Shown here piece after piece: positions 1-64,000 of a stretch of 64,000 nucleotides of DNA. The notes beneath the pieces are model-generated. The model saw nothing but the letters and a program-made list of their open reading frames with translations. It was not told the origin of the DNA and searched no databases. The first letter of the stretch is position 1. Every line of letters begins with the position of its first letter. Origin of the DNA: an uncultured Bifidobacterium sp. (GTDB lineage Bacteria; Verrucomicrobiota; Verrucomicrobiia; Limisphaerales; JADLHS01); NCBI GenBank assembly GCA_964539515.1, contig CAZIJO010000002.1, positions 25,360 through 89,359 of the forward strand, written 5' to 3'. The position numbers and the translations under genes are program-made.

Positions 1-436
1 GTTTGAGCAGGACAAGATAATGCTCGCCGCGGCCGGTCAGGTTTTGAACGCCCAGGCCAATTTCGCCCGCGGGAAATTCCTTCTCCCAAGTGTCAAAGTC
101 GCGTTGGGCCAGTTTGAATTTGAGCCCGGTGGCCTTGAAACCGCGCGCTGCCAGCCAGTAGGGTTCGTCGCCGAGACTCGTTTCGCGCACGATCGTGACG
201 ATGACGGGCACGTTGACGCGGAAGCGCAGATGTTCGGTAGCGAGGATTTCGCGCTCGTTGGGCGTCAGGAAGGCTTGGACCTTGGGTGCGGTCAACGCAA
301 TGAGCTGGTCGGCGGTCAGTTCACGTTTCAGGCGCCCGATGATGCCGGCGACCGTATCGTGAATGGACGGATGGCCATCGGTGTGGGCCGCGGCGGGAAT
401 GGTGGCAAAGCTGGCGAGCAACGTGGCTACCAGCAA
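1..436 (-). CDS. secreted protein of unknown function, N-terminal part only (gene runs off the left edge; start codon unresolved)
   Basis: Manual minus-strand translation is uninterrupted: ...KSFCVTLLVATLLASFATIPAAAHTDGHPSIHDTVAGIIGRLKRELTADQLIALTAPKVQAFLTPNEREILATEHLRFRVNVPVIVTIVRETSLGDEPYWLAARGFKATGLKF... The N-terminus looks like a signal peptide. It is absent from the ORF track because it is truncated. The frame stays open upstream to beyond 586 with no ATG or GTG. In-frame TTG at 436 and CTG at 484 are the only start candidates. Confidence 0.6.
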   Translation of the reverse strand, partial: MLVATLLASFATIPAAAHTDGHPSIHDTVAGIIGRLKRELTADQLIALTAPKVQAFLTPNEREILATEHLRFRVNVPVIVTIVRETSLGDEPYWLAARGFKATGLKFKLAQRDFDTWEKEFPAGEIGLGVQNLTGRGEHYLVLLK

Positions 437-513
437 GGTGACGCAAAACGATTTCCCTCTCCCCTTTCGAAGGGGCGAGGGCAGGGTGAGGGGTGGATTC
501 GGCGTTCGATATT

Positions 514-534
514 GGATGTTGGATGTTGAATGTT
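514..534. repeat. heptanucleotide tandem repeat GGATGTT GGATGTT GAATGTT in the leader of the left-edge gene
   Basis: Read directly from the sequence. It is flanked by a perfect 9-bp inverted repeat, GTGAGGGGG at 486-494 and CCCCCTCAC at 553-561. Confidence 0.8.
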
Positions 535-671
535 CATCATTGTCAGCGCGTTCCCCCTCACGGCCCGCACCCCCGCGGCGGGGGCGAGGGAGGAGCGCTC
601 GCCGGCCCATTTCCCCGGTCGTCCATTTCATCGTCTGCGGGATATTACGTTTCATAAAATTCAGTTTCCGT

Positions 672-1937
672 TCAGCCAAGCCGGAAAAACTCGCGTGCGT
701 TGTCATGCAGCATCCGGCGCGCGAGCCGTTCGGCGGTGGCCCGGCTGAAATAGCCGCTGGCCAGTTTTTCATCCAGCACTTCAGCAATCAACCGCCGCGC
801 CGTCTGCAGCGCGCCGTAGGTTTCCTCGACATGCCAGTTGTCGCCCCCCAGCATCATCCGGGATTCGTTGGGCAGGACCTCGATCGCTTCGTGCAGCGCG
901 AGCTTGAAGTGCGACGGGCTCAACAGGAACGACCACGTGAGATCGAGCCAGATGTTGCGATAGACGAATGCCATGCCGAGCAGGTCGCGGCTCCACGGAT
1001 ACGCCAGATGCATCAGCAGGAAACGGGTGCGCGGATGCCGCTCGACCAATCCGGCGACGCCGAGCGGGTGCGAACCGCGAATGATCCCCGTGCCCAGATG
1101 CAGTTGCACCGGAATATCCCGCGCGGCCGCGATCCGGCAGAGATGATCCACGATGAAATCCCCGAACGCCTTGCGTTCCGCCGGTGGCGGCGAGGCCTTG
1201 CCCCATGCGGCCCGAGCCAATGGCTCGTTCGGCTCGTCAAAGTTAATATCCCGGTCGTAGGCGAGCGAGTTTTTGAGCGCGACCTGACCCCGCGCCGCGA
1301 GCCCGGCCACGAGTTTTTCCAAGGCATCCAAGTATTCATCGAACGACCCCGCCTTAAGCCCGACCCGCTTCAGCAGTTCATGCGCGCGATTGTCGTTGTG
1401 GTCGTGCGAATCGGGATGCCAGCCGAGCGCGAGCGAATTGGTGCGCATCACGGAACGGTAATTCGCCCCGAGCGCGGGCCGGGGATCGAGCAACGGGTCG
1501 TTGTAGGCGTCCGTAATGACCGTCGTGACCCGCGCACGGTTCAAGACTTCGTGCGGCCACTCGGGTCGGCGATGAGCGGCCCGTACCGCGGCGTCGAGCG
1601 CCTGCCAGTTGTCGCGCGTAATCTCCGGGGCGCCGCCGCCGCCGTGCAGCTCGACCACGGCGCGAACCAGATTGCGGACAAAAAAGTTTGACCCGCTGTG
1701 ATCCAAAAACGGCGCGAGCGCTTCCCACGTCGTCGGCCCGGCTGCCGCGAGCATCGGATCGGCCTCGCGGGACTCGGACGGGAGGCAGTACGGCCGGGCC
1801 TGCGCCCAGCCGGCGTAGCTTTGCTGGAACAATTGCAGCAGATTGACCTCACGTTGATGGATGATCTCGGGCAGGTGATGCTCATGCACATCCACAATCG
1901 GGAGGTGCTCGACGAATTCGCGCAGGGAATCATGCAT
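672..1937 (-). CDS. amidohydrolase-superfamily metal-dependent hydrolase
   Basis: 421-aa ORF. The N-terminal LPIVDVHEHHLPE motif is the H-x-H metal ligand pattern of TIM-barrel amidohydrolases. The overlapping plus-strand ORFs are Arg/Pro/Gly-rich junk. Confidence 0.8.
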   Translation of the reverse strand: MHDSLREFVEHLPIVDVHEHHLPEIIHQREVNLLQLFQQSYAGWAQARPYCLPSESREADPMLAAAGPTTWEALAPFLDHSGSNFFVRNLVRAVVELHGGGGAPEITRDNWQALDAAVRAAHRRPEWPHEVLNRARVTTVITDAYNDPLLDPRPALGANYRSVMRTNSLALGWHPDSHDHNDNRAHELLKRVGLKAGSFDEYLDALEKLVAGLAARGQVALKNSLAYDRDINFDEPNEPLARAAWGKASPPPAERKAFGDFIVDHLCRIAAARDIPVQLHLGTGIIRGSHPLGVAGLVERHPRTRFLLMHLAYPWSRDLLGMAFVYRNIWLDLTWSFLLSPSHFKLALHEAIEVLPNESRMMLGGDNWHVEETYGALQTARRLIAEVLDEKLASGYFSRATAERLARRMLHDNAREFFRLG

Positions 1938-2050
1938 AAACTGACAGGCAAATCTGACTGGGGATGGTGGGCGGTGTCAACGTCGATGCGCGAAAGGGTG
2001 CAGCTATGGATTGCACCCGCCATCGCGGCTGGCTATACCGACGCGCAACA

Positions 2051-4363
2051 ATGCTACGCATGCTCGCCATCGTGCTGCTCGGCCTGCTGTCCGGCGGGAC
2101 CGGCAGTGCGGCGCCGCATGGTGACGCCAGCATCACCATCACGCCGGCCGCCACGGGCGAACAGCTCGTCCGTACTTCGCTACCGTTGCCCCGCGGGTTG
2201 CTACGGGAGGGCCAGCAATTCGTCGCAACGGATGGCCGGCGAAAAGTCGCCGCGGCGGTCCGCCCTTTGTCATGGCATCCGGTCACGAACGACGAACCCA
2301 AATCCGTACGACGGGCCTTGGTGACATTTCCCTACAAGTTTGCCACCACCGCGCCGGTGACATTTTCGCTCCGCCCGATCAAAGCTGGCAACTCAGCGCC
2401 GCGTGGGTTGCCGGTAACGGCAGTCCTCCGAGACGAGACCGTGACGCTGACCTGGAAGAACGGGGAACGGGTGGAAATGAGCCTCCTTGCACCGGCACGA
2501 AAGTCCAGCGAACCGCCCCGAATCGAAGTAGTCGAAGACCATGACGCCTATCGCTGGCAACGGTGGCATTTTCCCGATCCGCAGTGGCCGCGGATCATCG
2601 AATTGCGCTGCGATATCCTCGGCGGAGTGGTGCTCGTCGCCCATTTGCAACGCAATCTGCCCGAGGACGGACGCGCGCCCAACTTCGGCTGGGACGCCAA
2701 GACGCGGGTCGCTTCGGTCAGCGGCATATCAACCAACACAACCGTGACTTTGAAGGGTGAATCCTTCCGTCACCACTTCGCCGGGGGTGCCAACGCCCGC
2801 TTCGTGCTCGGGAAAGACGGCCTGGCCTTTTACCACCCAGCGGCACCCCTGAAACGCCGGGGGCAGATTGAAATTTCCTTTCCTGCAGCCGGTGAACTCG
2901 ACTACCGCTACTATCGTTGCACCGCCGACGAGGAGGTGCCGATGCAGCCAGCCTCCTGGCAACGGGCGGAGGTGGTCATCGCCCCGTCCCACCTGGCCCC
3001 ACTTTCCGTCACGCTGGAATCGCCGCATCAAGTCAGCGTGCCACCGGCCTGGTGGCAGGAACTATACGGCGTTGAAGGCGCGCCAGCGGGCGCACTGCCA
3101 TCCGAGCTGAACGCCCTGGTCGATTACCACCGCAACGCGGTCCTACGCAGCATGGCCGTGGGCGACGACTGGGGGAATGTAATCGGCTACTCGGACGCGG
3201 CGCCGCACGGCGGGATTATCGGCATGAACCGGCTCAATCATTGTGCGGCGATTTTTGAGGAAGGCTGGCGCAGCGGCGACCGCCGGTTGCTCGAAACGGG
3301 CGTGCTCTGGTGCGACAATTTTTACGATCAATCCATCTGGTGGGGCGAAAAGGAACGGGGCGGCACGCGCTACAACAATGTGATCGGAATGAATCAAACG
3401 CCACCCGACAAAAAATACATGTGGCGTTCCAACAGCTCGGTGAATTTCTGCACGAAAGGCTACGATGCCTTCTGGCTCGCGTGGGAACAGACCGGCGATC
3501 CGCGCCTGCGCGAGGCCCTGGACGCCCAGGTTGCCTATGCCGCGCAGCACCTCCACGCCGACCGGGGGGAGTGCCGGAATATCGGGGACGTGCGCGACTT
3601 CATCCGCCTGTATCGCGATACCGGCGAACGGCGCTATCTTGACGAGGCCCTGCGCTTGTTCCGCGAATTGCGCCACAAGCTTTCCACCGGTGATCTTTTC
3701 GACCAAGGCGGCAAGCCGCTCGATCCGGACCCGCCGTTTATTGACGAAGACCAGCGCGGATTGACCGTGGGCTACGCGAAACCGTACATCATCGGCTACG
3801 CTCTGGCGGGGCTGCCGGAATTGTCACCCTGGGCGCCGGACGAACCAAAGCTGCGCGACGTGGTGCGGGCGGTCGCAGATTTTCTCGCAGATAGCCAGGA
3901 CCCGATCGGCGGCTGGCGTTATCCGCATCCGCGCACCAGTGCCATTATCATGAGCCAGGCGCTGGAGCATGCCTGGCAAATCACGCAGGCGGCCCGGCTG
4001 CTTGGACCGGAGGCGAAGTGGCTCGACGCCATCGAAGCGACCTTGCGCCAGCGAATTCATGGCTGGCGGCGCACGGGTCAGATCTTCAGCGGCCTTGATG
4101 GCTGGGAGATCACCACCGGCAAAGTCAAAGACCGGAAGGAACTTTACGATCTGTACCGGAAACCGGCTGACCGGGACCCGAGCCGCGACTACACCGATGG
4201 GCGTGCCAGTTTTGGCGGCGCGCCTCCGGAAGGCATCGTTTATTTCACCGAAGTCCTCGCGTATTATTTGCAGCACCGCCCGGCGGCGCGGCTGCTGGCA
4301 GAGCCCGAACCCGACAGCCCGCTGGGCCAGGTGTTGTCCCGTGTTCCCGCAACTCCGCCATGA
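2051..4363 (+). CDS. secreted protein of unknown function (about 770 aa), candidate carbohydrate-active enzyme
   Basis: Long ORF 1964-4363. The internal ATG at 2051 gives a signal peptide, MLRMLAIVLLGLLSGGTGSAAPHG. I recognised no family motif. The stop overlaps the next gene's start (ATGA at 4360-4363). Confidence 0.7.
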   Translation: MLRMLAIVLLGLLSGGTGSAAPHGDASITITPAATGEQLVRTSLPLPRGLLREGQQFVATDGRRKVAAAVRPLSWHPVTNDEPKSVRRALVTFPYKFATTAPVTFSLRPIKAGNSAPRGLPVTAVLRDETVTLTWKNGERVEMSLLAPARKSSEPPRIEVVEDHDAYRWQRWHFPDPQWPRIIELRCDILGGVVLVAHLQRNLPEDGRAPNFGWDAKTRVASVSGISTNTTVTLKGESFRHHFAGGANARFVLGKDGLAFYHPAAPLKRRGQIEISFPAAGELDYRYYRCTADEEVPMQPASWQRAEVVIAPSHLAPLSVTLESPHQVSVPPAWWQELYGVEGAPAGALPSELNALVDYHRNAVLRSMAVGDDWGNVIGYSDAAPHGGIIGMNRLNHCAAIFEEGWRSGDRRLLETGVLWCDNFYDQSIWWGEKERGGTRYNNVIGMNQTPPDKKYMWRSNSSVNFCTKGYDAFWLAWEQTGDPRLREALDAQVAYAAQHLHADRGECRNIGDVRDFIRLYRDTGERRYLDEALRLFRELRHKLSTGDLFDQGGKPLDPDPPFIDEDQRGLTVGYAKPYIIGYALAGLPELSPWAPDEPKLRDVVRAVADFLADSQDPIGGWRYPHPRTSAIIMSQALEHAWQITQAARLLGPEAKWLDAIEATLRQRIHGWRRTGQIFSGLDGWEITTGKVKDRKELYDLYRKPADRDPSRDYTDGRASFGGAPPEGIVYFTEVLAYYLQHRPAARLLAEPEPDSPLGQVLSRVPATPP

Positions 4364-5523
4364 AGAAAATCAAAATCTTCGCCCTTCGAGTCCTTGCCCT
4401 GATCGCATCAGCGTTGCCAGCGGTTGCCGCGCCGGAATCATTTCAATCGCCCGGCGTCGTCAAAAACCTGCCGGTGTTCCACGAGCACCTGGCGGGGCGA
4501 ATGGAGTATCCACTGTCCTGGCTGCACGGCGGTCACGGTGAGTTTGATTCCTGGCGGCAACAAGCCCGCGCCAGAGTGATGACATCCCTGCTGCTGCCGC
4601 CGCCGGTCGCCGCCTTCGCGCCGGTCGTCATCGCGGAACAAGACCGCGGCAGCTATGTTGCCCGCAAAGTGGTGTTCAATCTCCCCGGCGACAGCCGGGT
4701 GCTCGCGTATCTGCTCGCTCCCAAGGCGGCGGGCCCGCACCCGGCGGTGCTGCTCCTGCACGATCACGGCGCAAAATTCGACATCGGCAAGGAAAAAGTA
4801 ATCGCGCCTTGGGACGACAAACCGGAGAAGCTCGATTCGGCGCGCAAATGGGTGGAAAAATACTATGGCAACCGGTTCCTTGGCGACGAACTCGCAAAAC
4901 GCGGCTACGTCTGCCTCGCCACCGACATGCTCAACTGGTCGGATCGCGGCGGGGGTGGCTACGACGGGCAGGAGAAACTGGCCGCCAATCTCCTTCAGTT
5001 CGGCACGAGCTTCGCCGGCCTGATCGCCCATGAGGATTTGCGCGCGGCGGAATTTCTGGCAATGCAACCAGACGTGGACCCGAAGCGGGTCGGGGCCATG
5101 GGGCTTTCGGTGGGCGGCTTTCGCACGTGGCAGATCGCCGCGCTTTCCGATCGCATCGCCGCCGGGGTATCCGTTTGCTGGATGGCGACAGCAAAAGGTT
5201 TATTATTCCCGGGCAACAACCAGACCACGGGTCAGTCTGCCTTCACGATGATCCATCCGGGCTTGGCCAACTTCCTCGATTACCCGGACGTCGCCAGCAT
5301 CGCGTGTCCGAAGCCAATGATGTTCCTGGGCGGACGCCGCGATGCGCTTTTCCCGCTGGCAGCAATCGAAGAAGCGTTCACCAAGATGCGCCGCGTGTGG
5401 CAATCGCAGAACGCCGGCGCAAAACTTGAAACGCGGCTCTACGATGCGCCGCATGAATTCAACATTACGATGCAGGACGAAGCGTTCGCATGGCTGGACG
5501 CCCGATTGCAACCGGCGAATTGA
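4360..5523 (+). CDS. secreted alpha/beta hydrolase (esterase, dienelactone-hydrolase / acetyl-xylan-esterase-like)
   Basis: Signal peptide MKKIKIFALRVLALIASALPAVAAP. Nucleophile elbow G-L-S-V-G-G. HDHG and a C-terminal H in the PHEF context fit a Ser-Asp-His hydrolase. Confidence 0.75.
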   Translation: MKKIKIFALRVLALIASALPAVAAPESFQSPGVVKNLPVFHEHLAGRMEYPLSWLHGGHGEFDSWRQQARARVMTSLLLPPPVAAFAPVVIAEQDRGSYVARKVVFNLPGDSRVLAYLLAPKAAGPHPAVLLLHDHGAKFDIGKEKVIAPWDDKPEKLDSARKWVEKYYGNRFLGDELAKRGYVCLATDMLNWSDRGGGGYDGQEKLAANLLQFGTSFAGLIAHEDLRAAEFLAMQPDVDPKRVGAMGLSVGGFRTWQIAALSDRIAAGVSVCWMATAKGLLFPGNNQTTGQSAFTMIHPGLANFLDYPDVASIACPKPMMFLGGRRDALFPLAAIEEAFTKMRRVWQSQNAGAKLETRLYDAPHEFNITMQDEAFAWLDARLQPAN

Positions 5524-5534
5524 CAGAAGAAGCA

Positions 5535-5598
5535 GCCGCCGACGAAAGGAGGCGGAACGTGCGCCCGCGCGATTGGTCCGCCTCCTCACGTCGGCGGC
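5535..5598. terminator. long imperfect hairpin between convergent genes (candidate bidirectional terminator)
   Basis: GCCGCCGACG (5535-5544) plus GGAGGCGG (5548-5555) pair with CCGCCTCC (5578-5585) plus CGTCGGCGGC (5589-5598). The loop is 22 nt. There is no U-tract, so this is not a canonical intrinsic terminator. Confidence 0.45.
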
Positions 5599-7022
5599 TA
5601 CAGGCGATTGAGGTATTCTTCCAGGTTCGTGTAACCGTCACCATCCAGGTCCGCGTTGCGGTCGTCCGGGTCCGCGGGATTCAATCCATGGGCCTGCTCC
5701 CAAGCATCGGCCATCCCATCCCGATCCCGATCCGCCGGAGCCGGTGCGCTGTGGAGTGTCGGCCACCCGCCTACTTCCGCTTGTGAATCCAAAAGTTTAC
5801 CCCGGTGGTGGCGAACATCGTCGATGACCCGGATATCCACAGCGTCGCGATGCAATGATGCCCCGGCCCGGGCGAGGACGAGTTCCGCGGCTTCGAGAGC
5901 CGGCTGGGTCAGGGGCGTATCTGCGGCCGGGACGGGGGAAGTGTCGGTTTTCCAATCCGCGACGCTGCCGCGGTATTGGTAGCCGGTGCCGGAATGCAGC
6001 CAGCGCTTGAAATCGAGCGCGGCGTAATTGTCACGGGTCAAATCGGCGCGCCCTTCAAACACATTGCCGTTCATGTAACCTCTGGCCAGGTCGGGCAGGC
6101 TGCCTTTCATCGCGATGGGCAGTTTCGTCGGATCGGTCATGGGCCCAGGCCGGAAGACGTTGTTGACGCAATTGATGAAGTGATCGGCGAAGTTGGCGGT
6201 GCCGCCGGCGCTCCAGTTGTAGATGAGGTTGTTGCGGAAATCCACGAGGTAACGCGGCGGTGCCTTTGCACTGCCCAGGGTGGGATGGCGATCCCGACAG
6301 GTGGAATAAAGGTTGTGGTGCAGGGAAAGGTTGCCGGACAAATCGCGATACGAGGCGCCCATGGCGTGATCTGTTTTATTGTGCAAGCTGCGATTCAGCG
6401 CCTCGCTAAGGAGGCACCATTGCACGGTCACGTTGCCGCCGCGCCGCAGGTCATGCGTGCCGTCAATCGCCCAACTCAACGAACAGTGATCGATGATCAA
6501 GCGGTCAATGTCCTCCGTGTTGAGGGCGTCGTCGCCGCCCCTCGCGCCTTTCTCCTTGTGCTCGTCGCCGAGGCGGACCCGCAGATAGCGCACGATCACG
6601 TTGGTGGCGTTCTTGATCTGAAACGTGAAATCCTTGAGCGTGATGCCGGCGCCCGGCGCGGTCTGGCCGGCGATGGTGATGGCGGATTTGTCGAGCGTGA
6701 GCCGGCTCTTCAGTTCGATCGTGCCGGACGTCTCGAACACGATGGTGCGCGGACCCGCCGCGGTGCGAATTCCTTCGCGGAGCGAGCCGGGGCCGGAATC
6801 GTTCAGGTGGGTGACAATATAAACATCTCCGCCTCTTCCACCGGTGGCAAACCGTCCAAAGCCTTCGGCGCCCGGGAAGGCGAGGTGTTCCTTGGCCGAC
6901 GCGGCGTCGGCCGCCCCGGAAAATGCTGCGGCGAGCAACAGGAGGACGAAGCCCCAAAAATGGTGATCCCAACGGTCGAAGTTCTTTCGGCAGAGTTTCA
7001 CAGGGCAAAGATCAGGCAGCAT
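5598..7022 (-). CDS. pectate lyase (PL1-like right-handed beta-helix) with C-terminal thrombospondin-type-3-like calcium-binding tail
   Basis: FPGAEGFGRFATGGRGGDVYIVTHLNDSGPGSLREGI; LIIDHCSLSWAIDG; RDRHPTLG. The C-terminus is DRDRDGMADAWEQAHGLNPADPDDRNADLDGDGYTNLEEYLN. It is a paralog of 11189-12925. Confidence 0.85.
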   Translation of the reverse strand: MLPDLCPVKLCRKNFDRWDHHFWGFVLLLLAAAFSGAADAASAKEHLAFPGAEGFGRFATGGRGGDVYIVTHLNDSGPGSLREGIRTAAGPRTIVFETSGTIELKSRLTLDKSAITIAGQTAPGAGITLKDFTFQIKNATNVIVRYLRVRLGDEHKEKGARGGDDALNTEDIDRLIIDHCSLSWAIDGTHDLRRGGNVTVQWCLLSEALNRSLHNKTDHAMGASYRDLSGNLSLHHNLYSTCRDRHPTLGSAKAPPRYLVDFRNNLIYNWSAGGTANFADHFINCVNNVFRPGPMTDPTKLPIAMKGSLPDLARGYMNGNVFEGRADLTRDNYAALDFKRWLHSGTGYQYRGSVADWKTDTSPVPAADTPLTQPALEAAELVLARAGASLHRDAVDIRVIDDVRHHRGKLLDSQAEVGGWPTLHSAPAPADRDRDGMADAWEQAHGLNPADPDDRNADLDGDGYTNLEEYLNRL

Positions 7023-7136
7023 GCCGCTTCGACTTCTCCGCCGTCACAAGGTTGACCATTGAGTAGTAGCCAGAACTGGAACTCCCTCGAAGCCGGGGGA
7101 ATGTTCGGGAGGATGCCTGCGCCGTATGCAGTCGTT

Positions 7137-7952
7137 TCAAAGGTTTGTGGTTGTGCGGGCTTGAAGCCACGTGATGTCCGAATTGTTGAATTGACGAATT
7201 CCGAAAGGGAACGGGGCCACATAGATCACAACCGAGAGCGTGCGACGATCTTTCCACTTGTGACATTCCGTGTGCCCATCCGCGTAACCGAAGCTGCAAC
7301 TGCCCTGATGGAAACTTGCGGGCATGCTTTGCCAGTCGTAAAGCCCCATCTTTACCGCGAACGCGGCGTCGTTGATCGAATCAGGAAGTTCCTCAACCAG
7401 AACCCACAGGTCCGCCGGTCGGGGGCTGACCATGTCGGCGGACTGCTTGTAGATTCTCCACGGGGGGGAGTCTGCATGGCCATTGCTGGCTGCGACGCGG
7501 AACTGCTGATTCATTGAGTAGGTGCGCGTGCGAGGCTCGCCATGGGATCCGAATGACAGGCTTTTGTCCGCCGGACATTTGAACGCAGCGAGACTGTTAA
7601 CGTAAGGCCAAAGCAACGATTCCTTGATCAACGCTTCGTTTGTGTTGTGAGCCGAGCCGTTGTAGTCCAAAAGGCCGTTCATCCAACCGAAAGCATCCGG
7701 CAAACGGTCAGTATTGTCGGAGGCATACATTTGCCAGCCTCGGATGAGTTGCCGCAGGTTGTTTTGGCATTGGAACGCATGGTCGCTCACGCGACTCCGT
7801 GCGAGGGCTGGAGTCAACAGCAGCGCCAATAAGGCGACGACCGCAATCACTGTTGCCAGATCAAATCTGGTGAAAGCTCCTTCGTCGTGCGGAAGTCGTG
7901 AAAAGCTCATCACACCTCCGGGCGGGACAGTTTGCAAGTTGGATTTGTTCAT
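7137..7952 (-). CDS. prepilin-type N-terminal cleavage/methylation domain protein (DUF1559 / H-X9-DG-like pseudopilin)
   Basis: EGAFTRFDLATVIAVVALLALLLTPAL is followed by FQCQNNLRQLIRGWQMYASDN. The C-terminal motif is FGYADGHTECHKW. The start may instead be the internal ATG at 7910. Confidence 0.8.
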   Translation of the reverse strand: MNKSNLQTVPPGGVMSFSRLPHDEGAFTRFDLATVIAVVALLALLLTPALARSRVSDHAFQCQNNLRQLIRGWQMYASDNTDRLPDAFGWMNGLLDYNGSAHNTNEALIKESLLWPYVNSLAAFKCPADKSLSFGSHGEPRTRTYSMNQQFRVAASNGHADSPPWRIYKQSADMVSPRPADLWVLVEELPDSINDAAFAVKMGLYDWQSMPASFHQGSCSFGYADGHTECHKWKDRRTLSVVIYVAPFPFGIRQFNNSDITWLQARTTTNL

Positions 7953-7980
7953 AGTGGCTTGGAGAATCCAGAAAAACGGT

Positions 7981-10900
7981 TCACTGTGCTACGACACGAT
8001 AAAGTCTTTGAGCAATACCAACTGTCTGGTCGTTGAACCAGCCCTGATTACCCACGATGGTCACGCCGTTGTCGAGGTCCTGCCAGGTTGGGTCCGCCGA
8101 GTCGTTCTTGAATTGAACGCGATACGTTCTGCCGGCAACTGTCGGCCAGGTGAGCCAGCAGCCTTTGGGCGAGTTTGGCCCCGAAACGATGGTTACGCGG
8201 AACAAGGGAACCATGTTCGTAGAAACTAGGCTGTACGCGAAGACGTCGTTGTAATGGTTGAAATCGTGGGCGATGAGATCGGAGGCAGCCGAGGCGAAAG
8301 CAATCGTCTTGCCGTCGCCACTGAAGACGGGCGTGAGTGATCGATTATTGGCGGATGTGCCGGGGAAACCGCCCGCGCTTAGGAGCAGTGTGGCGCCAGT
8401 GGTTCGGTCCCAAACGAAGACGTCGGGGACGCCATTTAAATCGTTGGGGACGAGGTTGCTCGCTGCGCTGCGATAGGCGACAAAGCGCCCGTCTGGAGTG
8501 ATATCTGGCGAGTCGGAGACGCCATTTGCGGCACCATCAAAGGCGCGACTCACGAGTAGATTTGAGGAAGTCTGGAAGTCGTAGAAGTAGATGTCCGCGA
8601 GGCCGTTGGTGTCGCCAGGCGCATTCGTGCCGGCGGTCTGGTAAATGAGATACCGCCCATCCGCACTGAATTTTAGATAGCGTGATGCGGCGGAAGCGAT
8701 CGGGAAGTTGGTACCCGCGACTCGATCCACGACCTGGAGTTGCCAGGTGCTCAACAGGCAAGCAACGCGGTTGCCGTCTGGGCTGATGGCGACATTCGTC
8801 AACGTGTTCGGCAGCGTGGCTGTGTAGATTCGCGTGTGAGATTGAGAATCCCAAATCCACAAACTGTTGCCTGCGGAACCGCGCGAGGCGACATACCGGC
8901 CATCAGGCGTCATCGCGGCTGCGAGCGACGTTGGCCCGGTCACATTGGTGGAAACGGCGTAAGTGACGTTCGCTACCAAATCCCTCCAAAACACATTGTC
9001 TGCGGTCGTACCAAACGAACCAACAGCGAGATCGCTGGCGAAACTGTGGAGCAGAACTGCATGGCCATCGGTGCTGAGAGCGGGAGACGACGAGGCTCGG
9101 TTGGCGCCGAACCCATTCATGTTTGCACTCGCCAACACCGTGCGGCCCGTTTGCAAATCCCGCACGAACACGTCAAACGCGGCATTCGTGTCGCCCGGCA
9201 CGATGTTATCGGCGCTGCTGGTAAACGCCACGTAGCGGCCATCGGGGCTGATCACCGGCTCGAAAGACCAGCCGTTCGCGGGCGAGATTCCGTTGCTGTC
9301 CACACTGATGAGGATGTTGGTTCCGGTCAGAAGATCACGCACCAGCACGTCCCGAAATCCGTTCGTATCATTTGGGAATAAGTTCTCCGCGTCGCTGACG
9401 AACACGACGTAACGCCCATCACCGCTCCACGACAGAGCCGGTAACAAACTGGGACCATTGGGCGTCACCGAGGCCAAATCCGCGTCCCTCGCGGAGATCA
9501 ACTCCGTGACATTGAGCGCTGTGTGCCGGACGAAGACGTCACCGTTCCGGTTGATATCGCCGGCCACGCGACTGCCATCTGGCACCGCAAACGCGGTCAG
9601 ACGACCATCCCCACTGAGGCGCGGAACTGCCATGGCTCCGTCCTCCAATCCTGCGCCATTCGTATCAGTATCCAGCAAGCTTGTGACGCCCGTCTGCATA
9701 TCGCGCAGGAACAGATGGTATTCACCGGCGAGCGCATTCGTAACCAGGTTGGTGGCGCTGCTCATGAACGCCACGAACCGGCCGTCGGGCGTGATCGCCG
9801 GCCAGTCGCAGATGGCGTTGGTCGGTGCTGCGCCGTCAAGGCCGACGCTTACGAGCAGGTTTGTGCCCGTCTGGGCGTCCCAGAGTTGGATGAGGGTGTT
9901 GTTCACGACCCCAGCCCCAACGTTGACTACAAACACAATGAAGCGGCCATCGGGCGTCATGACCGGGTTAACGGTATCTTCGACGGTCGTCGCGGGTCTG
10001 GCGGCATTGGTAGATATGACGTCGGTTGCCCCGGAGCCGAGATTAAAGCGCAGCACAATTCCCGAAAATGTGTTGGTCGTTTGGCCGACTTCGTACGCAA
10101 CAAACTGACCGTCATCGCTGATCATGTGGCCAAAGGAAATCGCGTTGGGCTTATTTTGGAAGAGTTGCAACGCCGTGCGCGCGTAACTGCTGGCCCAAAT
10201 GGTTGTTCCCGCCAACGTATCGCGGACGTAAATGTCGCCGTAGTTCGTGGTGCCGGGCAGGAGGCCGATTGCGCTGCTGTAGTACACGACGTAGCGCCCA
10301 TCCGGGGTAATCTGCGGCGACTCCGAGCTTCGGTTGGCTGTCCTCGCACCAACGCTGACCAAGGTCGTGGTTTGCGTTTGCAAATCGCGGAGGAATACAT
10401 CGGGAATGCCGTTCGTGTCGTCCGGCACAAGGTTGTTAGCCGCGCTGACGAACGCAACGTAGCGCCCGTCCGGGGTCATTGTCGCACTGCGCGAGCCGCC
10501 GTTGCCAACGCCGCCGTTCGTGCCGGCACTGACGAGCACAGTTGTTGCGGCGGCGATTTCCCGGATGAACACATCCGTACTGCTGTTCGTATCATCTTCA
10601 ACGAGGTCACTGGCGTTGCTCTCGAAGAGCACGTAAGCGCCATTCGTTGACATCCCGGCTGGGAGAGAGTCGCCATTGCCTCCGCCGGTACCAGAGATAC
10701 CCGCACTCACCAACAGGGTGGTCGCGTTCGTGCGATCGCGCAGGAAAACATTCAACCGTGGTACAACCGACGCCACCAGCGTTGGGCTATTGGTGATTAC
10801 GGGCAGATCGTTGGCCGAACTGGCGAACAGCACGAAACGACCGTCGTGGCTGATAATGGGAAGTCCGGAATCGCCGTTCGCCGACGCAGATGCCGGAGCG

Positions 10901-11010
10901 GTTGCATCCATGGTTGAGACAATCTGTACCGGACCGCCCGCTCCACGAAAAGCCAACCCGAACAGGACCAAAGTCGCCGTGATGCTTCTCAAGAATTCAC
11001 CGACTCTCAT
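7981..11010 (-). CDS. large secreted PD40 / TolB-like beta-propeller repeat protein (1009 aa)
   Basis: Signal peptide, then about 15-17 tandem units (counted by eye) of the type TPDGRYVAFxSxAxNLVPxDTNGxxDVFxRD. It ends with a beta-rich module whose last residues are RLYRVVAQ. Confidence 0.9.
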   Translation of the reverse strand: MRVGEFLRSITATLVLFGLAFRGAGGPVQIVSTMDATAPASASANGDSGLPIISHDGRFVLFASSANDLPVITNSPTLVASVVPRLNVFLRDRTNATTLLVSAGISGTGGGNGDSLPAGMSTNGAYVLFESNASDLVEDDTNSSTDVFIREIAAATTVLVSAGTNGGVGNGGSRSATMTPDGRYVAFVSAANNLVPDDTNGIPDVFLRDLQTQTTTLVSVGARTANRSSESPQITPDGRYVVYYSSAIGLLPGTTNYGDIYVRDTLAGTTIWASSYARTALQLFQNKPNAISFGHMISDDGQFVAYEVGQTTNTFSGIVLRFNLGSGATDVISTNAARPATTVEDTVNPVMTPDGRFIVFVVNVGAGVVNNTLIQLWDAQTGTNLLVSVGLDGAAPTNAICDWPAITPDGRFVAFMSSATNLVTNALAGEYHLFLRDMQTGVTSLLDTDTNGAGLEDGAMAVPRLSGDGRLTAFAVPDGSRVAGDINRNGDVFVRHTALNVTELISARDADLASVTPNGPSLLPALSWSGDGRYVVFVSDAENLFPNDTNGFRDVLVRDLLTGTNILISVDSNGISPANGWSFEPVISPDGRYVAFTSSADNIVPGDTNAAFDVFVRDLQTGRTVLASANMNGFGANRASSSPALSTDGHAVLLHSFASDLAVGSFGTTADNVFWRDLVANVTYAVSTNVTGPTSLAAAMTPDGRYVASRGSAGNSLWIWDSQSHTRIYTATLPNTLTNVAISPDGNRVACLLSTWQLQVVDRVAGTNFPIASAASRYLKFSADGRYLIYQTAGTNAPGDTNGLADIYFYDFQTSSNLLVSRAFDGAANGVSDSPDITPDGRFVAYRSAASNLVPNDLNGVPDVFVWDRTTGATLLLSAGGFPGTSANNRSLTPVFSGDGKTIAFASAASDLIAHDFNHYNDVFAYSLVSTNMVPLFRVTIVSGPNSPKGCWLTWPTVAGRTYRVQFKNDSADPTWQDLDNGVTIVGNQGWFNDQTVGIAQRLYRVVAQ

Positions 11011-11188
11011 TGGTTGCCTCTCACTGACGTCAGATACCCCAGCCCCGAGATTTCTGGCACGATTCCGTCAGGATTGTCCCACTGGCAGTTTGACCCGTCA
11101 ACGCCCTTTTAAAGCCGTTTCCGCGTCGTCACAACCCCGACAATTGTATCTGGCCATCCTTGGAACATCTGACAGACTACCCAGGACA

Positions 11189-12925
11189 ATGCAGCCAGAT
11201 CAGGCAATGGCATTGTCGCACGCGTCTATGTGTCGACGACTCGCGATGGCCGCCCTGCTTTCATTTTCTTGCAGGGCTATGTTGATCGTCACGGTCGCCC
11301 CGCTCGCTAACGCCTCGGGTGACGCTTTGTCGCATCAGGATGCCATCCAGCAACCGGCCACCGCTTCAACCTCCTGGCAGACGACCGGCGACCGAACCAT
11401 TTTCGAGGTTAACGACCACGAGGTATTGAATCCAATCAAGTCGGGCCGCTGGCGCTTGTCAGGGGTTCTGGAGATTCGTTTCACTGGTCGCGTCCAACCA
11501 CACGAGAATTCCGTGTTTCGATTGTTTGACCCCGGCGTCGAAGCCATTGCAGGACGTTTCGAGCGGGTCATTCTTCCCGACGGATGGCGTTACGCTCTCA
11601 ACTACGACGAGCCGGCACGCTCCGTGATCCTTTCCAACCTCCGCCCGGATCGGGCGCCGGCGTTTCCCGGCGCGGAAGGCTTCGGGAAGTTCACCCTGGG
11701 CGGACGCGGCGGCCGGGTCATCGAGGTGACCAACCTCAATGACCACGGGCCGGGCAGTTTCCGCGCAGCGTGCATGGCGGAGGGACCGCGCACCGTCGTG
11801 TTTCGCGTTTCGGGCACGATTCCGTTGGAATCCAAGTTCAAGATCACCCATCCCTACCTCACGATTGCCGGTCAGACCGCGCCCGGCGATGGCATTTGCA
11901 TCAAGAATTACCAGGTCAACTTCGACACGCACGACTTGATCATCCGGTATCTCCGGTTTCGACCGGGGGACGAGAAAGGGATCGAGCAGGACGGCTTTGG
12001 CGGTCAGGGTGACCACATCATGATCGACCACTGCTCGGTTAGTTGGGGCGTGGACGAAACGCTTTCCATCAACAAAGCCGCGAACCTCACCGTGCAATGG
12101 TGTCTGGTCAGCGAGAGCCTCACCAGATCCATTCACCAGAAAGGTGCGCACGGCTATGGCGGATTGTGGGGCGGCCCCGGCGGTTCGTATCATCACAACA
12201 TCCTGGCGCATCACAGCAGCCGGAACCCGCGGGCTTCGGGTAATCCGGACTCCGGCCTGCTCGATTATCGGAACAACGTGATTTACAACTGGGGCTTTAA
12301 CAGCGCCTATGGCGGTGAGTTGTGGCCGCGGAATTGGATCAACAATTACTACAAAGCCGGTCCCGCCACGGCCGAGCCAGTTCGCCGGCGGATCTTTCTG
12401 CAAAAGGATCCGCGGGGAAAAATGTACACCGCCGGCAATTTCGTGTTCGGTCATCCGGCCATATCGGCGGACAACTGGTCGGGCGGCATCGATTTTGCCC
12501 CGGACGGTGCAGCCACGGAAATGACGCTGCGGGTGAACCAACCTTTTGTCGTGGCGCCCGTGACCACGCAACCGGCCGAGGCGGCTTACGAATTAGTCCT
12601 TGCCCAGGCGGGGTGTTCGTTGTTTCGTGATTCGGTTGACCGGCGCCTCATTGAGGAGATACGCACCGGCAGAGCGCGGTTTGGCGAGACGTATGGTGGG
12701 GGCGGCAAGGGCATTATTGATTCGCAGACTGCGGTGGGAGGCTGGCCAGCGCTGCGTTCGCGGCCGGCGCCCAAGGATACGGATCACGACGGCATGCCGG
12801 ATGACTGGGAGCGAAAACAGGGATTGGACCTGAACAATCCGGCCGATGGAGTGTCGGATGCCAATAACGACGGTTACACAAATCTCGAAGCCTATTTGAA
12901 CTCAATCACCCCAAACCCAAACTGA
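11189..12925 (+). CDS. pectate lyase (PL1-like) with C-terminal thrombospondin-type-3-like tail
   Basis: ORF 10676-12925, but its first ~170 codons overlap the PD40 gene. In-frame ATGs lie at 11189 and 11228, and MCRRLAMAALLSFSCRAMLIVTVAPLANA is a signal peptide. Motifs: FPGAEGFGKFTLGGRGGRVIEVTNLNDHGPGSFR; IMIDHCSVSWGVDE; C-terminal DTDHDGMPDDWERKQGLDLNNPADGVSDANNDGYTNLEAYLN. Confidence 0.85.
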   Translation: MQPDQAMALSHASMCRRLAMAALLSFSCRAMLIVTVAPLANASGDALSHQDAIQQPATASTSWQTTGDRTIFEVNDHEVLNPIKSGRWRLSGVLEIRFTGRVQPHENSVFRLFDPGVEAIAGRFERVILPDGWRYALNYDEPARSVILSNLRPDRAPAFPGAEGFGKFTLGGRGGRVIEVTNLNDHGPGSFRAACMAEGPRTVVFRVSGTIPLESKFKITHPYLTIAGQTAPGDGICIKNYQVNFDTHDLIIRYLRFRPGDEKGIEQDGFGGQGDHIMIDHCSVSWGVDETLSINKAANLTVQWCLVSESLTRSIHQKGAHGYGGLWGGPGGSYHHNILAHHSSRNPRASGNPDSGLLDYRNNVIYNWGFNSAYGGELWPRNWINNYYKAGPATAEPVRRRIFLQKDPRGKMYTAGNFVFGHPAISADNWSGGIDFAPDGAATEMTLRVNQPFVVAPVTTQPAEAAYELVLAQAGCSLFRDSVDRRLIEEIRTGRARFGETYGGGGKGIIDSQTAVGGWPALRSRPAPKDTDHDGMPDDWERKQGLDLNNPADGVSDANNDGYTNLEAYLNSITPNPN

Positions 12926-12927
12926 TT

Positions 12928-14274
12928 ATGGAACTCACGCGCAGACAATTCCTTCGCAAAACCACAACGGCCGTGATCGTCGGTGGCATGATGGCCCACG
13001 GCAAGGTCTTCGGGGCCAACAACCGCATCGGGATGTGCACCATCGGCTTCAACGGCCAGGGGCGATCCCATATCAATGACATCCTGAAGATGAAGGACGA
13101 AGCCCAGTACGTGGCTCTTTGTGATGTGGATGCGGAGGTGCGGGAACGCGGCGCGAAGCAGGTGGCCGAGGCCCAGGGCAAGGCCCCGAAGCTTTACCCG
13201 GACATCCGCGAGGCGCTAAAAGACAAGGACATCGACGCGGTCACCATCGCCACCCCCAATCACTGGCACACGCTCGGAGCGATCTGGGCGAGTCAGGCGG
13301 GAAAGGACGTTTACGTGGAGAAACCGCTTTCGCACAGTGTGTATGAAGGCCGGCAACTTGCCGCCGCGGCGGAAAAATACAAACGCATCGTGCAGCACGG
13401 CACCCAGAGCCGCGCCAATCCCACGCTCCGGCGCGACATCCAGCTGATGCACGACGGTTTCATTGGCGAGATCGTGGAATCCCGCGGCTACGTTTACAAG
13501 AACGGCAATCGCGGCCCCATCGGCCATGGCCAACCCGGCCCGGTGCCGCCGAACCTCGACTGGACGCTCTGGCAGGGGCCGGCCCGCGAGCAGGAATTCA
13601 GGATCAACACCGACCGCAAAAAGCCGGGCCTCTATGTCCACTACGACTGGCATTATTTCTGGGAATACGGCAACGGTGAGATTGGCAACCAAGGCGTGCA
13701 CCAGATGGATATCGCCTGTTGGGGGCATAACCGGGGCTTGCCGGTGACGGTCTTCAGTTCGGGAGGGCGGTTTGGTTTAAACGACGACGGCCAGACGCCG
13801 AACACCCAGGCCACCACTTTCACCTACGCGGATGGCACCATCATGACTTTTCAAGTGCGCAACCTCGGCTCGTTCGAGGAGTTCGAAGGCAGCAATTGCG
13901 GCAACAGCTTTTTCGGCACCAAAGGATTCTACGTGGTGGGCCGGGGCTTCTTCTCCTACAAGGAAGGCAAGAAAGACGGCAAACCCAGCGACCGCGATGC
14001 CATCCCCGTGCCCGACAATGCGCCCGCACTCGACAAGGGCAACAAGTGGGAGCGCTTCTTCAAGGCCATCCGCTCGCGCAACCCGGCAGACATGCCGGTA
14101 TCCACGCTCGATGCCCATCACTCCTGCGTGCATTGCCAGATCGGCAACATCGCCTTTCGTCTGGGGCGTTCGCTGGAATTCGAGCCCAAGACGGAACAAT
14201 TCAAGGACCGGGAAGCCAACCAGTTTCTCAAGCGCGATTATCGCCAGGGCTTTGAAGTTCCGAAGCTCGCTTAA
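12928..14274 (+). CDS. Tat-signal Gfo/Idh/MocA-family oxidoreductase
   Basis: Twin-arginine leader MELTRRQFLRKTTTAVIVGG. Rossmann N-terminus IGMCTIGFNGQGRSH. The GKDVYVEKPLSH motif is typical of the family. Confidence 0.85.
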   Translation: MELTRRQFLRKTTTAVIVGGMMAHGKVFGANNRIGMCTIGFNGQGRSHINDILKMKDEAQYVALCDVDAEVRERGAKQVAEAQGKAPKLYPDIREALKDKDIDAVTIATPNHWHTLGAIWASQAGKDVYVEKPLSHSVYEGRQLAAAAEKYKRIVQHGTQSRANPTLRRDIQLMHDGFIGEIVESRGYVYKNGNRGPIGHGQPGPVPPNLDWTLWQGPAREQEFRINTDRKKPGLYVHYDWHYFWEYGNGEIGNQGVHQMDIACWGHNRGLPVTVFSSGGRFGLNDDGQTPNTQATTFTYADGTIMTFQVRNLGSFEEFEGSNCGNSFFGTKGFYVVGRGFFSYKEGKKDGKPSDRDAIPVPDNAPALDKGNKWERFFKAIRSRNPADMPVSTLDAHHSCVHCQIGNIAFRLGRSLEFEPKTEQFKDREANQFLKRDYRQGFEVPKLA

Positions 14275-14294
14275 AATTGAAACCACCCAAGATC

Positions 14295-15638
14295 ATGAAA
14301 ACGCGACCACCCCAGCCGCGCCTGAATGCCTCCACCGTTTCCCGACGGGAATTCCTCCGCACCACCCGTAATATCGCAGTGCTCGCCGGCCTGGGGGTCA
14401 CGGGCCCAAGCCTTTTCTTGAATCGCACCAAGGCCGCCACCGGGCAGAATCCCAGCGAATTCATCCGCGTCGGTTTCATCGGTGTCGGCGGCCAGGGCAA
14501 CAGCAATCTCCAAGCGCTGATGAAAAATGCGGTGGCGGTGTGCGACGTGGATCAGACCCGCGCGCAGGCCACCAAGGCGCGCGTCGAGCAGGCCAATGGC
14601 CGGCCGTGCGCGGTGTTTGGCGACTACCGAAAAATGCTCGAAGACAAGGCCATTGATGCCGTCCTCATCAGTACGCCCGATCACTGGCATACCCTGCCCG
14701 CCCTCCACGCGTGCGAAGCCGGCAAGGATGTGTATTGCGAGAAACCGCTCACGCTGTTCATCGACGAGGGCCGGGTGTTGGTGAACACCGTGCGCCGCAC
14801 CCAGCGGGTCTTCCAGACCGGGAGCCAGCAGCGCTCCGAAGCCAAGTTTCTCAAGGCCTGCGAATATGTCCGTTCGGGCCGCATCGGAAAAATCAAGACG
14901 GTGAAGGTCGGACTGCCGAGTGTAAACTATTTGGAGCGGGCCACCAAACCGCCCATCATTCCGGACAGCCCGCCGCCCCCCGAACTGGATTACGAGATGT
15001 GGCTGGGCCCCGCACCGCACCGCCCGTACAACAAAAACCACGTTCACTATCTGTTCCGTTTTTTCTGGGATTATTCCGGCGGCCAGATGACCAACTTTGG
15101 CGCGCATCACCTCGACATTACGCAATGGGGTTTGGGCATGGATGCGAGCGGGCCGGTGGAAATCGAAGGCACGGCCGTTTACAACGCGGAGAAGTATTAC
15201 GAAACTCCGCAGACCTTTGACGTCACGTACAAATCTGCCAATGGCACCGTGGTGCTCTGCAACGGCGGCAGCAACAAATACCGGGTCGGCACCACCTTCG
15301 AAGGTGAAGGCGGGACCATTTTTGTCAGTCGCGGAAACGTGGAATCCACCCCGGACGAGATTCTCACCACGCCGCTGGACGACAAATCCGTGCGGCTCTA
15401 CGCCAGCAAGGATCATCATCAGAACTGGCTCGACTGCATCAAGAGCCGCCAGGATCCGATCTGCAACGTCGAGGTCGGTCATCGCTCCGCCACCGTCTGC
15501 CACCTGGGCAACATTGCCATCCGGACGGGCAAGAAAGTGCATTGGGATCCGAAGCAGGAGCAAGTGGTGGGCGATGCGGAAGTGGCCCGGTGGGTCCGCC
15601 GGCCCTATCGTGCGCCCTGGATACTGCCGCCGGTATGA
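14295..15638 (+). CDS. Tat-signal Gfo/Idh/MocA-family oxidoreductase (second copy)
   Basis: SRREFLRTTRNIAVLAGLGV; VGFIGVGGQGNSN; GKDVYCEKPLT. The track start at 14277 is TTG, so the ATG at 14295 is preferred. Confidence 0.85.
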   Translation: MKTRPPQPRLNASTVSRREFLRTTRNIAVLAGLGVTGPSLFLNRTKAATGQNPSEFIRVGFIGVGGQGNSNLQALMKNAVAVCDVDQTRAQATKARVEQANGRPCAVFGDYRKMLEDKAIDAVLISTPDHWHTLPALHACEAGKDVYCEKPLTLFIDEGRVLVNTVRRTQRVFQTGSQQRSEAKFLKACEYVRSGRIGKIKTVKVGLPSVNYLERATKPPIIPDSPPPPELDYEMWLGPAPHRPYNKNHVHYLFRFFWDYSGGQMTNFGAHHLDITQWGLGMDASGPVEIEGTAVYNAEKYYETPQTFDVTYKSANGTVVLCNGGSNKYRVGTTFEGEGGTIFVSRGNVESTPDEILTTPLDDKSVRLYASKDHHQNWLDCIKSRQDPICNVEVGHRSATVCHLGNIAIRTGKKVHWDPKQEQVVGDAEVARWVRRPYRAPWILPPV

Positions 15639-15747
15639 GCAGGTGACGCCGCTGCGACCGGCTGCCGTGTAGGGGTGGTGGCGCCGCTTTGGCGACCGTG
15701 GGTCCACCCCGAAGCCGTTCCGGACGCCGAGCCTGGGCCTGACTTCC

Positions 15748-17115
15748 TTACGGTGACACGGGCACGGCGTTGATTTCGATCTCTTTGCCGGTTCCAAATT
15801 GTGCCCGGCCGGAGATGAACGAATTCTGCAAAGCCGACGGGAACTGGTTCGGGAGCTTTTTCACATCCTTGGTCAGTGCGTCGTTGGGGCGCCCGGACTT
15901 TGCCAGGACCGGCATGTTGGTAAGCTCCACAAAGTTCCAACTAAAAACGACGTTCTGGTTAAGCGTGCGGTTGGTGCCGACGACCCGGTAACGGTGGCTC
16001 TGCGTTTGCGGTTGGGCCGTCGCGGCGGGCCCCGCCGGGAGCTGATTCAGTTTGCCACCGCTTTTGAATAACTGGCCGATTGGCTCCGGCTTGCCGCCAC
16101 CACCGCTGGCGCCGGTTGCCAGAACGGGTTCCGCCTCGCCGGTGTAAGTCGAGCCATCGCTGTCAACCACGCGCAGTTGCCGACCCGATTGCTCCACCCG
16201 GAAATTCTCAAGCACCGGGGAAACAAATCCGGCCGAATCAAGCTTGGCGACCTTTTCCTTGATCGGCGCGGCCTGGCGGGCAAAAGCCTGCGAGTAAGCG
16301 TAAGTTTGTGCCGACTCCGATTCGGAGACTTTGTTGGGAGGGGAAATGGCGGCCGGGCCCGCCGTATTGGTCAAGGCGGTGGCCGGCTGTTTTCCACGCA
16401 CGACAGCTGCCGCTCGTGGGGACAACAACGCTTCGGCGCTCGCGGCCTGACGCTCGGGTTGCGAACGGGCTGCCACTGGTGCCGCCGCGGTGAGAGTGGC
16501 GGATTTGTCCGCCCAAACCAGGCCCTCGTCGCGACCCCGCGCTGCTTCACGCTTTTGCTCAGCAGCGCTGGTAGGGGTGGCAGCGAATGACAAAGCAGCA
16601 TTCGCGTCCTGGCTCTTGCTCGAAACGTACCGGTCGGCTAGACCGGAAGCAGCTCCGGGCTGGTTCTGCGCGCTAACAGGAATTGAAGCCGGCGTTGTTT
16701 CCGAGTCAGCGGCTGGAGGCAACCTGGCGTATGAGCGCGAAGCGGCGCTGGCTTTGGGTTGTGGTCTTAGGCCGTCAGACTCGGCCGGCACGGACGCCTT
16801 TTGAATTGACGTTGGACCGAGCGCAAGCTGTTGGTTCCCTTGCGGAGTGAGCCACCACCAGGCGCCAATGGCAACCAGTACCAGCACGGTCACCGCCCCA
16901 GCGAACCGCGGCAGCCAGCCTCCCCAAAACGGTCGAGCTTCAAGAACGTGGCCCGCACCCGCCGGCCTTGGCTGGCCTGCCCTCAACTGTCTGGTGACTT
17001 CGCCCTGCAACAACCGCCGGGTGGCGGGATGCATTTCGACCGGCGCGCCAGCTTGGGCGCGGCGTTCCTTTGCCTGGCGGCGCAGCAGTTTTTCAATTGG
17101 CCGTTCGTCGTTCAT
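15748..17115 (-). CDS. anti-sigma factor-like single-pass membrane protein
   Basis: It starts 6 nt after the stop of the ECF sigma gene. It has a short cytoplasmic N-terminus, one TM helix (WLPRFAGAVTVLVLVAIGAWWWL) and a long Ala/Pro/Ser-rich extracytoplasmic part. Confidence 0.7.
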   Translation of the reverse strand: MNDERPIEKLLRRQAKERRAQAGAPVEMHPATRRLLQGEVTRQLRAGQPRPAGAGHVLEARPFWGGWLPRFAGAVTVLVLVAIGAWWWLTPQGNQQLALGPTSIQKASVPAESDGLRPQPKASAASRSYARLPPAADSETTPASIPVSAQNQPGAASGLADRYVSSKSQDANAALSFAATPTSAAEQKREAARGRDEGLVWADKSATLTAAAPVAARSQPERQAASAEALLSPRAAAVVRGKQPATALTNTAGPAAISPPNKVSESESAQTYAYSQAFARQAAPIKEKVAKLDSAGFVSPVLENFRVEQSGRQLRVVDSDGSTYTGEAEPVLATGASGGGGKPEPIGQLFKSGGKLNQLPAGPAATAQPQTQSHRYRVVGTNRTLNQNVVFSWNFVELTNMPVLAKSGRPNDALTKDVKKLPNQFPSALQNSFISGRAQFGTGKEIEINAVPVSP

Positions 17116-17121
17116 GGGTCG

Positions 17122-17784
17122 TCATCGGGCGTACAGCCCCGTGGGGCCACGCCCCTTCAATGGATTAGACGGGAACGCGCTGGATTGCTCCCGGGAAAAA
17201 ACCCTGGCGGCGATAACCTCCAGTTTGTCCAGGCATTTGCTCAAACGCGAACTGACCGTTTTGGGATTTAATTTCAGTTCGGCACTTAACTCTTCGTAAC
17301 TCAGGTCGCCGAAATAGCGCAGCTCGAGAATCTCCCGGCATGGTTCGCCCACCTGGTCGAGGGCGGTGTGAATCAGTTCGGCCCGCTCGACATTCAGCAA
17401 ATCCACGTCCGGCGCGGCCGCCGGGCTGGGCGGGTCCAGCGTGAGACCGGTTTCCGCGTCCTCGGCCTGCAATGAGAGCGGCACCTGTCCCCCGCCGCGT
17501 TTGGCCGCGTGCTGTTTTTCCCGGAAGTCCCGCGCCTTGTTGGCGGCAATCCGGAAGAGCCAGGTCTGAAACTGGCTCTCGCCCTGAAAGGAATTGATGT
17601 GCTTGATGACTGCGAGAAAAACCTCCTGACAGATTTCCTCAACATCCTCCCGGGTAAAGTCCGATGACAGCTGGAACACGAAGCGGCCAGCCGCTGCATA
17701 GTGGCGGTCAAACAACTCATCCCAAGCCGTCGCCTCGCCGCGACGGCAGCGGGCGAGCAGTTGGGCTTCCGGTTCGGCGCTCAT
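17122..17784 (-). CDS. ECF-type RNA polymerase sigma-70 family factor
   Basis: Region 2 (FDRHYAAAGRFVFQL...QEVFLAVIKHINSFQGESQFQTWLFRIAANKARDF) and region 4 (REILELRYFGDLSYEELSAELKLNPKTVSSRLSKCLDKL). Confidence 0.9.
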   Translation of the reverse strand: MSAEPEAQLLARCRRGEATAWDELFDRHYAAAGRFVFQLSSDFTREDVEEICQEVFLAVIKHINSFQGESQFQTWLFRIAANKARDFREKQHAAKRGGGQVPLSLQAEDAETGLTLDPPSPAAAPDVDLLNVERAELIHTALDQVGEPCREILELRYFGDLSYEELSAELKLNPKTVSSRLSKCLDKLEVIAARVFSREQSSAFPSNPLKGRGPTGLYAR

Positions 17785-17951
17785 CCACGGACAGTCTAAA
17801 GGATTGACCGCGGATCACCAGTTTTTGCTCAAGCCTGGCACAACCAGGTCAACGCGCCGGCTTCCAGACTTGAATCGAGCAAAAAACTGCCTTAGCCTGG
17901 CGGCATGCGAAAGCGAGCCGAGAATCGGCCGAGACTGCTTTTGCCGGTAAT

Positions 17952-20666
17952 GTGAAACCCCCAATCGCCATGCAGCTCCCCCGGTCCACCCGCCCCCTGA
18001 CGACAGCCATGGCCATGGCCGCATGGCTCTTCCTTGCCGCCGCAACGATTGACGGGCAGACCTACGTCAATTTCGAAGGCAAGCAGACCCGCCCCCTCTG
18101 CCTGTCGCCCGACGGCACACGATTATTCGCGGTGAATACCCCGGACGCGCGACTGTCCGTGTTCGATGTTTCCCATCCCTTGAGCCCCTTCCTGATCGCC
18201 GAAATCCCAGTGGGAGTCGAGCCAGTTTCGGTCAATGCACGCGACAACGACGAGGTCTGGGTCGTCAACGAGGTCTCGGACAGCGTGAGCATCGTCTCCG
18301 TCGCCAACCGCATCGTGGTGGACACGCTGTATGTGAAGGATGAGCCGGCGGACGTGGTGTTCGCGGGCGGTAAAGCCTTCGTATCCAAGTCGCGCAACAA
18401 CCAGATTGCGGTGTTTGATCTTGCGAACCGGACCCTGCTGACCAACCTCGTTGTGTTCGGTGAGAATCCGCGCTCGCTGGCGGTGAACACGAACGGCACG
18501 AAGGTTTTTGCCGCCTTCGCCCTTTCCGGGAATCACACCACCTTGATCCCCGAGGAGGATATCCCGAACGTGCCGGTCGCCCCTCCGCAAATCACCAATG
18601 GCACACCACCGATGAACCCCACCCTGCCGCCACCGCCCCGGGCCGGGCTGATCGTGGACGCCACCAATTCCACGTGGTATCCCTCGTACATCAAATACAC
18701 AATGCCGGACAATGACGTGGTGGAAATTGACGTCTCGACGCTGACGATCAGCCGCTACTTCTCGCGCGTCGGGACGGTGAACTTCGCCCTGGCTGTTCAA
18801 CCGGGCAGCGGGGATCTCTTCGTGGCGAACACCGACGCCCGGAACCTGACCCATTTTGAGCCTGGCTTGCGTGGCTTTTTCGTCACCAACCGGGTGAGCC
18901 GCGTGGCAGTGGCGAGCGGCTTGGTTTCGCACAACGATTTGAACCCCGGCTATCACCCGACCACATTCACGCTGCTCAACAAGACCAATGCCCTCGCCCA
19001 GCCCACCGCCATCGTTTTCGAGACGAACGGAGCTCATTACTTTGTTGCGGCGTTCGGCAGCGACCGCATCGCCCGGGTGGACGCTGCCAGTGGGAACATC
19101 ACCACGCGCATCGAATTGTGTCCCACCGCACCCGGCTCAGCATCCGACCCGCGCAATAAACGCGGAACGCGCGGGCTGGCGCTCAACCCTGGCGTGGCGC
19201 TCTATGCTCTGAACCGCTTGGCCAACAACATTTCGATTGTGGAACTGGCGGGTTACACGGTGGCTAAAGAAGTCCCCATCGGCAGCTACGATCCGACCAC
19301 GAGCCAGATCCGCCAGGGTCGTGGGTTTCTCTATGATGCCAAACTTTCCGGCAACGGCACCGTGTCGTGTGCCTCGTGTCACATTGATGCGGAGATGGAC
19401 TTGCTGGCCTGGGATTTGGGCGATCCCACCGGCCAAATGATAACCAATCAGGTAAGTTTTGGGCTGGTCACCGGGGCCGAGGGTTTCCATCCCATGAAAG
19501 GGCCGCTCACGACGCAGACCTTGCGCGGCCTCGACGGCATGGACCCATTGCACTGGCGCGGCGACCGGACCAATTTCACCCACTTCAACGGCGCCTTCGA
19601 CAGCCTGTTGGGTGGGTCGGCGCTTTCTGCAACCGACATGGACGCCTACCGCGATTTCATCAACACCATCGTGTTTGAGCCAAATCCGAACCAGAACCTT
19701 GATCGCAGTTTTCCAACGAACTTCGCCGGCGGGAATGCCGTGCTCGGACGCAGCACGTTCATTAATACGAATTACCAGAATCCGAGTGTGGCTTTCCCCA
19801 ACGGGCTCAAGTGCAACTCGTGTCACGCCCTGCCCACTGGTTCGGACCGGAAAATCAATTCCGATCTTGTGCTCCCGGGCTCCCAAGGATTCAAAGTGCC
19901 GCATTTGCGTGCCATCTACCAGAAGACCGGCCTGAACCGGACCAAGGGCTCGCCCGCCAGCGGTACCAACAGCATCGGCGGATTCGGAATCCAGCACGAC
20001 GGCAAGTTTGAGGACCTGTTCGCCTTTCTTTCACAGTCGGTCTTCGGCAGTTTTGCCAGCAACGGCAACATTAAATCCAATCTACAGGCATTTGTACTTT
20101 GCTTCGATACCGGCATGGCGCCGGCGGTCGGCTATACGCGGACGGCCCTGAAGACGAATGTCAACACCGCGAGCCTTTCCAATGACTGGTCCCTGCTCGA
20201 AGCGCAGGCGGCGGCGACGAACATTAATCTGATCGCGAAAGGTACCATTGACGGCGTTCATCACGGACTGGTGTACCAACCCGGCACCGACACCTACAAA
20301 CTTGACACGACGAATGCGATGCCGTTCACCCGGGCGCAACTGGTGACCAAAATTCAGGCCGGCGACTCCCTGACTTTGACGGGCGTGCCCCCGGGCACCG
20401 GCCAGCGGATGGGGATCGATCGGGACCTCAACGGCGTGCTGGATGCGGATGAGCCGCGGCCCAGTCTCCAAATCGCGCTGACGGGGTCCAACGCGGTCTT
20501 GCACTGGCCGTTGAGCGCGGCAGGGTTCCGTCTCGAAGCGACGGCCGACGTTACCTTGGACGCCTGGCAATCCATCACCAATGCGGTCGAAATTTTTGGG
20601 GCGCAAAATTTCAGCACCAATGCCCTTGGTGCCGGGGCGAGATTTTTCCGCCTTCATCGACCGTAG
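17952..20666 (+). CDS. secreted YVTN-type beta-propeller fused to di-haem cytochrome c peroxidase-like domain
   Basis: Signal peptide, then N-terminal propeller repeats (LSPDGTRLFAVNTPDARLSVFDV...). There are two CXXCH haem motifs. GRGFLYDAKLSGNGTVSCASCH matches the CCP/MauG signature, and the second motif is LKCNSCH. Start is GTG 17952 or ATG 17970. Confidence 0.8.
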   Translation: MKPPIAMQLPRSTRPLTTAMAMAAWLFLAAATIDGQTYVNFEGKQTRPLCLSPDGTRLFAVNTPDARLSVFDVSHPLSPFLIAEIPVGVEPVSVNARDNDEVWVVNEVSDSVSIVSVANRIVVDTLYVKDEPADVVFAGGKAFVSKSRNNQIAVFDLANRTLLTNLVVFGENPRSLAVNTNGTKVFAAFALSGNHTTLIPEEDIPNVPVAPPQITNGTPPMNPTLPPPPRAGLIVDATNSTWYPSYIKYTMPDNDVVEIDVSTLTISRYFSRVGTVNFALAVQPGSGDLFVANTDARNLTHFEPGLRGFFVTNRVSRVAVASGLVSHNDLNPGYHPTTFTLLNKTNALAQPTAIVFETNGAHYFVAAFGSDRIARVDAASGNITTRIELCPTAPGSASDPRNKRGTRGLALNPGVALYALNRLANNISIVELAGYTVAKEVPIGSYDPTTSQIRQGRGFLYDAKLSGNGTVSCASCHIDAEMDLLAWDLGDPTGQMITNQVSFGLVTGAEGFHPMKGPLTTQTLRGLDGMDPLHWRGDRTNFTHFNGAFDSLLGGSALSATDMDAYRDFINTIVFEPNPNQNLDRSFPTNFAGGNAVLGRSTFINTNYQNPSVAFPNGLKCNSCHALPTGSDRKINSDLVLPGSQGFKVPHLRAIYQKTGLNRTKGSPASGTNSIGGFGIQHDGKFEDLFAFLSQSVFGSFASNGNIKSNLQAFVLCFDTGMAPAVGYTRTALKTNVNTASLSNDWSLLEAQAAATNINLIAKGTIDGVHHGLVYQPGTDTYKLDTTNAMPFTRAQLVTKIQAGDSLTLTGVPPGTGQRMGIDRDLNGVLDADEPRPSLQIALTGSNAVLHWPLSAAGFRLEATADVTLDAWQSITNAVEIFGAQNFSTNALGAGARFFRLHRP

Positions 20667-20917
20667 CCGGGCGGTCACGGACTGGAAGGCAGGCGCGGGG
20701 GCCAATGCCCTGGCGATCGGCGCTTCCGGCTTTGCCGCTGGCGGGCGGGCAATTAGCCGCGGCGAATTTTTGTCAAGCGACGCTTATACCGGGCGAGATT
20801 CGTTGCCATTGCCCTGCTGGATCATTAGATTTTGCACTCGTTGCGCGGGACTCAGACCCCTTGGCGAGGTGGGACCCAAGGGGCAATGCGCCGGGTCCAA
20901 GTAAACTGACCGATTCC

Positions 20918-21703
20918 ATGAGCACTGTGGCTGGCATTCTCAATTCGTCGCTCGGCAAAAAATTCGTGATGGCGGGAACCGGCATCCTGCTTTTTTTGTT
21001 CGTGGTTGGGCATCTGGTCGGCAATCTCCAGGTCTTCGGGGCGCCGGAGTTGATCAACGCCTACGCGCATTTTCTCCAAAGCAAACCGACGCTGGTTTGG
21101 GGAGCGCGGATCGGCTTGCTCGTGGTGGTGGCCTTGCACATCACCACGGCGGTGCAACTTTCCTTCGCCAACAAGGAGGCCCGGCCCGTGGCCTACGCGG
21201 GTGGTGCGGCGTACGGGGCCACCTGGCAGTCGCGCTACATGCTGGGGAGCGGGCTCGTGATCGCGGGCTTCATCCTCTATCACCTCGCCCATTTCACGGC
21301 GCTCCTGCCGGGCATCAACGGGGTGGGGGATTTCTCCAAACTCAAAACGGTGCTCCATGGCGAAACCGTGCCGGATGTTTACGGCATGATGATTCTCGGT
21401 TTCCAGGTGTGGTGGGTGGCGCTGTTCTATCTCGTCGCCCAGGCCATGCTGTTTGTTCACCTCGGCCATGGCTTGGCGAGCATGTTCCAGACGTTCGGAT
21501 GGCGTGATCACGTCTGGTGGCCGCGGATTCAACGGTTTGCCCGGGGCGCGAGCATCGCCATTTTCATTGGCTACGCGCTGATTCCGATCGCCATCTACCT
21601 GCGCCTCGTCGGCGCCGATTACGCCGAACGGAAGAAAGCCGAAATAAATTCCGCGGCCCGGGTCGAGGCCGTCACGCCCGCCGGAAAGGAGGCGACCAAG
21701 TAA
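20918..21703 (+). CDS. sdhC: succinate dehydrogenase / fumarate reductase cytochrome b subunit (b558-type, five TM)
   Basis: [40 protein letters not shown] begins at the in-frame ATG 20918. Several TM helices carry conserved His residues. It lies directly upstream of sdhA and sdhB. Confidence 0.85.
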
Positions 21704-21704
21704 C

Positions 21705-24439
<2,735 letters not shown>

Positions 24440-24473
24440 TCGATCGGCGGCCTTGCACTTTGGTTCTGGCCGG

Positions 24474-24842
24474 TCAAAGTTGGCCCGGCGAGACGCCGAC
24501 CCCAATAATACTGCACGCTTGAATGATGTTGAGGCCCAGCGCCGCGGCCTCCGCCAGGACTGCTTCCGATTCCGTTCCCGGATTCAACCACAGCTCATCA
24601 CAGCCTTTGGCCGCAATCTCCGGCAGTATCTTCAGGAGCACCGCCGGTGGGAGGTAAACGCTCACCCGGTCTGGCCGCCCCGGAACGTCACCAATGCCCT
24701 TGAAAGCCGGCAAGCCTTCGATGATTTCTTCCTTGGGATTCACCGGCCAGACCACATAGCCCTGCTGCAAAAAGGCACGGACGGCCTTGTTGCCAAATTT
24801 GCTCCGATCGTTCGAGGCGCCGAGAATGGCGACTGTTTTCAT
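24474..24842 (-). CDS. CoA-binding domain protein (YccU-like)
   Basis: MKTVAILGASNDRSKFGNKAVRAFLQQGYVVWPVNPK.. matches the CoA_binding_2 pattern. The track ORF extends to 24890, but the ATG at 24842 fits the family N-terminus. Confidence 0.8.
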   Translation of the reverse strand: MKTVAILGASNDRSKFGNKAVRAFLQQGYVVWPVNPKEEIIEGLPAFKGIGDVPGRPDRVSVYLPPAVLLKILPEIAAKGCDELWLNPGTESEAVLAEAAALGLNIIQACSIIGVGVSPGQL

Positions 24843-24967
24843 GCGGTGATTATCGCGCAGTGCCACCACCAGGCAAGTCCGCAACGGCACGGGTTTGATA
24901 TGCGCCCGATATTCGGCCTTGAATTGAGACGCTGGTTCCTGCGAAATGCCGTCTGCGGAATGGCGCT

Positions 24968-25432
24968 ATGGACTTAGCCGACATCTTAACCAAAGAACAA
25001 ATCCTCCCGGATTTGCGGGCCAGCACCCGATGGGAAGCGATTGATGAACTGGTCAACAATCTGGTGACCAGCGGTAAAATTCAGCCGCAGAATCGCGATG
25101 CCATTGCCGCGGCCGTCAAAAAGCGCGAAACGTCCATGAGCACGGGCATCGGCTTTGGCATTGGCATTCCGCACGCCTCGACGGACTTGATCCCCGAAGT
25201 CGTCGGGGCGTTGGGACGTTCCCGGACCGGCGTCAACTTTGACGCCCTCGACAACCAGCCGGTAAACCTGGTCATGCTTTTCCTGGTGCCCCAGGGTCAG
25301 TTTCAAAAACATCTCCACACGCTTGCCAGCTTCGCAAAAATCCTGCACAAGGCCGAATTCCGCACCGTCCTTGCCCAGGCACCGGATGCCGAGGCCATGT
25401 TGAAAGTCATCAAGGAGCAAGGAAAGAAGTAA
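24968..25432 (+). CDS. ptsN: PTS EIIA(Ntr)-type regulatory protein
   Basis: 154 aa. ILPDLRASTRWEAIDELV; STGIGFGIGIPHAS (active-site His); LVMLFLVP. Confidence 0.8.
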   Translation: MDLADILTKEQILPDLRASTRWEAIDELVNNLVTSGKIQPQNRDAIAAAVKKRETSMSTGIGFGIGIPHASTDLIPEVVGALGRSRTGVNFDALDNQPVNLVMLFLVPQGQFQKHLHTLASFAKILHKAEFRTVLAQAPDAEAMLKVIKEQGKK

Positions 25433-25491
25433 TCGCCCCCTGCCGCTCGGCGGGCGTTTATCCGTGTTCATCTGCGTTCCTGCGTGGTTAA

Positions 25492-27291
25492 ATGATTGCT
25501 GTGTTGCCGCATAAACAAATCGAGCTCCGCCTGCAGGCAGCCGCCCGCGCGGCCTTGCCCGACACGGATGTCACCACCGTCCGCGTCCGCCCCTGCCCCG
25601 ATCCGAAGTTCGGCGATTACCAGAGCGCGGCGATCATGGCGTTGGCCAAAGCCCGCAAACTCAATCCGCGCCAACTGGCCGCCGACGTCGTTGCCCGGCT
25701 CGACGTGTCCCCATGGTGCGAGAAAGTGGAAATCGCCGGCGCCGGATTCTTGAATTTTTGGCTCCGGCCGGATGTGCTTCACGAATCCTTGGAAGCCGCC
25801 TTGCGCGGCGAGCATTTGTTTTTCGCCCCGGCCGCCGAGCCGCGTACGGTAGTCGTGGATTTCAGTTCGCCGAATGTCGCCAAGCCAATGCATGTCGGTC
25901 ACATTCGCTCCACGATCCTCGGCGACAGCCTCGCCCGCCTCCTCCGTCTGCTCGGGCATCGGGTGGTCACGGACAACCATATCGGTGACTGGGGGACGCA
26001 GTTCGGCATGCTGCTCGTTGGCTGGAAGACTTTGCTGGACCGGAAGGCGTTGGACCGCGACGCGATCGGTGAACTGGAACGGATTTACCGGGCGATCAAC
26101 GCGCAGTGCGACGCCGACAAGCCGACCTACGACCGCACGACGCATGAGGCGGCTCGCGCCGAGCTGGTGAAACTCCAGCAGGGTGACGCCGAAAACCTGG
26201 CGATTTGGCGCGAGATGATCCGGCTGTCGCAAATCCAGTTCGACGCCATTTACGGCCGGTTGGGGGTGAAGTTTGATCATGCCCTCGGGGAAAGCTTTTA
26301 CAACCCACGCCTCCCGGACATTGTGACGGAACTCATGGCCAAGGGCATCGCCCGCGAAAGCGAAGGCGCGAAATGCGTCTTCAGCGACGGAACGTTGCCG
26401 CCCAAGGAAGACCCGTTCCTCATTCAGCGCGATGGGGAATGGCAGCCCAACCCGCAGCTCATCCAGAAACGCGACGGCGGTTACAATTACGCCACGACCG
26501 ATCTGGCCACCATCGCGCACCGGCTCGAGTGCTGGCAGCCGCAGGAAATCGTCTATGTCACCGATGGCCGCCAGCAGTTGCACTTCCAGCAATTGTTCGC
26601 CACCTTCCGGCGCTGGCATCCGGAACTCACCCGCCAGGTGAAGCTCGCGCACGTTTGGTTCGGCTCGATCCTGGGCGACGACGGCAAGCCACTGAAAACG
26701 CGCACCGGTGAAAATGTAAAGCTCGCCGAACTGCTCGACGAGGCCGAGGAGCGCGCTTACAAGGTGGTCTCGGAGAAAAATGCCGCGTTGCCGGAGGCGG
26801 CGCGCCGTGAGATCGCCCGGGTGATTGGTCTTGGCGCGGTCAAATATGCCGACCTGCTCCCGAACCGGCAGAGTGATTACGTTTTCAATTGGGACAAGAT
26901 TCTGGCGCTGAATGGCAACACCGCGCCGTATTTGCAATACGCCTACGCGCGGATTCAGAGTATTTTTCGCAAAGGCGAAATCGCGGAATCCGGGTTCAGC
27001 GGTAGTCCCGTGGAAATCAAGCTGGCCGCGCCGGAGGAAGTCGCCCTCGCCCGCCAGCTTTTGAACTTTGGCCTCGTCCTGGAATCGGCCGCCGAGGAAT
27101 ACCGGCCCAACTTCATCTGCAACTATCTCTTCGAGCTCGCCAGTTACTTCTCGCGGTTCTTCGAGAACTGCCCCGTGCTCAAAGCCGAGCCCGCCGTGCG
27201 CGCCAGCCGCCTCGCATTGTGCGAGCTGACGGCCCGCGTCCTGGCGCAGGGCCTGGATATTCTGGGGATCGAAACCGTACCGAGCATGTAG
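25492..27291 (+). CDS. argS: arginine--tRNA ligase
   Basis: 599 aa. The class I HIGH motif is in SSPNVAKPMHVGHIRSTILGD. The C-terminal anticodon-binding DALR-like region ends ..GIETVPSM. Confidence 0.95.
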   Translation: MIAVLPHKQIELRLQAAARAALPDTDVTTVRVRPCPDPKFGDYQSAAIMALAKARKLNPRQLAADVVARLDVSPWCEKVEIAGAGFLNFWLRPDVLHESLEAALRGEHLFFAPAAEPRTVVVDFSSPNVAKPMHVGHIRSTILGDSLARLLRLLGHRVVTDNHIGDWGTQFGMLLVGWKTLLDRKALDRDAIGELERIYRAINAQCDADKPTYDRTTHEAARAELVKLQQGDAENLAIWREMIRLSQIQFDAIYGRLGVKFDHALGESFYNPRLPDIVTELMAKGIARESEGAKCVFSDGTLPPKEDPFLIQRDGEWQPNPQLIQKRDGGYNYATTDLATIAHRLECWQPQEIVYVTDGRQQLHFQQLFATFRRWHPELTRQVKLAHVWFGSILGDDGKPLKTRTGENVKLAELLDEAEERAYKVVSEKNAALPEAARREIARVIGLGAVKYADLLPNRQSDYVFNWDKILALNGNTAPYLQYAYARIQSIFRKGEIAESGFSGSPVEIKLAAPEEVALARQLLNFGLVLESAAEEYRPNFICNYLFELASYFSRFFENCPVLKAEPAVRASRLALCELTARVLAQGLDILGIETVPSM

Positions 27292-27332
27292 CCCGCGGGG
27301 ACCATCACACCCGGCCAGCGATGGGCCCGCGC

Positions 27333-28433
27333 CTAGGCAGAGGGCAGCGGCAGGGAAAAGGCGAACACGGCGCCGCCCGCTGGATCGTTCCGACCCCAGA
27401 TGCGTCCGCCGTGATCTTCAACGATCTTTTTGCAAATGGACAGACCAAGCCCGCTGCCATGGCCCTTGCCGTGGGTGGCAAACGGTTGGAACAGCTTTTC
27501 CGCCATGGCCGGGGCGATACCCGGCCCGGTGTCGGCAACCTCGGTAACCACTTCCTGCGCGCTTTGGCTGAAGCGCAAGGTGACGGTGCCGTTGCCGGGC
27601 ATCGCATCGGTGGCGTTATGCACCAAGTTGATGAATACCCGGCGCAGCCGCTTCGCATCGAGGTTCAACGTCGTGGCCGGGGCCGGGGCCGGCAGGTCGA
27701 GGTGCACGGATTTCAGCTCCAGCTCGGGGCCGAGCTCCGCAACCAACGAGTCCATAAACGACGCGTAGCTGAGCGGCACCAGCGTGGAGTTCGGACTGTC
27801 CTCGGAAAACTGAAGCATATCGGTAATCAAGTCGTTGATGCGCCGGATCTGCTTCTGGATCCGGGTCTGCGCCGAAGCGCGCAACGGCAACGGCGCGTCC
27901 GCCTTGCAAAACATGTCCGCCGTCAGGCTGATGATGTTCAGCGGATTCTTCAAGTCGTGGACGATGGATCGCGCAAAAAGGCCCACGGCCGCGAGCCGTT
28001 CGGCCTGCACCACTTCGTGGAGATAATGGTGGTTGAACTCGCGTAATCGCCGGCTGATGAGCTGGACCAGGGCCGAAGCCAGCACCGGGGACCGCTCGAC
28101 CAGGCCCAGCAACTCCGCCCGCGGCAGGAAGTAAACTGTGGTGGGCCGGGTGGCGGTGGCGCAGGCGGAGCGCGGCAGTTGTTCGATCACGGCCATCTCG
28201 CCGAATACGTTCCCGGGCCCGACCAGCGAGAACACCCGCCGCAGGTTTGGATTGACCTGCCCGGAGATTTCCACCAACCCCTCCCGGACCACGAACGCAC
28301 CGTCGCCGGGATCCCCTTCCCGAAACACCTCCTGGCCGGCGGCATAGGTTCGCTCCGCGGCCACCCGGAGCAGGGCGGCGATCTCCTCCGGCCGGAGGAG
28401 GCAAAACAATTCAGCGGACTCGAGGGCAACCAT
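27333..28433 (-). CDS. cyclic-nucleotide-binding domain sensor histidine kinase
   Basis: N-terminal cNMP-binding fold (FREGDPGDGAFVVREGLVEI..FGEMAVI). H-box SIVHDLKNPLN. ATPase G-boxes DTGPGI and GSGLGLSICKKIV. Confidence 0.9.
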   Translation of the reverse strand: MVALESAELFCLLRPEEIAALLRVAAERTYAAGQEVFREGDPGDGAFVVREGLVEISGQVNPNLRRVFSLVGPGNVFGEMAVIEQLPRSACATATRPTTVYFLPRAELLGLVERSPVLASALVQLISRRLREFNHHYLHEVVQAERLAAVGLFARSIVHDLKNPLNIISLTADMFCKADAPLPLRASAQTRIQKQIRRINDLITDMLQFSEDSPNSTLVPLSYASFMDSLVAELGPELELKSVHLDLPAPAPATTLNLDAKRLRRVFINLVHNATDAMPGNGTVTLRFSQSAQEVVTEVADTGPGIAPAMAEKLFQPFATHGKGHGSGLGLSICKKIVEDHGGRIWGRNDPAGGAVFAFSLPLPSA

Positions 28434-28568
28434 GACTGCACTCTAGGCAGAAATTCCGGCGCGTAAAGCAAAGACCTCACGGCGATGGAGCTTCCGGCAA
28501 TCCCTTTTCAATCCGACTTCGCTTTGCCGATTGACTCGCCCGGTGGCTGCCGCAAATTATCCGGCGCC

Positions 28569-30119
28569 ATGAAGAAAATCACCCGCGCCCTGCTATCCGT
28601 TTCCGACAAATCTGGACTGCTCCCCTTTGCCCAGGCCCTTGCGGCGACCGGGGTGGAACTGATCTCGACGGGCGGCACCGCCCGGGCGCTCCGCGAGGCC
28701 GGCCTGGCCGTCAAGGATATCAGCGAACACACCGGTTTTCCGGAAATGCTCGATGGCCGCGTGAAAACGTTGCACCCGAAAGTCCACGGCGGACTGCTCT
28801 TCATCCGCGGAAACGAAAACCATGAAGCGGCGGTGCAGGCCCACGGCATTGCGCCAATTGACCTGGTGGTGGTCAATCTGTATCCGTTCGAGGCCACCGT
28901 GGCGAAACCGGATGTGTCGTTGCCCGATGCCATTGAGAATATTGACATCGGCGGCCCGTCCATGCTCCGCAGTGCGGCCAAAAATCATGAAAGTGTGACC
29001 GTGATTGTGGACCCCAAAGACTACGAGGTCGTGATGGCGCAGATCAAGGCGGACGGCAACACGACGCTCCACCTTCGCCGCCAACTGGCCGCGAAAGTAT
29101 TCGCGCGCACCGCCGCTTACGATGCCGCCATCGCTGCGCACCTGCAACGGGCATTCACCCCCGAAGAAAACAACGTGCCTGCGGCGCTTACAATCTCCGC
29201 GCCGCTCGCACAAACGTTGCGTTACGGCGAGAACCCGCACCAGACAGCGGCTTTGTATGGCAAGTTTGGCGAGTTTTTCCGACAACTCCACGGCAAGGAA
29301 CTTTCCTACAATAATATTCTCGACCTCACCGCGGCGGCGGCGCTGATCGGTGAATTTGCCACGGACCAGCCGACGCTGGCGATTCTCAAGCACACGAACC
29401 CCTGCGGCGTGGGGCAGGGCGCCAACTTGCGCGAAGCGTGGGACAAAGCGTTCGCCACGGACCGCCAGGCGCCCTTTGGCGGCATCATCGCCGTAAACCG
29501 CCCGTTGGATGGCGAATGCGCCAAGGTCATGGCCGAGATTTTCAGCGAAGTGATCGTTGCCCCGGAGTTCAGCGCCGAAGCCCTGGCAGTATTGCAGCCG
29601 AAGAAGAACCTGCGTCTCCTGCAGGTCTTGAAACCGGGCTCGGCGGCACAACCGTGGGACGTGCGGAGCGTGGGGGCAGATTCATTTCTCGTGCAATCGC
29701 GCGACTTGAAAGCAACCACCGCGGCGGATCTGAAGATAGTCACCCGGCGCCCGCCGACGGAAATGGAGTTGCGGGCGATGCTCTTCGGCTGGCGCGTGGT
29801 AAAGCATGTGAAATCCAATGCCATCGTTTACGTTGCCGCTGACCGCACCTTGGGGGTCGGGGCGGGGCAGATGAGCCGGGTGGATGCGAGCCGCATCGCA
29901 GTTTGGAAGGCCGGAGCCGCGAAGTTGCCGCTCCAGGGTAGCGTGGTTTGCAGCGATGCCTTTTTTCCATTCCCCGATGGGTTGATCACGGCCGCGGAGG
30001 CGGGCGCGACCGCCGCGATTCAGCCGGGCGGTTCGGTCAAGGACGCCGAGGTCATCGCCGCAGCCGATGAGCGCGGAATGGCGATGGGCTTCACAGGGAA
30101 ACGACACTTTCGGCACTAA
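28569..30119 (+). CDS. purH: bifunctional AICAR transformylase / IMP cyclohydrolase
   Basis: [21 protein letters not shown].. (MGS-like domain), [10 protein letters not shown], and C-terminal ..FTGKRHFRH. The ATG at 28569 is preferred over the track start at 28485. Confidence 0.95.
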
Positions 30120-30147
30120 CCCGGATTGCCGTTTCAACGACACGCTG

Positions 30148-30537
30148 CTATTGCAGCATCCACCCAATCAGCGCCGCTTCACCCAGCAACACGCCCACGA
30201 CCATTGCCCAGACGAGCGCTTCTCGCAGGCGAAGACTCTGCTGGCAGGTTTCACGGAGCCGGAAGCAGAGTTGCGCGGCGCCAGCGGTGATCAAGTCGCC
30301 ATTCTGCAAACGGGCACGCGCGAGCGGCGTTTGATTCACGGTCACGAGCGCGCCGGGGGAGACGGTCAGCACGAATCCTTCCGCCGGGTTCAACGCCACC
30401 TGGAGATGCTGATCCCACACGCCGGCCTCCTCCAGTTGCAGGTCATTCCCGGCAGCGCGTCCGAGACGTACGGGAAATCGGCGGGCATTCCAGAGAACAC
30501 CCGCCGATCGGCCGGAAAGAATTTGAAACTGGACCAT
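30148..30537 (-). CDS. FHA-domain protein with C-terminal TM helix
   Basis: FPVRLGRAAGNDLQLEEAGVWDQHLQV fits the FHA G-R...D..L...S/W..H signature. C-terminal helix LVWAMVVGVLLGEAALIGWML. Its start abuts the Wza-like stop with 0 nt between them. Confidence 0.8.
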   Translation of the reverse strand: MVQFQILSGRSAGVLWNARRFPVRLGRAAGNDLQLEEAGVWDQHLQVALNPAEGFVLTVSPGALVTVNQTPLARARLQNGDLITAGAAQLCFRLRETCQQSLRLREALVWAMVVGVLLGEAALIGWMLQ

Positions 30538-31278
30538 TTACCAGAGGCCACGAAGCTTGACCTCAATCTTGTCGCCGGGAAAAACCGGCGGATCCAAGGC
30601 TGGATTTCCCGCTGCCTTGACGCAATTGACCTTGATGGTTTTTCCGTCGACACGCGTGAGTACCACGTTCCGACGATCGGCGAAATCGTTGAAATCGCCG
30701 GCGGACTGAATTGCCTTCGTGACAGTGGTGGGGCCGAGATACTCCTGGCGACCCGGGCTCCGCACCTGGCCGCCGACGTGATAGACCCGCCGGTCGGACA
30801 ATACCGTCACGGTCAGTCGCTTGTAGTAGTCGGGAACGTAGGCGTCGGTGATGGCTTTCTGAAGTTCTCCCGACGTCTTACCATCCGCCTTGACGGCCCC
30901 GATCAATGGCAAAGTCAGGGTGCCATCGTCCTTGATCCGTTCTTCGTGCGGTTGCGGCGGATCGCTGATACCGGAGAACACAATGCGAATGAGGTCGCCG
31001 ATGGCCAGACGATCGATGCTGGTGGCAAACAAACTATTGCTATCCGATCCAGAAGTTGCGGTGGCGGCGGGTGCCGCCGCGGCAACGGTGGCCGGCGCGG
31101 CAGCCGGATTGGCCGGATTATTGGTGTCGGATTTCGTCCCGGGCTCAACGCCCGGAACATCGGAAAACCCAATCTTGTCGTCCGGCGTCTGACAACCGGC
31201 GGCGAGCAAACCGGCCAATACGATCAGCCCCAAGCATGGCTTTACCCGCGCGCTGATTCTCGCAATTGAATTCTTCAT
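30538..31278 (-). CDS. polysaccharide export outer-membrane lipoprotein (Wza-like, Poly_export + SLBB)
   Basis: Lipobox LLAAGC. GTLTLPLIGAVKADGKTSGELQKAITDAYVPDYYKRLTVTV. C-terminal GDKIEV. Confidence 0.85.
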   Translation of the reverse strand: MKNSIARISARVKPCLGLIVLAGLLAAGCQTPDDKIGFSDVPGVEPGTKSDTNNPANPAAAPATVAAAAPAATATSGSDSNSLFATSIDRLAIGDLIRIVFSGISDPPQPHEERIKDDGTLTLPLIGAVKADGKTSGELQKAITDAYVPDYYKRLTVTVLSDRRVYHVGGQVRSPGRQEYLGPTTVTKAIQSAGDFNDFADRRNVVLTRVDGKTIKVNCVKAAGNPALDPPVFPGDKIEVKLRGLW

Positions 31279-31305
31279 GAACCTTTTCGATAACAGACAG
31301 CCAAA

Positions 31306-33471
31306 TCAGTACTTTTGTTTGATCTCCGGCTTGGATTTGTCTTCCGCTGCCTGCTCGGCCCGCAGCTCGGAATCCTCGTTTCGAGAATAATAATCGTGGT
31401 AATACCCGCTGTAGTAGTAGTAACTCTCGTCCTGGGACATGTTGATGTTGTTCAGGACAATGCCCACCAGGTTGCCGCCGACTTTTTCGATCAACTGTTT
31501 CGCCCGGACATTCATGGGCTGCGGGTAACGGCGGTATTGAATGACTTGAATCGTCATGTCCACTTCGCTGGCCAGAATGGAGGCATCGCTGACGCCCATG
31601 ATCGGCGGGGAATCGAAGAAAACAAAATCGTAACGCTGCTTCAGCTCGCTGATCAGTTCCTTCATCTGGCTGGAACTCAGAATGCCCAGCGAACTGCTCG
31701 GCAGCTTGCCGCTGGCGAGCAGGTCCAGCGTTGGCAGGCTGGTCCGTTGGACGACTTCCTCCAGGGTGTTTTGCCGGAGCAGGTAATTGGTCAAACCAAC
31801 ATTGTTGGAAGAACGGAGCAATTTGTGCAGCGTGGGACGCCGGAGGTCGGAATCGACGATCACGACGCGCTGCCCACTCTGGGCGAACACCGTGGCGAGG
31901 TTCAATACGGTAGTGGATTTGCCTTCCCCGGCGCCGGCGCTGACCACGGCGGCAGTGTTCAGTTTGTCGTCCTTGCGGGCGAACATGAGATTGGTGCGCA
32001 GTACACGATAGGCTTCGGCGTGCGGGCTTTCGGCACCTTCTTCGATCAGCAAGCCGACATTTTGCGGGATGACCCCGAGTACAGGTGACTGGAGAGTGCG
32101 CTCCACATCGTCAATCGTCTTCACGCTGGTATCGAGGTATTCGATGAAGAAGGCGAGACCAACCCCCACCACCAGGCCGATAACCACCCCAAGGATGATG
32201 TTGAGCGGTTTATTGGGGCGCACCGGTTTCATCCCCGGCTTGGCGGCCTCAACGATGATCACCTGCGACAGTTTTGGCAGATTCAAATCAATCTCAGTGA
32301 CCTCCATGCGCCGCTTCAGAATCCTGCGCATGTCCTCCAAATCGCTTAGATCCCGTTTCTTGTCAAAGTAAGGCAATGTGTCCGTGAGCTTTTTGGCATC
32401 GAGCATCTTGGCTTCCTCGACCGATTTCACCAACTGGTCCAAACCCGCCTTCGCCACCGCGACCTGGGTCTCCATCGCCTTCATGATACCGTCAACCGCC
32501 CGGTTGATCTTCTCATTCAACAGATCCCGCTGCTCGTTAATCCGCGTCAGCTCCGGACTTTTTGGCCCCAGGTCATTGCTCAAAGATTTGGCGCGCTGGT
32601 CGGCAATGTTTAGCTCGCTGATCAACTCGGTCAGGGTGCGATCGGGTTGAATCCTCGGGAGCACTTCGCGCAAAGCGTTCGTGTCGTTGAGGCTCAAGGC
32701 CACCACCTTGTCGTACTCCTGCTTCCGGCTCTTGTAAATCACTTCACGCTCAAAGCGGGTCTGTTCGTATTTCCGGAGCTGCTCCTGCTCCATGAGCATC
32801 TGCGGCGCGTTGCCGGCTGCGTCCAAATCCGAGATTCCCAAATTGGTGCGGAGAATGGTCAACTCCTCCTTTGTCTTGCGGATCTTCTCTTCTTGCTCTT
32901 TGAGTTTGACCTCCAGTGAGTCGACACCGCCCTTGGTCAGCTGCCGGCCCTGATCCAGACGGAATTGCTTGTAAGCCTCGGCAATGGTGTTGGCCAGCTT
33001 GGCGGCATCCGCCGGATTCTCACTGTAAACATTGATGTCAATGAGCATCGTGTTCCGAACCGGCCGCAGACTGAGGCGGCTGCGCAGCAAGGTCAGCGTT
33101 TCCTGCGTCTTGAGTTTTGGGCCGTCATTGTATTTCTTACCCCACTCGGTGTTCAGGTCCAGTTCGTCAATAACCCGGCCCAGGATCAGTTCCGACTGGA
33201 TGACCTCAAATTCCGTCTGGATGAAATAGGGATCGTAAGGATTAAAGCCGACTTTACCGCTTAACTCCTCAATGTCGGACTTATCGCGCTCGATCTTGAT
33301 CCGGGCCACGCTGACGAAGGATTCCGGCAGGATGAAGGTCACCAACGTGGCCGTGATGACAACCAGCAGAAAGACGGCGATAATGACGGTCTTGCGGATG
33401 CGGATGATCCGCCAGTAATCCAGAAAGTGAAGTCGGGCCTCCTGCTGCGGTTGAAATTTCAACGGATCCAT
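31306..33471 (-). CDS. polysaccharide chain-length determinant / BY-kinase (Wzc/GumC-like)
   Basis: Wzz-type N-terminus with TM helix, a long coiled coil, Walker A SAGAGEGKSTT, and a C-terminal tyrosine cluster ESYYYYSGYYHDYYS. Confidence 0.9.
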   Translation of the reverse strand: MDPLKFQPQQEARLHFLDYWRIIRIRKTVIIAVFLLVVITATLVTFILPESFVSVARIKIERDKSDIEELSGKVGFNPYDPYFIQTEFEVIQSELILGRVIDELDLNTEWGKKYNDGPKLKTQETLTLLRSRLSLRPVRNTMLIDINVYSENPADAAKLANTIAEAYKQFRLDQGRQLTKGGVDSLEVKLKEQEEKIRKTKEELTILRTNLGISDLDAAGNAPQMLMEQEQLRKYEQTRFEREVIYKSRKQEYDKVVALSLNDTNALREVLPRIQPDRTLTELISELNIADQRAKSLSNDLGPKSPELTRINEQRDLLNEKINRAVDGIMKAMETQVAVAKAGLDQLVKSVEEAKMLDAKKLTDTLPYFDKKRDLSDLEDMRRILKRRMEVTEIDLNLPKLSQVIIVEAAKPGMKPVRPNKPLNIILGVVIGLVVGVGLAFFIEYLDTSVKTIDDVERTLQSPVLGVIPQNVGLLIEEGAESPHAEAYRVLRTNLMFARKDDKLNTAAVVSAGAGEGKSTTVLNLATVFAQSGQRVVIVDSDLRRPTLHKLLRSSNNVGLTNYLLRQNTLEEVVQRTSLPTLDLLASGKLPSSSLGILSSSQMKELISELKQRYDFVFFDSPPIMGVSDASILASEVDMTIQVIQYRRYPQPMNVRAKQLIEKVGGNLVGIVLNNINMSQDESYYYYSGYYHDYYSRNEDSELRAEQAAEDKSKPEIKQKY

Positions 33472-33497
33472 ATCCTAAATGCTCAATACAAAATGCT

Positions 33498-33527
33498 AAA
33501 AAAAAAGGGGCCAGTAAACCCGGCCCC
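33498..33527 (-). terminator. Rho-independent terminator after the OM beta-barrel gene
   Basis: The minus strand reads GGGGCC-gggtttact-GGCCCC followed by nine T. It begins about 20 nt after the stop at 33548. Confidence 0.8.
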
Positions 33528-33547
33528 TCTCCAAATTGCGCCCTTAA

Positions 33548-34816
33548 TTAATAGGCCGCCGTCACGCCAAAGTACACCCGGTTGCGATTATACTCGCGTG
33601 AGGGCTCATCCGAATCAGCCTGATCCCAGTTATACCCAACGTTGGCCGAGACATACTTGCTGAATTCATAGACCAAACTCAAACCAACGCGATAGTAATA
33701 GTCGCTATCGCCATCCAGGGAGCCGCCGTTGAATTTTGATTGCTGGAAGGAGCCGTTGACGTTGCTGTACAGGCGGGGAAGGATTTCATGAACCCACGCC
33801 CCGTAGAAAACCAGACTTTCGGCATCCAAGACATAGCTGCCGCCCAAGGTCGGACTATACGCGTCAGTCGGAGTCCGCAATAGGCTCACGCCGGCTTCCA
33901 GTGAACTCGTGGGCCGGTACATATAACGCATGCTGCCCTGAACATACGGGCTGACTTTGGTGTCCGACGTCGGGTCGTTGTAATAATCATAAATCTGCAC
34001 CCCGCCGTTGAGTTGCGCCGACAGGTCGGGGGTAAAGGTGTGTTCAGCGCCGATGTAGGCGGTGTAACCCCGGGAGTTGCGCGCATCACTCTTGGGGCTG
34101 AAGAGGGGAACCCCCAGGTATTCGTCCCCCGTGTAATTGGCGGCGGAGAACATGGCACCGAGAATCCCGACCGTCTCGGGTTGCAGCGTCCAGCGACTGT
34201 CCACATGAAAATTGTTCTGGATGCGGTCCAATAAGGCAGAGTTGCTGCCCGGCCCGGAATCATCGTAATTGTAATAAAGATTGCCGTAGCCCACTTGAAA
34301 TCCCAACAGGCTGGTGGCTTGAATGTTCACATCAAGGTCAGCGTAATTGCGGATGTTGTCACCAGTGATGGTCTGCGAGGTCGCAAACGGCGTGTTGGCC
34401 ACCTGCAGGACGTCCGGCTCCTGGCCAATGACAAAGGAATCCTTCAGGCTCGTATTAAGGCGCGGATTAAAGGTGTGGCTCAAGGCGCCCTCAAAGGTAT
34501 GGGCCAGCTGCCAGGGACTGGTCCAGTTCGGATACGGGTTATCGTACCATTTGGCGCTTAGATTGTACCGCATATTCAGCGAGGTCCGCTCGCCCAAAAT
34601 CCCATAGTTCAACGTAGGCTCGAGTTGAACACCGAGCGAGTCCTGCTCAAGACCGTCCGGGGAGGAATTAATGTTATCGTCGTAGAACCCGCGCAACGAA
34701 GCGGCCACGCTCCAAGGTTTGGAGCCTTGTTGACTGGTCAAGACACTGGTGTTAGCCGCACTCAAAACCGAGGTGCTGATGGCTAGTAAACTTACGGAAG
34801 TCGCAAATTTTTTCAT
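33548..34816 (-). CDS. outer-membrane beta-barrel protein associated with the EPS export locus
   Basis: Signal peptide MKKFATSVSLLAISTSVLSA. Tyr/Gly/Asn-rich with alternating-strand character. The C-terminus VYFGVTAAY has an aromatic last residue. Confidence 0.75.
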   Translation of the reverse strand: MKKFATSVSLLAISTSVLSAANTSVLTSQQGSKPWSVAASLRGFYDDNINSSPDGLEQDSLGVQLEPTLNYGILGERTSLNMRYNLSAKWYDNPYPNWTSPWQLAHTFEGALSHTFNPRLNTSLKDSFVIGQEPDVLQVANTPFATSQTITGDNIRNYADLDVNIQATSLLGFQVGYGNLYYNYDDSGPGSNSALLDRIQNNFHVDSRWTLQPETVGILGAMFSAANYTGDEYLGVPLFSPKSDARNSRGYTAYIGAEHTFTPDLSAQLNGGVQIYDYYNDPTSDTKVSPYVQGSMRYMYRPTSSLEAGVSLLRTPTDAYSPTLGGSYVLDAESLVFYGAWVHEILPRLYSNVNGSFQQSKFNGGSLDGDSDYYYRVGLSLVYEFSKYVSANVGYNWDQADSDEPSREYNRNRVYFGVTAAY

Positions 34817-35065
34817 AGATATGTTTGGTTCATGACCGACCCCGAGACAACGTATAGTGAGACGTTTACTGGAAAGGGGTAAACTCTGTCAAATAAATGT
34901 TCGTTTTTTTTCCGCATAGCCCCCCTCCTCTTCTTTTCCCTTTCCACGCCCAATTCCGGCCCGACAAATCAAATGTCCTGTTTCAAAAAGCGACAAGCCG
35001 TCAAGCTAACCGTTCCTGCACCGCCCGGCGTAACTGAGTTTGAACCAGCCCCCCCTACGCGGCAA

Positions 35066-35866
35066 TTACCGTGCAGGTATCGTCAGGCTTTGATCAATCC
35101 GCATGCGCTTGGGGTTCAACCCTGGATTGGCCGCCAGTAATGAGTCCAGTTTGATCCGGTAACGGCGGGCAATGGAACTCGGGGTGTCGCCCGCCTTCAC
35201 CTTGTGGGTCGACACGCCGGTACTGGCAGTGGGGCCCGGGGACCGGCGCTCCGCTGCCAGGCTGCCGACGGAAGCAACGGTTGTCCGCCCACTGGCAACC
35301 CGCGGCGGCGGCTGATTCGTTGGACTAGAACGTGCCGCCAAATCCGTCCGCAACCGTTCCAACTCGGCCCGCAACTGGCCATTCTGCTCCCGCAGGGTTT
35401 CGACCTCTTTCAGCGTGGCCGGCGTCGGCGGCAGGGGTAACACGTCGCTGGCCAGTTTTTGCTTCAGGGCGAGCACATTCTTGCGAACCATCTCTGCATC
35501 GGACGCAACGGGTCGGCGCCGCAAGTACTGCTCGTAGTGATAGATCGCCGCCGCCGGATCCGAATCCTTCTCCGCGTACAACCAGCCCAGTTGCAGGTGC
35601 GCAGCCGCGGACCGCGGATTGGTTTCCAAGGCCAGTTCGAAAGCCTCGATCGCACCACCGTAATTCGCCGAATTCACCCGGCTGCGTCCCACCAAGAACA
35701 TGGGCTCTTTCTCCTCATCCGTCACCCCCGGTGCCGTTGGGGAACATCCCCCGCATACCAAACCGCAGAGCACAGCCAGCACGCCGTGGTGGATTGGTTT
35801 CCAAGAAATCACGTCACCAATGTAGGCAATGCGACCGCGCCAGGCAATCATGGGTTGCACCCGCAT
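35066..35866 (-). CDS. TPR + LysM lipoprotein
   Basis: Start at ATG 35866 (MRVQPMIAW...). The track ORF would otherwise overlap mazG. Lipobox LVCGGC. TPR-like AIEAFELALETNPRSAAAHLQLGWLYAE. C-terminal LysM HKVKAGDTPSSIARRYRIKLDSLLAANPGL. Confidence 0.75.
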   Translation of the reverse strand: MRVQPMIAWRGRIAYIGDVISWKPIHHGVLAVLCGLVCGGCSPTAPGVTDEEKEPMFLVGRSRVNSANYGGAIEAFELALETNPRSAAAHLQLGWLYAEKDSDPAAAIYHYEQYLRRRPVASDAEMVRKNVLALKQKLASDVLPLPPTPATLKEVETLREQNGQLRAELERLRTDLAARSSPTNQPPPRVASGRTTVASVGSLAAERRSPGPTASTGVSTHKVKAGDTPSSIARRYRIKLDSLLAANPGLNPKRMRIDQSLTIPAR

Positions 35867-35933
35867 TCGGGTCGCGAATTTCCCGAGGATCGCCCCTTCC
35901 CATCCGCCCGTGCCATCCCGCAACGCAATGTCC

Positions 35934-36635
35934 TCATTCGTTCTCCACCGAGGGCATCCGCATGCGCTGTGAGGTTCGCCGCCGTTCCTGTTTCCGCCAA
36001 CGAACCTCGCGGCGTTTCGCTTCCACCCCCAATAATTCCTCCGCCGACCACCCGCGCCGCTGGGCATACTCGGCCAGATCGAAAAGTTGTTTGGCAACCG
36101 CCCCGCGGTTGGTCGGGCCCGGTGCCGACCTCCTTCCAGCCCCGATCTGGATCAACCCGGCCTTGCGCGCTTTCTTGACGAGCTTCTCCGCCCGGAGGAG
36201 CGCCGGCAAATGCCTGGGAATGCCGTCGAGGGCGGAGGGACGTTCGTGCCGCGTGCCTTTTTTCTCCGCGTGTTTGATTTTTTCCCAGTTCGCCCACACT
36301 TCGTCCACGCCCTGGACTTTCACCTGCCCGAAGACATGCGGGTGGCGCCGGATGAGTTTGTCCACGAGATGCCGCGTGACCTGTTCGAAATTGAAGGCGC
36401 CGCGCTCCTTGGCCAGCTGGCAATGGAACACGACCTGGAGTAGCAGATCCCCCAGTTCTTCGGCCATCTCGTGGTCATCCCCCGCTTCAATGGCGTCGAT
36501 CAGTTCATACACCTCCTCAATCGCATGATGACGCAGCGTCCGATGATCCTGCTCGCGATCCCACGGACAACCCGCGGGTGCGCGCAGGCGGGCCATAACC
36601 GCAAGCAAATCGTCAATTGCCGCCTTATGTTTCAT
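35934..36635 (-). CDS. mazG: nucleoside triphosphate pyrophosphohydrolase
   Basis: LRAPAGCPWDREQDHRTLRHHAIEEVYELIDAIE..ELGDLLLQVVFH..RRHPHVF: the classic MazG EXXE repeats. Confidence 0.9.
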   Translation of the reverse strand: MKHKAAIDDLLAVMARLRAPAGCPWDREQDHRTLRHHAIEEVYELIDAIEAGDDHEMAEELGDLLLQVVFHCQLAKERGAFNFEQVTRHLVDKLIRRHPHVFGQVKVQGVDEVWANWEKIKHAEKKGTRHERPSALDGIPRHLPALLRAEKLVKKARKAGLIQIGAGRRSAPGPTNRGAVAKQLFDLAEYAQRRGWSAEELLGVEAKRREVRWRKQERRRTSQRMRMPSVENE

Positions 36636-36723
36636 TTTGTAAAACCAGGAACCGCCGGCAAACCACGAACCCGCGGTCGCCAGGATTGCCCGGGCGTTGA
36701 CGGCGGGAGCGTGGGGCGGCTAA

Positions 36724-37872
36724 TCACAAAACCACCAGATCGTCGCGATGCACCAATTCCACCCGGGAATGCTTGCGGGCCCGAATCTCCGTCGCGTCAA
36801 ATTTCGCAATGCCGCGGGCGAATTCGGTTCCGTTCGTGTCGCAGATCCGCACCACGTCCCCGGCCGCAAACTCGCCTTCGCACCGCGCCACGCCCGGCGG
36901 CAGCAGGCTCTTGCCGGCCTCCCGCAACGCCGTCTTCGCCCCGTCGTCCACAATCAACGCACCCTTGGGATGATGAAAGAACGCGATCCAGCGCTTGCGA
37001 CCCTGCAACCGCGTGGGTTGCGCGACAAACAGGGTGCCTTCGTCCTCCCTCCCCAGCACCCGCGCAAGAACCTGCGGCTTGGTCCCCGACGCGATCACGA
37101 GCGGAATCCCGGAACGCACGACGATCTTGGCCGCCTGGATCTTCGACGCCATGCCACCGACCGCGGTAGCGCTGTCCGTGCCGCCCGCCAGCTGCTCAAT
37201 GGTCTCGTCAATCGCGTCGATGACGGAAATCGTGCGCGGGTTGGCCTGGCCAAAATTCGCGATCACCCCCTCCACCGTCGTGAGGATGATGAGCAAGTCC
37301 GCGGGCAGCAGCGACGCCACGAGCGCCGACAGCTTGTCGTTGTCGCCAAATTTGATTTCCGTGAACGAGACGGCGTCGTTCTCGTTGATGATGGGGATCA
37401 CGCCGCGACCCAGCAGCGTGACCAGCGTGTTGCGGGCGTTGAGATGGCGCTCGTGATGTTCGAGGTCTTCGTGCGTGAGCAACACCTGCGCAACGTGCAA
37501 TCCGTGCGCGGCGAAAAGCTTTTCATAGACCGCCATCAGCCGCGACTGACCGACCGCCGCGCACGCCTGGAGCTCTGCGAGTTCGACCGGCCGCTTTTCA
37601 TAACCGAGCACCCCCATGCCCGCCCCGACCGCCCCGCTGGTTACCAGAACCACTTCGCGTCCGGCTTTCTGCTGCTCAGCAACCTGGGCCACGAGTTGTT
37701 CCAACTGCGCGGGATCGGGCTGTTTGCGGCGGTCCGTCAGCACACCTGTGCCCAGCTTGACCACCAGGCGGGAGATATCTTTGAGCAATTCACGGCGCAC
37801 GGGCGATTTGGTAACAAAGCCGCGGCAAAGTGTCGAGGGGGCAGTCATGAGGAGGCGATCGACCGCTGCCAT
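36724..37872 (-). CDS. proB: glutamate 5-kinase with PUA domain
   Basis: LVVKLGTGVLTD; VTSGAVGAG; IPIINENDAV; C-terminal PUA-like GALIVDDGAKTALREAGKSLLPPGV. The exact start among the early in-frame ATGs is uncertain. Confidence 0.9.
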   Translation of the reverse strand: MAAVDRLLMTAPSTLCRGFVTKSPVRRELLKDISRLVVKLGTGVLTDRRKQPDPAQLEQLVAQVAEQQKAGREVVLVTSGAVGAGMGVLGYEKRPVELAELQACAAVGQSRLMAVYEKLFAAHGLHVAQVLLTHEDLEHHERHLNARNTLVTLLGRGVIPIINENDAVSFTEIKFGDNDKLSALVASLLPADLLIILTTVEGVIANFGQANPRTISVIDAIDETIEQLAGGTDSATAVGGMASKIQAAKIVVRSGIPLVIASGTKPQVLARVLGREDEGTLFVAQPTRLQGRKRWIAFFHHPKGALIVDDGAKTALREAGKSLLPPGVARCEGEFAAGDVVRICDTNGTEFARGIAKFDATEIRARKHSRVELVHRDDLVVL

Positions 37873-38020
37873 CGGCTGCCCGTCGCTGGACTGCCCACAG
37901 CGGCCAGTTCAACGCCAGGACCGGGTCACCCAGTACCCGGGTGAACTCGAATTTGTCGGCGGCATTTTTCCGGGAAATTCTCCGCTTGCCACCCATCGGA
38001 TTCTGAGAGAAAATTCGCCA

Positions 38021-38176
38021 ATGCATCCCGACGTTCATCAACACGGGAGAAGGCACCACTCGCGGCGCGCCCGCCCCCAGTGGGTGATTGTGGGATTGGC
38101 GGTCGTTTTGCTCGTTCTGCTGGTCGCGGGGGTTTTCTGGATGCTGTCGAGCCCTGCTTTTGTCAAACCTCGCTGA
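38021..38176 (+). CDS. possible small single-TM protein (51 aa)
   Basis: An ATG at 38021 inside the 310-nt gap gives MHPDVHQHGRRHHSRRARPQWVIVGLAVVLLVLLVAGVFWMLSSPAFVKPR. That is a basic N-terminus plus one clean TM helix. There is no homology support. Confidence 0.3.
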   Translation: MHPDVHQHGRRHHSRRARPQWVIVGLAVVLLVLLVAGVFWMLSSPAFVKPR

Positions 38177-38182
38177 CGCGGT

Positions 38183-40168
38183 TCACGAAATCGCTCCGCG
38201 CCGGCGCAGCACCGCCTCCATCGCCCGGTCCATGAGCAGTTCCGCGAGCGGCTTCGTCACTTCATCCAGTCCGGCACACGCTGCCTGGAGTTTTTTGAGG
38301 TCGCCGGGCTGGGTTTCCGGGTTGCCCCCGGCGACGGCCAGTTCGACTTCCCGCAGGGCCGTTTCGATTCGGGCTTTGTAATCCGAGTCGATTTCGTCTG
38401 TGCAACTCGCAACGCCCTTGCGCGTGGCGGCAATTAGTTCGTTGGCTTTGAGCCGGGCCTCAATCCATCGGCGCGCGGCCAGATCTTCGAAAGCATGCGC
38501 CACCGATTCCTCGACCATCGTCTGCACCGCCGCATCGTCCACGTCCACGGCGGACTTCATCTCGACCAGGCGCTCCCGACCCGTCCGCGTGTCGCGGGCC
38601 AGCACATGGAGGATGCCATTCGCATCAATCTCGAATTGCACGCCCACCCGGGGCACGCCGCGCGGCGCGGCCTCAAACTCGAGCGTGAATTGGCCGAGAC
38701 TCCAATTGTCCCGGGCCCGCTCCCGTTCACCCTGCAGCACGTGAATCAACATGCTGCGCTGTTGATCCACCGCGGTCGTAAACATTTCGCCCGCCTTCAC
38801 CGGAATGGTCGAATTGCGCGGAATGATGACGTTGAACAACCCGCCGAATGTCTCCAGCCCGAGCGACAGCGGCGTAACATCCAGTAAGAGCACATTGCGG
38901 AAGCCGCCCGAGAGGATTTCCGCCTGGATCGCAGCCCCGAGCGCCACGGCTTCGTCCGGATTCTGCGAGGTGTTAAGCTGCGGGCCGGCGGCCGGGTGGT
39001 AATCGGTACCGAGCCGGATCGTGCCCCGCGTTTCCTCGAACTCCGCGCAGCCGAACCACTCGCCCACCAGCTGGCGGACCAGCGGCATCCGCGTCTGGCC
39101 GCCGACGAGAATGACTTGGTCCAGATCCTTCGGCGCCAGCCCGGCATCGGCCAGCGCCCGGAGGCAATGGGGCCGGGTGCGCTCAACGATCCCCCGGGTG
39201 AGCTGCTCCAGCTCGGCGCGCGTAAAGCGGTAGCGCAGGCTGAAGTCTGGCATGAGAAACGGCAGCGTGATTTCAACCTCGGTCTCCGTGGAAAGTCGGA
39301 TCTTTGCCGCCTCCGCCGCTTCGCGGAGGCGTGAGGTAATGACCAACTCATCGTGGTCGCCGACGCGAGGAAGCGGATGATCCAAGGCACGCGGGTTGTC
39401 CGCCGCCTCACCTTGGCGGCTACGAGTCAAATCCGGCCCACCGCCAGCCGCAATCTTCTCCACCAAAAAATCCACAATGCGCCGGTCCAGATCATCGCCC
39501 CCCAGCATGGTATTGCCATTGGTGGACAGGACCTGGAATATGCCCTCATTGAGTTCGAGGATTGAAAGGTCGAACGTACCGCCACCCAGATCATAAACCG
39601 CCACCTTGGATTTCTCCTTGAGTTTGTCCAGGCCATAGGCGAGCGCGGCCGCCGTCGGTTCGTTCAGGATGCGTTCAACGGTCAAGCCGGCGAGTTCGCC
39701 GGCGCGCTTGGTGGCACTGCGCTGCGCGTCATTGAAATATGCCGGCACGGTGATCACCGCCCGGGTGACGGCCTCGCCCAGCGCGAGCTCGGCGTCGCCC
39801 TTGAGTTTTTTCAGCACTGCGGCGGAAATTTCCTCGGGCAGGAAGTCGCGACCATGAATGGGAATCCGCACCGGACCGCTGCCCTGGCCGGTCACGGGAT
39901 ACGTCACCCGCATTTCTTCCGGCGTCAGGTCCGCGCCGCGCCGTCCGATAAAACGTTTCACCGAATAAACGGTTTCGGCCGGCTTGGCCAGGCGGATGCG
40001 GTTGGCCGCGTGCCCGACCACCGGACCGGCGGCCCCGGCGGGCCAATGCACCACCGAAGGCGTGAGTCGGCGGCCCTCGGCGTCCGCGAGGACGAAAGGA
40101 ATGCCGCTGTCCACCGTGGCGACCAGCGAATTGGTGGTGCCCAAATCGATACCGACAATCTTGCCCAT
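38183..40168 (-). CDS. Hsp70-family chaperone (HscA/HscC-like DnaK paralog)
   Basis: [17 protein letters not shown]..; [13 protein letters not shown]; [10 protein letters not shown]; [10 protein letters not shown]. 661 aa. Confidence 0.9.
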
Positions 40169-40278
40169 GTGCGACGCGCAGTCTGAACCGCTTCTCAGCG
40201 CTAATCGACGCTAATCTTTTGGGACCGTTGCTTGCGCCCGGCTTGCTTCTCGGCTATCCAGCATGGAATTGGCCGACC

Positions 40279-40299
40279 AAAAATATTCTGTTCCCTTTT
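40279..40299 (+). promoter_or_regulatory. conserved box AAAAATATTCTGTTCCCTTTT about 37 nt upstream of the sigma-fusion start (shared with 41773-41792)
   Basis: Near-identical sequence and identical spacing (TGTTCC 36-37 nt before the ATG) upstream of both paralogs. Confidence 0.4.
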
Positions 40300-40325
40300 C
40301 GCGTCCGGCGGACATTACTTGGTGA

Positions 40326-41558
40326 ATGCCGGAAACGGATGACTACCAATTGCTGCGGGACTTCACGGAGCGCCAATCCGACGACGCGTTCACGGCGCTC
40401 GTGAACCGACATATCAACCTGGTCCATTCCGTCGCCCTGAGGCAGACGGGCGATCCGCACTCGGCGCAGGAAATCACGCAAGCGGTGTTCATCATCCTCG
40501 CCCGCAAGGCGGGATCGCTCAGCCCCAAGACGATCCTCTCCGGCTGGCTCTACCAGACCGCGCGGCTGGCGGCGGCGAATTTCCGGCGCAGTCAGGTCCG
40601 CCGGCAACAACGCGAACAGGAGGCGTATATGCAATCGCAGTCAAACGAGGCCGAACCCGAGGCATGGCTGCTGATCGCCCCAATGGTGGACGACGCGCTG
40701 GGGAAACTCGGCGAACGCGACCGGCTCGCCCTCGTGTTGCGCTTTTTCGAAAACAAGAGCCTGGGCGAAGTCGGCGCCGCGCTGGGCGCGAGCGAAGACG
40801 CGGCCAAGATGCGGATCAACCGCGCGCTGGAGAGGTTGCGAAGGCATTTCGGGAAACGCGGAGTGACTCTGACGGCGGCGTTGATCGCCAGTGCGGTCTC
40901 GGCAAATGCCGTCCAAGCCGCGCCGGCGGGGTTGGCCGTGACGATTGCCGCTGCCGCGACGGAAGGAACCTTGATTTCGGCAAAAATAACAACGCTGGTG
41001 AAAGGAACTATGAAAACAATGACCTGGTTAAAACTCAAATTCGCGGCGGGCACCGGCATCGCCATGCTTCTGGCGGCTGGCATGGCGACCGTGGCGCTCT
41101 CCAATGGCAGCCCGAATCCAAACGCCAACCTGGCCCAGCCCGCAGCCTCGGTCCTGATCGTGCCGGGCGCCAGTGTTGGCAAGGTGCGAAAGGGCATGAT
41201 GACGAATGAGGTCGAGGCCGTCCTCGGCAAGCCGGACAAGTGGCAGGGCCGGATCATGGTCTATGACCAAAGCCTCGGCATGTCGGTCAGCCAAGGCAAA
41301 ACGGGAGTGATGGTGGTCTTTTGCGGGGACTCGATGCTCAAATACCCAGGCGTAAAGAAATTCAAGGGGCGCACCAAGGAGGGGATTGGCATGGAATCGA
41401 GTCGGGAAGAGGTCATCAAGGCATTTGGGCAACCGACCAAAGCGCAGCCGTGGAACTCCGGCCAGGAACAATTAGAATACAAGGCCCTGGGACTGACGTT
41501 CACACTTGAGGCAGGAAAGGTCATTAACATTATCGTGGACTTTCGGTCAGGTAATTAG
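40326..41558 (+). CDS. sigma-70-family (ECF-like) factor fused to TM helix and extracytoplasmic domain
   Basis: Region 2 ([56 protein letters not shown]). Region 4 ([41 protein letters not shown]). Then TM helix MKTMTWLKLKFAAGTGIAMLLAAGMATVAL and two BamE-like ~60-aa modules. Confidence 0.85.
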   Translation: MPETDDYQLLRDFTERQSDDAFTALVNRHINLVHSVALRQTGDPHSAQEITQAVFIILARKAGSLSPKTILSGWLYQTARLAAANFRRSQVRRQQREQEAYMQSQSNEAEPEAWLLIAPMVDDALGKLGERDRLALVLRFFENKSLGEVGAALGASEDAAKMRINRALERLRRHFGKRGVTLTAALIASAVSANAVQAAPAGLAVTIAAAATEGTLISAKITTLVKGTMKTMTWLKLKFAAGTGIAMLLAAGMATVALSNGSPNPNANLAQPAASVLIVPGASVGKVRKGMMTNEVEAVLGKPDKWQGRIMVYDQSLGMSVSQGKTGVMVVFCGDSMLKYPGVKKFKGRTKEGIGMESSREEVIKAFGQPTKAQPWNSGQEQLEYKALGLTFTLEAGKVINIIVDFRSGN

Positions 41559-41772
41559 CGCCGGGCATCCAGCCTGCCGTAGCGCCGTGGCTTCCAGCCC
41601 GACGGAGAATTCACCCGACTGACGGAGGCCCTTGGCGCTTTCGCATGTCGCAGAACTTTCGGGCGCTTTACCCGGGCGGCGAGATGCCTGCCTCGACAAC
41701 GCGCTACGAGCTCACCGTTTCCATTGCTCACAGAACCTTGGTGGCCTGAACGAGCGCGGGGTGAGACGATTT

Positions 41773-41792
41773 GAAAATTATCTGTTCCCTTT
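41773..41792 (+). promoter_or_regulatory. conserved box GAAAATTATCTGTTCCCTTT upstream of the second sigma-fusion paralog
   Basis: See 40279-40299. Confidence 0.4.
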
Positions 41793-41818
41793 CCGGTTGG
41801 ACGTCCATGTATAGGTAG

Positions 41819-43102
41819 ATGAAGACCGACGACATGGCGTTGGTGCGGGAATACGCCGCCAGCCAATCCGAGTCCGCCTTCGAACAACTCGTGGCGCGGC
41901 ATTTGAATCTGGTTTATTCCGCCGCGTGCCGCCGGGTGGGCGATGTCCATCTGGCCGAAGAGGTCACCCAGGCAGTTTTCATCATCCTTGCCCGCAAAGC
42001 CGCTTCGCTTGGACCGCAGACGATTCTTTCCGGCTGGCTGTACCGCACCACGCGCTATGCCGCCGCCGATGCGCTCAAGATTCAGCGGCGCCGGCAACAC
42101 CACGAACAGGAGGCGCAGGTGCAATCGCTATGGAACGAACCCCACTCCGACGACCCATCGCGCCGAAATGAAGCCGAGGCGGAAGCCTGGCAACAGATCA
42201 CGCCACTGTTGGAGGCGGCCATGGATTCGTTGGGGGAAAAAGATCGGAACGCGCTGGTGCTGCGCTATCTCAACGGCAAGAGCCTGAGCGAAGTCGGCTC
42301 GGCGCTAGGCGCGAGCGAAGACGCGGCCAAGATGCGCGTGAACCGCGCACTGGAAAAGTTGCGGAAGATTTTCCGCCAGCGCGGTGTGACGCTGACCGCG
42401 ACACTCATTGCGGGCGCGATGGCGGCGAACTCGGTGCAGGCCGCGCCGGTCGGTTTGGCGGCAAAGGTCGCGGTGGCGGCGGGGAAAGACGCGGGCATTT
42501 CGGCAACCCTAATCACCCTCGTGAAAGGAACTATGAAAACAATGACCTGGTGGAAACTCAAAATCGCCGCGGGCGCCGGCATCGCCATCGTGCTGGCAGG
42601 CGGCCTGGCAACCGTTGCACTCTCCGGCGGCAACCCGAATGCCACCCCCCAGGCCGCCAAGCCGGCCGATCCCGTCCTGATCGTGCCGGGCGAAAGTGTC
42701 GGCAAGGTACGGAAGGGCATGACGATCCCCGAGGTCGTTGCTGCGCTGGGCGAACCGGATAGCCGCCAAGGGCTGATTCTGAACTACCAGCGCCTCGGAT
42801 TTTCCGTCGTTCCGAGCCGGGACAATATCGTTCGAGTCGTCATGTGCGGCGACGCCGGGCTGCTCGACAGTCCTTTGGTGAAAGCGTTCAAAGGCCGTAC
42901 CAAGGAAGGGATCGGCATGGGCTCGACCCGGGCCGAAGTGCTGAAGGCATTTGGTCAGCCGACCGCGGTCAAGCCGTGGGGTGCCGGACAAGAACAATTG
43001 TCCTACCAAGCCCTTGGCCTAAAATTCACCGTCGAAGCGGGAAAGGTCTTTCACATCGCCGTGCAACTTAGCCAGCCAAGTGAAAACCGGCCGGCGAAGT
43101 AG
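41819..43102 (+). CDS. sigma-70-family (ECF-like) factor fused to TM helix and extracytoplasmic domain (tandem paralog)
   Basis: Same architecture as 40326-41558, and roughly two-thirds identical to it by eye. Confidence 0.85.
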
Positions 43103-43248
43103 CGGTGCCCTTCCGCCGAAAAAACCTGGCACACCACCGAGGCCTAGCGGTGGGAGGGCGCTACAATCGATCAGTTGAATCAACCTTCATACGCCCCCGG
43201 GCTGGATAAAGCTTGCAACCATTCAGGAATGCGTGTGTTTGAGCAGGG

Positions 43249-43947
43249 GTGAAAACACGCCACGCTTTCTCGTTGATGGAACTGCTGGTGGTAATCGCAA
43301 TCATCGCCATCCTCGCGGCCATGCTGCTGCCAGCCCTGTCCGGCGCGCGGCGGAAGGCCAAGCAGGTTTCGTGTCTCAACAATCTGCACCAGATCGGCCG
43401 CGCGGTTCGGATCTATCTGGATGAAACCAGCAAATGGCCGACGGGACCCAACTGGATGCAAATCGAAGCCGTCCTCCGCGCCAACACCAATATCTGGGAC
43501 GAGCTCTGGCTTTGTCCGTCGTGGAAAAGAACGACGCCGTTCGATCTGGTGGCGCATTACAGTTTCAATCTCTACGGCAGCGGCAACGTGGACACGTTCC
43601 ATCTCAAGAATCCCGGCCAAAATCCGCTGGGCATCGCAATCATCGGCCAGCGCGGGGTCCAGGGCCGGCGGGAGCAGGAAGTCTCGAACCCGGCGGACAT
43701 GCTGATCGTCCTCGAGATGGGCCAGAGCGCGGCTTCGGTGCCACCTTCGTCGCCGGTTTGGCAGGAATTTCCATTCAAACACCCCGCCGGCTACATTCCT
43801 TTCTACCGCCACGACCAGAAAGGGAATGCCCTATTTGGCGACGGTCACGTGGCGTCCGGCAATCGGGAGCAGTTGGCCGGCACGGACCCGGCGGTCCGGC
43901 GACGATGGAATTATGATAATCTGCCGCACGATGAAAACTGGCGCTGA
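43249..43947 (+). CDS. prepilin-type N-terminal cleavage/methylation domain protein (DUF1559 / H-X9-DG-like)
   Basis: GTG start. [51 protein letters not shown]-terminal [10 protein letters not shown]. Confidence 0.85.
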
Positions 43948-44632
43948 CCTTCCTGCCAACCTGCATTCCTTCCGCGGCATCATGGGCTGCTGTTTCCTGC
44001 TGGCCGATGGGGACGCGAGCGTGATGATCGACACCGGGATGGTTGGCGAAGCGTTTTTTATCCGGCGCCGTCTCCGACAACTGGGCCTCACCCCCCAATC
44101 CATCAAAGCCATTCTCCTCACGCATGGCCATCTGGATCACGCAGGCAATCTGGCCAGGCTCAAGGAATGGACGGGGGCAAGGATTTACGCCCACCCGGAT
44201 GAACAGGCACACGTGGATGGAACGTACCCGTATCAAGGCATCAATCGGTGGTGTGGCCGGCTCGAGGCGGCGGGGCGCTTGCTTTTCCGCTACCGGCCGG
44301 CCCGGATTGATGTGTTTCTGACCGACGGGCAGGAACTTCCCTTTTGGGGCGGCTTGCGGGTGATCCACCTGCCCGGCCACACGCGGGGCCATTGTGGGTT
44401 TTTCAGCGCACGCCACAATCTGCTTTTCAGTGGTGACATGTTCGCCAGCTACTTCTTCAATGTCCATAAACCACCAGCCATCTTGAACAGCGTGCCGGAG
44501 CAATTCCCGGCCAGCGCGGAACGGATTCGCCGCCTCGCGCCGCGTCTGATTGTCCCGAACCATCACGACGTGCTCGACGGGGAACGGCACCGGCGACGAT
44601 TTATCCGGTTATTCCAGCTGGCCGGCTGGTGA
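43913..44632 (+). CDS. MBL-fold metallo-hydrolase
   Basis: [12 protein letters not shown] (HxHxDH) and downstream HLPGHTRGH. Start is ATG 43913 or 43931, overlapping the pilin-like gene's end. Confidence 0.8.
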
Positions 44633-44693
44633 ATTTGCCCTTTTCAGCCAGCGCGCCCGGCGTCATCTTGATCGGGCGATGTGATCGCGACGT

Positions 44694-45965
44694 ATGATTT
44701 TGTACAATTTGTTTCCGCTGCTGGCCGGCCCCTTTGGACGTTGGAACGAACATTTCACCCGCGCGGCCACGATGGGTTTCAACTGGGTGTACGTGAACCC
44801 GATTCAAAAGCTTGGCGCGTCCCGCAGCCTTTATTCCATTGCCGATTATTTCCAGTTGAACCCGGCTTTTGTCGATCCCGCGAACCCAGCCGCCGCCGAG
44901 GAGCAATGCCGGCAAATGACGGCGCAAGGCCGGGCCGCCGGCTTGCAGCTCATGACGGACCTGGTCATCAATCACTCGGCCTACGATTCGCCGCTCACCC
45001 GCGAACATCCGGAGTGGTTCGAGCGGGAACCGGGCGGACGCATCGCCAACGCCTTCTGTCAGCACGGCAGCGAGCGGGTGGTCTGGACGGATCTGGCGCA
45101 GTTTGATCACGAACACACCCCCGACAAGGAAGGGCTGTACCGCTATTGCCTGCGCGTGGTGGAACATCTGATCGGACTCGGCTTCATCGGCTTTCGCTGC
45201 GACGCAGCGTATCAAGTGCCGCCGGCGTTCTGGCAACGCTTGATCCGCGAGGTAAAGTCCCGCCACCCGGAGGCGTGCTTTGTGGCGGAGACGCTCGGTT
45301 GCTCCATTGACGAAACGCGCGACACTGCCCGGGCGGGGTTTGATTACGTGTTCAACAGTTCCAAGTGGTGGGACATGCAGGGCTGGTGGTTGATTGAACA
45401 GTACAATCTGATCCGCGAAACCGCGCCCTCCATCAGCTTCCCCGAAAGCCATGACACCCCGCGGCTGGCGGCCGAGTTCAACGGCAACCTTGCTGCCGTC
45501 AAACAACGTTACCTGTTCTCCGCCCTTTTCTCGGCGGGGGTGATGATGCCCATGGGCTTTGAATACGGATTTCACAAACCGCTGCACGTCGTTCACACGA
45601 CGCCAAACGACTGGCAGGTGAATGGGGTCGATCTCACGCCGTTCATCACCCGGGTCAACGCCATCAAACAACGCTTCCCCGTTTTCCGGGAGGAAAGCCC
45701 GGTGAACATTCTCCCCTGCAACAATCCGAACATCCTGCTCATGTGGAAAGCCTCCGCGCGGCACAAGGACGAGGCGCTGCTGATTTTGAACAAGGACCCG
45801 TGGACGCATCAGGAGTTTCACACCGATACTTTCCGGCATTGGGTTCAGGCCGGCGCGCCACTGCACGATGTTTCCCCCGAGCATCCGTTGGAATACATCC
45901 CCGAACCGTTTCATTACGCGCTGCGCCCGGGCCAGGGCATCGTGCTGGTCACACAGCGCAGTTGA
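44694..45965 (+). CDS. GH13 alpha-amylase-family protein, GlgE-like catalytic core
   Basis: GFNWVYVNPIQ; DLVINHS; HPEWF; GFIGFRCDAAYQVP (region II-like); CFVAETLG; FPESHDTPR. No N-terminal accessory domains are present. Confidence 0.65.
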   Translation: MILYNLFPLLAGPFGRWNEHFTRAATMGFNWVYVNPIQKLGASRSLYSIADYFQLNPAFVDPANPAAAEEQCRQMTAQGRAAGLQLMTDLVINHSAYDSPLTREHPEWFEREPGGRIANAFCQHGSERVVWTDLAQFDHEHTPDKEGLYRYCLRVVEHLIGLGFIGFRCDAAYQVPPAFWQRLIREVKSRHPEACFVAETLGCSIDETRDTARAGFDYVFNSSKWWDMQGWWLIEQYNLIRETAPSISFPESHDTPRLAAEFNGNLAAVKQRYLFSALFSAGVMMPMGFEYGFHKPLHVVHTTPNDWQVNGVDLTPFITRVNAIKQRFPVFREESPVNILPCNNPNILLMWKASARHKDEALLILNKDPWTHQEFHTDTFRHWVQAGAPLHDVSPEHPLEYIPEPFHYALRPGQGIVLVTQRS

Positions 45966-46096
45966 TCGGCGCCGGTTTGAGTTCCCATCTGTGCTTGTGG
46001 CCGAGGACGTGAGGGAGGCTGGGTGGAAGTTCAGAAGCTCGGAAGACCAAGCCTGCTCCAGCTGGCGCACAGGAATGCCTCCCTCGAGCTCGGGAC

Positions 46097-48490
46097 TTAT
46101 TCCTGCGGGTAAACCAGCACCCGGTCGTGCACCACCACGGCAAGGTCGTTCTTGCCGTCACCGTTAAGGTCGGCCACCAGCGCTTCGCGCGGTTCGGCCA
46201 TTTCGCCGCCCCGACCGCGAAAGGTCTTCTGCTCGAACACCTGCCAGCGATCCGCCGGGACGAGTTTGTGGTTGGCATCGAAAATCACGAGGTCGAGATG
46301 ATTTTTCGCGGTTTCCAGGAACACAAGGTCCTTGCGCCCGTCATTGTCGAGATCGCCCGAGACGACGTCATTCAGGTAGCCATCCTTGATCGGCGTCTCG
46401 TAGCCATCGAGCGTGGTAAATTCCCAGACCTCGCCCGCCAGTGGCAGCCAGGCGACCGCGTTGAGTCCCAGAAACGCCACACTATTCGCACCGCGCCCCC
46501 CCCAAGCCACGGGTTGCAAACGGTTGAACTCGGACACCGGCAACGCCAGATTACGCACGACCTGCCACACGCCCGCCGCATCACGCTCACACAACGTCAG
46601 CGCCTTGCGCTCCGCATCCAGCAGAAACAGCGATGGGATGCCCCCCGGGGTGCGCGCCACCGCGGTGGCCCCGATCAAACGGGAATTACTCGCGGCGCCA
46701 TTGATCTGGTCCTTCACCTGGAATACCCAGCCGGGTTTATTGGTTGTACCCGGGGCCAGCGTCTCCGGCTTGAGGACCACCGCCCGCAGGAAGTTCTTCT
46801 GGGTCATCAGCAATTCCGCTTTGCCATCGCCATCCACGTCCGCCACGCTCAACCACGGTTGCTCCACCACGCCACCGGGGGGAGCGACGTCCAGTTCTTC
46901 GAATTCTTCGCCCTGTGCCTGAAGCAGGATTTTTACTTTTTCGTACGGCACCAGCGCGACCAGGTCCGCCCGCCCATCCTGGTTCACATCGTGGAAAAGC
47001 AAAGTCGTCGGATTCGATCTGAAATCCTTGCTCAGTTTCTGCCGGGCACTTTTGCCGTCAGCCGTGCGGGTGACCAGGGATCGGCCTTCACTGGCATCGA
47101 GCACAACCACGGCCAGCGTCGGCTTGGCATCCGTCCGCAAAGCGCCGACCGCCAGCACGAGCGGTTTGCCATCAAACGCGATCAATTCTGGAAACGGCAG
47201 CCGCCCCTGGGCATCGAGGCGCGTGACTCCGACCTGTTTTTCATCGGCGCTCAAGAGGAAAATCTCCGCCTGCCCATCCCCATCCCAATCGGCGACGGCA
47301 ATATCGCTCACGCCGGCCAGGGTCGGGTAGGCGCGGGGCGAAGCGAGCGAACCATCCGGCTTTTGCAGGTAAATCGAGAGTTGCCCGCGTTCCGGTTCCG
47401 CCACGAGCAAATCGGCCAGGTTGTCACCGTTGACATCCGCCCACTGCAAACCCCGTTTTGCCTTGTCGGTCTTGCCCAACGGCAGGACCTGGAACTGGCC
47501 GGCTTTGAATTCCCCCGCCAGCGACTCCGCGGGCTTGCGGGTGAACTGCGAAATCTGCGCCCGGCCGGAATTTGCGGCCACCGTGACCACGAAAGTCTGC
47601 CGGCCCGCCTCCAGATTGTCGCCCCAATAGGAATGGATGGGCGGCAGTTTGAAATACACTTCCGGGCCAAGTTGCCCGTCGCCGTTTTGCAACCGAAACC
47701 GGAACGGCGTGGCGCTGTCGAAATTAACGAGCAGCAAGTCCCGCCGCCCGTCGCCATCGATATCGAGCACCTGCACCGATTTCGCAGCAGCGGCGATGGA
47801 AATTTTTTCCGCCTCGCCCAGGGTATGATCCGCCTGTTGCGGGATCAGATAAAAGTGGTTCTCCGCAAGCAGCACCAAGTCAGTGCGGCCATCGCCATTC
47901 AAATCTCCGGCGGTCAGGCCGTTCGGGTCCAGCAGGCCATCCTCGATCGGCCAGCGTTTCGGTGGGCTCCAACTGTTGGTGCCTTCGTTGTAGATGACAA
48001 TCAACTCCTTGGGATCGCCGTAGTAGGCGATGTCCGGCCGGCCATCGCCATTCAGGTCGGTGACCACCATCGCGCCAATGCGCTTTTCCGAGGCGATGGA
48101 TTCAATGCGAAAACGCGCATCCGGCGGCAACTCGTTCAGCTCGCGCTTCGGGGCGGGGGTTTTTGCCGCGACGCGGTTGGTCTGGCCCGTCTGGTTGTAG
48201 ATCAGATTGATCTTCGAGCGCGAGTTGTTCACGAGCACGAGATCCTGCAACCCGTCGCCATCCAGATCCGCCGCGTGCAGCAATCCGATCTGGCTGTCGA
48301 TCGGAAAAATCTCCGGGCCGGTGAATCCAAACCGATTGGTCACGACCTCGCCTCCGGCAGCGTGCGACAACCACGCCAGCACGAGCAGGGCCGCCCGCCC
48401 GCAGGCGGCCAAAGGCGATAACTTCCACTCGAGCCGGAACGGAGAAAAACGCTGCCAGCCGGCATAGGGGAGCAGTTTTTGCGTCTTCAT
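46097..48490 (-). CDS. secreted FG-GAP / VCBS (integrin-alpha-like) repeat protein
   Basis: Repeated DLDGDGLQDLVLVN, DLNGDGRPDIAYY, DLNGDGRTDLVLL, DIDGDGRRDLLLVN, DWDGDGQAEIFLL, DVDGDGKAELLM, DLNGDGKNDLAVV. The start at ATG 48490 (MKTQKLL...) gives a signal sequence. Confidence 0.85.
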   Translation of the reverse strand: MKTQKLLPYAGWQRFSPFRLEWKLSPLAACGRAALLVLAWLSHAAGGEVVTNRFGFTGPEIFPIDSQIGLLHAADLDGDGLQDLVLVNNSRSKINLIYNQTGQTNRVAAKTPAPKRELNELPPDARFRIESIASEKRIGAMVVTDLNGDGRPDIAYYGDPKELIVIYNEGTNSWSPPKRWPIEDGLLDPNGLTAGDLNGDGRTDLVLLAENHFYLIPQQADHTLGEAEKISIAAAAKSVQVLDIDGDGRRDLLLVNFDSATPFRFRLQNGDGQLGPEVYFKLPPIHSYWGDNLEAGRQTFVVTVAANSGRAQISQFTRKPAESLAGEFKAGQFQVLPLGKTDKAKRGLQWADVNGDNLADLLVAEPERGQLSIYLQKPDGSLASPRAYPTLAGVSDIAVADWDGDGQAEIFLLSADEKQVGVTRLDAQGRLPFPELIAFDGKPLVLAVGALRTDAKPTLAVVVLDASEGRSLVTRTADGKSARQKLSKDFRSNPTTLLFHDVNQDGRADLVALVPYEKVKILLQAQGEEFEELDVAPPGGVVEQPWLSVADVDGDGKAELLMTQKNFLRAVVLKPETLAPGTTNKPGWVFQVKDQINGAASNSRLIGATAVARTPGGIPSLFLLDAERKALTLCERDAAGVWQVVRNLALPVSEFNRLQPVAWGGRGANSVAFLGLNAVAWLPLAGEVWEFTTLDGYETPIKDGYLNDVVSGDLDNDGRKDLVFLETAKNHLDLVIFDANHKLVPADRWQVFEQKTFRGRGGEMAEPREALVADLNGDGKNDLAVVVHDRVLVYPQE

Positions 48491-48798
48491 CAATCGCCGC
48501 GAAAACTGCCAGCGCGTCCCCAGTCTGGCGAGTTTATTCGCGAAGGACCGGCGATCGGCGCCGCCAACATGCGGACGCCAAACAAGCCGCCGCCGCAATG
48601 ACTTCGGACTCCATTGGCTGAGCGTTGCGGCCACACGGTTCTTCGACGGGCGAAGTCGAAAGCCATGGTGTGTGCTGCTGCTCGTACTCGAGTTTTCCAT
48701 TGGTGCTCCCCCCGGACCGATGGCAATCCGCCGACCCTGCAATCAAACATTCCTTTGACCAAGTCCTTTGTATAAGCTGCCCCACCGAGTTCAAAACC

Positions 48799-49692
48799 AT
48801 GAAAACCGAGATACCGGAAGCCCTGAAAGCCGACGTGCCCCAAACCCAATGGGGAAAACTTCTCCTCGCAACTCCGGTCGTGATGACCGTCATCGCGACC
48901 CTGCTGGCCGGGCTCGCTTCGAGCGAAATGACCCGCGCCCAATACTCCCGTTCGTTTGCCGCCCAGCTGCAATCCAAGGCCGGCGACCAGTGGAGTTACT
49001 TTCAGGCCAAACGCCTTCGCAGTGTGACGCAACGCAACACTCTGGATTTGTTGCGGAGCACGACCACGGTGCGGCCCCTCGACGATGCCGCGCTCAAACA
49101 ACTTGGCCAACTCGCTCCTGCCACCATTGCCGCGTTGCAAACCGGCCAGCTACCCGCCATACCGCCGATTGCTTTGGATTCCAAGGTGCAGGCCGCGCTC
49201 GAAGCAGTGGAACATTCCAAACCCGAAAGCGAAATTACGCCCCGGCTCCATGAGCTCAAAGCGCAAGACCTGGACGTGGCCTTGAAAATCGCCCGCGATC
49301 GGGCGCAGGCTTTCGACCTGGCGTTACAGCCGGTGAATGAGGCGCTGGACCAAATTGATAAAACCCTTGCCGCCGCACCTTCCGGCGACGCAACCCGCGA
49401 TTTCACCGCCGCGCGCTTGCGTTACGCCGCTTCCCGTTACGATTCGGAAGCCCGCCTGAATCAAGCCGTGGCGAACGTACTGGAGTTGCAAGTGCGCCTC
49501 AACAACCTGGCCGCGGAGCGACACCACCGGCGCAGTGGGTGGTTCTTCTTCGGCATGCTGGCGGCGCAGGCGGCGGTAATCATCGCCACGTTTGCCATCG
49601 CCGCCCGACAACGCAACTTTCTCTGGTCGCTGGCCGCCTTCGCCGGTCTGGGGGCGGTCACATTCGCCATCTACGTTTATCTGCGCATGTAG
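48799..49692 (+). CDS. membrane protein, DUF4337-like
   Basis: The ATG at 48799 gives MKTEIPEALK..WGKLLLATPVVMTVIATLLAGLASSEMTRAQY..GDQWSYFQAKRLRSV, and a C-terminal pair of TM helices. The family assignment is from memory of the xFYQAK motif. Confidence 0.6.
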   Translation: MKTEIPEALKADVPQTQWGKLLLATPVVMTVIATLLAGLASSEMTRAQYSRSFAAQLQSKAGDQWSYFQAKRLRSVTQRNTLDLLRSTTTVRPLDDAALKQLGQLAPATIAALQTGQLPAIPPIALDSKVQAALEAVEHSKPESEITPRLHELKAQDLDVALKIARDRAQAFDLALQPVNEALDQIDKTLAAAPSGDATRDFTAARLRYAASRYDSEARLNQAVANVLELQVRLNNLAAERHHRRSGWFFFGMLAAQAAVIIATFAIAARQRNFLWSLAAFAGLGAVTFAIYVYLRM

Positions 49693-49796
49693 CCAACCCG
49701 CCGCGGTAGGCGCACACCCAATGGCCTTTGCTAGCCTGAGGTAGGGCGGGAATACGGGCGAACCGCGCTTTGGCCGTACCGGAAAAATCTGCCACC

Positions 49797-50726
49797 TCAT
49801 TCCGTGAGGTCGGACTTCGCGGATCGGCCGCGCTCCAGCGTCTGATCGTCCCACGATGCCGGATCATCGAGCGATTCGAGATGGGTGAAAACAACCGCGT
49901 CGGGCAACACCCGCCGGATGTCGCCTTCGATGCGTTCGAGCAGTTCGTGGCCGCGCTGCACGGTCCATGCACCGGGGACCAGGACATGAACGGAGACAAA
50001 TTTCCGCACCCCCGCCTGCCGGGTGCGCAGGGCATGAAATTGCACCCCGCCGACGGTGTAGCCTTCGAGAACCTGCCGCACCGCCATCACATCCTCCGCC
50101 CGCAAAGCCGTGTCCATGAGCCCGCTGATGGAGCGCCGGACAATCCCGACGCCCGTCCAGAAGATGTTGGCCGCCACCAGCAAAGCCACGATGGGATCCA
50201 AGCGTTGCCAGCCGGTGAGCGCCACCGCCCCCACGCCGCCCAACACCCCCACGGAGGTCCACACATCCGTCAACAAATGGCGCGCATTGGCTTCGAGGGT
50301 GATGGAGTTGTGGCGGCGGCCTGCCCGCAGAATCACCAACGCCACGACGAGATTGACCACCGATGCCGCAACCGAAACAGCCAGACCCACGCCCAGTTCC
50401 TGCAACGGACGCGGCGTCAGCAGTCGCAGGCTGGCCGCGACCGTGATGCTCAGGGCGGCCACCAGGATCAGACTGCCCTCCACACCGCTGGAAAAATATT
50501 CGGCTTTGCCGTGCCCGTAAGCGTGGTCTTCGTCCGCTGGCCGCGCCGCCACGGTCAGCATTGCCAGCGCCATGACACCTCCGATCAGATTTACGACCGA
50601 CTCGACTGCATCCGAAAGCAAGCCCACCGACCCGGTGATCAAGTAGGCGATGGTTTTGAGCGCAATGGTACCGACCGCCGCCGCGATCGAGAGCCAGGCG
50701 AAGCGAGTTAGTCGGGAGCGATTCAC
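49797..50726 (-). CDS. cation diffusion facilitator (CDF) family metal efflux transporter
   Basis: [35 protein letters not shown]; [10 protein letters not shown]; [10 protein letters not shown]. The C-terminal cytoplasmic domain is present. Confidence 0.9.
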
Positions 50727-50888
50727 GCAGGCGGATTAGAACACCAAGGCATGGGGTTCGCCAAGCCCGGAGCGGCACCCGCGTTGCCGTTCCAGGCCCG
50801 GTCGAATCAGACATTCTCCAAGAACCAGCTTGACACTGGAACCGGCCTATACTATGTAATGCAAGGTAGCTGGCATAACAAGTAACAC

Positions 50889-51377
50889 GTGAGAACTTCG
50901 CCGCGCATTCTGTTCGCCGCCTCGGGCACGGTGCTTCTGCCGACCGAGTATTACTGCGTAGCGTCCGCCCTCGAGACGCAAGGCGAAGTCATGCAGGCTT
51001 TGCTGCTGATGCTGTTGGGGGCCAACGCGCTCGGGGTCGGGCTGTTTTGGTGGTTTCCGCGCGCCGCGCTGGCCGGCTTGCTGGCCAGCGGATTATTGAT
51101 TCTGCCTTATCAAGTGGCATTGCTTGACCGGCTGACGCGCCTGAACACCGAGATGACGCGGCTGGTTGATTCCCGCATGCGCCTGCGCGCCGAGGGCAAA
51201 CCGGTTCCCGCGAACTTGGACGATTACCAGTTCTCGGATCCCCGGCTTCGCCGCTTTGTTTACCGTTACATCGTGGAGGACGACGGGCGGGATTTCTCCC
51301 TGCATTACTTCGTCGTCCAACCCGGCATCACCCATTCTTTCAACTCAAAGACCGGCTGGTTTTATTATCCGGACTGA
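50889..51377 (+). CDS. hypothetical membrane protein
   Basis: GTG start at 50889 or ATG at 50991 (MQALLLMLLGANALGVGLFWWF...). Two predicted TM helices. No recognisable family. Confidence 0.5.
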   Translation: MRTSPRILFAASGTVLLPTEYYCVASALETQGEVMQALLLMLLGANALGVGLFWWFPRAALAGLLASGLLILPYQVALLDRLTRLNTEMTRLVDSRMRLRAEGKPVPANLDDYQFSDPRLRRFVYRYIVEDDGRDFSLHYFVVQPGITHSFNSKTGWFYYPD

Positions 51378-51393
51378 AAGCGAGCCCGCGGCC

Positions 51394-51735
51394 ATGGATG
51401 ATTTCTTCGACAACTGGACGGTGCAGGTGCGCAAAGGGCTGCTCGAACTTTGCATCCTCAACGCGCTGGCCGAGGAGGAGCGCTACGGTTACGACCTCGT
51501 GAAGGGCCTGGTGGGCGTTCCCGGGCTGGGCGTCACGGAAGGCACGCTCTACCCCCTGCTCTCGCGTTTGCGGATGGCGAATCTGATTTCTTCCCGGCTG
51601 GAAGAATCATCGGCGGGCCCCGCCCGGAAGTACTACTCCCTGACCCGCGAAGGCCGCAAAGTCATGGAAACGATGAACGATTACATGGCCGAACTGAATC
51701 GCAGCGTGAGCCGGCTGCGCAAGAAAGGAACGTAA
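51394..51735 (+). CDS. PadR-family transcriptional regulator
   Basis: RKGLLELCILNALAEEERYGYDLVKGL...TEGTLYPLLSRLRMANLISSRLEESSAGPARKYYSLTREGRKV. Confidence 0.9.
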   Translation: MDDFFDNWTVQVRKGLLELCILNALAEEERYGYDLVKGLVGVPGLGVTEGTLYPLLSRLRMANLISSRLEESSAGPARKYYSLTREGRKVMETMNDYMAELNRSVSRLRKKGT

Positions 51736-51736
51736 T

Positions 51737-54373
51737 ATGATCAAATGGACCGAATCGGCGAGGCGAACCTTGGAGGAATACTGTGCGCGCACCCGGACAG
51801 TGTTGGCGGGCAGCGGCGCCGATGCGGAGGAAGTCACTGACGACCTGCGACGCCACGTCGAGGAAGAGGTCCGCGCGGCGCGATTGAGCGTGGTGACGGA
51901 GGAGGACCTCCGCCGCATCCTGGTTCAGGTTGGCGAACCCGGAGCGCCGCTGGAAGGAACGGGACACCAGGCCGCAGCCAACCCGGAACCACCCGTTTCG
52001 CATACAAATGACAAAAAGCGCCCAGGCATCCTGCTGCTGGTTCTGGGAGTCCTCCTGCCGCTCGGCACCCTGATTTTCGAACTGGTCACGGGCATTTCCG
52101 CCGGGGTGCTCTTTGATCCGCTTCCGAGCTGGTTCAGTGTCCTGGCCGTCGCCCTGGTGCCGGGCGCGAATCTTTGGATCTGGTGGGCCGGCCGGGCGCG
52201 GGATCCCCGTCCGGCCCGGTTGCTGGGTTGGTTGAACGGTGCGGCGTTGGGCGTCTGCATCTATTACTCCCTGATGTATTTGTTGTTCGTGCCCTTCGCG
52301 GCAATTGGCGTCCTCTATTTCGGGTTGGGTTTGATTCCGTTGACCCCGCATCTGGCGCTCATCGCCACGCCGGGCTTGCGCGCGGCGTACGTCCGGCAAA
52401 TTGGGAAGGACCGGTTGCCCGGGATGTGGGGTGTGCTGGTTGGGTTCGGCTTTCTGGTGTTGCTTCAATTGCCCGCCGCGCTGACCTACTACGGTCTCGC
52501 GCAGGCCGCCGCGGAGGAGCGCGACGCCCGGAGCCACGGCGTCCGCGTGCTCCGGACCTTCGGCGACGAAGAGCTGGTGTTGCGCGCCTGCTACGGGTTG
52601 CTGCGCCGGGAAATGGAAATGGATTGGGTTCGCCTCATCGCCAGTGGAAACAAAACGGTTTCGGCCGAGGCAGCCCGGGAAATCTACTACCGCGCTTACG
52701 GCCGCCCCTTCAACTCGCTGCCACCCCCGTCGCTCTATACCCGGGCGGGACGCTGGACGGCGCTCGACGAGGAATTCACCTGGGACGATGCGCTGGGCGG
52801 TGAAGCCGTGGCCGGGCGGGTCAAAGGGCTTTCGCTCGCCAGCTCGCGCATGGACGCCACGGCCGAACCGGACGCGGCGCTGGTTTATTGCGAGTGGACG
52901 ATGGAGTTCAAGAATGTCTCCCGCCAGCAACGGGAGGCACGAATGCAGATCGCCCTGCCGCCCGGCGCGGTGGTATCCCGGCTGACGTTATGGATCAACG
53001 GCGAGGAGCGGGAAGCGGCCTTCGGCGGCCGTTCGCAGGTGCGCAAGGCCTACCAGGAAGTCGCCGTCGCGCAACGCCGCGACCCGGTGCTGGTGACGAC
53101 CTGCGGGCCGGATCGGGTGTTGATGCAGTGCTTTCCGGTGCCACCCAATGGCGGGATCATGAAAGTCCGTTTGGGAATGACCTCACCGCTGGTTTTGGAA
53201 TCCCTGGAGCAGGGCAGTTTTGTCTGGCCCCGATTCCTCGAGCGGAACTTCGGCCTGGCCGCAGACTTGAAGCACGCATTGTGGATGGAATCCGCGAGTC
53301 CGTTAGACAGCGGGAAAGGCGCAGCCGCCGCCAAGAACGGGAAGCCTCCGTATACCCTGCACGAGTCAACATCGGAGACCGACCTGGCAGCAGCTCCGAA
53401 AGTTGTCAAAATCCATCGGCCGTCTGAAATTGCAACGGTTTGGGCGCCGACCGACGAGGCGGGTTCGATCATACGACAATCCATTCAGAGCGTGGCACCG
53501 GTGAATCCACCCCGCGTCGTGGTGGTCCTTGACAGTTCCGAAGGGATGCAATCCTCCGCCCGGGAGCTGGGCGCATCGCTGGCCGGCATTTCGGAAACAA
53601 CCGAGATCGCCTTGATCATTGCCAATGACGATCCGAGGCGGTTGGAAGCCAAGCCGCAGAAGGCCACACCGGCGGTTGTTCGTGCGCTTCAGCAAAGGCT
53701 CGACAAGGTTCGCTTCGTCGGCGGACAGGACAATCTGCCGGCGCTCGAGGCAGCGTGGGACTTGGCGGCCCAGGTTGAGAACGGGGTGGTGGTTTGGGTT
53801 CATCAGCCGCAACCGGTGCTGCTTTCCAACGAGAGCGGCTTGCGCCAGCGCATGGAGCGGGCCACCAAGCCCGTGCGCCTGTTTGAACTCCAAACCCGCA
53901 ACGGCCCCGATCGCATTATCGAAAAACTGGATGGTTTGCCGGCCGTCGAACATGCCGTGCGCCGGGATTCGCTGCGTTCGGACTTCGAGAAACTCCTGGC
54001 GCGACTGACCGGCAAGCAGGGCAGCTTTCAATTCGTGCGAGAAAAAACCACGGGACCAGCCACGGGCCCCCGCGGCGGCAAGCACATCGAACGGTTATGG
54101 GCGCGGGATGAGTCGTTGCGCCTCGCGGCCAATCGCCAGCGGGACGCGGCCGTGAAACTTGCGGCGGCGAACCAACTGGTCACACCCCTGACGGGCGCCG
54201 TCGTACTGGAAACCAAAGAACAGTATGACCGTCACGGGCTAAAGCCGGCGGATGCCATGACGGTGCCGGCCGTGCCGGAACCCACCGGCATGAGCCTGGT
54301 GGGAGTAGCTTTCGTGGTGTACTTCCTGGCCCGCCATCATCGCCGGCCCTCCCGACCGCATCACAACAGGTGA
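51737..54373 (+). CDS. polytopic membrane protein with PadR-associated N-terminal helical module, VIT and vWA-like domains and PEP-CTERM-like tail
   Basis: It starts 1 nt after the PadR stop. N-terminus MIKWTESARRTLEEYCARTR..DDLRRHVEEEV (DUF1700-like). Several TM helices fall in aa ~95-260. VIT-like LVYCEWTMEFKNVSRQQREARMQIALPPGAVVSRLTLWINGEEREAAF. The C-terminus is VPAVPEPTGMSLVGVAFVVYFLARHHRR. Confidence 0.8.
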   Translation: MIKWTESARRTLEEYCARTRTVLAGSGADAEEVTDDLRRHVEEEVRAARLSVVTEEDLRRILVQVGEPGAPLEGTGHQAAANPEPPVSHTNDKKRPGILLLVLGVLLPLGTLIFELVTGISAGVLFDPLPSWFSVLAVALVPGANLWIWWAGRARDPRPARLLGWLNGAALGVCIYYSLMYLLFVPFAAIGVLYFGLGLIPLTPHLALIATPGLRAAYVRQIGKDRLPGMWGVLVGFGFLVLLQLPAALTYYGLAQAAAEERDARSHGVRVLRTFGDEELVLRACYGLLRREMEMDWVRLIASGNKTVSAEAAREIYYRAYGRPFNSLPPPSLYTRAGRWTALDEEFTWDDALGGEAVAGRVKGLSLASSRMDATAEPDAALVYCEWTMEFKNVSRQQREARMQIALPPGAVVSRLTLWINGEEREAAFGGRSQVRKAYQEVAVAQRRDPVLVTTCGPDRVLMQCFPVPPNGGIMKVRLGMTSPLVLESLEQGSFVWPRFLERNFGLAADLKHALWMESASPLDSGKGAAAAKNGKPPYTLHESTSETDLAAAPKVVKIHRPSEIATVWAPTDEAGSIIRQSIQSVAPVNPPRVVVVLDSSEGMQSSARELGASLAGISETTEIALIIANDDPRRLEAKPQKATPAVVRALQQRLDKVRFVGGQDNLPALEAAWDLAAQVENGVVVWVHQPQPVLLSNESGLRQRMERATKPVRLFELQTRNGPDRIIEKLDGLPAVEHAVRRDSLRSDFEKLLARLTGKQGSFQFVREKTTGPATGPRGGKHIERLWARDESLRLAANRQRDAAVKLAAANQLVTPLTGAVVLETKEQYDRHGLKPADAMTVPAVPEPTGMSLVGVAFVVYFLARHHRRPSRPHHNR

Positions 54374-55575
54374 CAGAACATCGCGTCGCGAAGCTTGGGC
54401 TCGAACCACGTGCTCTTGGGCGGCATGATGCCCCCCGCGTCGGCAATGGTCATCAAGTCCTCGATACTCGTTGGGTACATTGAGAAGGCACAGGCGTACT
54501 CACCGCTGTCCACCAACTTCTCCAACTCCGCCGTCCCGCGAATGCCACCGACGAAATTGATGCGCTTGCTGGTGCGAGGGTCGTTGATGCCGAAGATCGG
54601 ATCGAGCACCAGCTTCTGGAGCAAGGTGACGTCGAGCTTTTCGATCGGATCGCTGGTCGTGGTAAACTCCGGCCGGAAGGTCAGCGTGTGCCAACGCCCG
54701 TTGAGAAACAAACCGAGTTCGTGTTTGCGCGCGGGCCGCGCCGCGCCGTTGGTTTGAAGGGTGAAGATGATTTCGAGTTTCGGCCGCAATTGCTCGGGGG
54801 AAAGTCCATTGAGATCCTTCAGCACGCGGTTGTATGGCAGGATCTGCATCTGGTTGTGCGGGAAAATCACGGCGAGGAATGATCCGCTGTGACCCGCCCC
54901 CGCGCGGGATTGGTAAACCCGCGCCGCCGCAGCGCTGCGGTGATGGCCGACGGCGATATAGAGGGCCGGGATCCCGGCGAATTGCTCCGCGATAAACTGT
55001 ATGCCGGCGGCATAGCTTACGGTCCACGACGAATGGCGAACGCCGTCCTTGCCGGTAAAATCCACCTCCGGCTTCGCGGCCGTACGCCGAGCCACGAATT
55101 CGTCCAAGGCCTTGGTGGCGCGATAGGTGAGAAACACCGGACCGGTTTGGGAATCGAGCGCTTCAATATGGCGCACGCGGTCGTCTTCCTTGTCCGGGCG
55201 CGTGAGTTCGTGCTTCTTGATGATGCCGCTGAGGTATTCCGCACAACTCGCAGCGGCAACCAGCCCCACCTGACTGTGCGGCCCCATGACCTGGCGGTAC
55301 AGGTAATAGGCCGGTTGCGCATCCTGCCGGAGTGCACCCTGGTTGATCAGTCGCCGAAAGTTTTCCCGCCCCTGCGCATAAACCTCCGGTGCGTAAATGT
55401 CCGTTGTTGGTGGCAGGTCAATCTCCGGTTTGCTCACGTGGAGGAAGCTCAGTGGGTTGCCGGCGGCCAGCAGCCGGGCTTCGTCCGACGACATCACGTC
55501 GTACGGCAGTTCGCAAATTTGGGCAGCGAGTTCGGGTTGGGGCCGCAGCGCGGCGAATGGTTTCAAGGTAGCCAT
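54361..55575 (-). CDS. DUF1015-family protein
   Basis: MATLKPFAALRPQPELAAQICELPYDVMSSDEAR.. from ATG 55575. Its 3' end overlaps the convergent gene by 13 nt. Confidence 0.8.
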   Translation of the reverse strand: MATLKPFAALRPQPELAAQICELPYDVMSSDEARLLAAGNPLSFLHVSKPEIDLPPTTDIYAPEVYAQGRENFRRLINQGALRQDAQPAYYLYRQVMGPHSQVGLVAAASCAEYLSGIIKKHELTRPDKEDDRVRHIEALDSQTGPVFLTYRATKALDEFVARRTAAKPEVDFTGKDGVRHSSWTVSYAAGIQFIAEQFAGIPALYIAVGHHRSAAAARVYQSRAGAGHSGSFLAVIFPHNQMQILPYNRVLKDLNGLSPEQLRPKLEIIFTLQTNGAARPARKHELGLFLNGRWHTLTFRPEFTTTSDPIEKLDVTLLQKLVLDPIFGINDPRTSKRINFVGGIRGTAELEKLVDSGEYACAFSMYPTSIEDLMTIADAGGIMPPKSTWFEPKLRDAMFCHLL

Positions 55576-55752
55576 AAAACGAGGCGCGAGCATACGGATG
55601 CGTGCCCGGCAACGCACGAAGTTATTGCCGAATTAATAGCGGTCGCGACGGCCGGTCCCGGCAACGAAGTTCCCAGCCGGGCGCCGGCCCAAAAACAGTC
55701 GTTGATTCCCGTGGTCACCGGGGTAGTATCGCGTCTCAACGAGACCAAGACC

Positions 55753-56382
55753 ATGAGTACGCCCACTCCCAAAAGCGAAGTGAAACGGCTGAAGGTGCTT
55801 TGGCAATACGACGTGCTCGACTCCGTGCCCGAGGAGGTCTTCGACGACCTGACGGACCTTGCTGCGCATATCTGCGAAGCACCCATCGCCCTCATTTCCC
55901 TCGTGGACGAGGACCGCCAGTGGTTTAAATCCAAGGTCGGCGTTTCCCTCAGCGAAACCGCGCGGGATATTTCCTTTTGTGCCCATGCCATCATGAACGA
56001 GGGCATCATGATCATCTCGGATGCAAGGAAGGATGCGCGCTTCCAGAAAAACCCGTTGGTGACCGGCCCCCAAAGAATTCGCTTTTACGCGGGAGCTCCC
56101 CTCATCACGCCCGACGGCCACGCGCTTGGCACGCTCTGTGTGCTCGATAAAAAGCCGCGTCAGCTCCGCCCGGAGCAAAAGCAGGCACTGATCGTCCTCG
56201 CGCACCACGTGGTCTCCCAACTCGAACTGCGCCGCCACGCCCGCGAACTGGTCGCGGCCCGCGTGGATGTCTCGAAACAACGCGCCGAACTCGTGCGTGC
56301 CAACGCCGAGATCGCCCGCCTACGCAAACGGCTCGCCCGCTGCCAGCGCCGGCCCGTTGCTGCCAGGCGGGATCGCCGCTGA
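55753..56382 (+). CDS. GAF-domain protein with C-terminal coiled coil
   Basis: LKVLWQYDVLDSVPEEVFDDLTDLAAHICEAPIALISLVDEDRQWFKSKVG..FCAHAI..PLITPDGHALGTLCVLD. The ATG at 55753 is the real start; the upstream part of track ORF 54889-56382 is antisense to DUF1015. Confidence 0.8.
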   Translation: MSTPTPKSEVKRLKVLWQYDVLDSVPEEVFDDLTDLAAHICEAPIALISLVDEDRQWFKSKVGVSLSETARDISFCAHAIMNEGIMIISDARKDARFQKNPLVTGPQRIRFYAGAPLITPDGHALGTLCVLDKKPRQLRPEQKQALIVLAHHVVSQLELRRHARELVAARVDVSKQRAELVRANAEIARLRKRLARCQRRPVAARRDRR

Positions 56383-56452
56383 TTTCCAGGTGCCCGGGCC
56401 AGGGTTCCCGCCCCACGGGCGCAGTTTGACGCCGCTCATTGCCAACCTGCGC

Positions 56453-57733
56453 TCAGGCGGGATGCGGATTGGCTTTCCTTAATGGCTGCCCGACCGGGAG
56501 GTCGTCCGGCAACGGCACGAACTCGCGAATCTTGTTCCACAGGGGCGTGAAATCCTTGTTCACGTCGCCCGACAGGCAGTCGGTGATTTCGCCCGCCGCT
56601 TCCGGATACTTGTCTATCACCTGTTTGAAGCTGAATTTCGGATCGTAAAAGGCATAGACCAGTTTGCGCATGTTTTCGACGCCGGTCCGGATGGCAGTGG
56701 CGTAAGGCGCAAATCGTTCCGGTGAGAAGTCGCCGGCGACAATGGCTTCATGCACTGCATCCCCCGCCAGCGTCCCGCTCTTGAGCGCGAGCATCAGGCC
56801 GCTGCTGAACACGGGATCGAGAAAAGCGAACGCGTCGCCGACCAGCAATAAACCCGCGCTGCCGCAATGCCGCGCGTGATGCGTGTACTCGCTGATGACA
56901 AAATACTGCCCGACCTGCTGGCCGACGGATAGGTGGTCCTTGATCCAGGCGTTCTGCTCGATCTCGCGTTTGAAGATCTGTTCCGGCGCCCGCACGCCAT
57001 CGCGCGTCAGATATTTGCCCTCCGCGACGACGCCCACGCTGAGCATGTCGTTGTGCTGGGGAATGTGCCAGAACCAGCCTTTGTCCGGCACGTAGGCCAC
57101 GGTGGTCGCCCCTTCGTCAATGCCCGGCTCGCGCTTCGAGCCCTTGTAATACGTCCAGACGGCGATCTTGTTGAGATACGGGTCTTTCATCCGCCAGCCA
57201 TTGCGCACCGCGGTGAACGCCTCCTTGCCGGAGCAATCGAGCGTGATCGGCGCGCGGTACTCGACGACCGCGCCGCCTTGCTTCTGCGCGCGGACGCCGA
57301 CCACCCGGTCGCCATCGCGCAACAATTCCTTCACCGTGATCTCCTCGATCACTTCCGCGCCCTTGGCCCGGGCATTGTCCAACAGGATTTGGTCGAACTC
57401 CGACCGCAGCACCTGCCAGGTTTGCGCCACGGACTCACGGTCGTAGCGGTTGAAAAAGTAAAACGGCTGGCTCGCCCGCCCGCTCGGCGAGATGAACACC
57501 ACGCTGTATTTCTTCACGAACCCGGACGACTTCATCAGCGGGATCAAGCCCAGCCGCTCCATGGGCTGGTAGGTGAACGGGATCATGGATTCGCCGATGT
57601 GGTAGCGCGGAAACTTCTCGCGCTCGAGGACGAGAACGCGATGGCCATATTCGGCGAGGATGGCCGCGCTGGAAGCGCCCGAGGGACCGCCACCGATGAT
57701 CAGGGCGTCAAATTGATTTCCGTTATGCTTCAT
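56453..57733 (-). CDS. FAD-dependent halogenase-like oxidoreductase
   Basis: GxGxxG (IIGGGPSGASSA). WxWxIP signature GWFWHIP at 57059-57076. FLDPVFSSG (Fx.Px.Sx.G). Confidence 0.75.
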   Translation of the reverse strand: MKHNGNQFDALIIGGGPSGASSAAILAEYGHRVLVLEREKFPRYHIGESMIPFTYQPMERLGLIPLMKSSGFVKKYSVVFISPSGRASQPFYFFNRYDRESVAQTWQVLRSEFDQILLDNARAKGAEVIEEITVKELLRDGDRVVGVRAQKQGGAVVEYRAPITLDCSGKEAFTAVRNGWRMKDPYLNKIAVWTYYKGSKREPGIDEGATTVAYVPDKGWFWHIPQHNDMLSVGVVAEGKYLTRDGVRAPEQIFKREIEQNAWIKDHLSVGQQVGQYFVISEYTHHARHCGSAGLLLVGDAFAFLDPVFSSGLMLALKSGTLAGDAVHEAIVAGDFSPERFAPYATAIRTGVENMRKLVYAFYDPKFSFKQVIDKYPEAAGEITDCLSGDVNKDFTPLWNKIREFVPLPDDLPVGQPLRKANPHPA

Positions 57734-57842
57734 GCTGATTAAATGGTTAGTTCAATTTGGAGTGGATGCAAGCCGCGAGGCACGAATTCAAGTGCGCGCT
57801 GCAGGCCAAAGCTGCCGGCCTGCGGCGAATGATTAAGAATGC

Positions 57843-58511
57843 CTATGGGAAGGAAATCTGCGGTTTAACGCGGACACTGAAGCCGTGCGACTCCAGTTTT
57901 GAAACCAGTGGCTGGACTTCGGATTCAGGCAGGTCGGTTTGAACGATGATCTCCCGCTTCTTGTCCTTGTAATATTTTTCTGCCAGCGCGTCCACGTCAT
58001 CAAGGGCAATCTCCGCGTTCTGACGCTTCAAGATGACGGTTCTGCCTTCCTTATTACGGATAACGCTGAACAGGCAGTCAAAGCGTTGCGCAAACATGCC
58101 CGTTTGCTGCTGAACCGCCCGTGATGCCCGGGGATTTACGTCGCGCAAATAGAAATTAAACTCAGGATTACTTCCCCAACAGGAATACTCGAAGGCGAAC
58201 AGTAACGTCGCGACTCCACTGTAAGCAACCGACATTCGTGGCGTGAGCACCGTCCCATCAAAAGACCCCCAATTCGTGGTTCGATACGGCCCGAGATATG
58301 CCGGAGGTGGATGGTTGCCATGCATGTAGTATGCAGACCCACCTGCATAATGGGTGAAATCATGTGAGTCGCACCCACAATGGTTACGCGCTGAAGGTGG
58401 TAGCAGAATCCAGTTACCATCCACCGGCGCCGGAAAGAACGCCAAAACAAGCAATGCTGTGAACGACCATACGCCAAAACGAATCGAGCGTTTCCAGCTC
58501 TTCCGGATCAT
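57843..58511 (-). CDS. membrane-anchored protein of unknown function, last gene of the T7SS-like operon
   Basis: ATGA overlap with the ATPase stop (58508-58511). N-terminal anchor SIRFGVWSFTALLVLAFFPAP. Cys/His/Tyr/Trp-rich middle. Visibly AT-richer than its neighbours. Confidence 0.7.
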   Translation of the reverse strand: MIRKSWKRSIRFGVWSFTALLVLAFFPAPVDGNWILLPPSARNHCGCDSHDFTHYAGGSAYYMHGNHPPPAYLGPYRTTNWGSFDGTVLTPRMSVAYSGVATLLFAFEYSCWGSNPEFNFYLRDVNPRASRAVQQQTGMFAQRFDCLFSVIRNKEGRTVILKRQNAEIALDDVDALAEKYYKDKKREIIVQTDLPESEVQPLVSKLESHGFSVRVKPQISFP

Positions 58512-61500
58512 ACGGTTCTTGGCAGCAAAGACAGCCTAACCTCTTCCAACCACGCGTTGTCCGGCAACGCATACGGCCGGAACGTTTCCAGCCAGCCTTC
58601 CTGGCCATTGAACAGAATCGCGCGATGCAGGCCCAGGTTGTTGGCCTGGGGTGAATCAATCAGGCTCGCCGAGTCGTTCGCGCTCATCTGGAACACGACG
58701 CGCATTTCAAATTCACTCAGCGCCTTGCGGCTGAGGAAACGCATCACGTTGTTGTAGGTGTCGCAATTGGCGATGACATGAAACCCAAGACTCGCGCCTT
58801 CGCAGATCAGCTTGTTGAGTTGCAGTCCGGGGTTTCCGCCGGCACCGGCGTCCAGCGAGAAACTCATCTCCTCGTCAAAGCGCAGCTTCTTGTTTCGTTG
58901 CAGGCCGTGGATGAGCAGATACGTTTCCGGCGTAACCGCGCCCGGATCGTCGGCCCGTTGCTGTTGTTCCACGGCCAGCGCGGCCATCACTTCGTCCACT
59001 TCCCCGGCGCGAACCAGTTTGACTTCATGCGGCACGGTGCGCACCGCTTGCTCCAGAAATCTGGCCTCGGCGGAATCCGGCGCGCTGCAATCGAAAACGA
59101 GGAATCGAGCGCCGGCTTTCGGATGCTGCGCTGCCAGGGCAACCAGCGCCACGGCCAGCATGCCCGAGGCCGCTTCCTCCCGTTGGCCGACAATCAGCAG
59201 ATGATTGCCGCTCTGCCGGCGGAAAATCGCCTCGGTTGGCCCTTTGATCGAATTCGGGGCCCCCAGCCAGACGCGCGGCGGCGTTCCGGCCGGGACGGAT
59301 TTCGCGTCGAGCGCCGCGCGCAGCAAGGCGTTGTCGCGCACACTGGCGGGGGCGTTGCCTTCGAAAACAATTGGCTCGCGCGAGGTAGCCGCCGACGTGA
59401 GAAGGCGGTCGGGCTTGCCGGCCATTTCCGCCTCGTGACCGCGGTGGCTACGAGCCGACACTTTTTTCAACCATTCATCCCGCACTTCGTCCGGCAGCCA
59501 CACGACTTGAAACGGACTGTTCCCTTGCAGCGCGCCGCCTTCGTCATTGTAAATCGCCTCCCCCGGACGTGAGAGCAGGCGCGGCGCGGGGTTGTCCTCG
59601 TTCATGATGAGGTAGGCGTCCGCTTCGTTGCACTGGAGCGCAATGCGCACCACCATCTGGCCGATGGTGGCGCGGGCCAGCGAATAAGCACCGCCAAGGG
59701 TTTGGGAGCCAAGCAGCACGTGAATCCCGAACGCACGCCCCTGCCGCACGATGCGGTCGAGCAGCAACGCGGCACCCTGCGAAACGCGGTCGTCCTCCAC
59801 GAACAATTCCTGAAACTCATCAATCAACAGCAGCGTGCGCGGAATCGGCTCGGTCCCGCCGGCGCGTTTGTATCCGGCGATGTCCTGGGCTCCCAGTTTG
59901 CGAAACAGATCGCCGCGCCGCTTGAGTTCGTCGTCCACGCGCTGCAATACGCTCAGGCCAAATTCTCGGTCGCTCTCGATGGCGATGACGCGTGCGTGCG
60001 GCAATTTGTGCGTGGCGTAGCATTTGAATTCGACGCCCTTCTTGAAGTCCACGAGATAGAATTCCACCTGGTCCGGACTGCACCAGAGCGCGAGGTTTGT
60101 GATGAGCACGTGGAAGAGGGTGGACTTGCCGGAGCCGGTCTTGCCCGCGATCAACCCGTGCTGCCGCGTGCCCTGGCCGAGCAGGAGGTATTGCAGCTTC
60201 GTCGCGCCGGTCCGGCCCACCGCCACGCGCAATTCGGTGGTCGTTTCCCGGGTCCACAGCTCACGGTCCTCCGGGGCGACTTCGGCAAACGGCATTTCCA
60301 CGCGATACGAATCGGTGCTGTCCTTGCCAATCTGCTGGAGCAACTGCGTGGCAAGTGCCGCGTCTGGCGGCGCATCGAGCACGAGCTGGACCCCGTTCCA
60401 GGTGCTGCTCCCCGGCCCCGCGGCTTTCCCCCCTCGCTCCGCGCCCGTCGCCGGGAGGCCGGGAGGGGCGGCTGGCCGCGCTTGGGGCGGTTCTGCCGCC
60501 GGACAACTGCCAATCGCAAAGCCGTCGCCTTTGGGCACGATGCAGATGGAGTTCTTGCGGAGTTCCTCCGGCACGAACTCCGTGGGGGCGGCTTTCCGTT
60601 GATCCCAGTGAATGAGCAAATGCACGCCACAACGCGGACCGCTGGCCGCGATGTTGTGGAGGCGTTTCACCGCCACTTCGCTGAAATTGGCCGGAAAGTC
60701 GGCGATGACCAGGAACTGGTATTTCTCCGCCATGCGCCCCGCCTGGGCATTGTATTCCGCCAGCGTCTCGTACTCGTTGCGGAGATACATCTGGGTGACT
60801 TTCTCGATGTGTTCATTGAGATCGGCGAGCCGCTGCTCAAACTGGGCGGTCTGCGTCCAGATGCGGCTGTTGATGAGGCGCTCCTCGAAATCCGCCAGGT
60901 GCATGATGCCGGCGAAGTTCTGGCCCAAACCAACGGGATCGAAGATCGTAAAACTCAGCCGGCCCGGCGGGGAACTGGTGAGCAGTCGCAAAACCAGATT
61001 GTTCAATGCGCCGATGATTTGTTGCTGACCGGATTGCTTCGTCTCAAACAACAGGGAAGCCTGGCGGGACACCGACAAAAGCAGCGGCACACTGAAATGC
61101 GTCGCCCCCGGCAGCGCAAATCCCCGGCCTTGGAGCGAAACTTCACATAGTTTCTCAACGTCCACCGTCAGCCCAGCATACCGGGCGGCAGCGGAAAATT
61201 CCTCCGGTAGCGAGAATGCCTGCCAAAGTTCCGCGCGCCATGGTGGGAAAACGCTGTCCGCCGAGGTGCCGGCCGCCTGCAGGGCCGACCAGGTTGGCAA
61301 CACAGCACGCTGCCAGTCCACCTCGATGGCCTGACGGCCGACCTCCCGGGTGGCCTGCAACCGGGCGAGGCCGTCGTTGAAACCGGTTTCGAGTTTCTCC
61401 AAGGCGGCCAACGTCATTTCGTGCCCCCGCCCCATCCGTTCGGCGTGCTGCTCATCAATGGTTTTGAGCCATAATCGGCGGCGCTCCTCATTCGCGAGAA

Positions 61501-62659
61501 CGAGTTTGCGCGCCTGGTCGGTGAGGCGGTCGGTCCAGCCGCTCCGCAAGATCCGGGCTTCCGCCCGCACTTGCTTCCAGTGGTCGTTGAGTTTTTGGGT
61601 GGTGCTGGCATGGACGGCCTGGAGGCGCGCAGTTTCCGCCTGAAAACTCGTGTCCGCCTTGTGGGCGCAAACCTCGGCCAGCTGCCGGGCCGCGTGCAGG
61701 GCAACCGCGGCAGCTTTTGCGTGGGGCGCCGCGAGGCGGCGGCCAAGAAGGTAAAGGATCCCAACGGCGGCCACGCCCGCCCCCACCAGGAGCCAGACGT
61801 TCACGGGCACGGCCGGAAAATCAAACCGGCGGAGTTCCGGCACGAAGACAAACGGCACAAGCAGAATCAACGGAAGACAGAGCCAGAGCCGGAAGAACCG
61901 GAAAAAGAGCGCCAACCCAAAAGCATGGCAAAGCGTCAGGGCCTGCCCGGCCTGGTCGCGATACGCGCGGAGCTGTTCCAAGAGCTGCGCCTCGGGCCGG
62001 GACGAATCGAAAGCGGGAGCGTCCGGCGGGCTGAGGATCAGTCGCACGTGCGCGCCGAAGCCGGCCAGGGTGGCGCGGGCGCGGGCGCCCAGGCGGTCAA
62101 GCGCCGCAACCTCGTCCGCAAGCTGATTGGTAAACGCCGCGTGGTGGGCCTGATTCTTCTGCGTCTCCGCCTCGTAAACCCGCTTCGCCTCCAGGATTCC
62201 GTCCTGGTTTTCCAGCGTGTGTTTGGCCTCCTCCCGTTCGATCTCGGCCACGCGTTGCTTCCGGGCATTCTCTGAAGCGCGCGCGATGCGCGTTTTGCGG
62301 GCGGCAAAGGAAGCTTCGACCCGAGCCCGATGGCCGGCCACGTCCGCCTCCGCCGCCGCTGATTCCGCCGCCCACCGAGCCTGTTCACTGGCCCGGGCCT
62401 GTTCGAACTGGGCCCGAAGTTTGTGGGACCGCGCGTTGAAATCACGCTCCAACTCGTCCGCCCGCCGGACGGCGTCGCCCACGCCTTGACGCAGGCGTTC
62501 CAGCAGGGCGAGCGTCTCGACCGTGCCCAGCAGCCTACTCGCAATCGGCGCGGATCTTGTTGAGGATTCGTTCAAGGGATTCAATGTTTGTGACCGCCTG
62601 GTTGACTGCGGAAAAAAGCTCGTCGAGAAAACGCTGCTCGAATTCCCGGCTCTTGGCAT
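58508..62659 (-). CDS. membrane-anchored FtsK/SpoIIIE-family ATPase with three P-loop-like domains (EssC/EccC-like)
   Basis: Walker A AGKTGSGKST (60119-60148). Walker B LLLIDEFQ (59810-59833). Two TM helices at about 61745-61945, preceded by an Ala/Arg/Glu-rich coiled coil. The flanking P-loop-like domains have degenerate Walker motifs. The start is uncertain: ATG 62659 overlaps the upstream gene by 125 nt, and in-frame GTG 62482 or a start near 62530 is possible. Confidence 0.85.
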   Translation of the reverse strand: MPRAGNSSSVFSTSFFPQSTRRSQTLNPLNESSTRSAPIASRLLGTVETLALLERLRQGVGDAVRRADELERDFNARSHKLRAQFEQARASEQARWAAESAAAEADVAGHRARVEASFAARKTRIARASENARKQRVAEIEREEAKHTLENQDGILEAKRVYEAETQKNQAHHAAFTNQLADEVAALDRLGARARATLAGFGAHVRLILSPPDAPAFDSSRPEAQLLEQLRAYRDQAGQALTLCHAFGLALFFRFFRLWLCLPLILLVPFVFVPELRRFDFPAVPVNVWLLVGAGVAAVGILYLLGRRLAAPHAKAAAVALHAARQLAEVCAHKADTSFQAETARLQAVHASTTQKLNDHWKQVRAEARILRSGWTDRLTDQARKLVLANEERRRLWLKTIDEQHAERMGRGHEMTLAALEKLETGFNDGLARLQATREVGRQAIEVDWQRAVLPTWSALQAAGTSADSVFPPWRAELWQAFSLPEEFSAAARYAGLTVDVEKLCEVSLQGRGFALPGATHFSVPLLLSVSRQASLLFETKQSGQQQIIGALNNLVLRLLTSSPPGRLSFTIFDPVGLGQNFAGIMHLADFEERLINSRIWTQTAQFEQRLADLNEHIEKVTQMYLRNEYETLAEYNAQAGRMAEKYQFLVIADFPANFSEVAVKRLHNIAASGPRCGVHLLIHWDQRKAAPTEFVPEELRKNSICIVPKGDGFAIGSCPAAEPPQARPAAPPGLPATGAERGGKAAGPGSSTWNGVQLVLDAPPDAALATQLLQQIGKDSTDSYRVEMPFAEVAPEDRELWTRETTTELRVAVGRTGATKLQYLLLGQGTRQHGLIAGKTGSGKSTLFHVLITNLALWCSPDQVEFYLVDFKKGVEFKCYATHKLPHARVIAIESDREFGLSVLQRVDDELKRRGDLFRKLGAQDIAGYKRAGGTEPIPRTLLLIDEFQELFVEDDRVSQGAALLLDRIVRQGRAFGIHVLLGSQTLGGAYSLARATIGQMVVRIALQCNEADAYLIMNEDNPAPRLLSRPGEAIYNDEGGALQGNSPFQVVWLPDEVRDEWLKKVSARSHRGHEAEMAGKPDRLLTSAATSREPIVFEGNAPASVRDNALLRAALDAKSVPAGTPPRVWLGAPNSIKGPTEAIFRRQSGNHLLIVGQREEAASGMLAVALVALAAQHPKAGARFLVFDCSAPDSAEARFLEQAVRTVPHEVKLVRAGEVDEVMAALAVEQQQRADDPGAVTPETYLLIHGLQRNKKLRFDEEMSFSLDAGAGGNPGLQLNKLICEGASLGFHVIANCDTYNNVMRFLSRKALSEFEMRVVFQMSANDSASLIDSPQANNLGLHRAILFNGQEGWLETFRPYALPDNAWLEEVRLSLLPRTV

Positions 62660-62741
62660 CGCTCCACGATTGTTTCGTGTTGGCCCATTCGGCGGCCAGT
62701 TCCTTCGTCAAACCCAGCAGGCGATTCTGACTGGCGCTCAT
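62535..62741 (-). CDS. small helical WXG100-like protein (68 aa, W-S-D turn)
   Basis: MSASQNRLLGLTKELAAEWANTKQSWSDAKSREFEQRFLDELFSAVNQAVTNIESLERILNKIRADCE. The ATG at 62741 overlaps the upstream stop (ATGA). Trp codon at 62664-62666. Confidence 0.7.
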   Translation of the reverse strand: MSASQNRLLGLTKELAAEWANTKQSWSDAKSREFEQRFLDELFSAVNQAVTNIESLERILNKIRADCE

Positions 62742-63298
62742 GACGATGCCCCCTCTTCCGGGGCCGCCGTTGGGGCGGGCGCGGGTTCGCCGGACGCCGG
62801 CGGCAGGTTGGCCGGTGGACGGGCCGGCGACAACTCGGCGTACTCGCTGAGGGTTTTGGTCATTGTGTTCAACCACGCCACGGCCTGGCCGAGATCGTGA
62901 CCCAGCGTGTGCCGGAGTTTCTCCACCTGGCGGCCCAGCGGTTCCACCTGCTGATCAAACTGCCGATGCCAGTGCCGGGTTGTTTTGAGTTTCTCCTCGG
63001 CCTGGTGAATCGCCCGGCGGGCCTTCTGCACGGCGGCCTGCTGGGCATACGAGGAGTCGCGCAAACCCGAAAGCTGGGCGCTAAACAGCTCCTGCTGGCG
63101 CTGCTCCAGTTCCCGGGTGAGACGGCGGATTTGATTTTGCCAGTGGGCGGGCCGCTCGGACTGCAACCACAGCCGGGTACGCGTCACGTCGTCGTTGACC
63201 TCGTCAAGCACCCGGCCGGCTTTGTCACGGTAAATGATAAGTTTCGCCCGAAAGTCTTCAATGACCTCGAGTGAAGTGACGCGCGCGCGGTCGGGCAT
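62738..63298 (-). CDS. coiled-coil protein with Pro/Ala-rich C-terminal tail (186 aa)
   Basis: The ATG at 63298 gives MPDRARVTSLEVIEDFRAKLIIYRDKAGRVLDEV... The upstream part of track ORF 62738-63454 runs through the repeat spacer. Heptad-like helical sequence, ending ARPPANLPPASGEPAPAPTAAPEEGASS. Confidence 0.7.
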   Translation of the reverse strand: MPDRARVTSLEVIEDFRAKLIIYRDKAGRVLDEVNDDVTRTRLWLQSERPAHWQNQIRRLTRELEQRQQELFSAQLSGLRDSSYAQQAAVQKARRAIHQAEEKLKTTRHWHRQFDQQVEPLGRQVEKLRHTLGHDLGQAVAWLNTMTKTLSEYAELSPARPPANLPPASGEPAPAPTAAPEEGASS

Positions 63299-63404
63299 AT
63301 CAAAAAACTCCAAACCCCAAAATCCAAACACCAAAGAAAGACCAAGATTCAAGTTCCCAAGCGGGCCAAACGGAGCGCCGCCCTTGAACCGCGCACGGCG
63401 CGCT

Positions 63405-63432
63405 GGTGTTTGGTGTTTGGTGTTTGGTGTTT
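63405..63432. repeat. four perfect tandem copies of GGTGTTT, inverted relative to the degenerate CCAAANN array at 63309-63336
   Basis: Read directly from the sequence. CCAAACACCAAA (63324-63335) is the exact reverse complement of TTTGGTGTTTGG within the array. Confidence 0.9.
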
Positions 63433-63450
63433 CGGCCCATGCGTGGGGAT

Positions 63451-63723
63451 TCAATGTTGATCCAGATATTCCTCAATGCGTTGGGCCTTGCGCAGCAGGA
63501 AGGGCGTGTGCTGGTTGGAACTTTCGATGAACTTTTTCAGCACCTTCATCGTGTCGCGAAATTCCTCCGAGAACTTGGCGTGTTCCTGATCCTGCCAGGT
63601 ATCCCCCAGCGCCGAAAACCGGGCCTGCAGGAGCGACATCCGGTTTTGCAATTCGACATTGAATCGCTTGAGTTCTTCCGCAAAGCGCCGGACTTCGCCG
63701 GGATCCATGACGGCCTGTGGCAT
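63451..63723 (-). CDS. small helical WXG100-like protein (90 aa, W-Q-D turn)
   Basis: MPQAVMDPGEVRRFAEELKRFNVELQNRMSLLQARFSALGDTWQDQEHAKFSEEFRDTMKVLKKFIESSNQHTPFLLRKAQRIEEYLDQH. GAGGAA lies 8 nt upstream of the ATG. W-Q-D at 63589-63597. Confidence 0.75.
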   Translation of the reverse strand: MPQAVMDPGEVRRFAEELKRFNVELQNRMSLLQARFSALGDTWQDQEHAKFSEEFRDTMKVLKKFIESSNQHTPFLLRKAQRIEEYLDQH

Positions 63724-63875
63724 GTACGTTCCTCGTGTTCAGGTTTTTTCTGAGGCAAAGCTAACAGAGGCGGCGCGCAGCTTCCAATCGGAATTCCGCC
63801 CAGGCGAATCGGTCCCGCGGCGCCCGAGCCAGCCGCTTCGAGGCGGCGCCAAGGGAATTCGGCGCCCGAACCGGA

Positions 63876-64000
63876 CTAGGCCGGGGAAGATTTGGCGGGC
63901 GGCAGGATTTCGACGACCTCCGACAGCGGGCGGCCCTGGAGATCGGAGATCAGGGCTTTGCGGCCATAAAGGACTGCCGGGGCGGTGAGTTCAAACTTCT
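63876..64000 (-). CDS. C-terminal end of an unidentified protein (gene runs off the right edge)
   Basis: Manual translation of the minus strand: ..KFELTAPAVLYGRKALISDLQGRPLSEVVEILPPAKSSPA, then TAG at 63876-63878. Confidence 0.45.
   Translation of the reverse strand, partial: KFELTAPAVLYGRKALISDLQGRPLSEVVEILPPAKSSPA

What the first reader, a model, noticed from the sequence alone, without database searches (positions are those of the whole stretch)
57843..63723. Minimal type-VII-secretion-like operon in a probable diderm PVC genome
Five co-directional minus-strand genes are tightly packed between 63723 and 57843.
- A 90-aa helical protein with a central ..LGDTWQDQEHAKFSEEF..
- After a structured 152-nt spacer, a 186-aa coiled-coil protein.
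- An ATGA-coupled 68-aa helical protein with ..KQSWSDAKSREFEQRF..
- A 1383-aa membrane protein with FtsK/SpoIIIE-type P-loop domains.
- An ATGA-coupled 222-aa membrane-anchored protein.

Small helical-hairpin proteins of about 100 aa with a central W-x-G turn, next to a membrane-bound multi-domain FtsK/SpoIIIE ATPase, are the defining core of ESX/Ess type VII secretion in Actinobacteria and Firmicutes. Three things differ here. The turn is W-x-D in both small proteins. I recognise none of the other canonical parts (EccB/D/E, MycP, EsaA, EssA, EssB, a YukD-like ubiquitin fold, FHA domains on the ATPase). The surrounding genome encodes Wza, OM beta-barrels, PEP-CTERM and DUF1559 pseudopilins, which implies an outer membrane that a T7SS-like machine would have to cross by an unknown route. 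The locus may continue beyond the right window edge.
Basis: partly seen in the sequence, partly recalled or inferred. Interest (0 to 1): 0.85.

Follow-up and report, generated by a model that had tools for sequence, protein, structure and literature searches.

The report
Stand-alone WXG100 and EssC-like ATPase cassette
This is a conserved four-gene set on a Verrucomicrobiota chromosome that pairs small ESAT-6-like helical proteins with a membrane-anchored secretion-type ATPase; it is a true relative of the Gram-positive type VII secretion core, but the Gram-negative version was already noted in the literature and its function has never been tested.

Summary
The five minus-strand ORFs, the motifs, the 152-nt spacer and both ATGA overlaps are as described.

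- **90-aa protein:** a WXG100 family member. It scores 32.7 bits on Pfam PF06013 against a cut-off of 27.3. Its closest solved relative is H. pylori HP0062, which also has W-x-D at the turn.
[quoted passage not shown] Sequence and predicted fold match EccC/EssC far better than FtsK or TcpA.
- **Conserved unit:** four genes, not five. WXG100, a ~180-aa helical hairpin, a ~70-aa WXG-like protein and the ATPase keep this order in 65 of 72 testable loci, mostly Verrucomicrobiota plus Planctomycetota. At least 583 loci turned up among species-representative genomes.
- **Flanks:** no flanking gene family is conserved. The 222-aa gene has no homolog in any locus.
- **Prior art:** Zhang 2012, Anantharaman 2012 and Bell 2024 describe this module, H. 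pylori HP0062/HP0066 is an example, and a 2023 review calls such systems functionally unconfirmed.

The most likely function is ATP-driven export of the small helical proteins across the inner membrane. This is inferred, not shown. I class it as a new member of a known but uncharacterised kind.

The parts
63724..63876 (-). 5' intergenic region upstream of the WXG100 gene (presumed promoter region)
   Evidence: The upstream ORF ends at about 63877. The consensus scan found no sigma-70-like site here, so a promoter is inferred from the gene layout only.
63451..63723 (-). WXG100-family protein, 90 aa, HP0062 type, W-Q-D at the hairpin turn
   Evidence: Pfam PF06013 scores 32.7 bits against a cut-off of 27.3. 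The best PDB matches are HP0062 entries 3FX7 and 2GTS, E = 6e-6, followed by EsxB and EsxA. It is exactly 90 aa in 70 loci, with median identity 73% where the ATPase is 49%. It has no hydrophobic segment.
63299..63450 (-). Intercistronic spacer with a long hairpin built of heptamer repeats (arms 63305-63333 and 63404-63432), followed by U6 just before the next start codon
   Evidence: MFE -63.8 kcal/mol, z = -2.7. It is the only such inverted repeat of this sequence in the window. Hairpins with different repeat units sit at the same position in 6 of 7 closest loci, z = -3.3 to -9.2. There is no Rfam match.
62738..63298 (-). 186-aa helical-hairpin ('coiled-coil') protein with a disordered Pro/Ala-rich C-terminal tail
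   Evidence: AlphaFold2 gives pLDDT 81.5, with helices 2-77 and 80-156 antiparallel and residues 160-186 disordered. There is no Pfam family and no significant fold match. The family has 469 clusters at 90% identity and 1998 representatives at E<=1e-3, nearly all 165-200 aa and stand-alone. It is present in 72 of 84 loci, always between the WXG100 gene and the small gene.
62535..62741 (-). 68-aa WXG100-like small protein (W-S-D turn, invariant C-terminal ..D-C-E)
   Evidence: ATGA overlap with the previous gene. NCBIfam WXG100_ESAT6 E = 0.0023. The family HMM matches proteobacterial WXG100 proteins with WxD..F in register, at 18.0 and 12.6 bits. The WXG90 HMM hits the ortholog in L064 at E = 0.004. 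The hhalign comparison with the WXG90 family is not significant, E = 0.06. It is present in 72-74 loci.
58508..62659 (-). EccC/EssC-like membrane ATPase (ORF 1383 aa; probable TTG start at 62575 or 62584, giving 1355-1358 aa)
   Evidence: Pfam FtsK_SpoIIIE 113 bits. NCBIfam EccCa 113.5, EccCb 88.7 and EssC 78.5 bits against FtsK 23.4. PDB sequence hits: EccC 100.9, EccC5 91.4 and YukB 69 bits against FtsK/TcpA about 34. The AF2 model of residues 470-1383 best matches the three-domain EccC 4NH0, E = 2e-30.
61925..62575 (-). ATPase N-terminal region (residues about 29-245): Ala/Arg/Glu/Leu-rich, poorly conserved, presumed cytoplasmic coiled coil
   Evidence: Composition A 21%, R 12%, L 10%, E 10%, with few Pro or Gly. 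No Pfam domain and no FHA. It matches the >200-residue N-terminal coiled coil described for this ATPase type. The structure of this part was not predicted here.
61739..61924 (-). Two transmembrane helices (residues 246-278 and 281-307) joined by a very short loop
   Evidence: Kyte-Doolittle peaks of 2.37 and 2.21. Equivalent hydrophobic pairs occur in the distant homologs P0032 (Gemmataceae) and P0033.
60365..61162 (-). First FtsK-like domain, degenerate (residues about 500-765; no Walker A; FLVIADFP in place of Walker B)
   Evidence: An alpha/beta domain in the AF2 model, included in the three-domain match to EccC. The hhalign comparison with the active domain is not significant, E = 0.05, although the Walker-B region aligns in register. 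It carries the family-specific motifs MHLAD[FY] and QMYLRNEY used in the genome scan.
59465..60292 (-). Second FtsK-like domain, the only one with catalytic motifs (Walker A GKTGSGKS at 60122-60145; Walker B LLLIDE at 59816-59833)
   Evidence: motif coordinates checked by translation. It is invariant in the alignment of distant homologs.
58511..59392 (-). Third FtsK-like domain, degenerate (residues about 1090-1383; GQREEAASG in place of Walker A, YLLIHGLQ in place of Walker B)
   Evidence: The hhalign comparison with the active domain gives probability 96.6%, E = 7e-10 over 219 columns. The model is confident here, pLDDT 80-93.
57843..58511 (-). 222-aa membrane-anchored ORF. It is NOT part of the conserved system (lineage-specific ORFan).
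   Evidence: No tblastn hit in 84 loci at E<=1e-3, and nothing credible at E<10. No family in Pfam, NCBIfam or PADLOC. GC3 is 0.58 against 0.70-0.81. The closest relative L002 has an 85-aa ORF and an ISL3 transposase at this spot.

Best explanation
The locus is a chromosomal, stand-alone member of the 'WXG100 plus three-domain EssC/EccC-like ATPase' cassettes found in Gram-negative bacteria. The H. pylori HP0062/HP0066 pair is of this type. The functional unit is four genes: WXG100 (90 aa), a helical-hairpin protein (186 aa), a WXG-like small protein (68 aa) and the ATPase.

Most likely mechanism, step by step:
1. The ATPase sits in the inner membrane through a two-helix hairpin. Its long N-terminal coiled coil and all three P-loop domains lie in the cytoplasm. 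The topology is inferred from the hydropathy profile and the ATPase domains.
2. It oligomerises like other FtsK-family motors. Only the middle domain hydrolyses ATP. The presence and absence of the motifs is shown; the rest is inferred.
3. The 90-aa protein folds as a helix-turn-helix and dimerises into a four-helix bundle, as the HP0062 crystal structure does. This is inferred from homology. It may pair with itself or with the 68-aa paralog.
4. These bundles, together with the 110-angstrom helical hairpin of the 186-aa protein, are recognised by a degenerate ATPase domain and moved across the inner membrane into the periplasm. This is inferred by analogy with EccC/EssC and with LXG-type cargo. 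It is supported by related plasmid cassettes in which the second gene is a helical domain fused to a WHH nuclease toxin, followed by a SUKH immunity gene.
5. In the window's clade, an intercistronic hairpin after the WXG100 gene probably raises WXG100 output relative to the downstream genes. This is inferred.

How, or whether, the outer membrane is crossed is unknown.
For: **Homology of the core parts**
- PF06013 scores above its cut-off.
- HP0062 is the best solved relative and shares the W-x-D turn.
- the ATPase matches EccC/EssC far better than FtsK or TcpA. All three domains align to EccC 4NH0 at E = 2e-30.

**ATPase architecture**
- two transmembrane helices, conserved in distant homologs, and a single Walker A and B.
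- the third domain is a degenerate copy of the active one, E = 7e-10.
- the model shows three alpha/beta domains.

**Unit and breadth**
- the four genes keep the same order in 65 of 72 loci with enough upstream DNA, in Verrucomicrobiota and Planctomycetota.
- at least 583 loci in species-representative genomes.
- no other flanking family is conserved, and there are no relaxase or conjugation genes.

**Cargo logic in relatives**
- a Helicobacter sp. plasmid carries WXG(89 aa), a 340-aa protein with a helical N-terminus and WHH/colicin-DNase toxin domains, a SMI1/KNR4 immunity gene, a 77-aa gene and an FtsK ATPase.
- a Caballeronia plasmid carries WXG100, 436-aa, 113-aa and 76-aa genes and an ATPase.

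**Literature describing the same module as a T7SS-like secretion unit**
- Zhang 2012, PMC3482391; PMC4978471; Bell 2024, PMC11090510.
Against: - Secretion has not been shown for any Gram-negative WXG100/FtsK pair (PMC10765036).
- None of the accessory membrane components of T7SSa or T7SSb is present in the cassette or its conserved flanks. A channel would have to be made from 2 transmembrane helices per ATPase subunit alone.
- The loop between the two transmembrane helices is only a few residues long. No partner has a signal peptide or transmembrane segment, so nothing spans the periplasm or outer membrane.
- The ATPase scores lie far below the NCBIfam equivalog cut-offs for EccCa, EccCb and EssC.
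- The WXG90 C-terminus (..RIEEYLDQH) has no Y-x-x-x-D/E signal.
- The 186-aa protein has no toxin domain, and its HMM does not match the toxin N-termini of the plasmid cassettes.
- WXG90 is more conserved than the motor, 73% against 49%. That fits a constrained machine part or regulator better than a diversifying effector.
- Related cassettes without transmembrane helices sit inside CoCoNuT/TerY-P defence islands.
Confidence: 0.55

Rival explanations
1. The cassette is the translocation machine plus its core WXG components, as EsxA is for T7SSb. The biologically relevant cargo is encoded elsewhere in the genome. The three small proteins act as structural, targeting or activating factors and are not the end products.
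For: WXG90 is the most conserved part, at median 73% identity and a fixed length of 90 aa. The 186-aa protein lacks any effector domain. Four loci have the ATPase separated from the partner genes, so the components can work in trans. In T7SS, binding of an Esx substrate controls EccC activity (established knowledge of EccC, Rosenberg et al. 2015, from memory).
Against: No candidate cargo with WXG, LXG or similar N-terminal domains was looked for elsewhere, because only this window is available. No flanking gene family is conserved. In the plasmid relatives the cargo-like toxin is encoded inside the cassette.
Confidence: 0.2
2. It is not a secretion system. It is an intracellular, membrane-associated conflict or defence or stress module, in which the WXG-like hairpins and the coiled-coil protein regulate or scaffold an ATPase that acts on nucleic acid or on other cytoplasmic targets. 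The relatives embedded in CoCoNuT/TerY-P islands are of this kind.
For: Close architectural relatives sit between VWA genes next to CARF, PP2C, Ser/Thr kinase and McrBC-like genes. PADLOC models of SspH and mad8 match the ATPase domain at 81 and 63 bits. The 186-aa hairpin weakly resembles generic scaffolds such as SMC arms, PspA/Vipp1 and YscO.
Against: In Verrucomicrobiota and Planctomycetota the cassette stands alone among unrelated housekeeping genes, with no nuclease, kinase or VWA partner. The PVC ATPases have conserved transmembrane helices, which the defence-island versions lack. The PADLOC hits cover only the generic P-loop domain. Strong purifying selection and presence in hundreds of species are unlike typical patchy defence genes. 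The authors of the CoCoNuT paper themselves favour secretion for the WXG100 proteins.
Confidence: 0.2
3. The ATPase is a DNA translocase of the FtsK/SpoIIIE, TraB or TcpA kind, working in chromosome segregation or conjugative transfer. The small genes are unrelated neighbours.
For: The only Pfam domain is FtsK_SpoIIIE. Single-domain fold matches to FtsK and TcpA exist at E about 1e-10. Source annotations read 'DNA segregation ATPase FtsK/SpoIIIE'.
Against: There is no FtsK gamma or winged-helix DNA-binding domain. The FtsK equivalog scores 23 bits against 113 for EccCa. EccC and EssC outrank FtsK and TcpA by 20 orders of magnitude in the fold search. No relaxase or conjugation genes occur in any of 84 loci. 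The small genes are co-inherited in fixed order with overlapping start and stop codons.
Confidence: 0.03

Closest known systems
Helicobacter pylori HP0062 (PDB 3FX7, 2GTS) with the FtsK-like HP0066: the 'WXG100 secretion system' or minimal T7SS set of H. pylori
   Same: HP0062 is the best solved relative of the 90-aa protein (E = 6e-6, aligned over residues 3-90). It has the same W-x-D turn (WRD against WQD), the same ..KFSE.. after the turn and a similar ..EE(D)YL[DE].H C-terminus. It is a small helical hairpin that forms an antiparallel homodimeric four-helix bundle, has no signal peptide, and clusters with an FtsK/SpoIIIE gene. The host is Gram-negative.
   Different: The phylum is different (Campylobacterota). 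I could not read the H. pylori chromosomal locus here, so the presence of the 186-aa and 68-aa equivalents and of transmembrane helices in HP0066 is untested. The pan-genome paper lists a DnaK homolog in the H. pylori cluster, which is not part of the PVC cassette. The function of HP0062/HP0066 is also unknown.
WXG100/EssC-like module of Type III-A CoCoNuT and TerY-P islands (Bell et al. 2024; Anantharaman et al. 2012), e.g. Caballeronia sp. SBC2 plasmid pSBC2-5
   Same: The gene grammar is the same: WXG100, a coiled-coil protein, a small second WXG-like protein without the canonical motif, then an EssC-like ATPase. That ATPase has a coiled-coil N-terminus of more than 200 residues and three ATPase domains, of which only the central one is active. 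The Caballeronia WXG100 matches the WXG90 HMM at E = 7e-26 and begins MAQAIGDPEE.. like the PVC proteins. The literature states that the module also occurs as a stand-alone unit in other genomes.
   Different: Those ATPases are reported to lack transmembrane helices, whereas the PVC ones have two. Their coiled-coil protein carries a restriction-endonuclease-like domain and is followed by an extra small gene. The PVC 186-aa protein has only a Pro/Ala tail. Those modules are embedded in VWA/CARF/kinase/McrBC defence islands. The PVC cassette is isolated among housekeeping genes.
Helicobacter sp. NHP19-012 plasmid cassette: WXG, WHH-nuclease toxin, SUKH immunity, small protein, FtsK ATPase
   Same: The order and sizes match: WXG (89 aa, matches the WXG90 HMM at E = 7e-17), a second gene with a long helical N-terminus, a small 77-aa gene, then the ATPase.
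   Different: The second gene ends in WHH/colicin-DNase toxin domains and is followed by a SMI1/KNR4 immunity gene. The ATPase is shorter, at 823 aa. The cassette is plasmid-borne. Neither the cc186 HMM nor the sm68 HMM matches its second or fourth genes.
T7SSb (Ess/Yuk) of Bacillota: EssC/YukB, EsxA, LXG toxins with small Lap/WXG-like partners
   Same: A membrane FtsK-type ATPase with two transmembrane helices and tandem P-loop domains lies next to WXG100 genes. A long helical-hairpin protein plus two small helical-hairpin proteins parallels the LXG-Lap1-Lap2 pre-export complex (papers listed; the parallel is my inference). EssC structures 5FV0 and 4LYA match the model at E about 1e-21.
   Different: There are no FHA domains, and no EsaA, EssA, EssB/YukC or YukD/EsaB. 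Only one active ATPase domain is present, in the middle position. The turn is W-x-D, not W-x-G. There is no LXG Pfam match. EssC NCBIfam scores 78.5 bits against a cut-off of 778. The host is diderm.
T7SSa (ESX) of Actinomycetota: EccC with EsxA/EsxB
   Same: The best sequence and fold matches of the ATPase are EccC of Thermomonospora curvata (4NH0) and EccC5. The host envelope also has a second membrane whose crossing is unexplained.
   Different: There is no EccB, EccD, EccE or MycP, no PE/PPE and no EspG. There is no YxxxD/E signal. EccC has its essential catalytic site in D1 and nucleotide-binding D2 and D3 (established knowledge, from memory). Here only the middle domain has motifs. EccCa scores 113.5 bits against a cut-off of 509.

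Membership tests
WXG100 superfamily (Pfam PF06013) | Score at or above the curated Pfam gathering threshold | tested here: met
   The 90-aa protein scores 32.7 bits against 27.3, covering profile positions 4-83 of 86. All 120 listed homologs carry PF06013.
WXG100 superfamily (Pfam PF06013) | A helix-turn-helix protein of about 100 aa without a signal peptide | tested here: met
   It is 90 aa with no hydrophobic segment. It is homologous over its full length to the HP0062 crystal structure, a helical hairpin.
WXG100 superfamily (Pfam PF06013) | A literal W-x-G motif at the turn | tested here: not met
   The turn is W-Q-D (consensus tWqDQE) in 70 loci. HP0062 shows the same substitution, WRD. 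This is a subfamily trait and does not exclude membership.
WXG100 superfamily (Pfam PF06013) | Gene adjacent to an FtsK/SpoIIIE-type ATPase gene | tested here: met
   This holds in the window and in 70 of 84 loci.
WXG100 superfamily (Pfam PF06013), for the 68-aa protein | Detectable profile similarity to WXG100 | tested here: inconclusive
   NCBIfam TIGR03930 gives E = 0.0023, below cut-off. Pfam WXG100 is hit by 1 of 28 family members, E = 0.005. The hhalign comparison with the WXG90 family gives E = 0.06. The sm68 HMM matches two proteobacterial WXG100 proteins at 18.0 and 12.6 bits with WxD..F in register. Sub-threshold PDB hits are enriched in WXG100 entries.
NCBIfam TIGR03930 'WXG100 family type VII secretion target' | Score at or above the curated cut-off (44.85 bits) | tested here: not met
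   The score is 24.4 bits. Even so, NCBI names orthologs 'WXG100 family type VII secretion target'.
Type VII secretion systems (T7SSa ESX / T7SSb Ess) | Membrane-bound EccC/EssC-type ATPase with tandem FtsK-like domains | tested here: met
   It has two transmembrane helices and three tandem FtsK-like domains that align to EccC 4NH0 at E = 2e-30. EccC, EssC and YukB are the best sequence matches.
Type VII secretion systems (T7SSa ESX / T7SSb Ess) | ATPase reaches the equivalog thresholds for EccCa, EccCb or EssC | tested here: not met
   Scores are 113.5 against 509, 88.7 against 347 and 78.5 against 778 bits.
Type VII secretion systems (T7SSa ESX / T7SSb Ess) | Phylum-specific accessory membrane components (EccB/D/E and MycP, or EsaA, EssA, EssB and YukD) and FHA or DUF domains on the ATPase | tested here: not met
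   No such family was found in the five proteins. No flanking family is conserved in 84 loci. The ATPase has no FHA domain, whereas the EssC-like hits P0038-P0042 do.
Type VII secretion systems (T7SSa ESX / T7SSb Ess) | C-terminal Y-x-x-x-D/E (or F-x-x-x-D) export signal on a substrate | tested here: not met
   The WXG90 consensus ends ..LLRKAQRIEeYL.Qr, with nothing at Y+4 within the protein. The sm68 consensus shows no such motif.
Type VII secretion systems (T7SSa ESX / T7SSb Ess) | ATPase-dependent secretion of the WXG100 protein | not testable with these tools
   This needs experiment. The field states that it is unconfirmed for Gram-negative pairs.
Stand-alone Gram-negative WXG100 / three-domain EssC-like ATPase cassette (Zhang 2012 footnote; Anantharaman 2012; Bell 2024; HP0062/HP0066) | Solo WXG-domain protein next to a YueA/EssC-like ATPase in a Gram-negative lineage, with Verrucomicrobia and Planctomycetes explicitly listed | tested here: met
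.
Stand-alone Gram-negative WXG100 / three-domain EssC-like ATPase cassette (Zhang 2012 footnote; Anantharaman 2012; Bell 2024; HP0062/HP0066) | [quoted passage not shown] | tested here: met
   A single Walker A at residue 839 and a single Walker B at 943, both in the middle domain. The third domain is homologous but degenerate, E = 7e-10. The first domain has a P-loop-like fold in the model and is included in the EccC match, but it is not significant by sequence alone.
Stand-alone Gram-negative WXG100 / three-domain EssC-like ATPase cassette (Zhang 2012 footnote; Anantharaman 2012; Bell 2024; HP0062/HP0066) | Long (>200 aa) coiled coil at the ATPase N-terminus | tested here: inconclusive
   About 217 residues precede the transmembrane helices. 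They are Ala/Arg/Glu/Leu-rich with few Pro or Gly and have no Pfam domain. No structure or coiled-coil prediction was run on this part.
Stand-alone Gram-negative WXG100 / three-domain EssC-like ATPase cassette (Zhang 2012 footnote; Anantharaman 2012; Bell 2024; HP0062/HP0066) | A second small WXG-like protein and a coiled-coil protein encoded between the WXG100 gene and the ATPase gene | tested here: met
   cc186 and sm68 are present in this order in 65 of 72 testable loci. The same layout is seen in the Caballeronia and Helicobacter plasmids.
FtsK/SpoIIIE DNA translocases and conjugative TraB/TcpA | DNA-recognition domain (FtsK gamma or winged helix), a single motor domain, and linkage to division or conjugation genes | tested here: not met
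   There is no gamma domain. FtsK NCBIfam scores 23 bits. No relaxase or transfer genes occur in 84 loci.
Known anti-phage defence systems (PADLOC) | Match of the cassette proteins to a defined defence system model set | tested here: not met
   Only the generic P-loop region of the ATPase matches SspH, mad8 and HerA models. The small proteins have no credible hits.

The most novel reading that the evidence does not exclude
The four-gene cassette is a complete, self-sufficient protein translocase. It would be the simplest T7SS-like machine known. A hexamer of a single two-transmembrane-helix, one-active-site ATPase would export a pre-assembled bundle of WXG90, the 68-aa WXG-like protein and the 186-aa hairpin into the periplasm of diderm Verrucomicrobiota and Planctomycetota. 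There the strongly conserved WXG90 would have a housekeeping envelope role. This chromosomal, vertically inherited form would represent the ancestral state from which the elaborate Gram-positive T7SSa/b and the toxin-carrying or defence-island versions were built.
Probability: 0.25. Interest if true: 0.75.

Novelty: new member of a known kind. Interest (0 to 1): 0.45.

Why it matters
T7SS reviews still describe the system as a feature of Actinomycetota and Bacillota. They mention only 'a limited number' of unconfirmed Gram-negative WXG100/FtsK pairs.

This locus shows that the Gram-negative version is not rare. Species-representative genomes hold at least 583 loci, and there are thousands of WXG100 protein clusters. 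It has a fixed four-gene grammar and a WXG100 protein conserved at about 73% identity across orders of Verrucomicrobiota.

If it does export proteins, three things follow:
- It would be the most reduced T7SS-like machine, useful for working out what the ATPase alone can do.
- It would widen the known secretion repertoire of diderm bacteria.
- It would bear on the origin of T7SS.

Cultured carriers exist (Limisphaera ngatamarikiensis, Verrucomicrobium sp. BvORR106), so the question can be tested directly. As a discovery it is not new. The contribution here is the definition of the unit, its breadth, and the exclusion of the fifth gene.

Tried and rejected
- **Fifth gene as part of the system.** Rejected. 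It has no homolog in 84 loci and an atypical GC3.
- **Locus continuing past the right edge.** Rejected. The upstream ORF is shared only with the closest clade, and in L002 it is followed by a HemN-like radical SAM gene.
- **A known fold for the 186-aa protein.** Foldseek against the PDB gave only generic long hairpins (iSH2, HP0958, SMC arms, YscO, PspA/Vipp1, AhlC) at E >= 0.03. None is usable. Weak Pfam YscO and ApoLp-III hits are below threshold.
- **Homology of cc186 to the toxin N-termini, or of sm68 to the 76/77-aa genes, of the plasmid cassettes.** No HMM hits.
- **Profile-profile proof that sm68 is WXG100.** Not significant, E = 0.06.
- **First ATPase domain as an FtsK domain by sequence.** Not significant, E = 0.02-0.05. 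This rests on the model and fold match instead.
- **Consensus RNA structure of the spacer.** MAFFT and RNAalifold failed because the repeat units differ between loci. Each spacer was folded on its own instead.
- **Rfam search of the locus.** Nothing found.
- **Sigma-70 promoter or terminator scan.** Uninformative.
- **Source contig look-up by exact protein.** Not on record.
- **Viral contigs.** Only 4 distant ATPase relatives, so there is no evidence that the PVC cassette is phage-borne.
- **Papers not held.** Sutcliffe 2011 and Anantharaman 2012 could not be read. Their content is cited only through papers that quote them.
- **Loci without partner genes.** I did not resolve why four loci lack the partner genes.

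Full report
**Observation.** The region holds five co-directional minus-strand ORFs exactly as described.
- A 90-aa ORF (63451-63723).
- A 152-nt spacer.
- A 186-aa ORF (62738-63298).
- A 68-aa ORF (62535-62741), whose ATG overlaps the previous stop as ATGA.
- A 1383-aa ORF (58508-62659).
- A 222-aa ORF (57843-58511), again with an ATGA overlap.

The quoted peptide motifs are present. An identical 186-aa protein is in the NCBI set (P0163). Homologs of the ATPase begin at the position of codon 29 (MNExS). In the closest relative the ATPase start overlaps the 68-aa gene by 41 nt. The true start in the window is therefore probably a TTG at 62575, or at 62584 as in the NCBI model of 1358 aa, and not the ATG at 62659.

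The window is ordinary chromosome. It carries DnaK, ArgRS, SdhA, a Wzz-type tyrosine kinase and a BBP2_2 beta-barrel porin. LptD lies on the contig of the closest relative, so a diderm host is well supported.

**The 90-aa protein.** It passes the curated Pfam threshold for WXG100, at 32.7 bits against 27.3.
- Its closest solved relative is H. pylori HP0062 (3FX7, 2GTS; E = 6e-6 over residues 3-90), followed by EsxB and EsxA structures.
- HP0062 has W-R-D at the turn and ..KFSE.. after it, as here. W-x-D is therefore a trait of this subfamily and not an oddity of this locus.
- HP0062 is an antiparallel homodimeric four-helix bundle. Its authors had already noted the ESAT-6-like features and the neighbouring FtsK/SpoIIIE gene.

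**The 68-aa protein.** It shares the W-x-D-x5-F turn. The statistics are weak but point one way.
- NCBIfam WXG100_ESAT6 gives E = 0.0023.
- The WXG90 HMM hits one ortholog at E = 0.004.
- The 68-aa family HMM aligns to two proteobacterial WXG100 proteins with the turn in register, at 18.0 and 12.6 bits.
- The profile-profile comparison is not significant, E = 0.06.

I treat it as a truncated WXG100 derivative, not proven.

**The 186-aa protein.** It is predicted with good confidence (pLDDT 81.5) as one long antiparallel helical hairpin, helices 2-77 and 80-156. A disordered Pro/Ala tail follows. It has no Pfam family and no significant fold match.

**The ATPase.**
- It has two adjacent hydrophobic helices (residues 246-278 and 281-307). 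These are conserved in homologs of 38-42% identity.
- About 217 Ala/Arg/Glu/Leu-rich residues precede them.
- It has exactly one Walker A (GKTGSGKS, 839) and one Walker B (LLLIDE, 943).
- The C-terminal domain is a degenerate copy of the active one (hhalign probability 96.6%, E = 7e-10).
- The domain before the active one is not significant by sequence (E = 0.05), but it is an alpha/beta domain in the AlphaFold2 model.
- That model (residues 470-1383, pLDDT 70.7) best matches the three-ATPase cytoplasmic part of Thermomonospora EccC (4NH0, E = 2e-30). EccC D2-D3 and EssC follow at about 1e-21. FtsK and TcpA reach only about 1e-10 and cover one domain.
- Sequence profiles agree. NCBIfam gives EccCa 113.5, EccCb 88.7 and EssC 78.5 bits against FtsK 23.4, all below the equivalog cut-offs. 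PDB sequence hits give EccC 100.9 bits against FtsK and TcpA at about 34.
- There is no FHA domain and no FtsK gamma domain.

**Conservation.**
- Homologs at 65-80% identity come from Verrucomicrobiota MAGs. One at 38% comes from a Gemmataceae MAG (Planctomycetota), and one at 42% from an unnamed metagenome contig.
- In all three contexts read first, the same four genes occur in the same order, with unrelated housekeeping flanks.
The best 80 are almost all Verrucomicrobiota of several orders, including the cultured Verrucomicrobium sp. BvORR106.
- Of 72 loci with more than 1.5 kb upstream of the ATPase, 65 have all three partner genes in order by tblastn. Three are partial and four have none.
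- All-against-all clustering of ORFs from the loci found no other family shared by more than about 10 loci. Nothing resembles a relaxase, a conjugation gene or an outer-membrane component.
- The 222-aa protein has no homolog in any locus. Its GC3 is 0.58 against 0.70-0.81 for its neighbours. The nearest relative has an 85-aa ORF and an ISL3 transposase in its place. It is not part of the system.

Unexpectedly, WXG90 is the most conserved component. It is always 90 aa, and its median identity is 73% where the ATPase is 49%, the hairpin protein 40% and the 68-aa protein 46%. The WXG90 family has 3474 clusters at 90% identity. The hairpin-protein family has 1998 representatives at E <= 1e-3, nearly all stand-alone and 165-200 aa.

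**Relatives outside the PVC group.**
- A Helicobacter sp. plasmid carries a WXG gene (89 aa), a 340-aa protein with a helical N-terminus and WHH/colicin-DNase toxin domains, a SMI1/KNR4 immunity protein, a 77-aa protein and an FtsK ATPase.
- A Caballeronia plasmid carries WXG100, 436-aa, 113-aa and 76-aa genes and an ATPase between VWA genes. CARF, PP2C and kinase genes lie next to them.
- Their WXG proteins match the WXG90 HMM at 7e-17 and 7e-26.
- The slot occupied here by the 186-aa hairpin protein is thus taken elsewhere by a helical domain fused to a polymorphic toxin with its immunity gene. That is the logic of exported T7SS cargo.
- The 186-aa HMM does not match those toxins. The parallel is therefore positional and architectural only.

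**Prior knowledge.**
- Zhang et al. [quoted passage not shown] The authors call these 'mobile versions of T7SS'.
- Uchiyama et al. 2016 call HP0062 and HP0066 a minimal set of a type VII secretion system.
- Bell et al. 2024 describe the same module in CoCoNuT islands. It has three ATPase domains with only the central one active, an N-terminal coiled coil of more than 200 residues, two WXG100 proteins of which one lacks the motif, and a coiled-coil-nuclease fusion. They cite Anantharaman et al. [quoted passage not shown] - NCBI already names orthologs 'WXG100 family type VII secretion target'.

**Interpretation.** It is secure that the locus is a homolog of the T7SS core. It fits the previously described Gram-negative stand-alone cassette on every feature I could test. 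The N-terminal coiled coil was judged from composition only. One difference stands out: the PVC ATPases have two transmembrane helices.

The function is not secure. I favour ATP-driven export of the small helical proteins across the inner membrane, with confidence about 0.55. Four things support this:
- the EccC/EssC kinship;
- the membrane anchoring;
- the tight co-inheritance of the four genes;
- the toxin/immunity versions of the cassette.

Against it stand several points:
- no accessory membrane, periplasmic or outer-membrane part is present;
- the known C-terminal export motif is missing;
- WXG90 shows regulator-like conservation;
- transmembrane-less relatives sit inside defence islands;
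- no experiment exists for any Gram-negative pair.

The rivals are as follows:
- a machine whose real cargo lies elsewhere in the genome (0.2);
- an intracellular conflict or stress module (0.2);
- a DNA translocase (0.03, effectively excluded).

**Verdict.** The unit is four genes, not five. The T7SS kinship is real, but it is already in the literature and unproven as a secretion system. I class it as a new member of a known, uncharacterised kind, of moderate interest.

Noticed in passing
window 63299-63450 (arms 63305-63333 and 63404-63432); L002 9130-9277; L006 1588-1698; L007 5258-5379; L009 5158-5305; L010 5138-5287; L012 5211-5328: The spacer between the WXG100 gene and the next gene is a long hairpin whose arms are runs of a short repeat: (CACCAAA)n pairing with (TTTGGTG)n, then U6. 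Six of the seven closest loci have a hairpin at the same position (z = -3.3 to -9.2), but each uses a different repeat unit (CCUCGAA, CAUCCAA, CAUUCAA, CACCAAG and others). Position and structure are conserved, and sequence is not. The hairpin is unique in the window and has no Rfam match. More distant clades have a spacer of about 10 nt instead. It may stabilise or attenuate the mRNA and so favour WXG100 output.
   Followed up: partly
window 62535-62543 (C-terminus of the 68-aa protein); alignment A4: The 68-aa family ends in ..D-C-E. The Cys is invariant in 28 of 28 diverse members. The other three proteins' relevant parts have no Cys. This is unexplained. A disulfide after export is one speculation.
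   Followed up: no
window 57843-58511: The 222-aa membrane-anchored ORF is ATGA-coupled to the ATPase stop. It has no homolog in 84 related loci, no family match and low GC3 (0.58). L002 has an 85-aa ORF and an ISL3 transposase at this position, so it is a variable spot downstream of the cassette.
   Followed up: yes
L030, L048, L054, L076 (ATPase at about 6001-9900 in each): Four Verrucomicrobiota loci have a full-length ATPase of this family (47-48% identity), but none of the three partner genes lies within 6 kb upstream. These may be orphan or second copies, or the partners may be encoded elsewhere.
   Followed up: partly
L085 (IMG/VR UViG_3300029489_000263), ATPase 5395-8799: A low-GC viral contig encodes a distant relative (26% identity). 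It has the same degenerate-active-degenerate layout and a coiled-coil N-terminus, but no obvious transmembrane helices. Its neighbours are a HerA/VirB4-like ATPase (871 aa), an acidic helical 164-aa protein and a 661-aa coiled-coil protein with a C-terminal enzyme-like domain. This may be a phage-borne variant of the module.
   Followed up: no
window 63877-64000 and L002 8155-8697: The ORF that runs off the right edge is the C-terminus of a protein of about 180 aa with no Pfam family. It is conserved upstream of the cassette only in the closest clade (L002, L005-L007, L009, L010, L012). In L002 a HemN-like radical SAM gene precedes it. This is local synteny, not part of the cassette.
   Followed up: yes
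L007, L009, L035, L080 (record titles): Several contigs carrying typical Verrucomicrobiota-type cassettes are titled 'uncultured Bifidobacterium / Bifidobacteriaceae'. Others are titled Limnocylindrales, Acidoferrum, Sulfopaludibacter or Bacteroidetes. These are probably wrong MAG labels or mis-binned contigs. Phylum counts drawn from titles should be treated with care.
   Followed up: no
window 40326-41558 and 41819-43102: Two adjacent paralogous proteins of about 410-427 aa have an N-terminal ECF-type sigma-70 region 2 plus region 4, followed by about 230 residues with no Pfam match.
   Followed up: no
window 54889-56382 (+) versus 54361-55617 (-): The long plus-strand ORF (497 aa) overlaps the DUF1015 gene on the other strand. 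Only its C-terminal part looks like the 163-aa GAF-domain gene seen in the syntenic L002, so the real gene is probably much shorter than the ORF.
   Followed up: no
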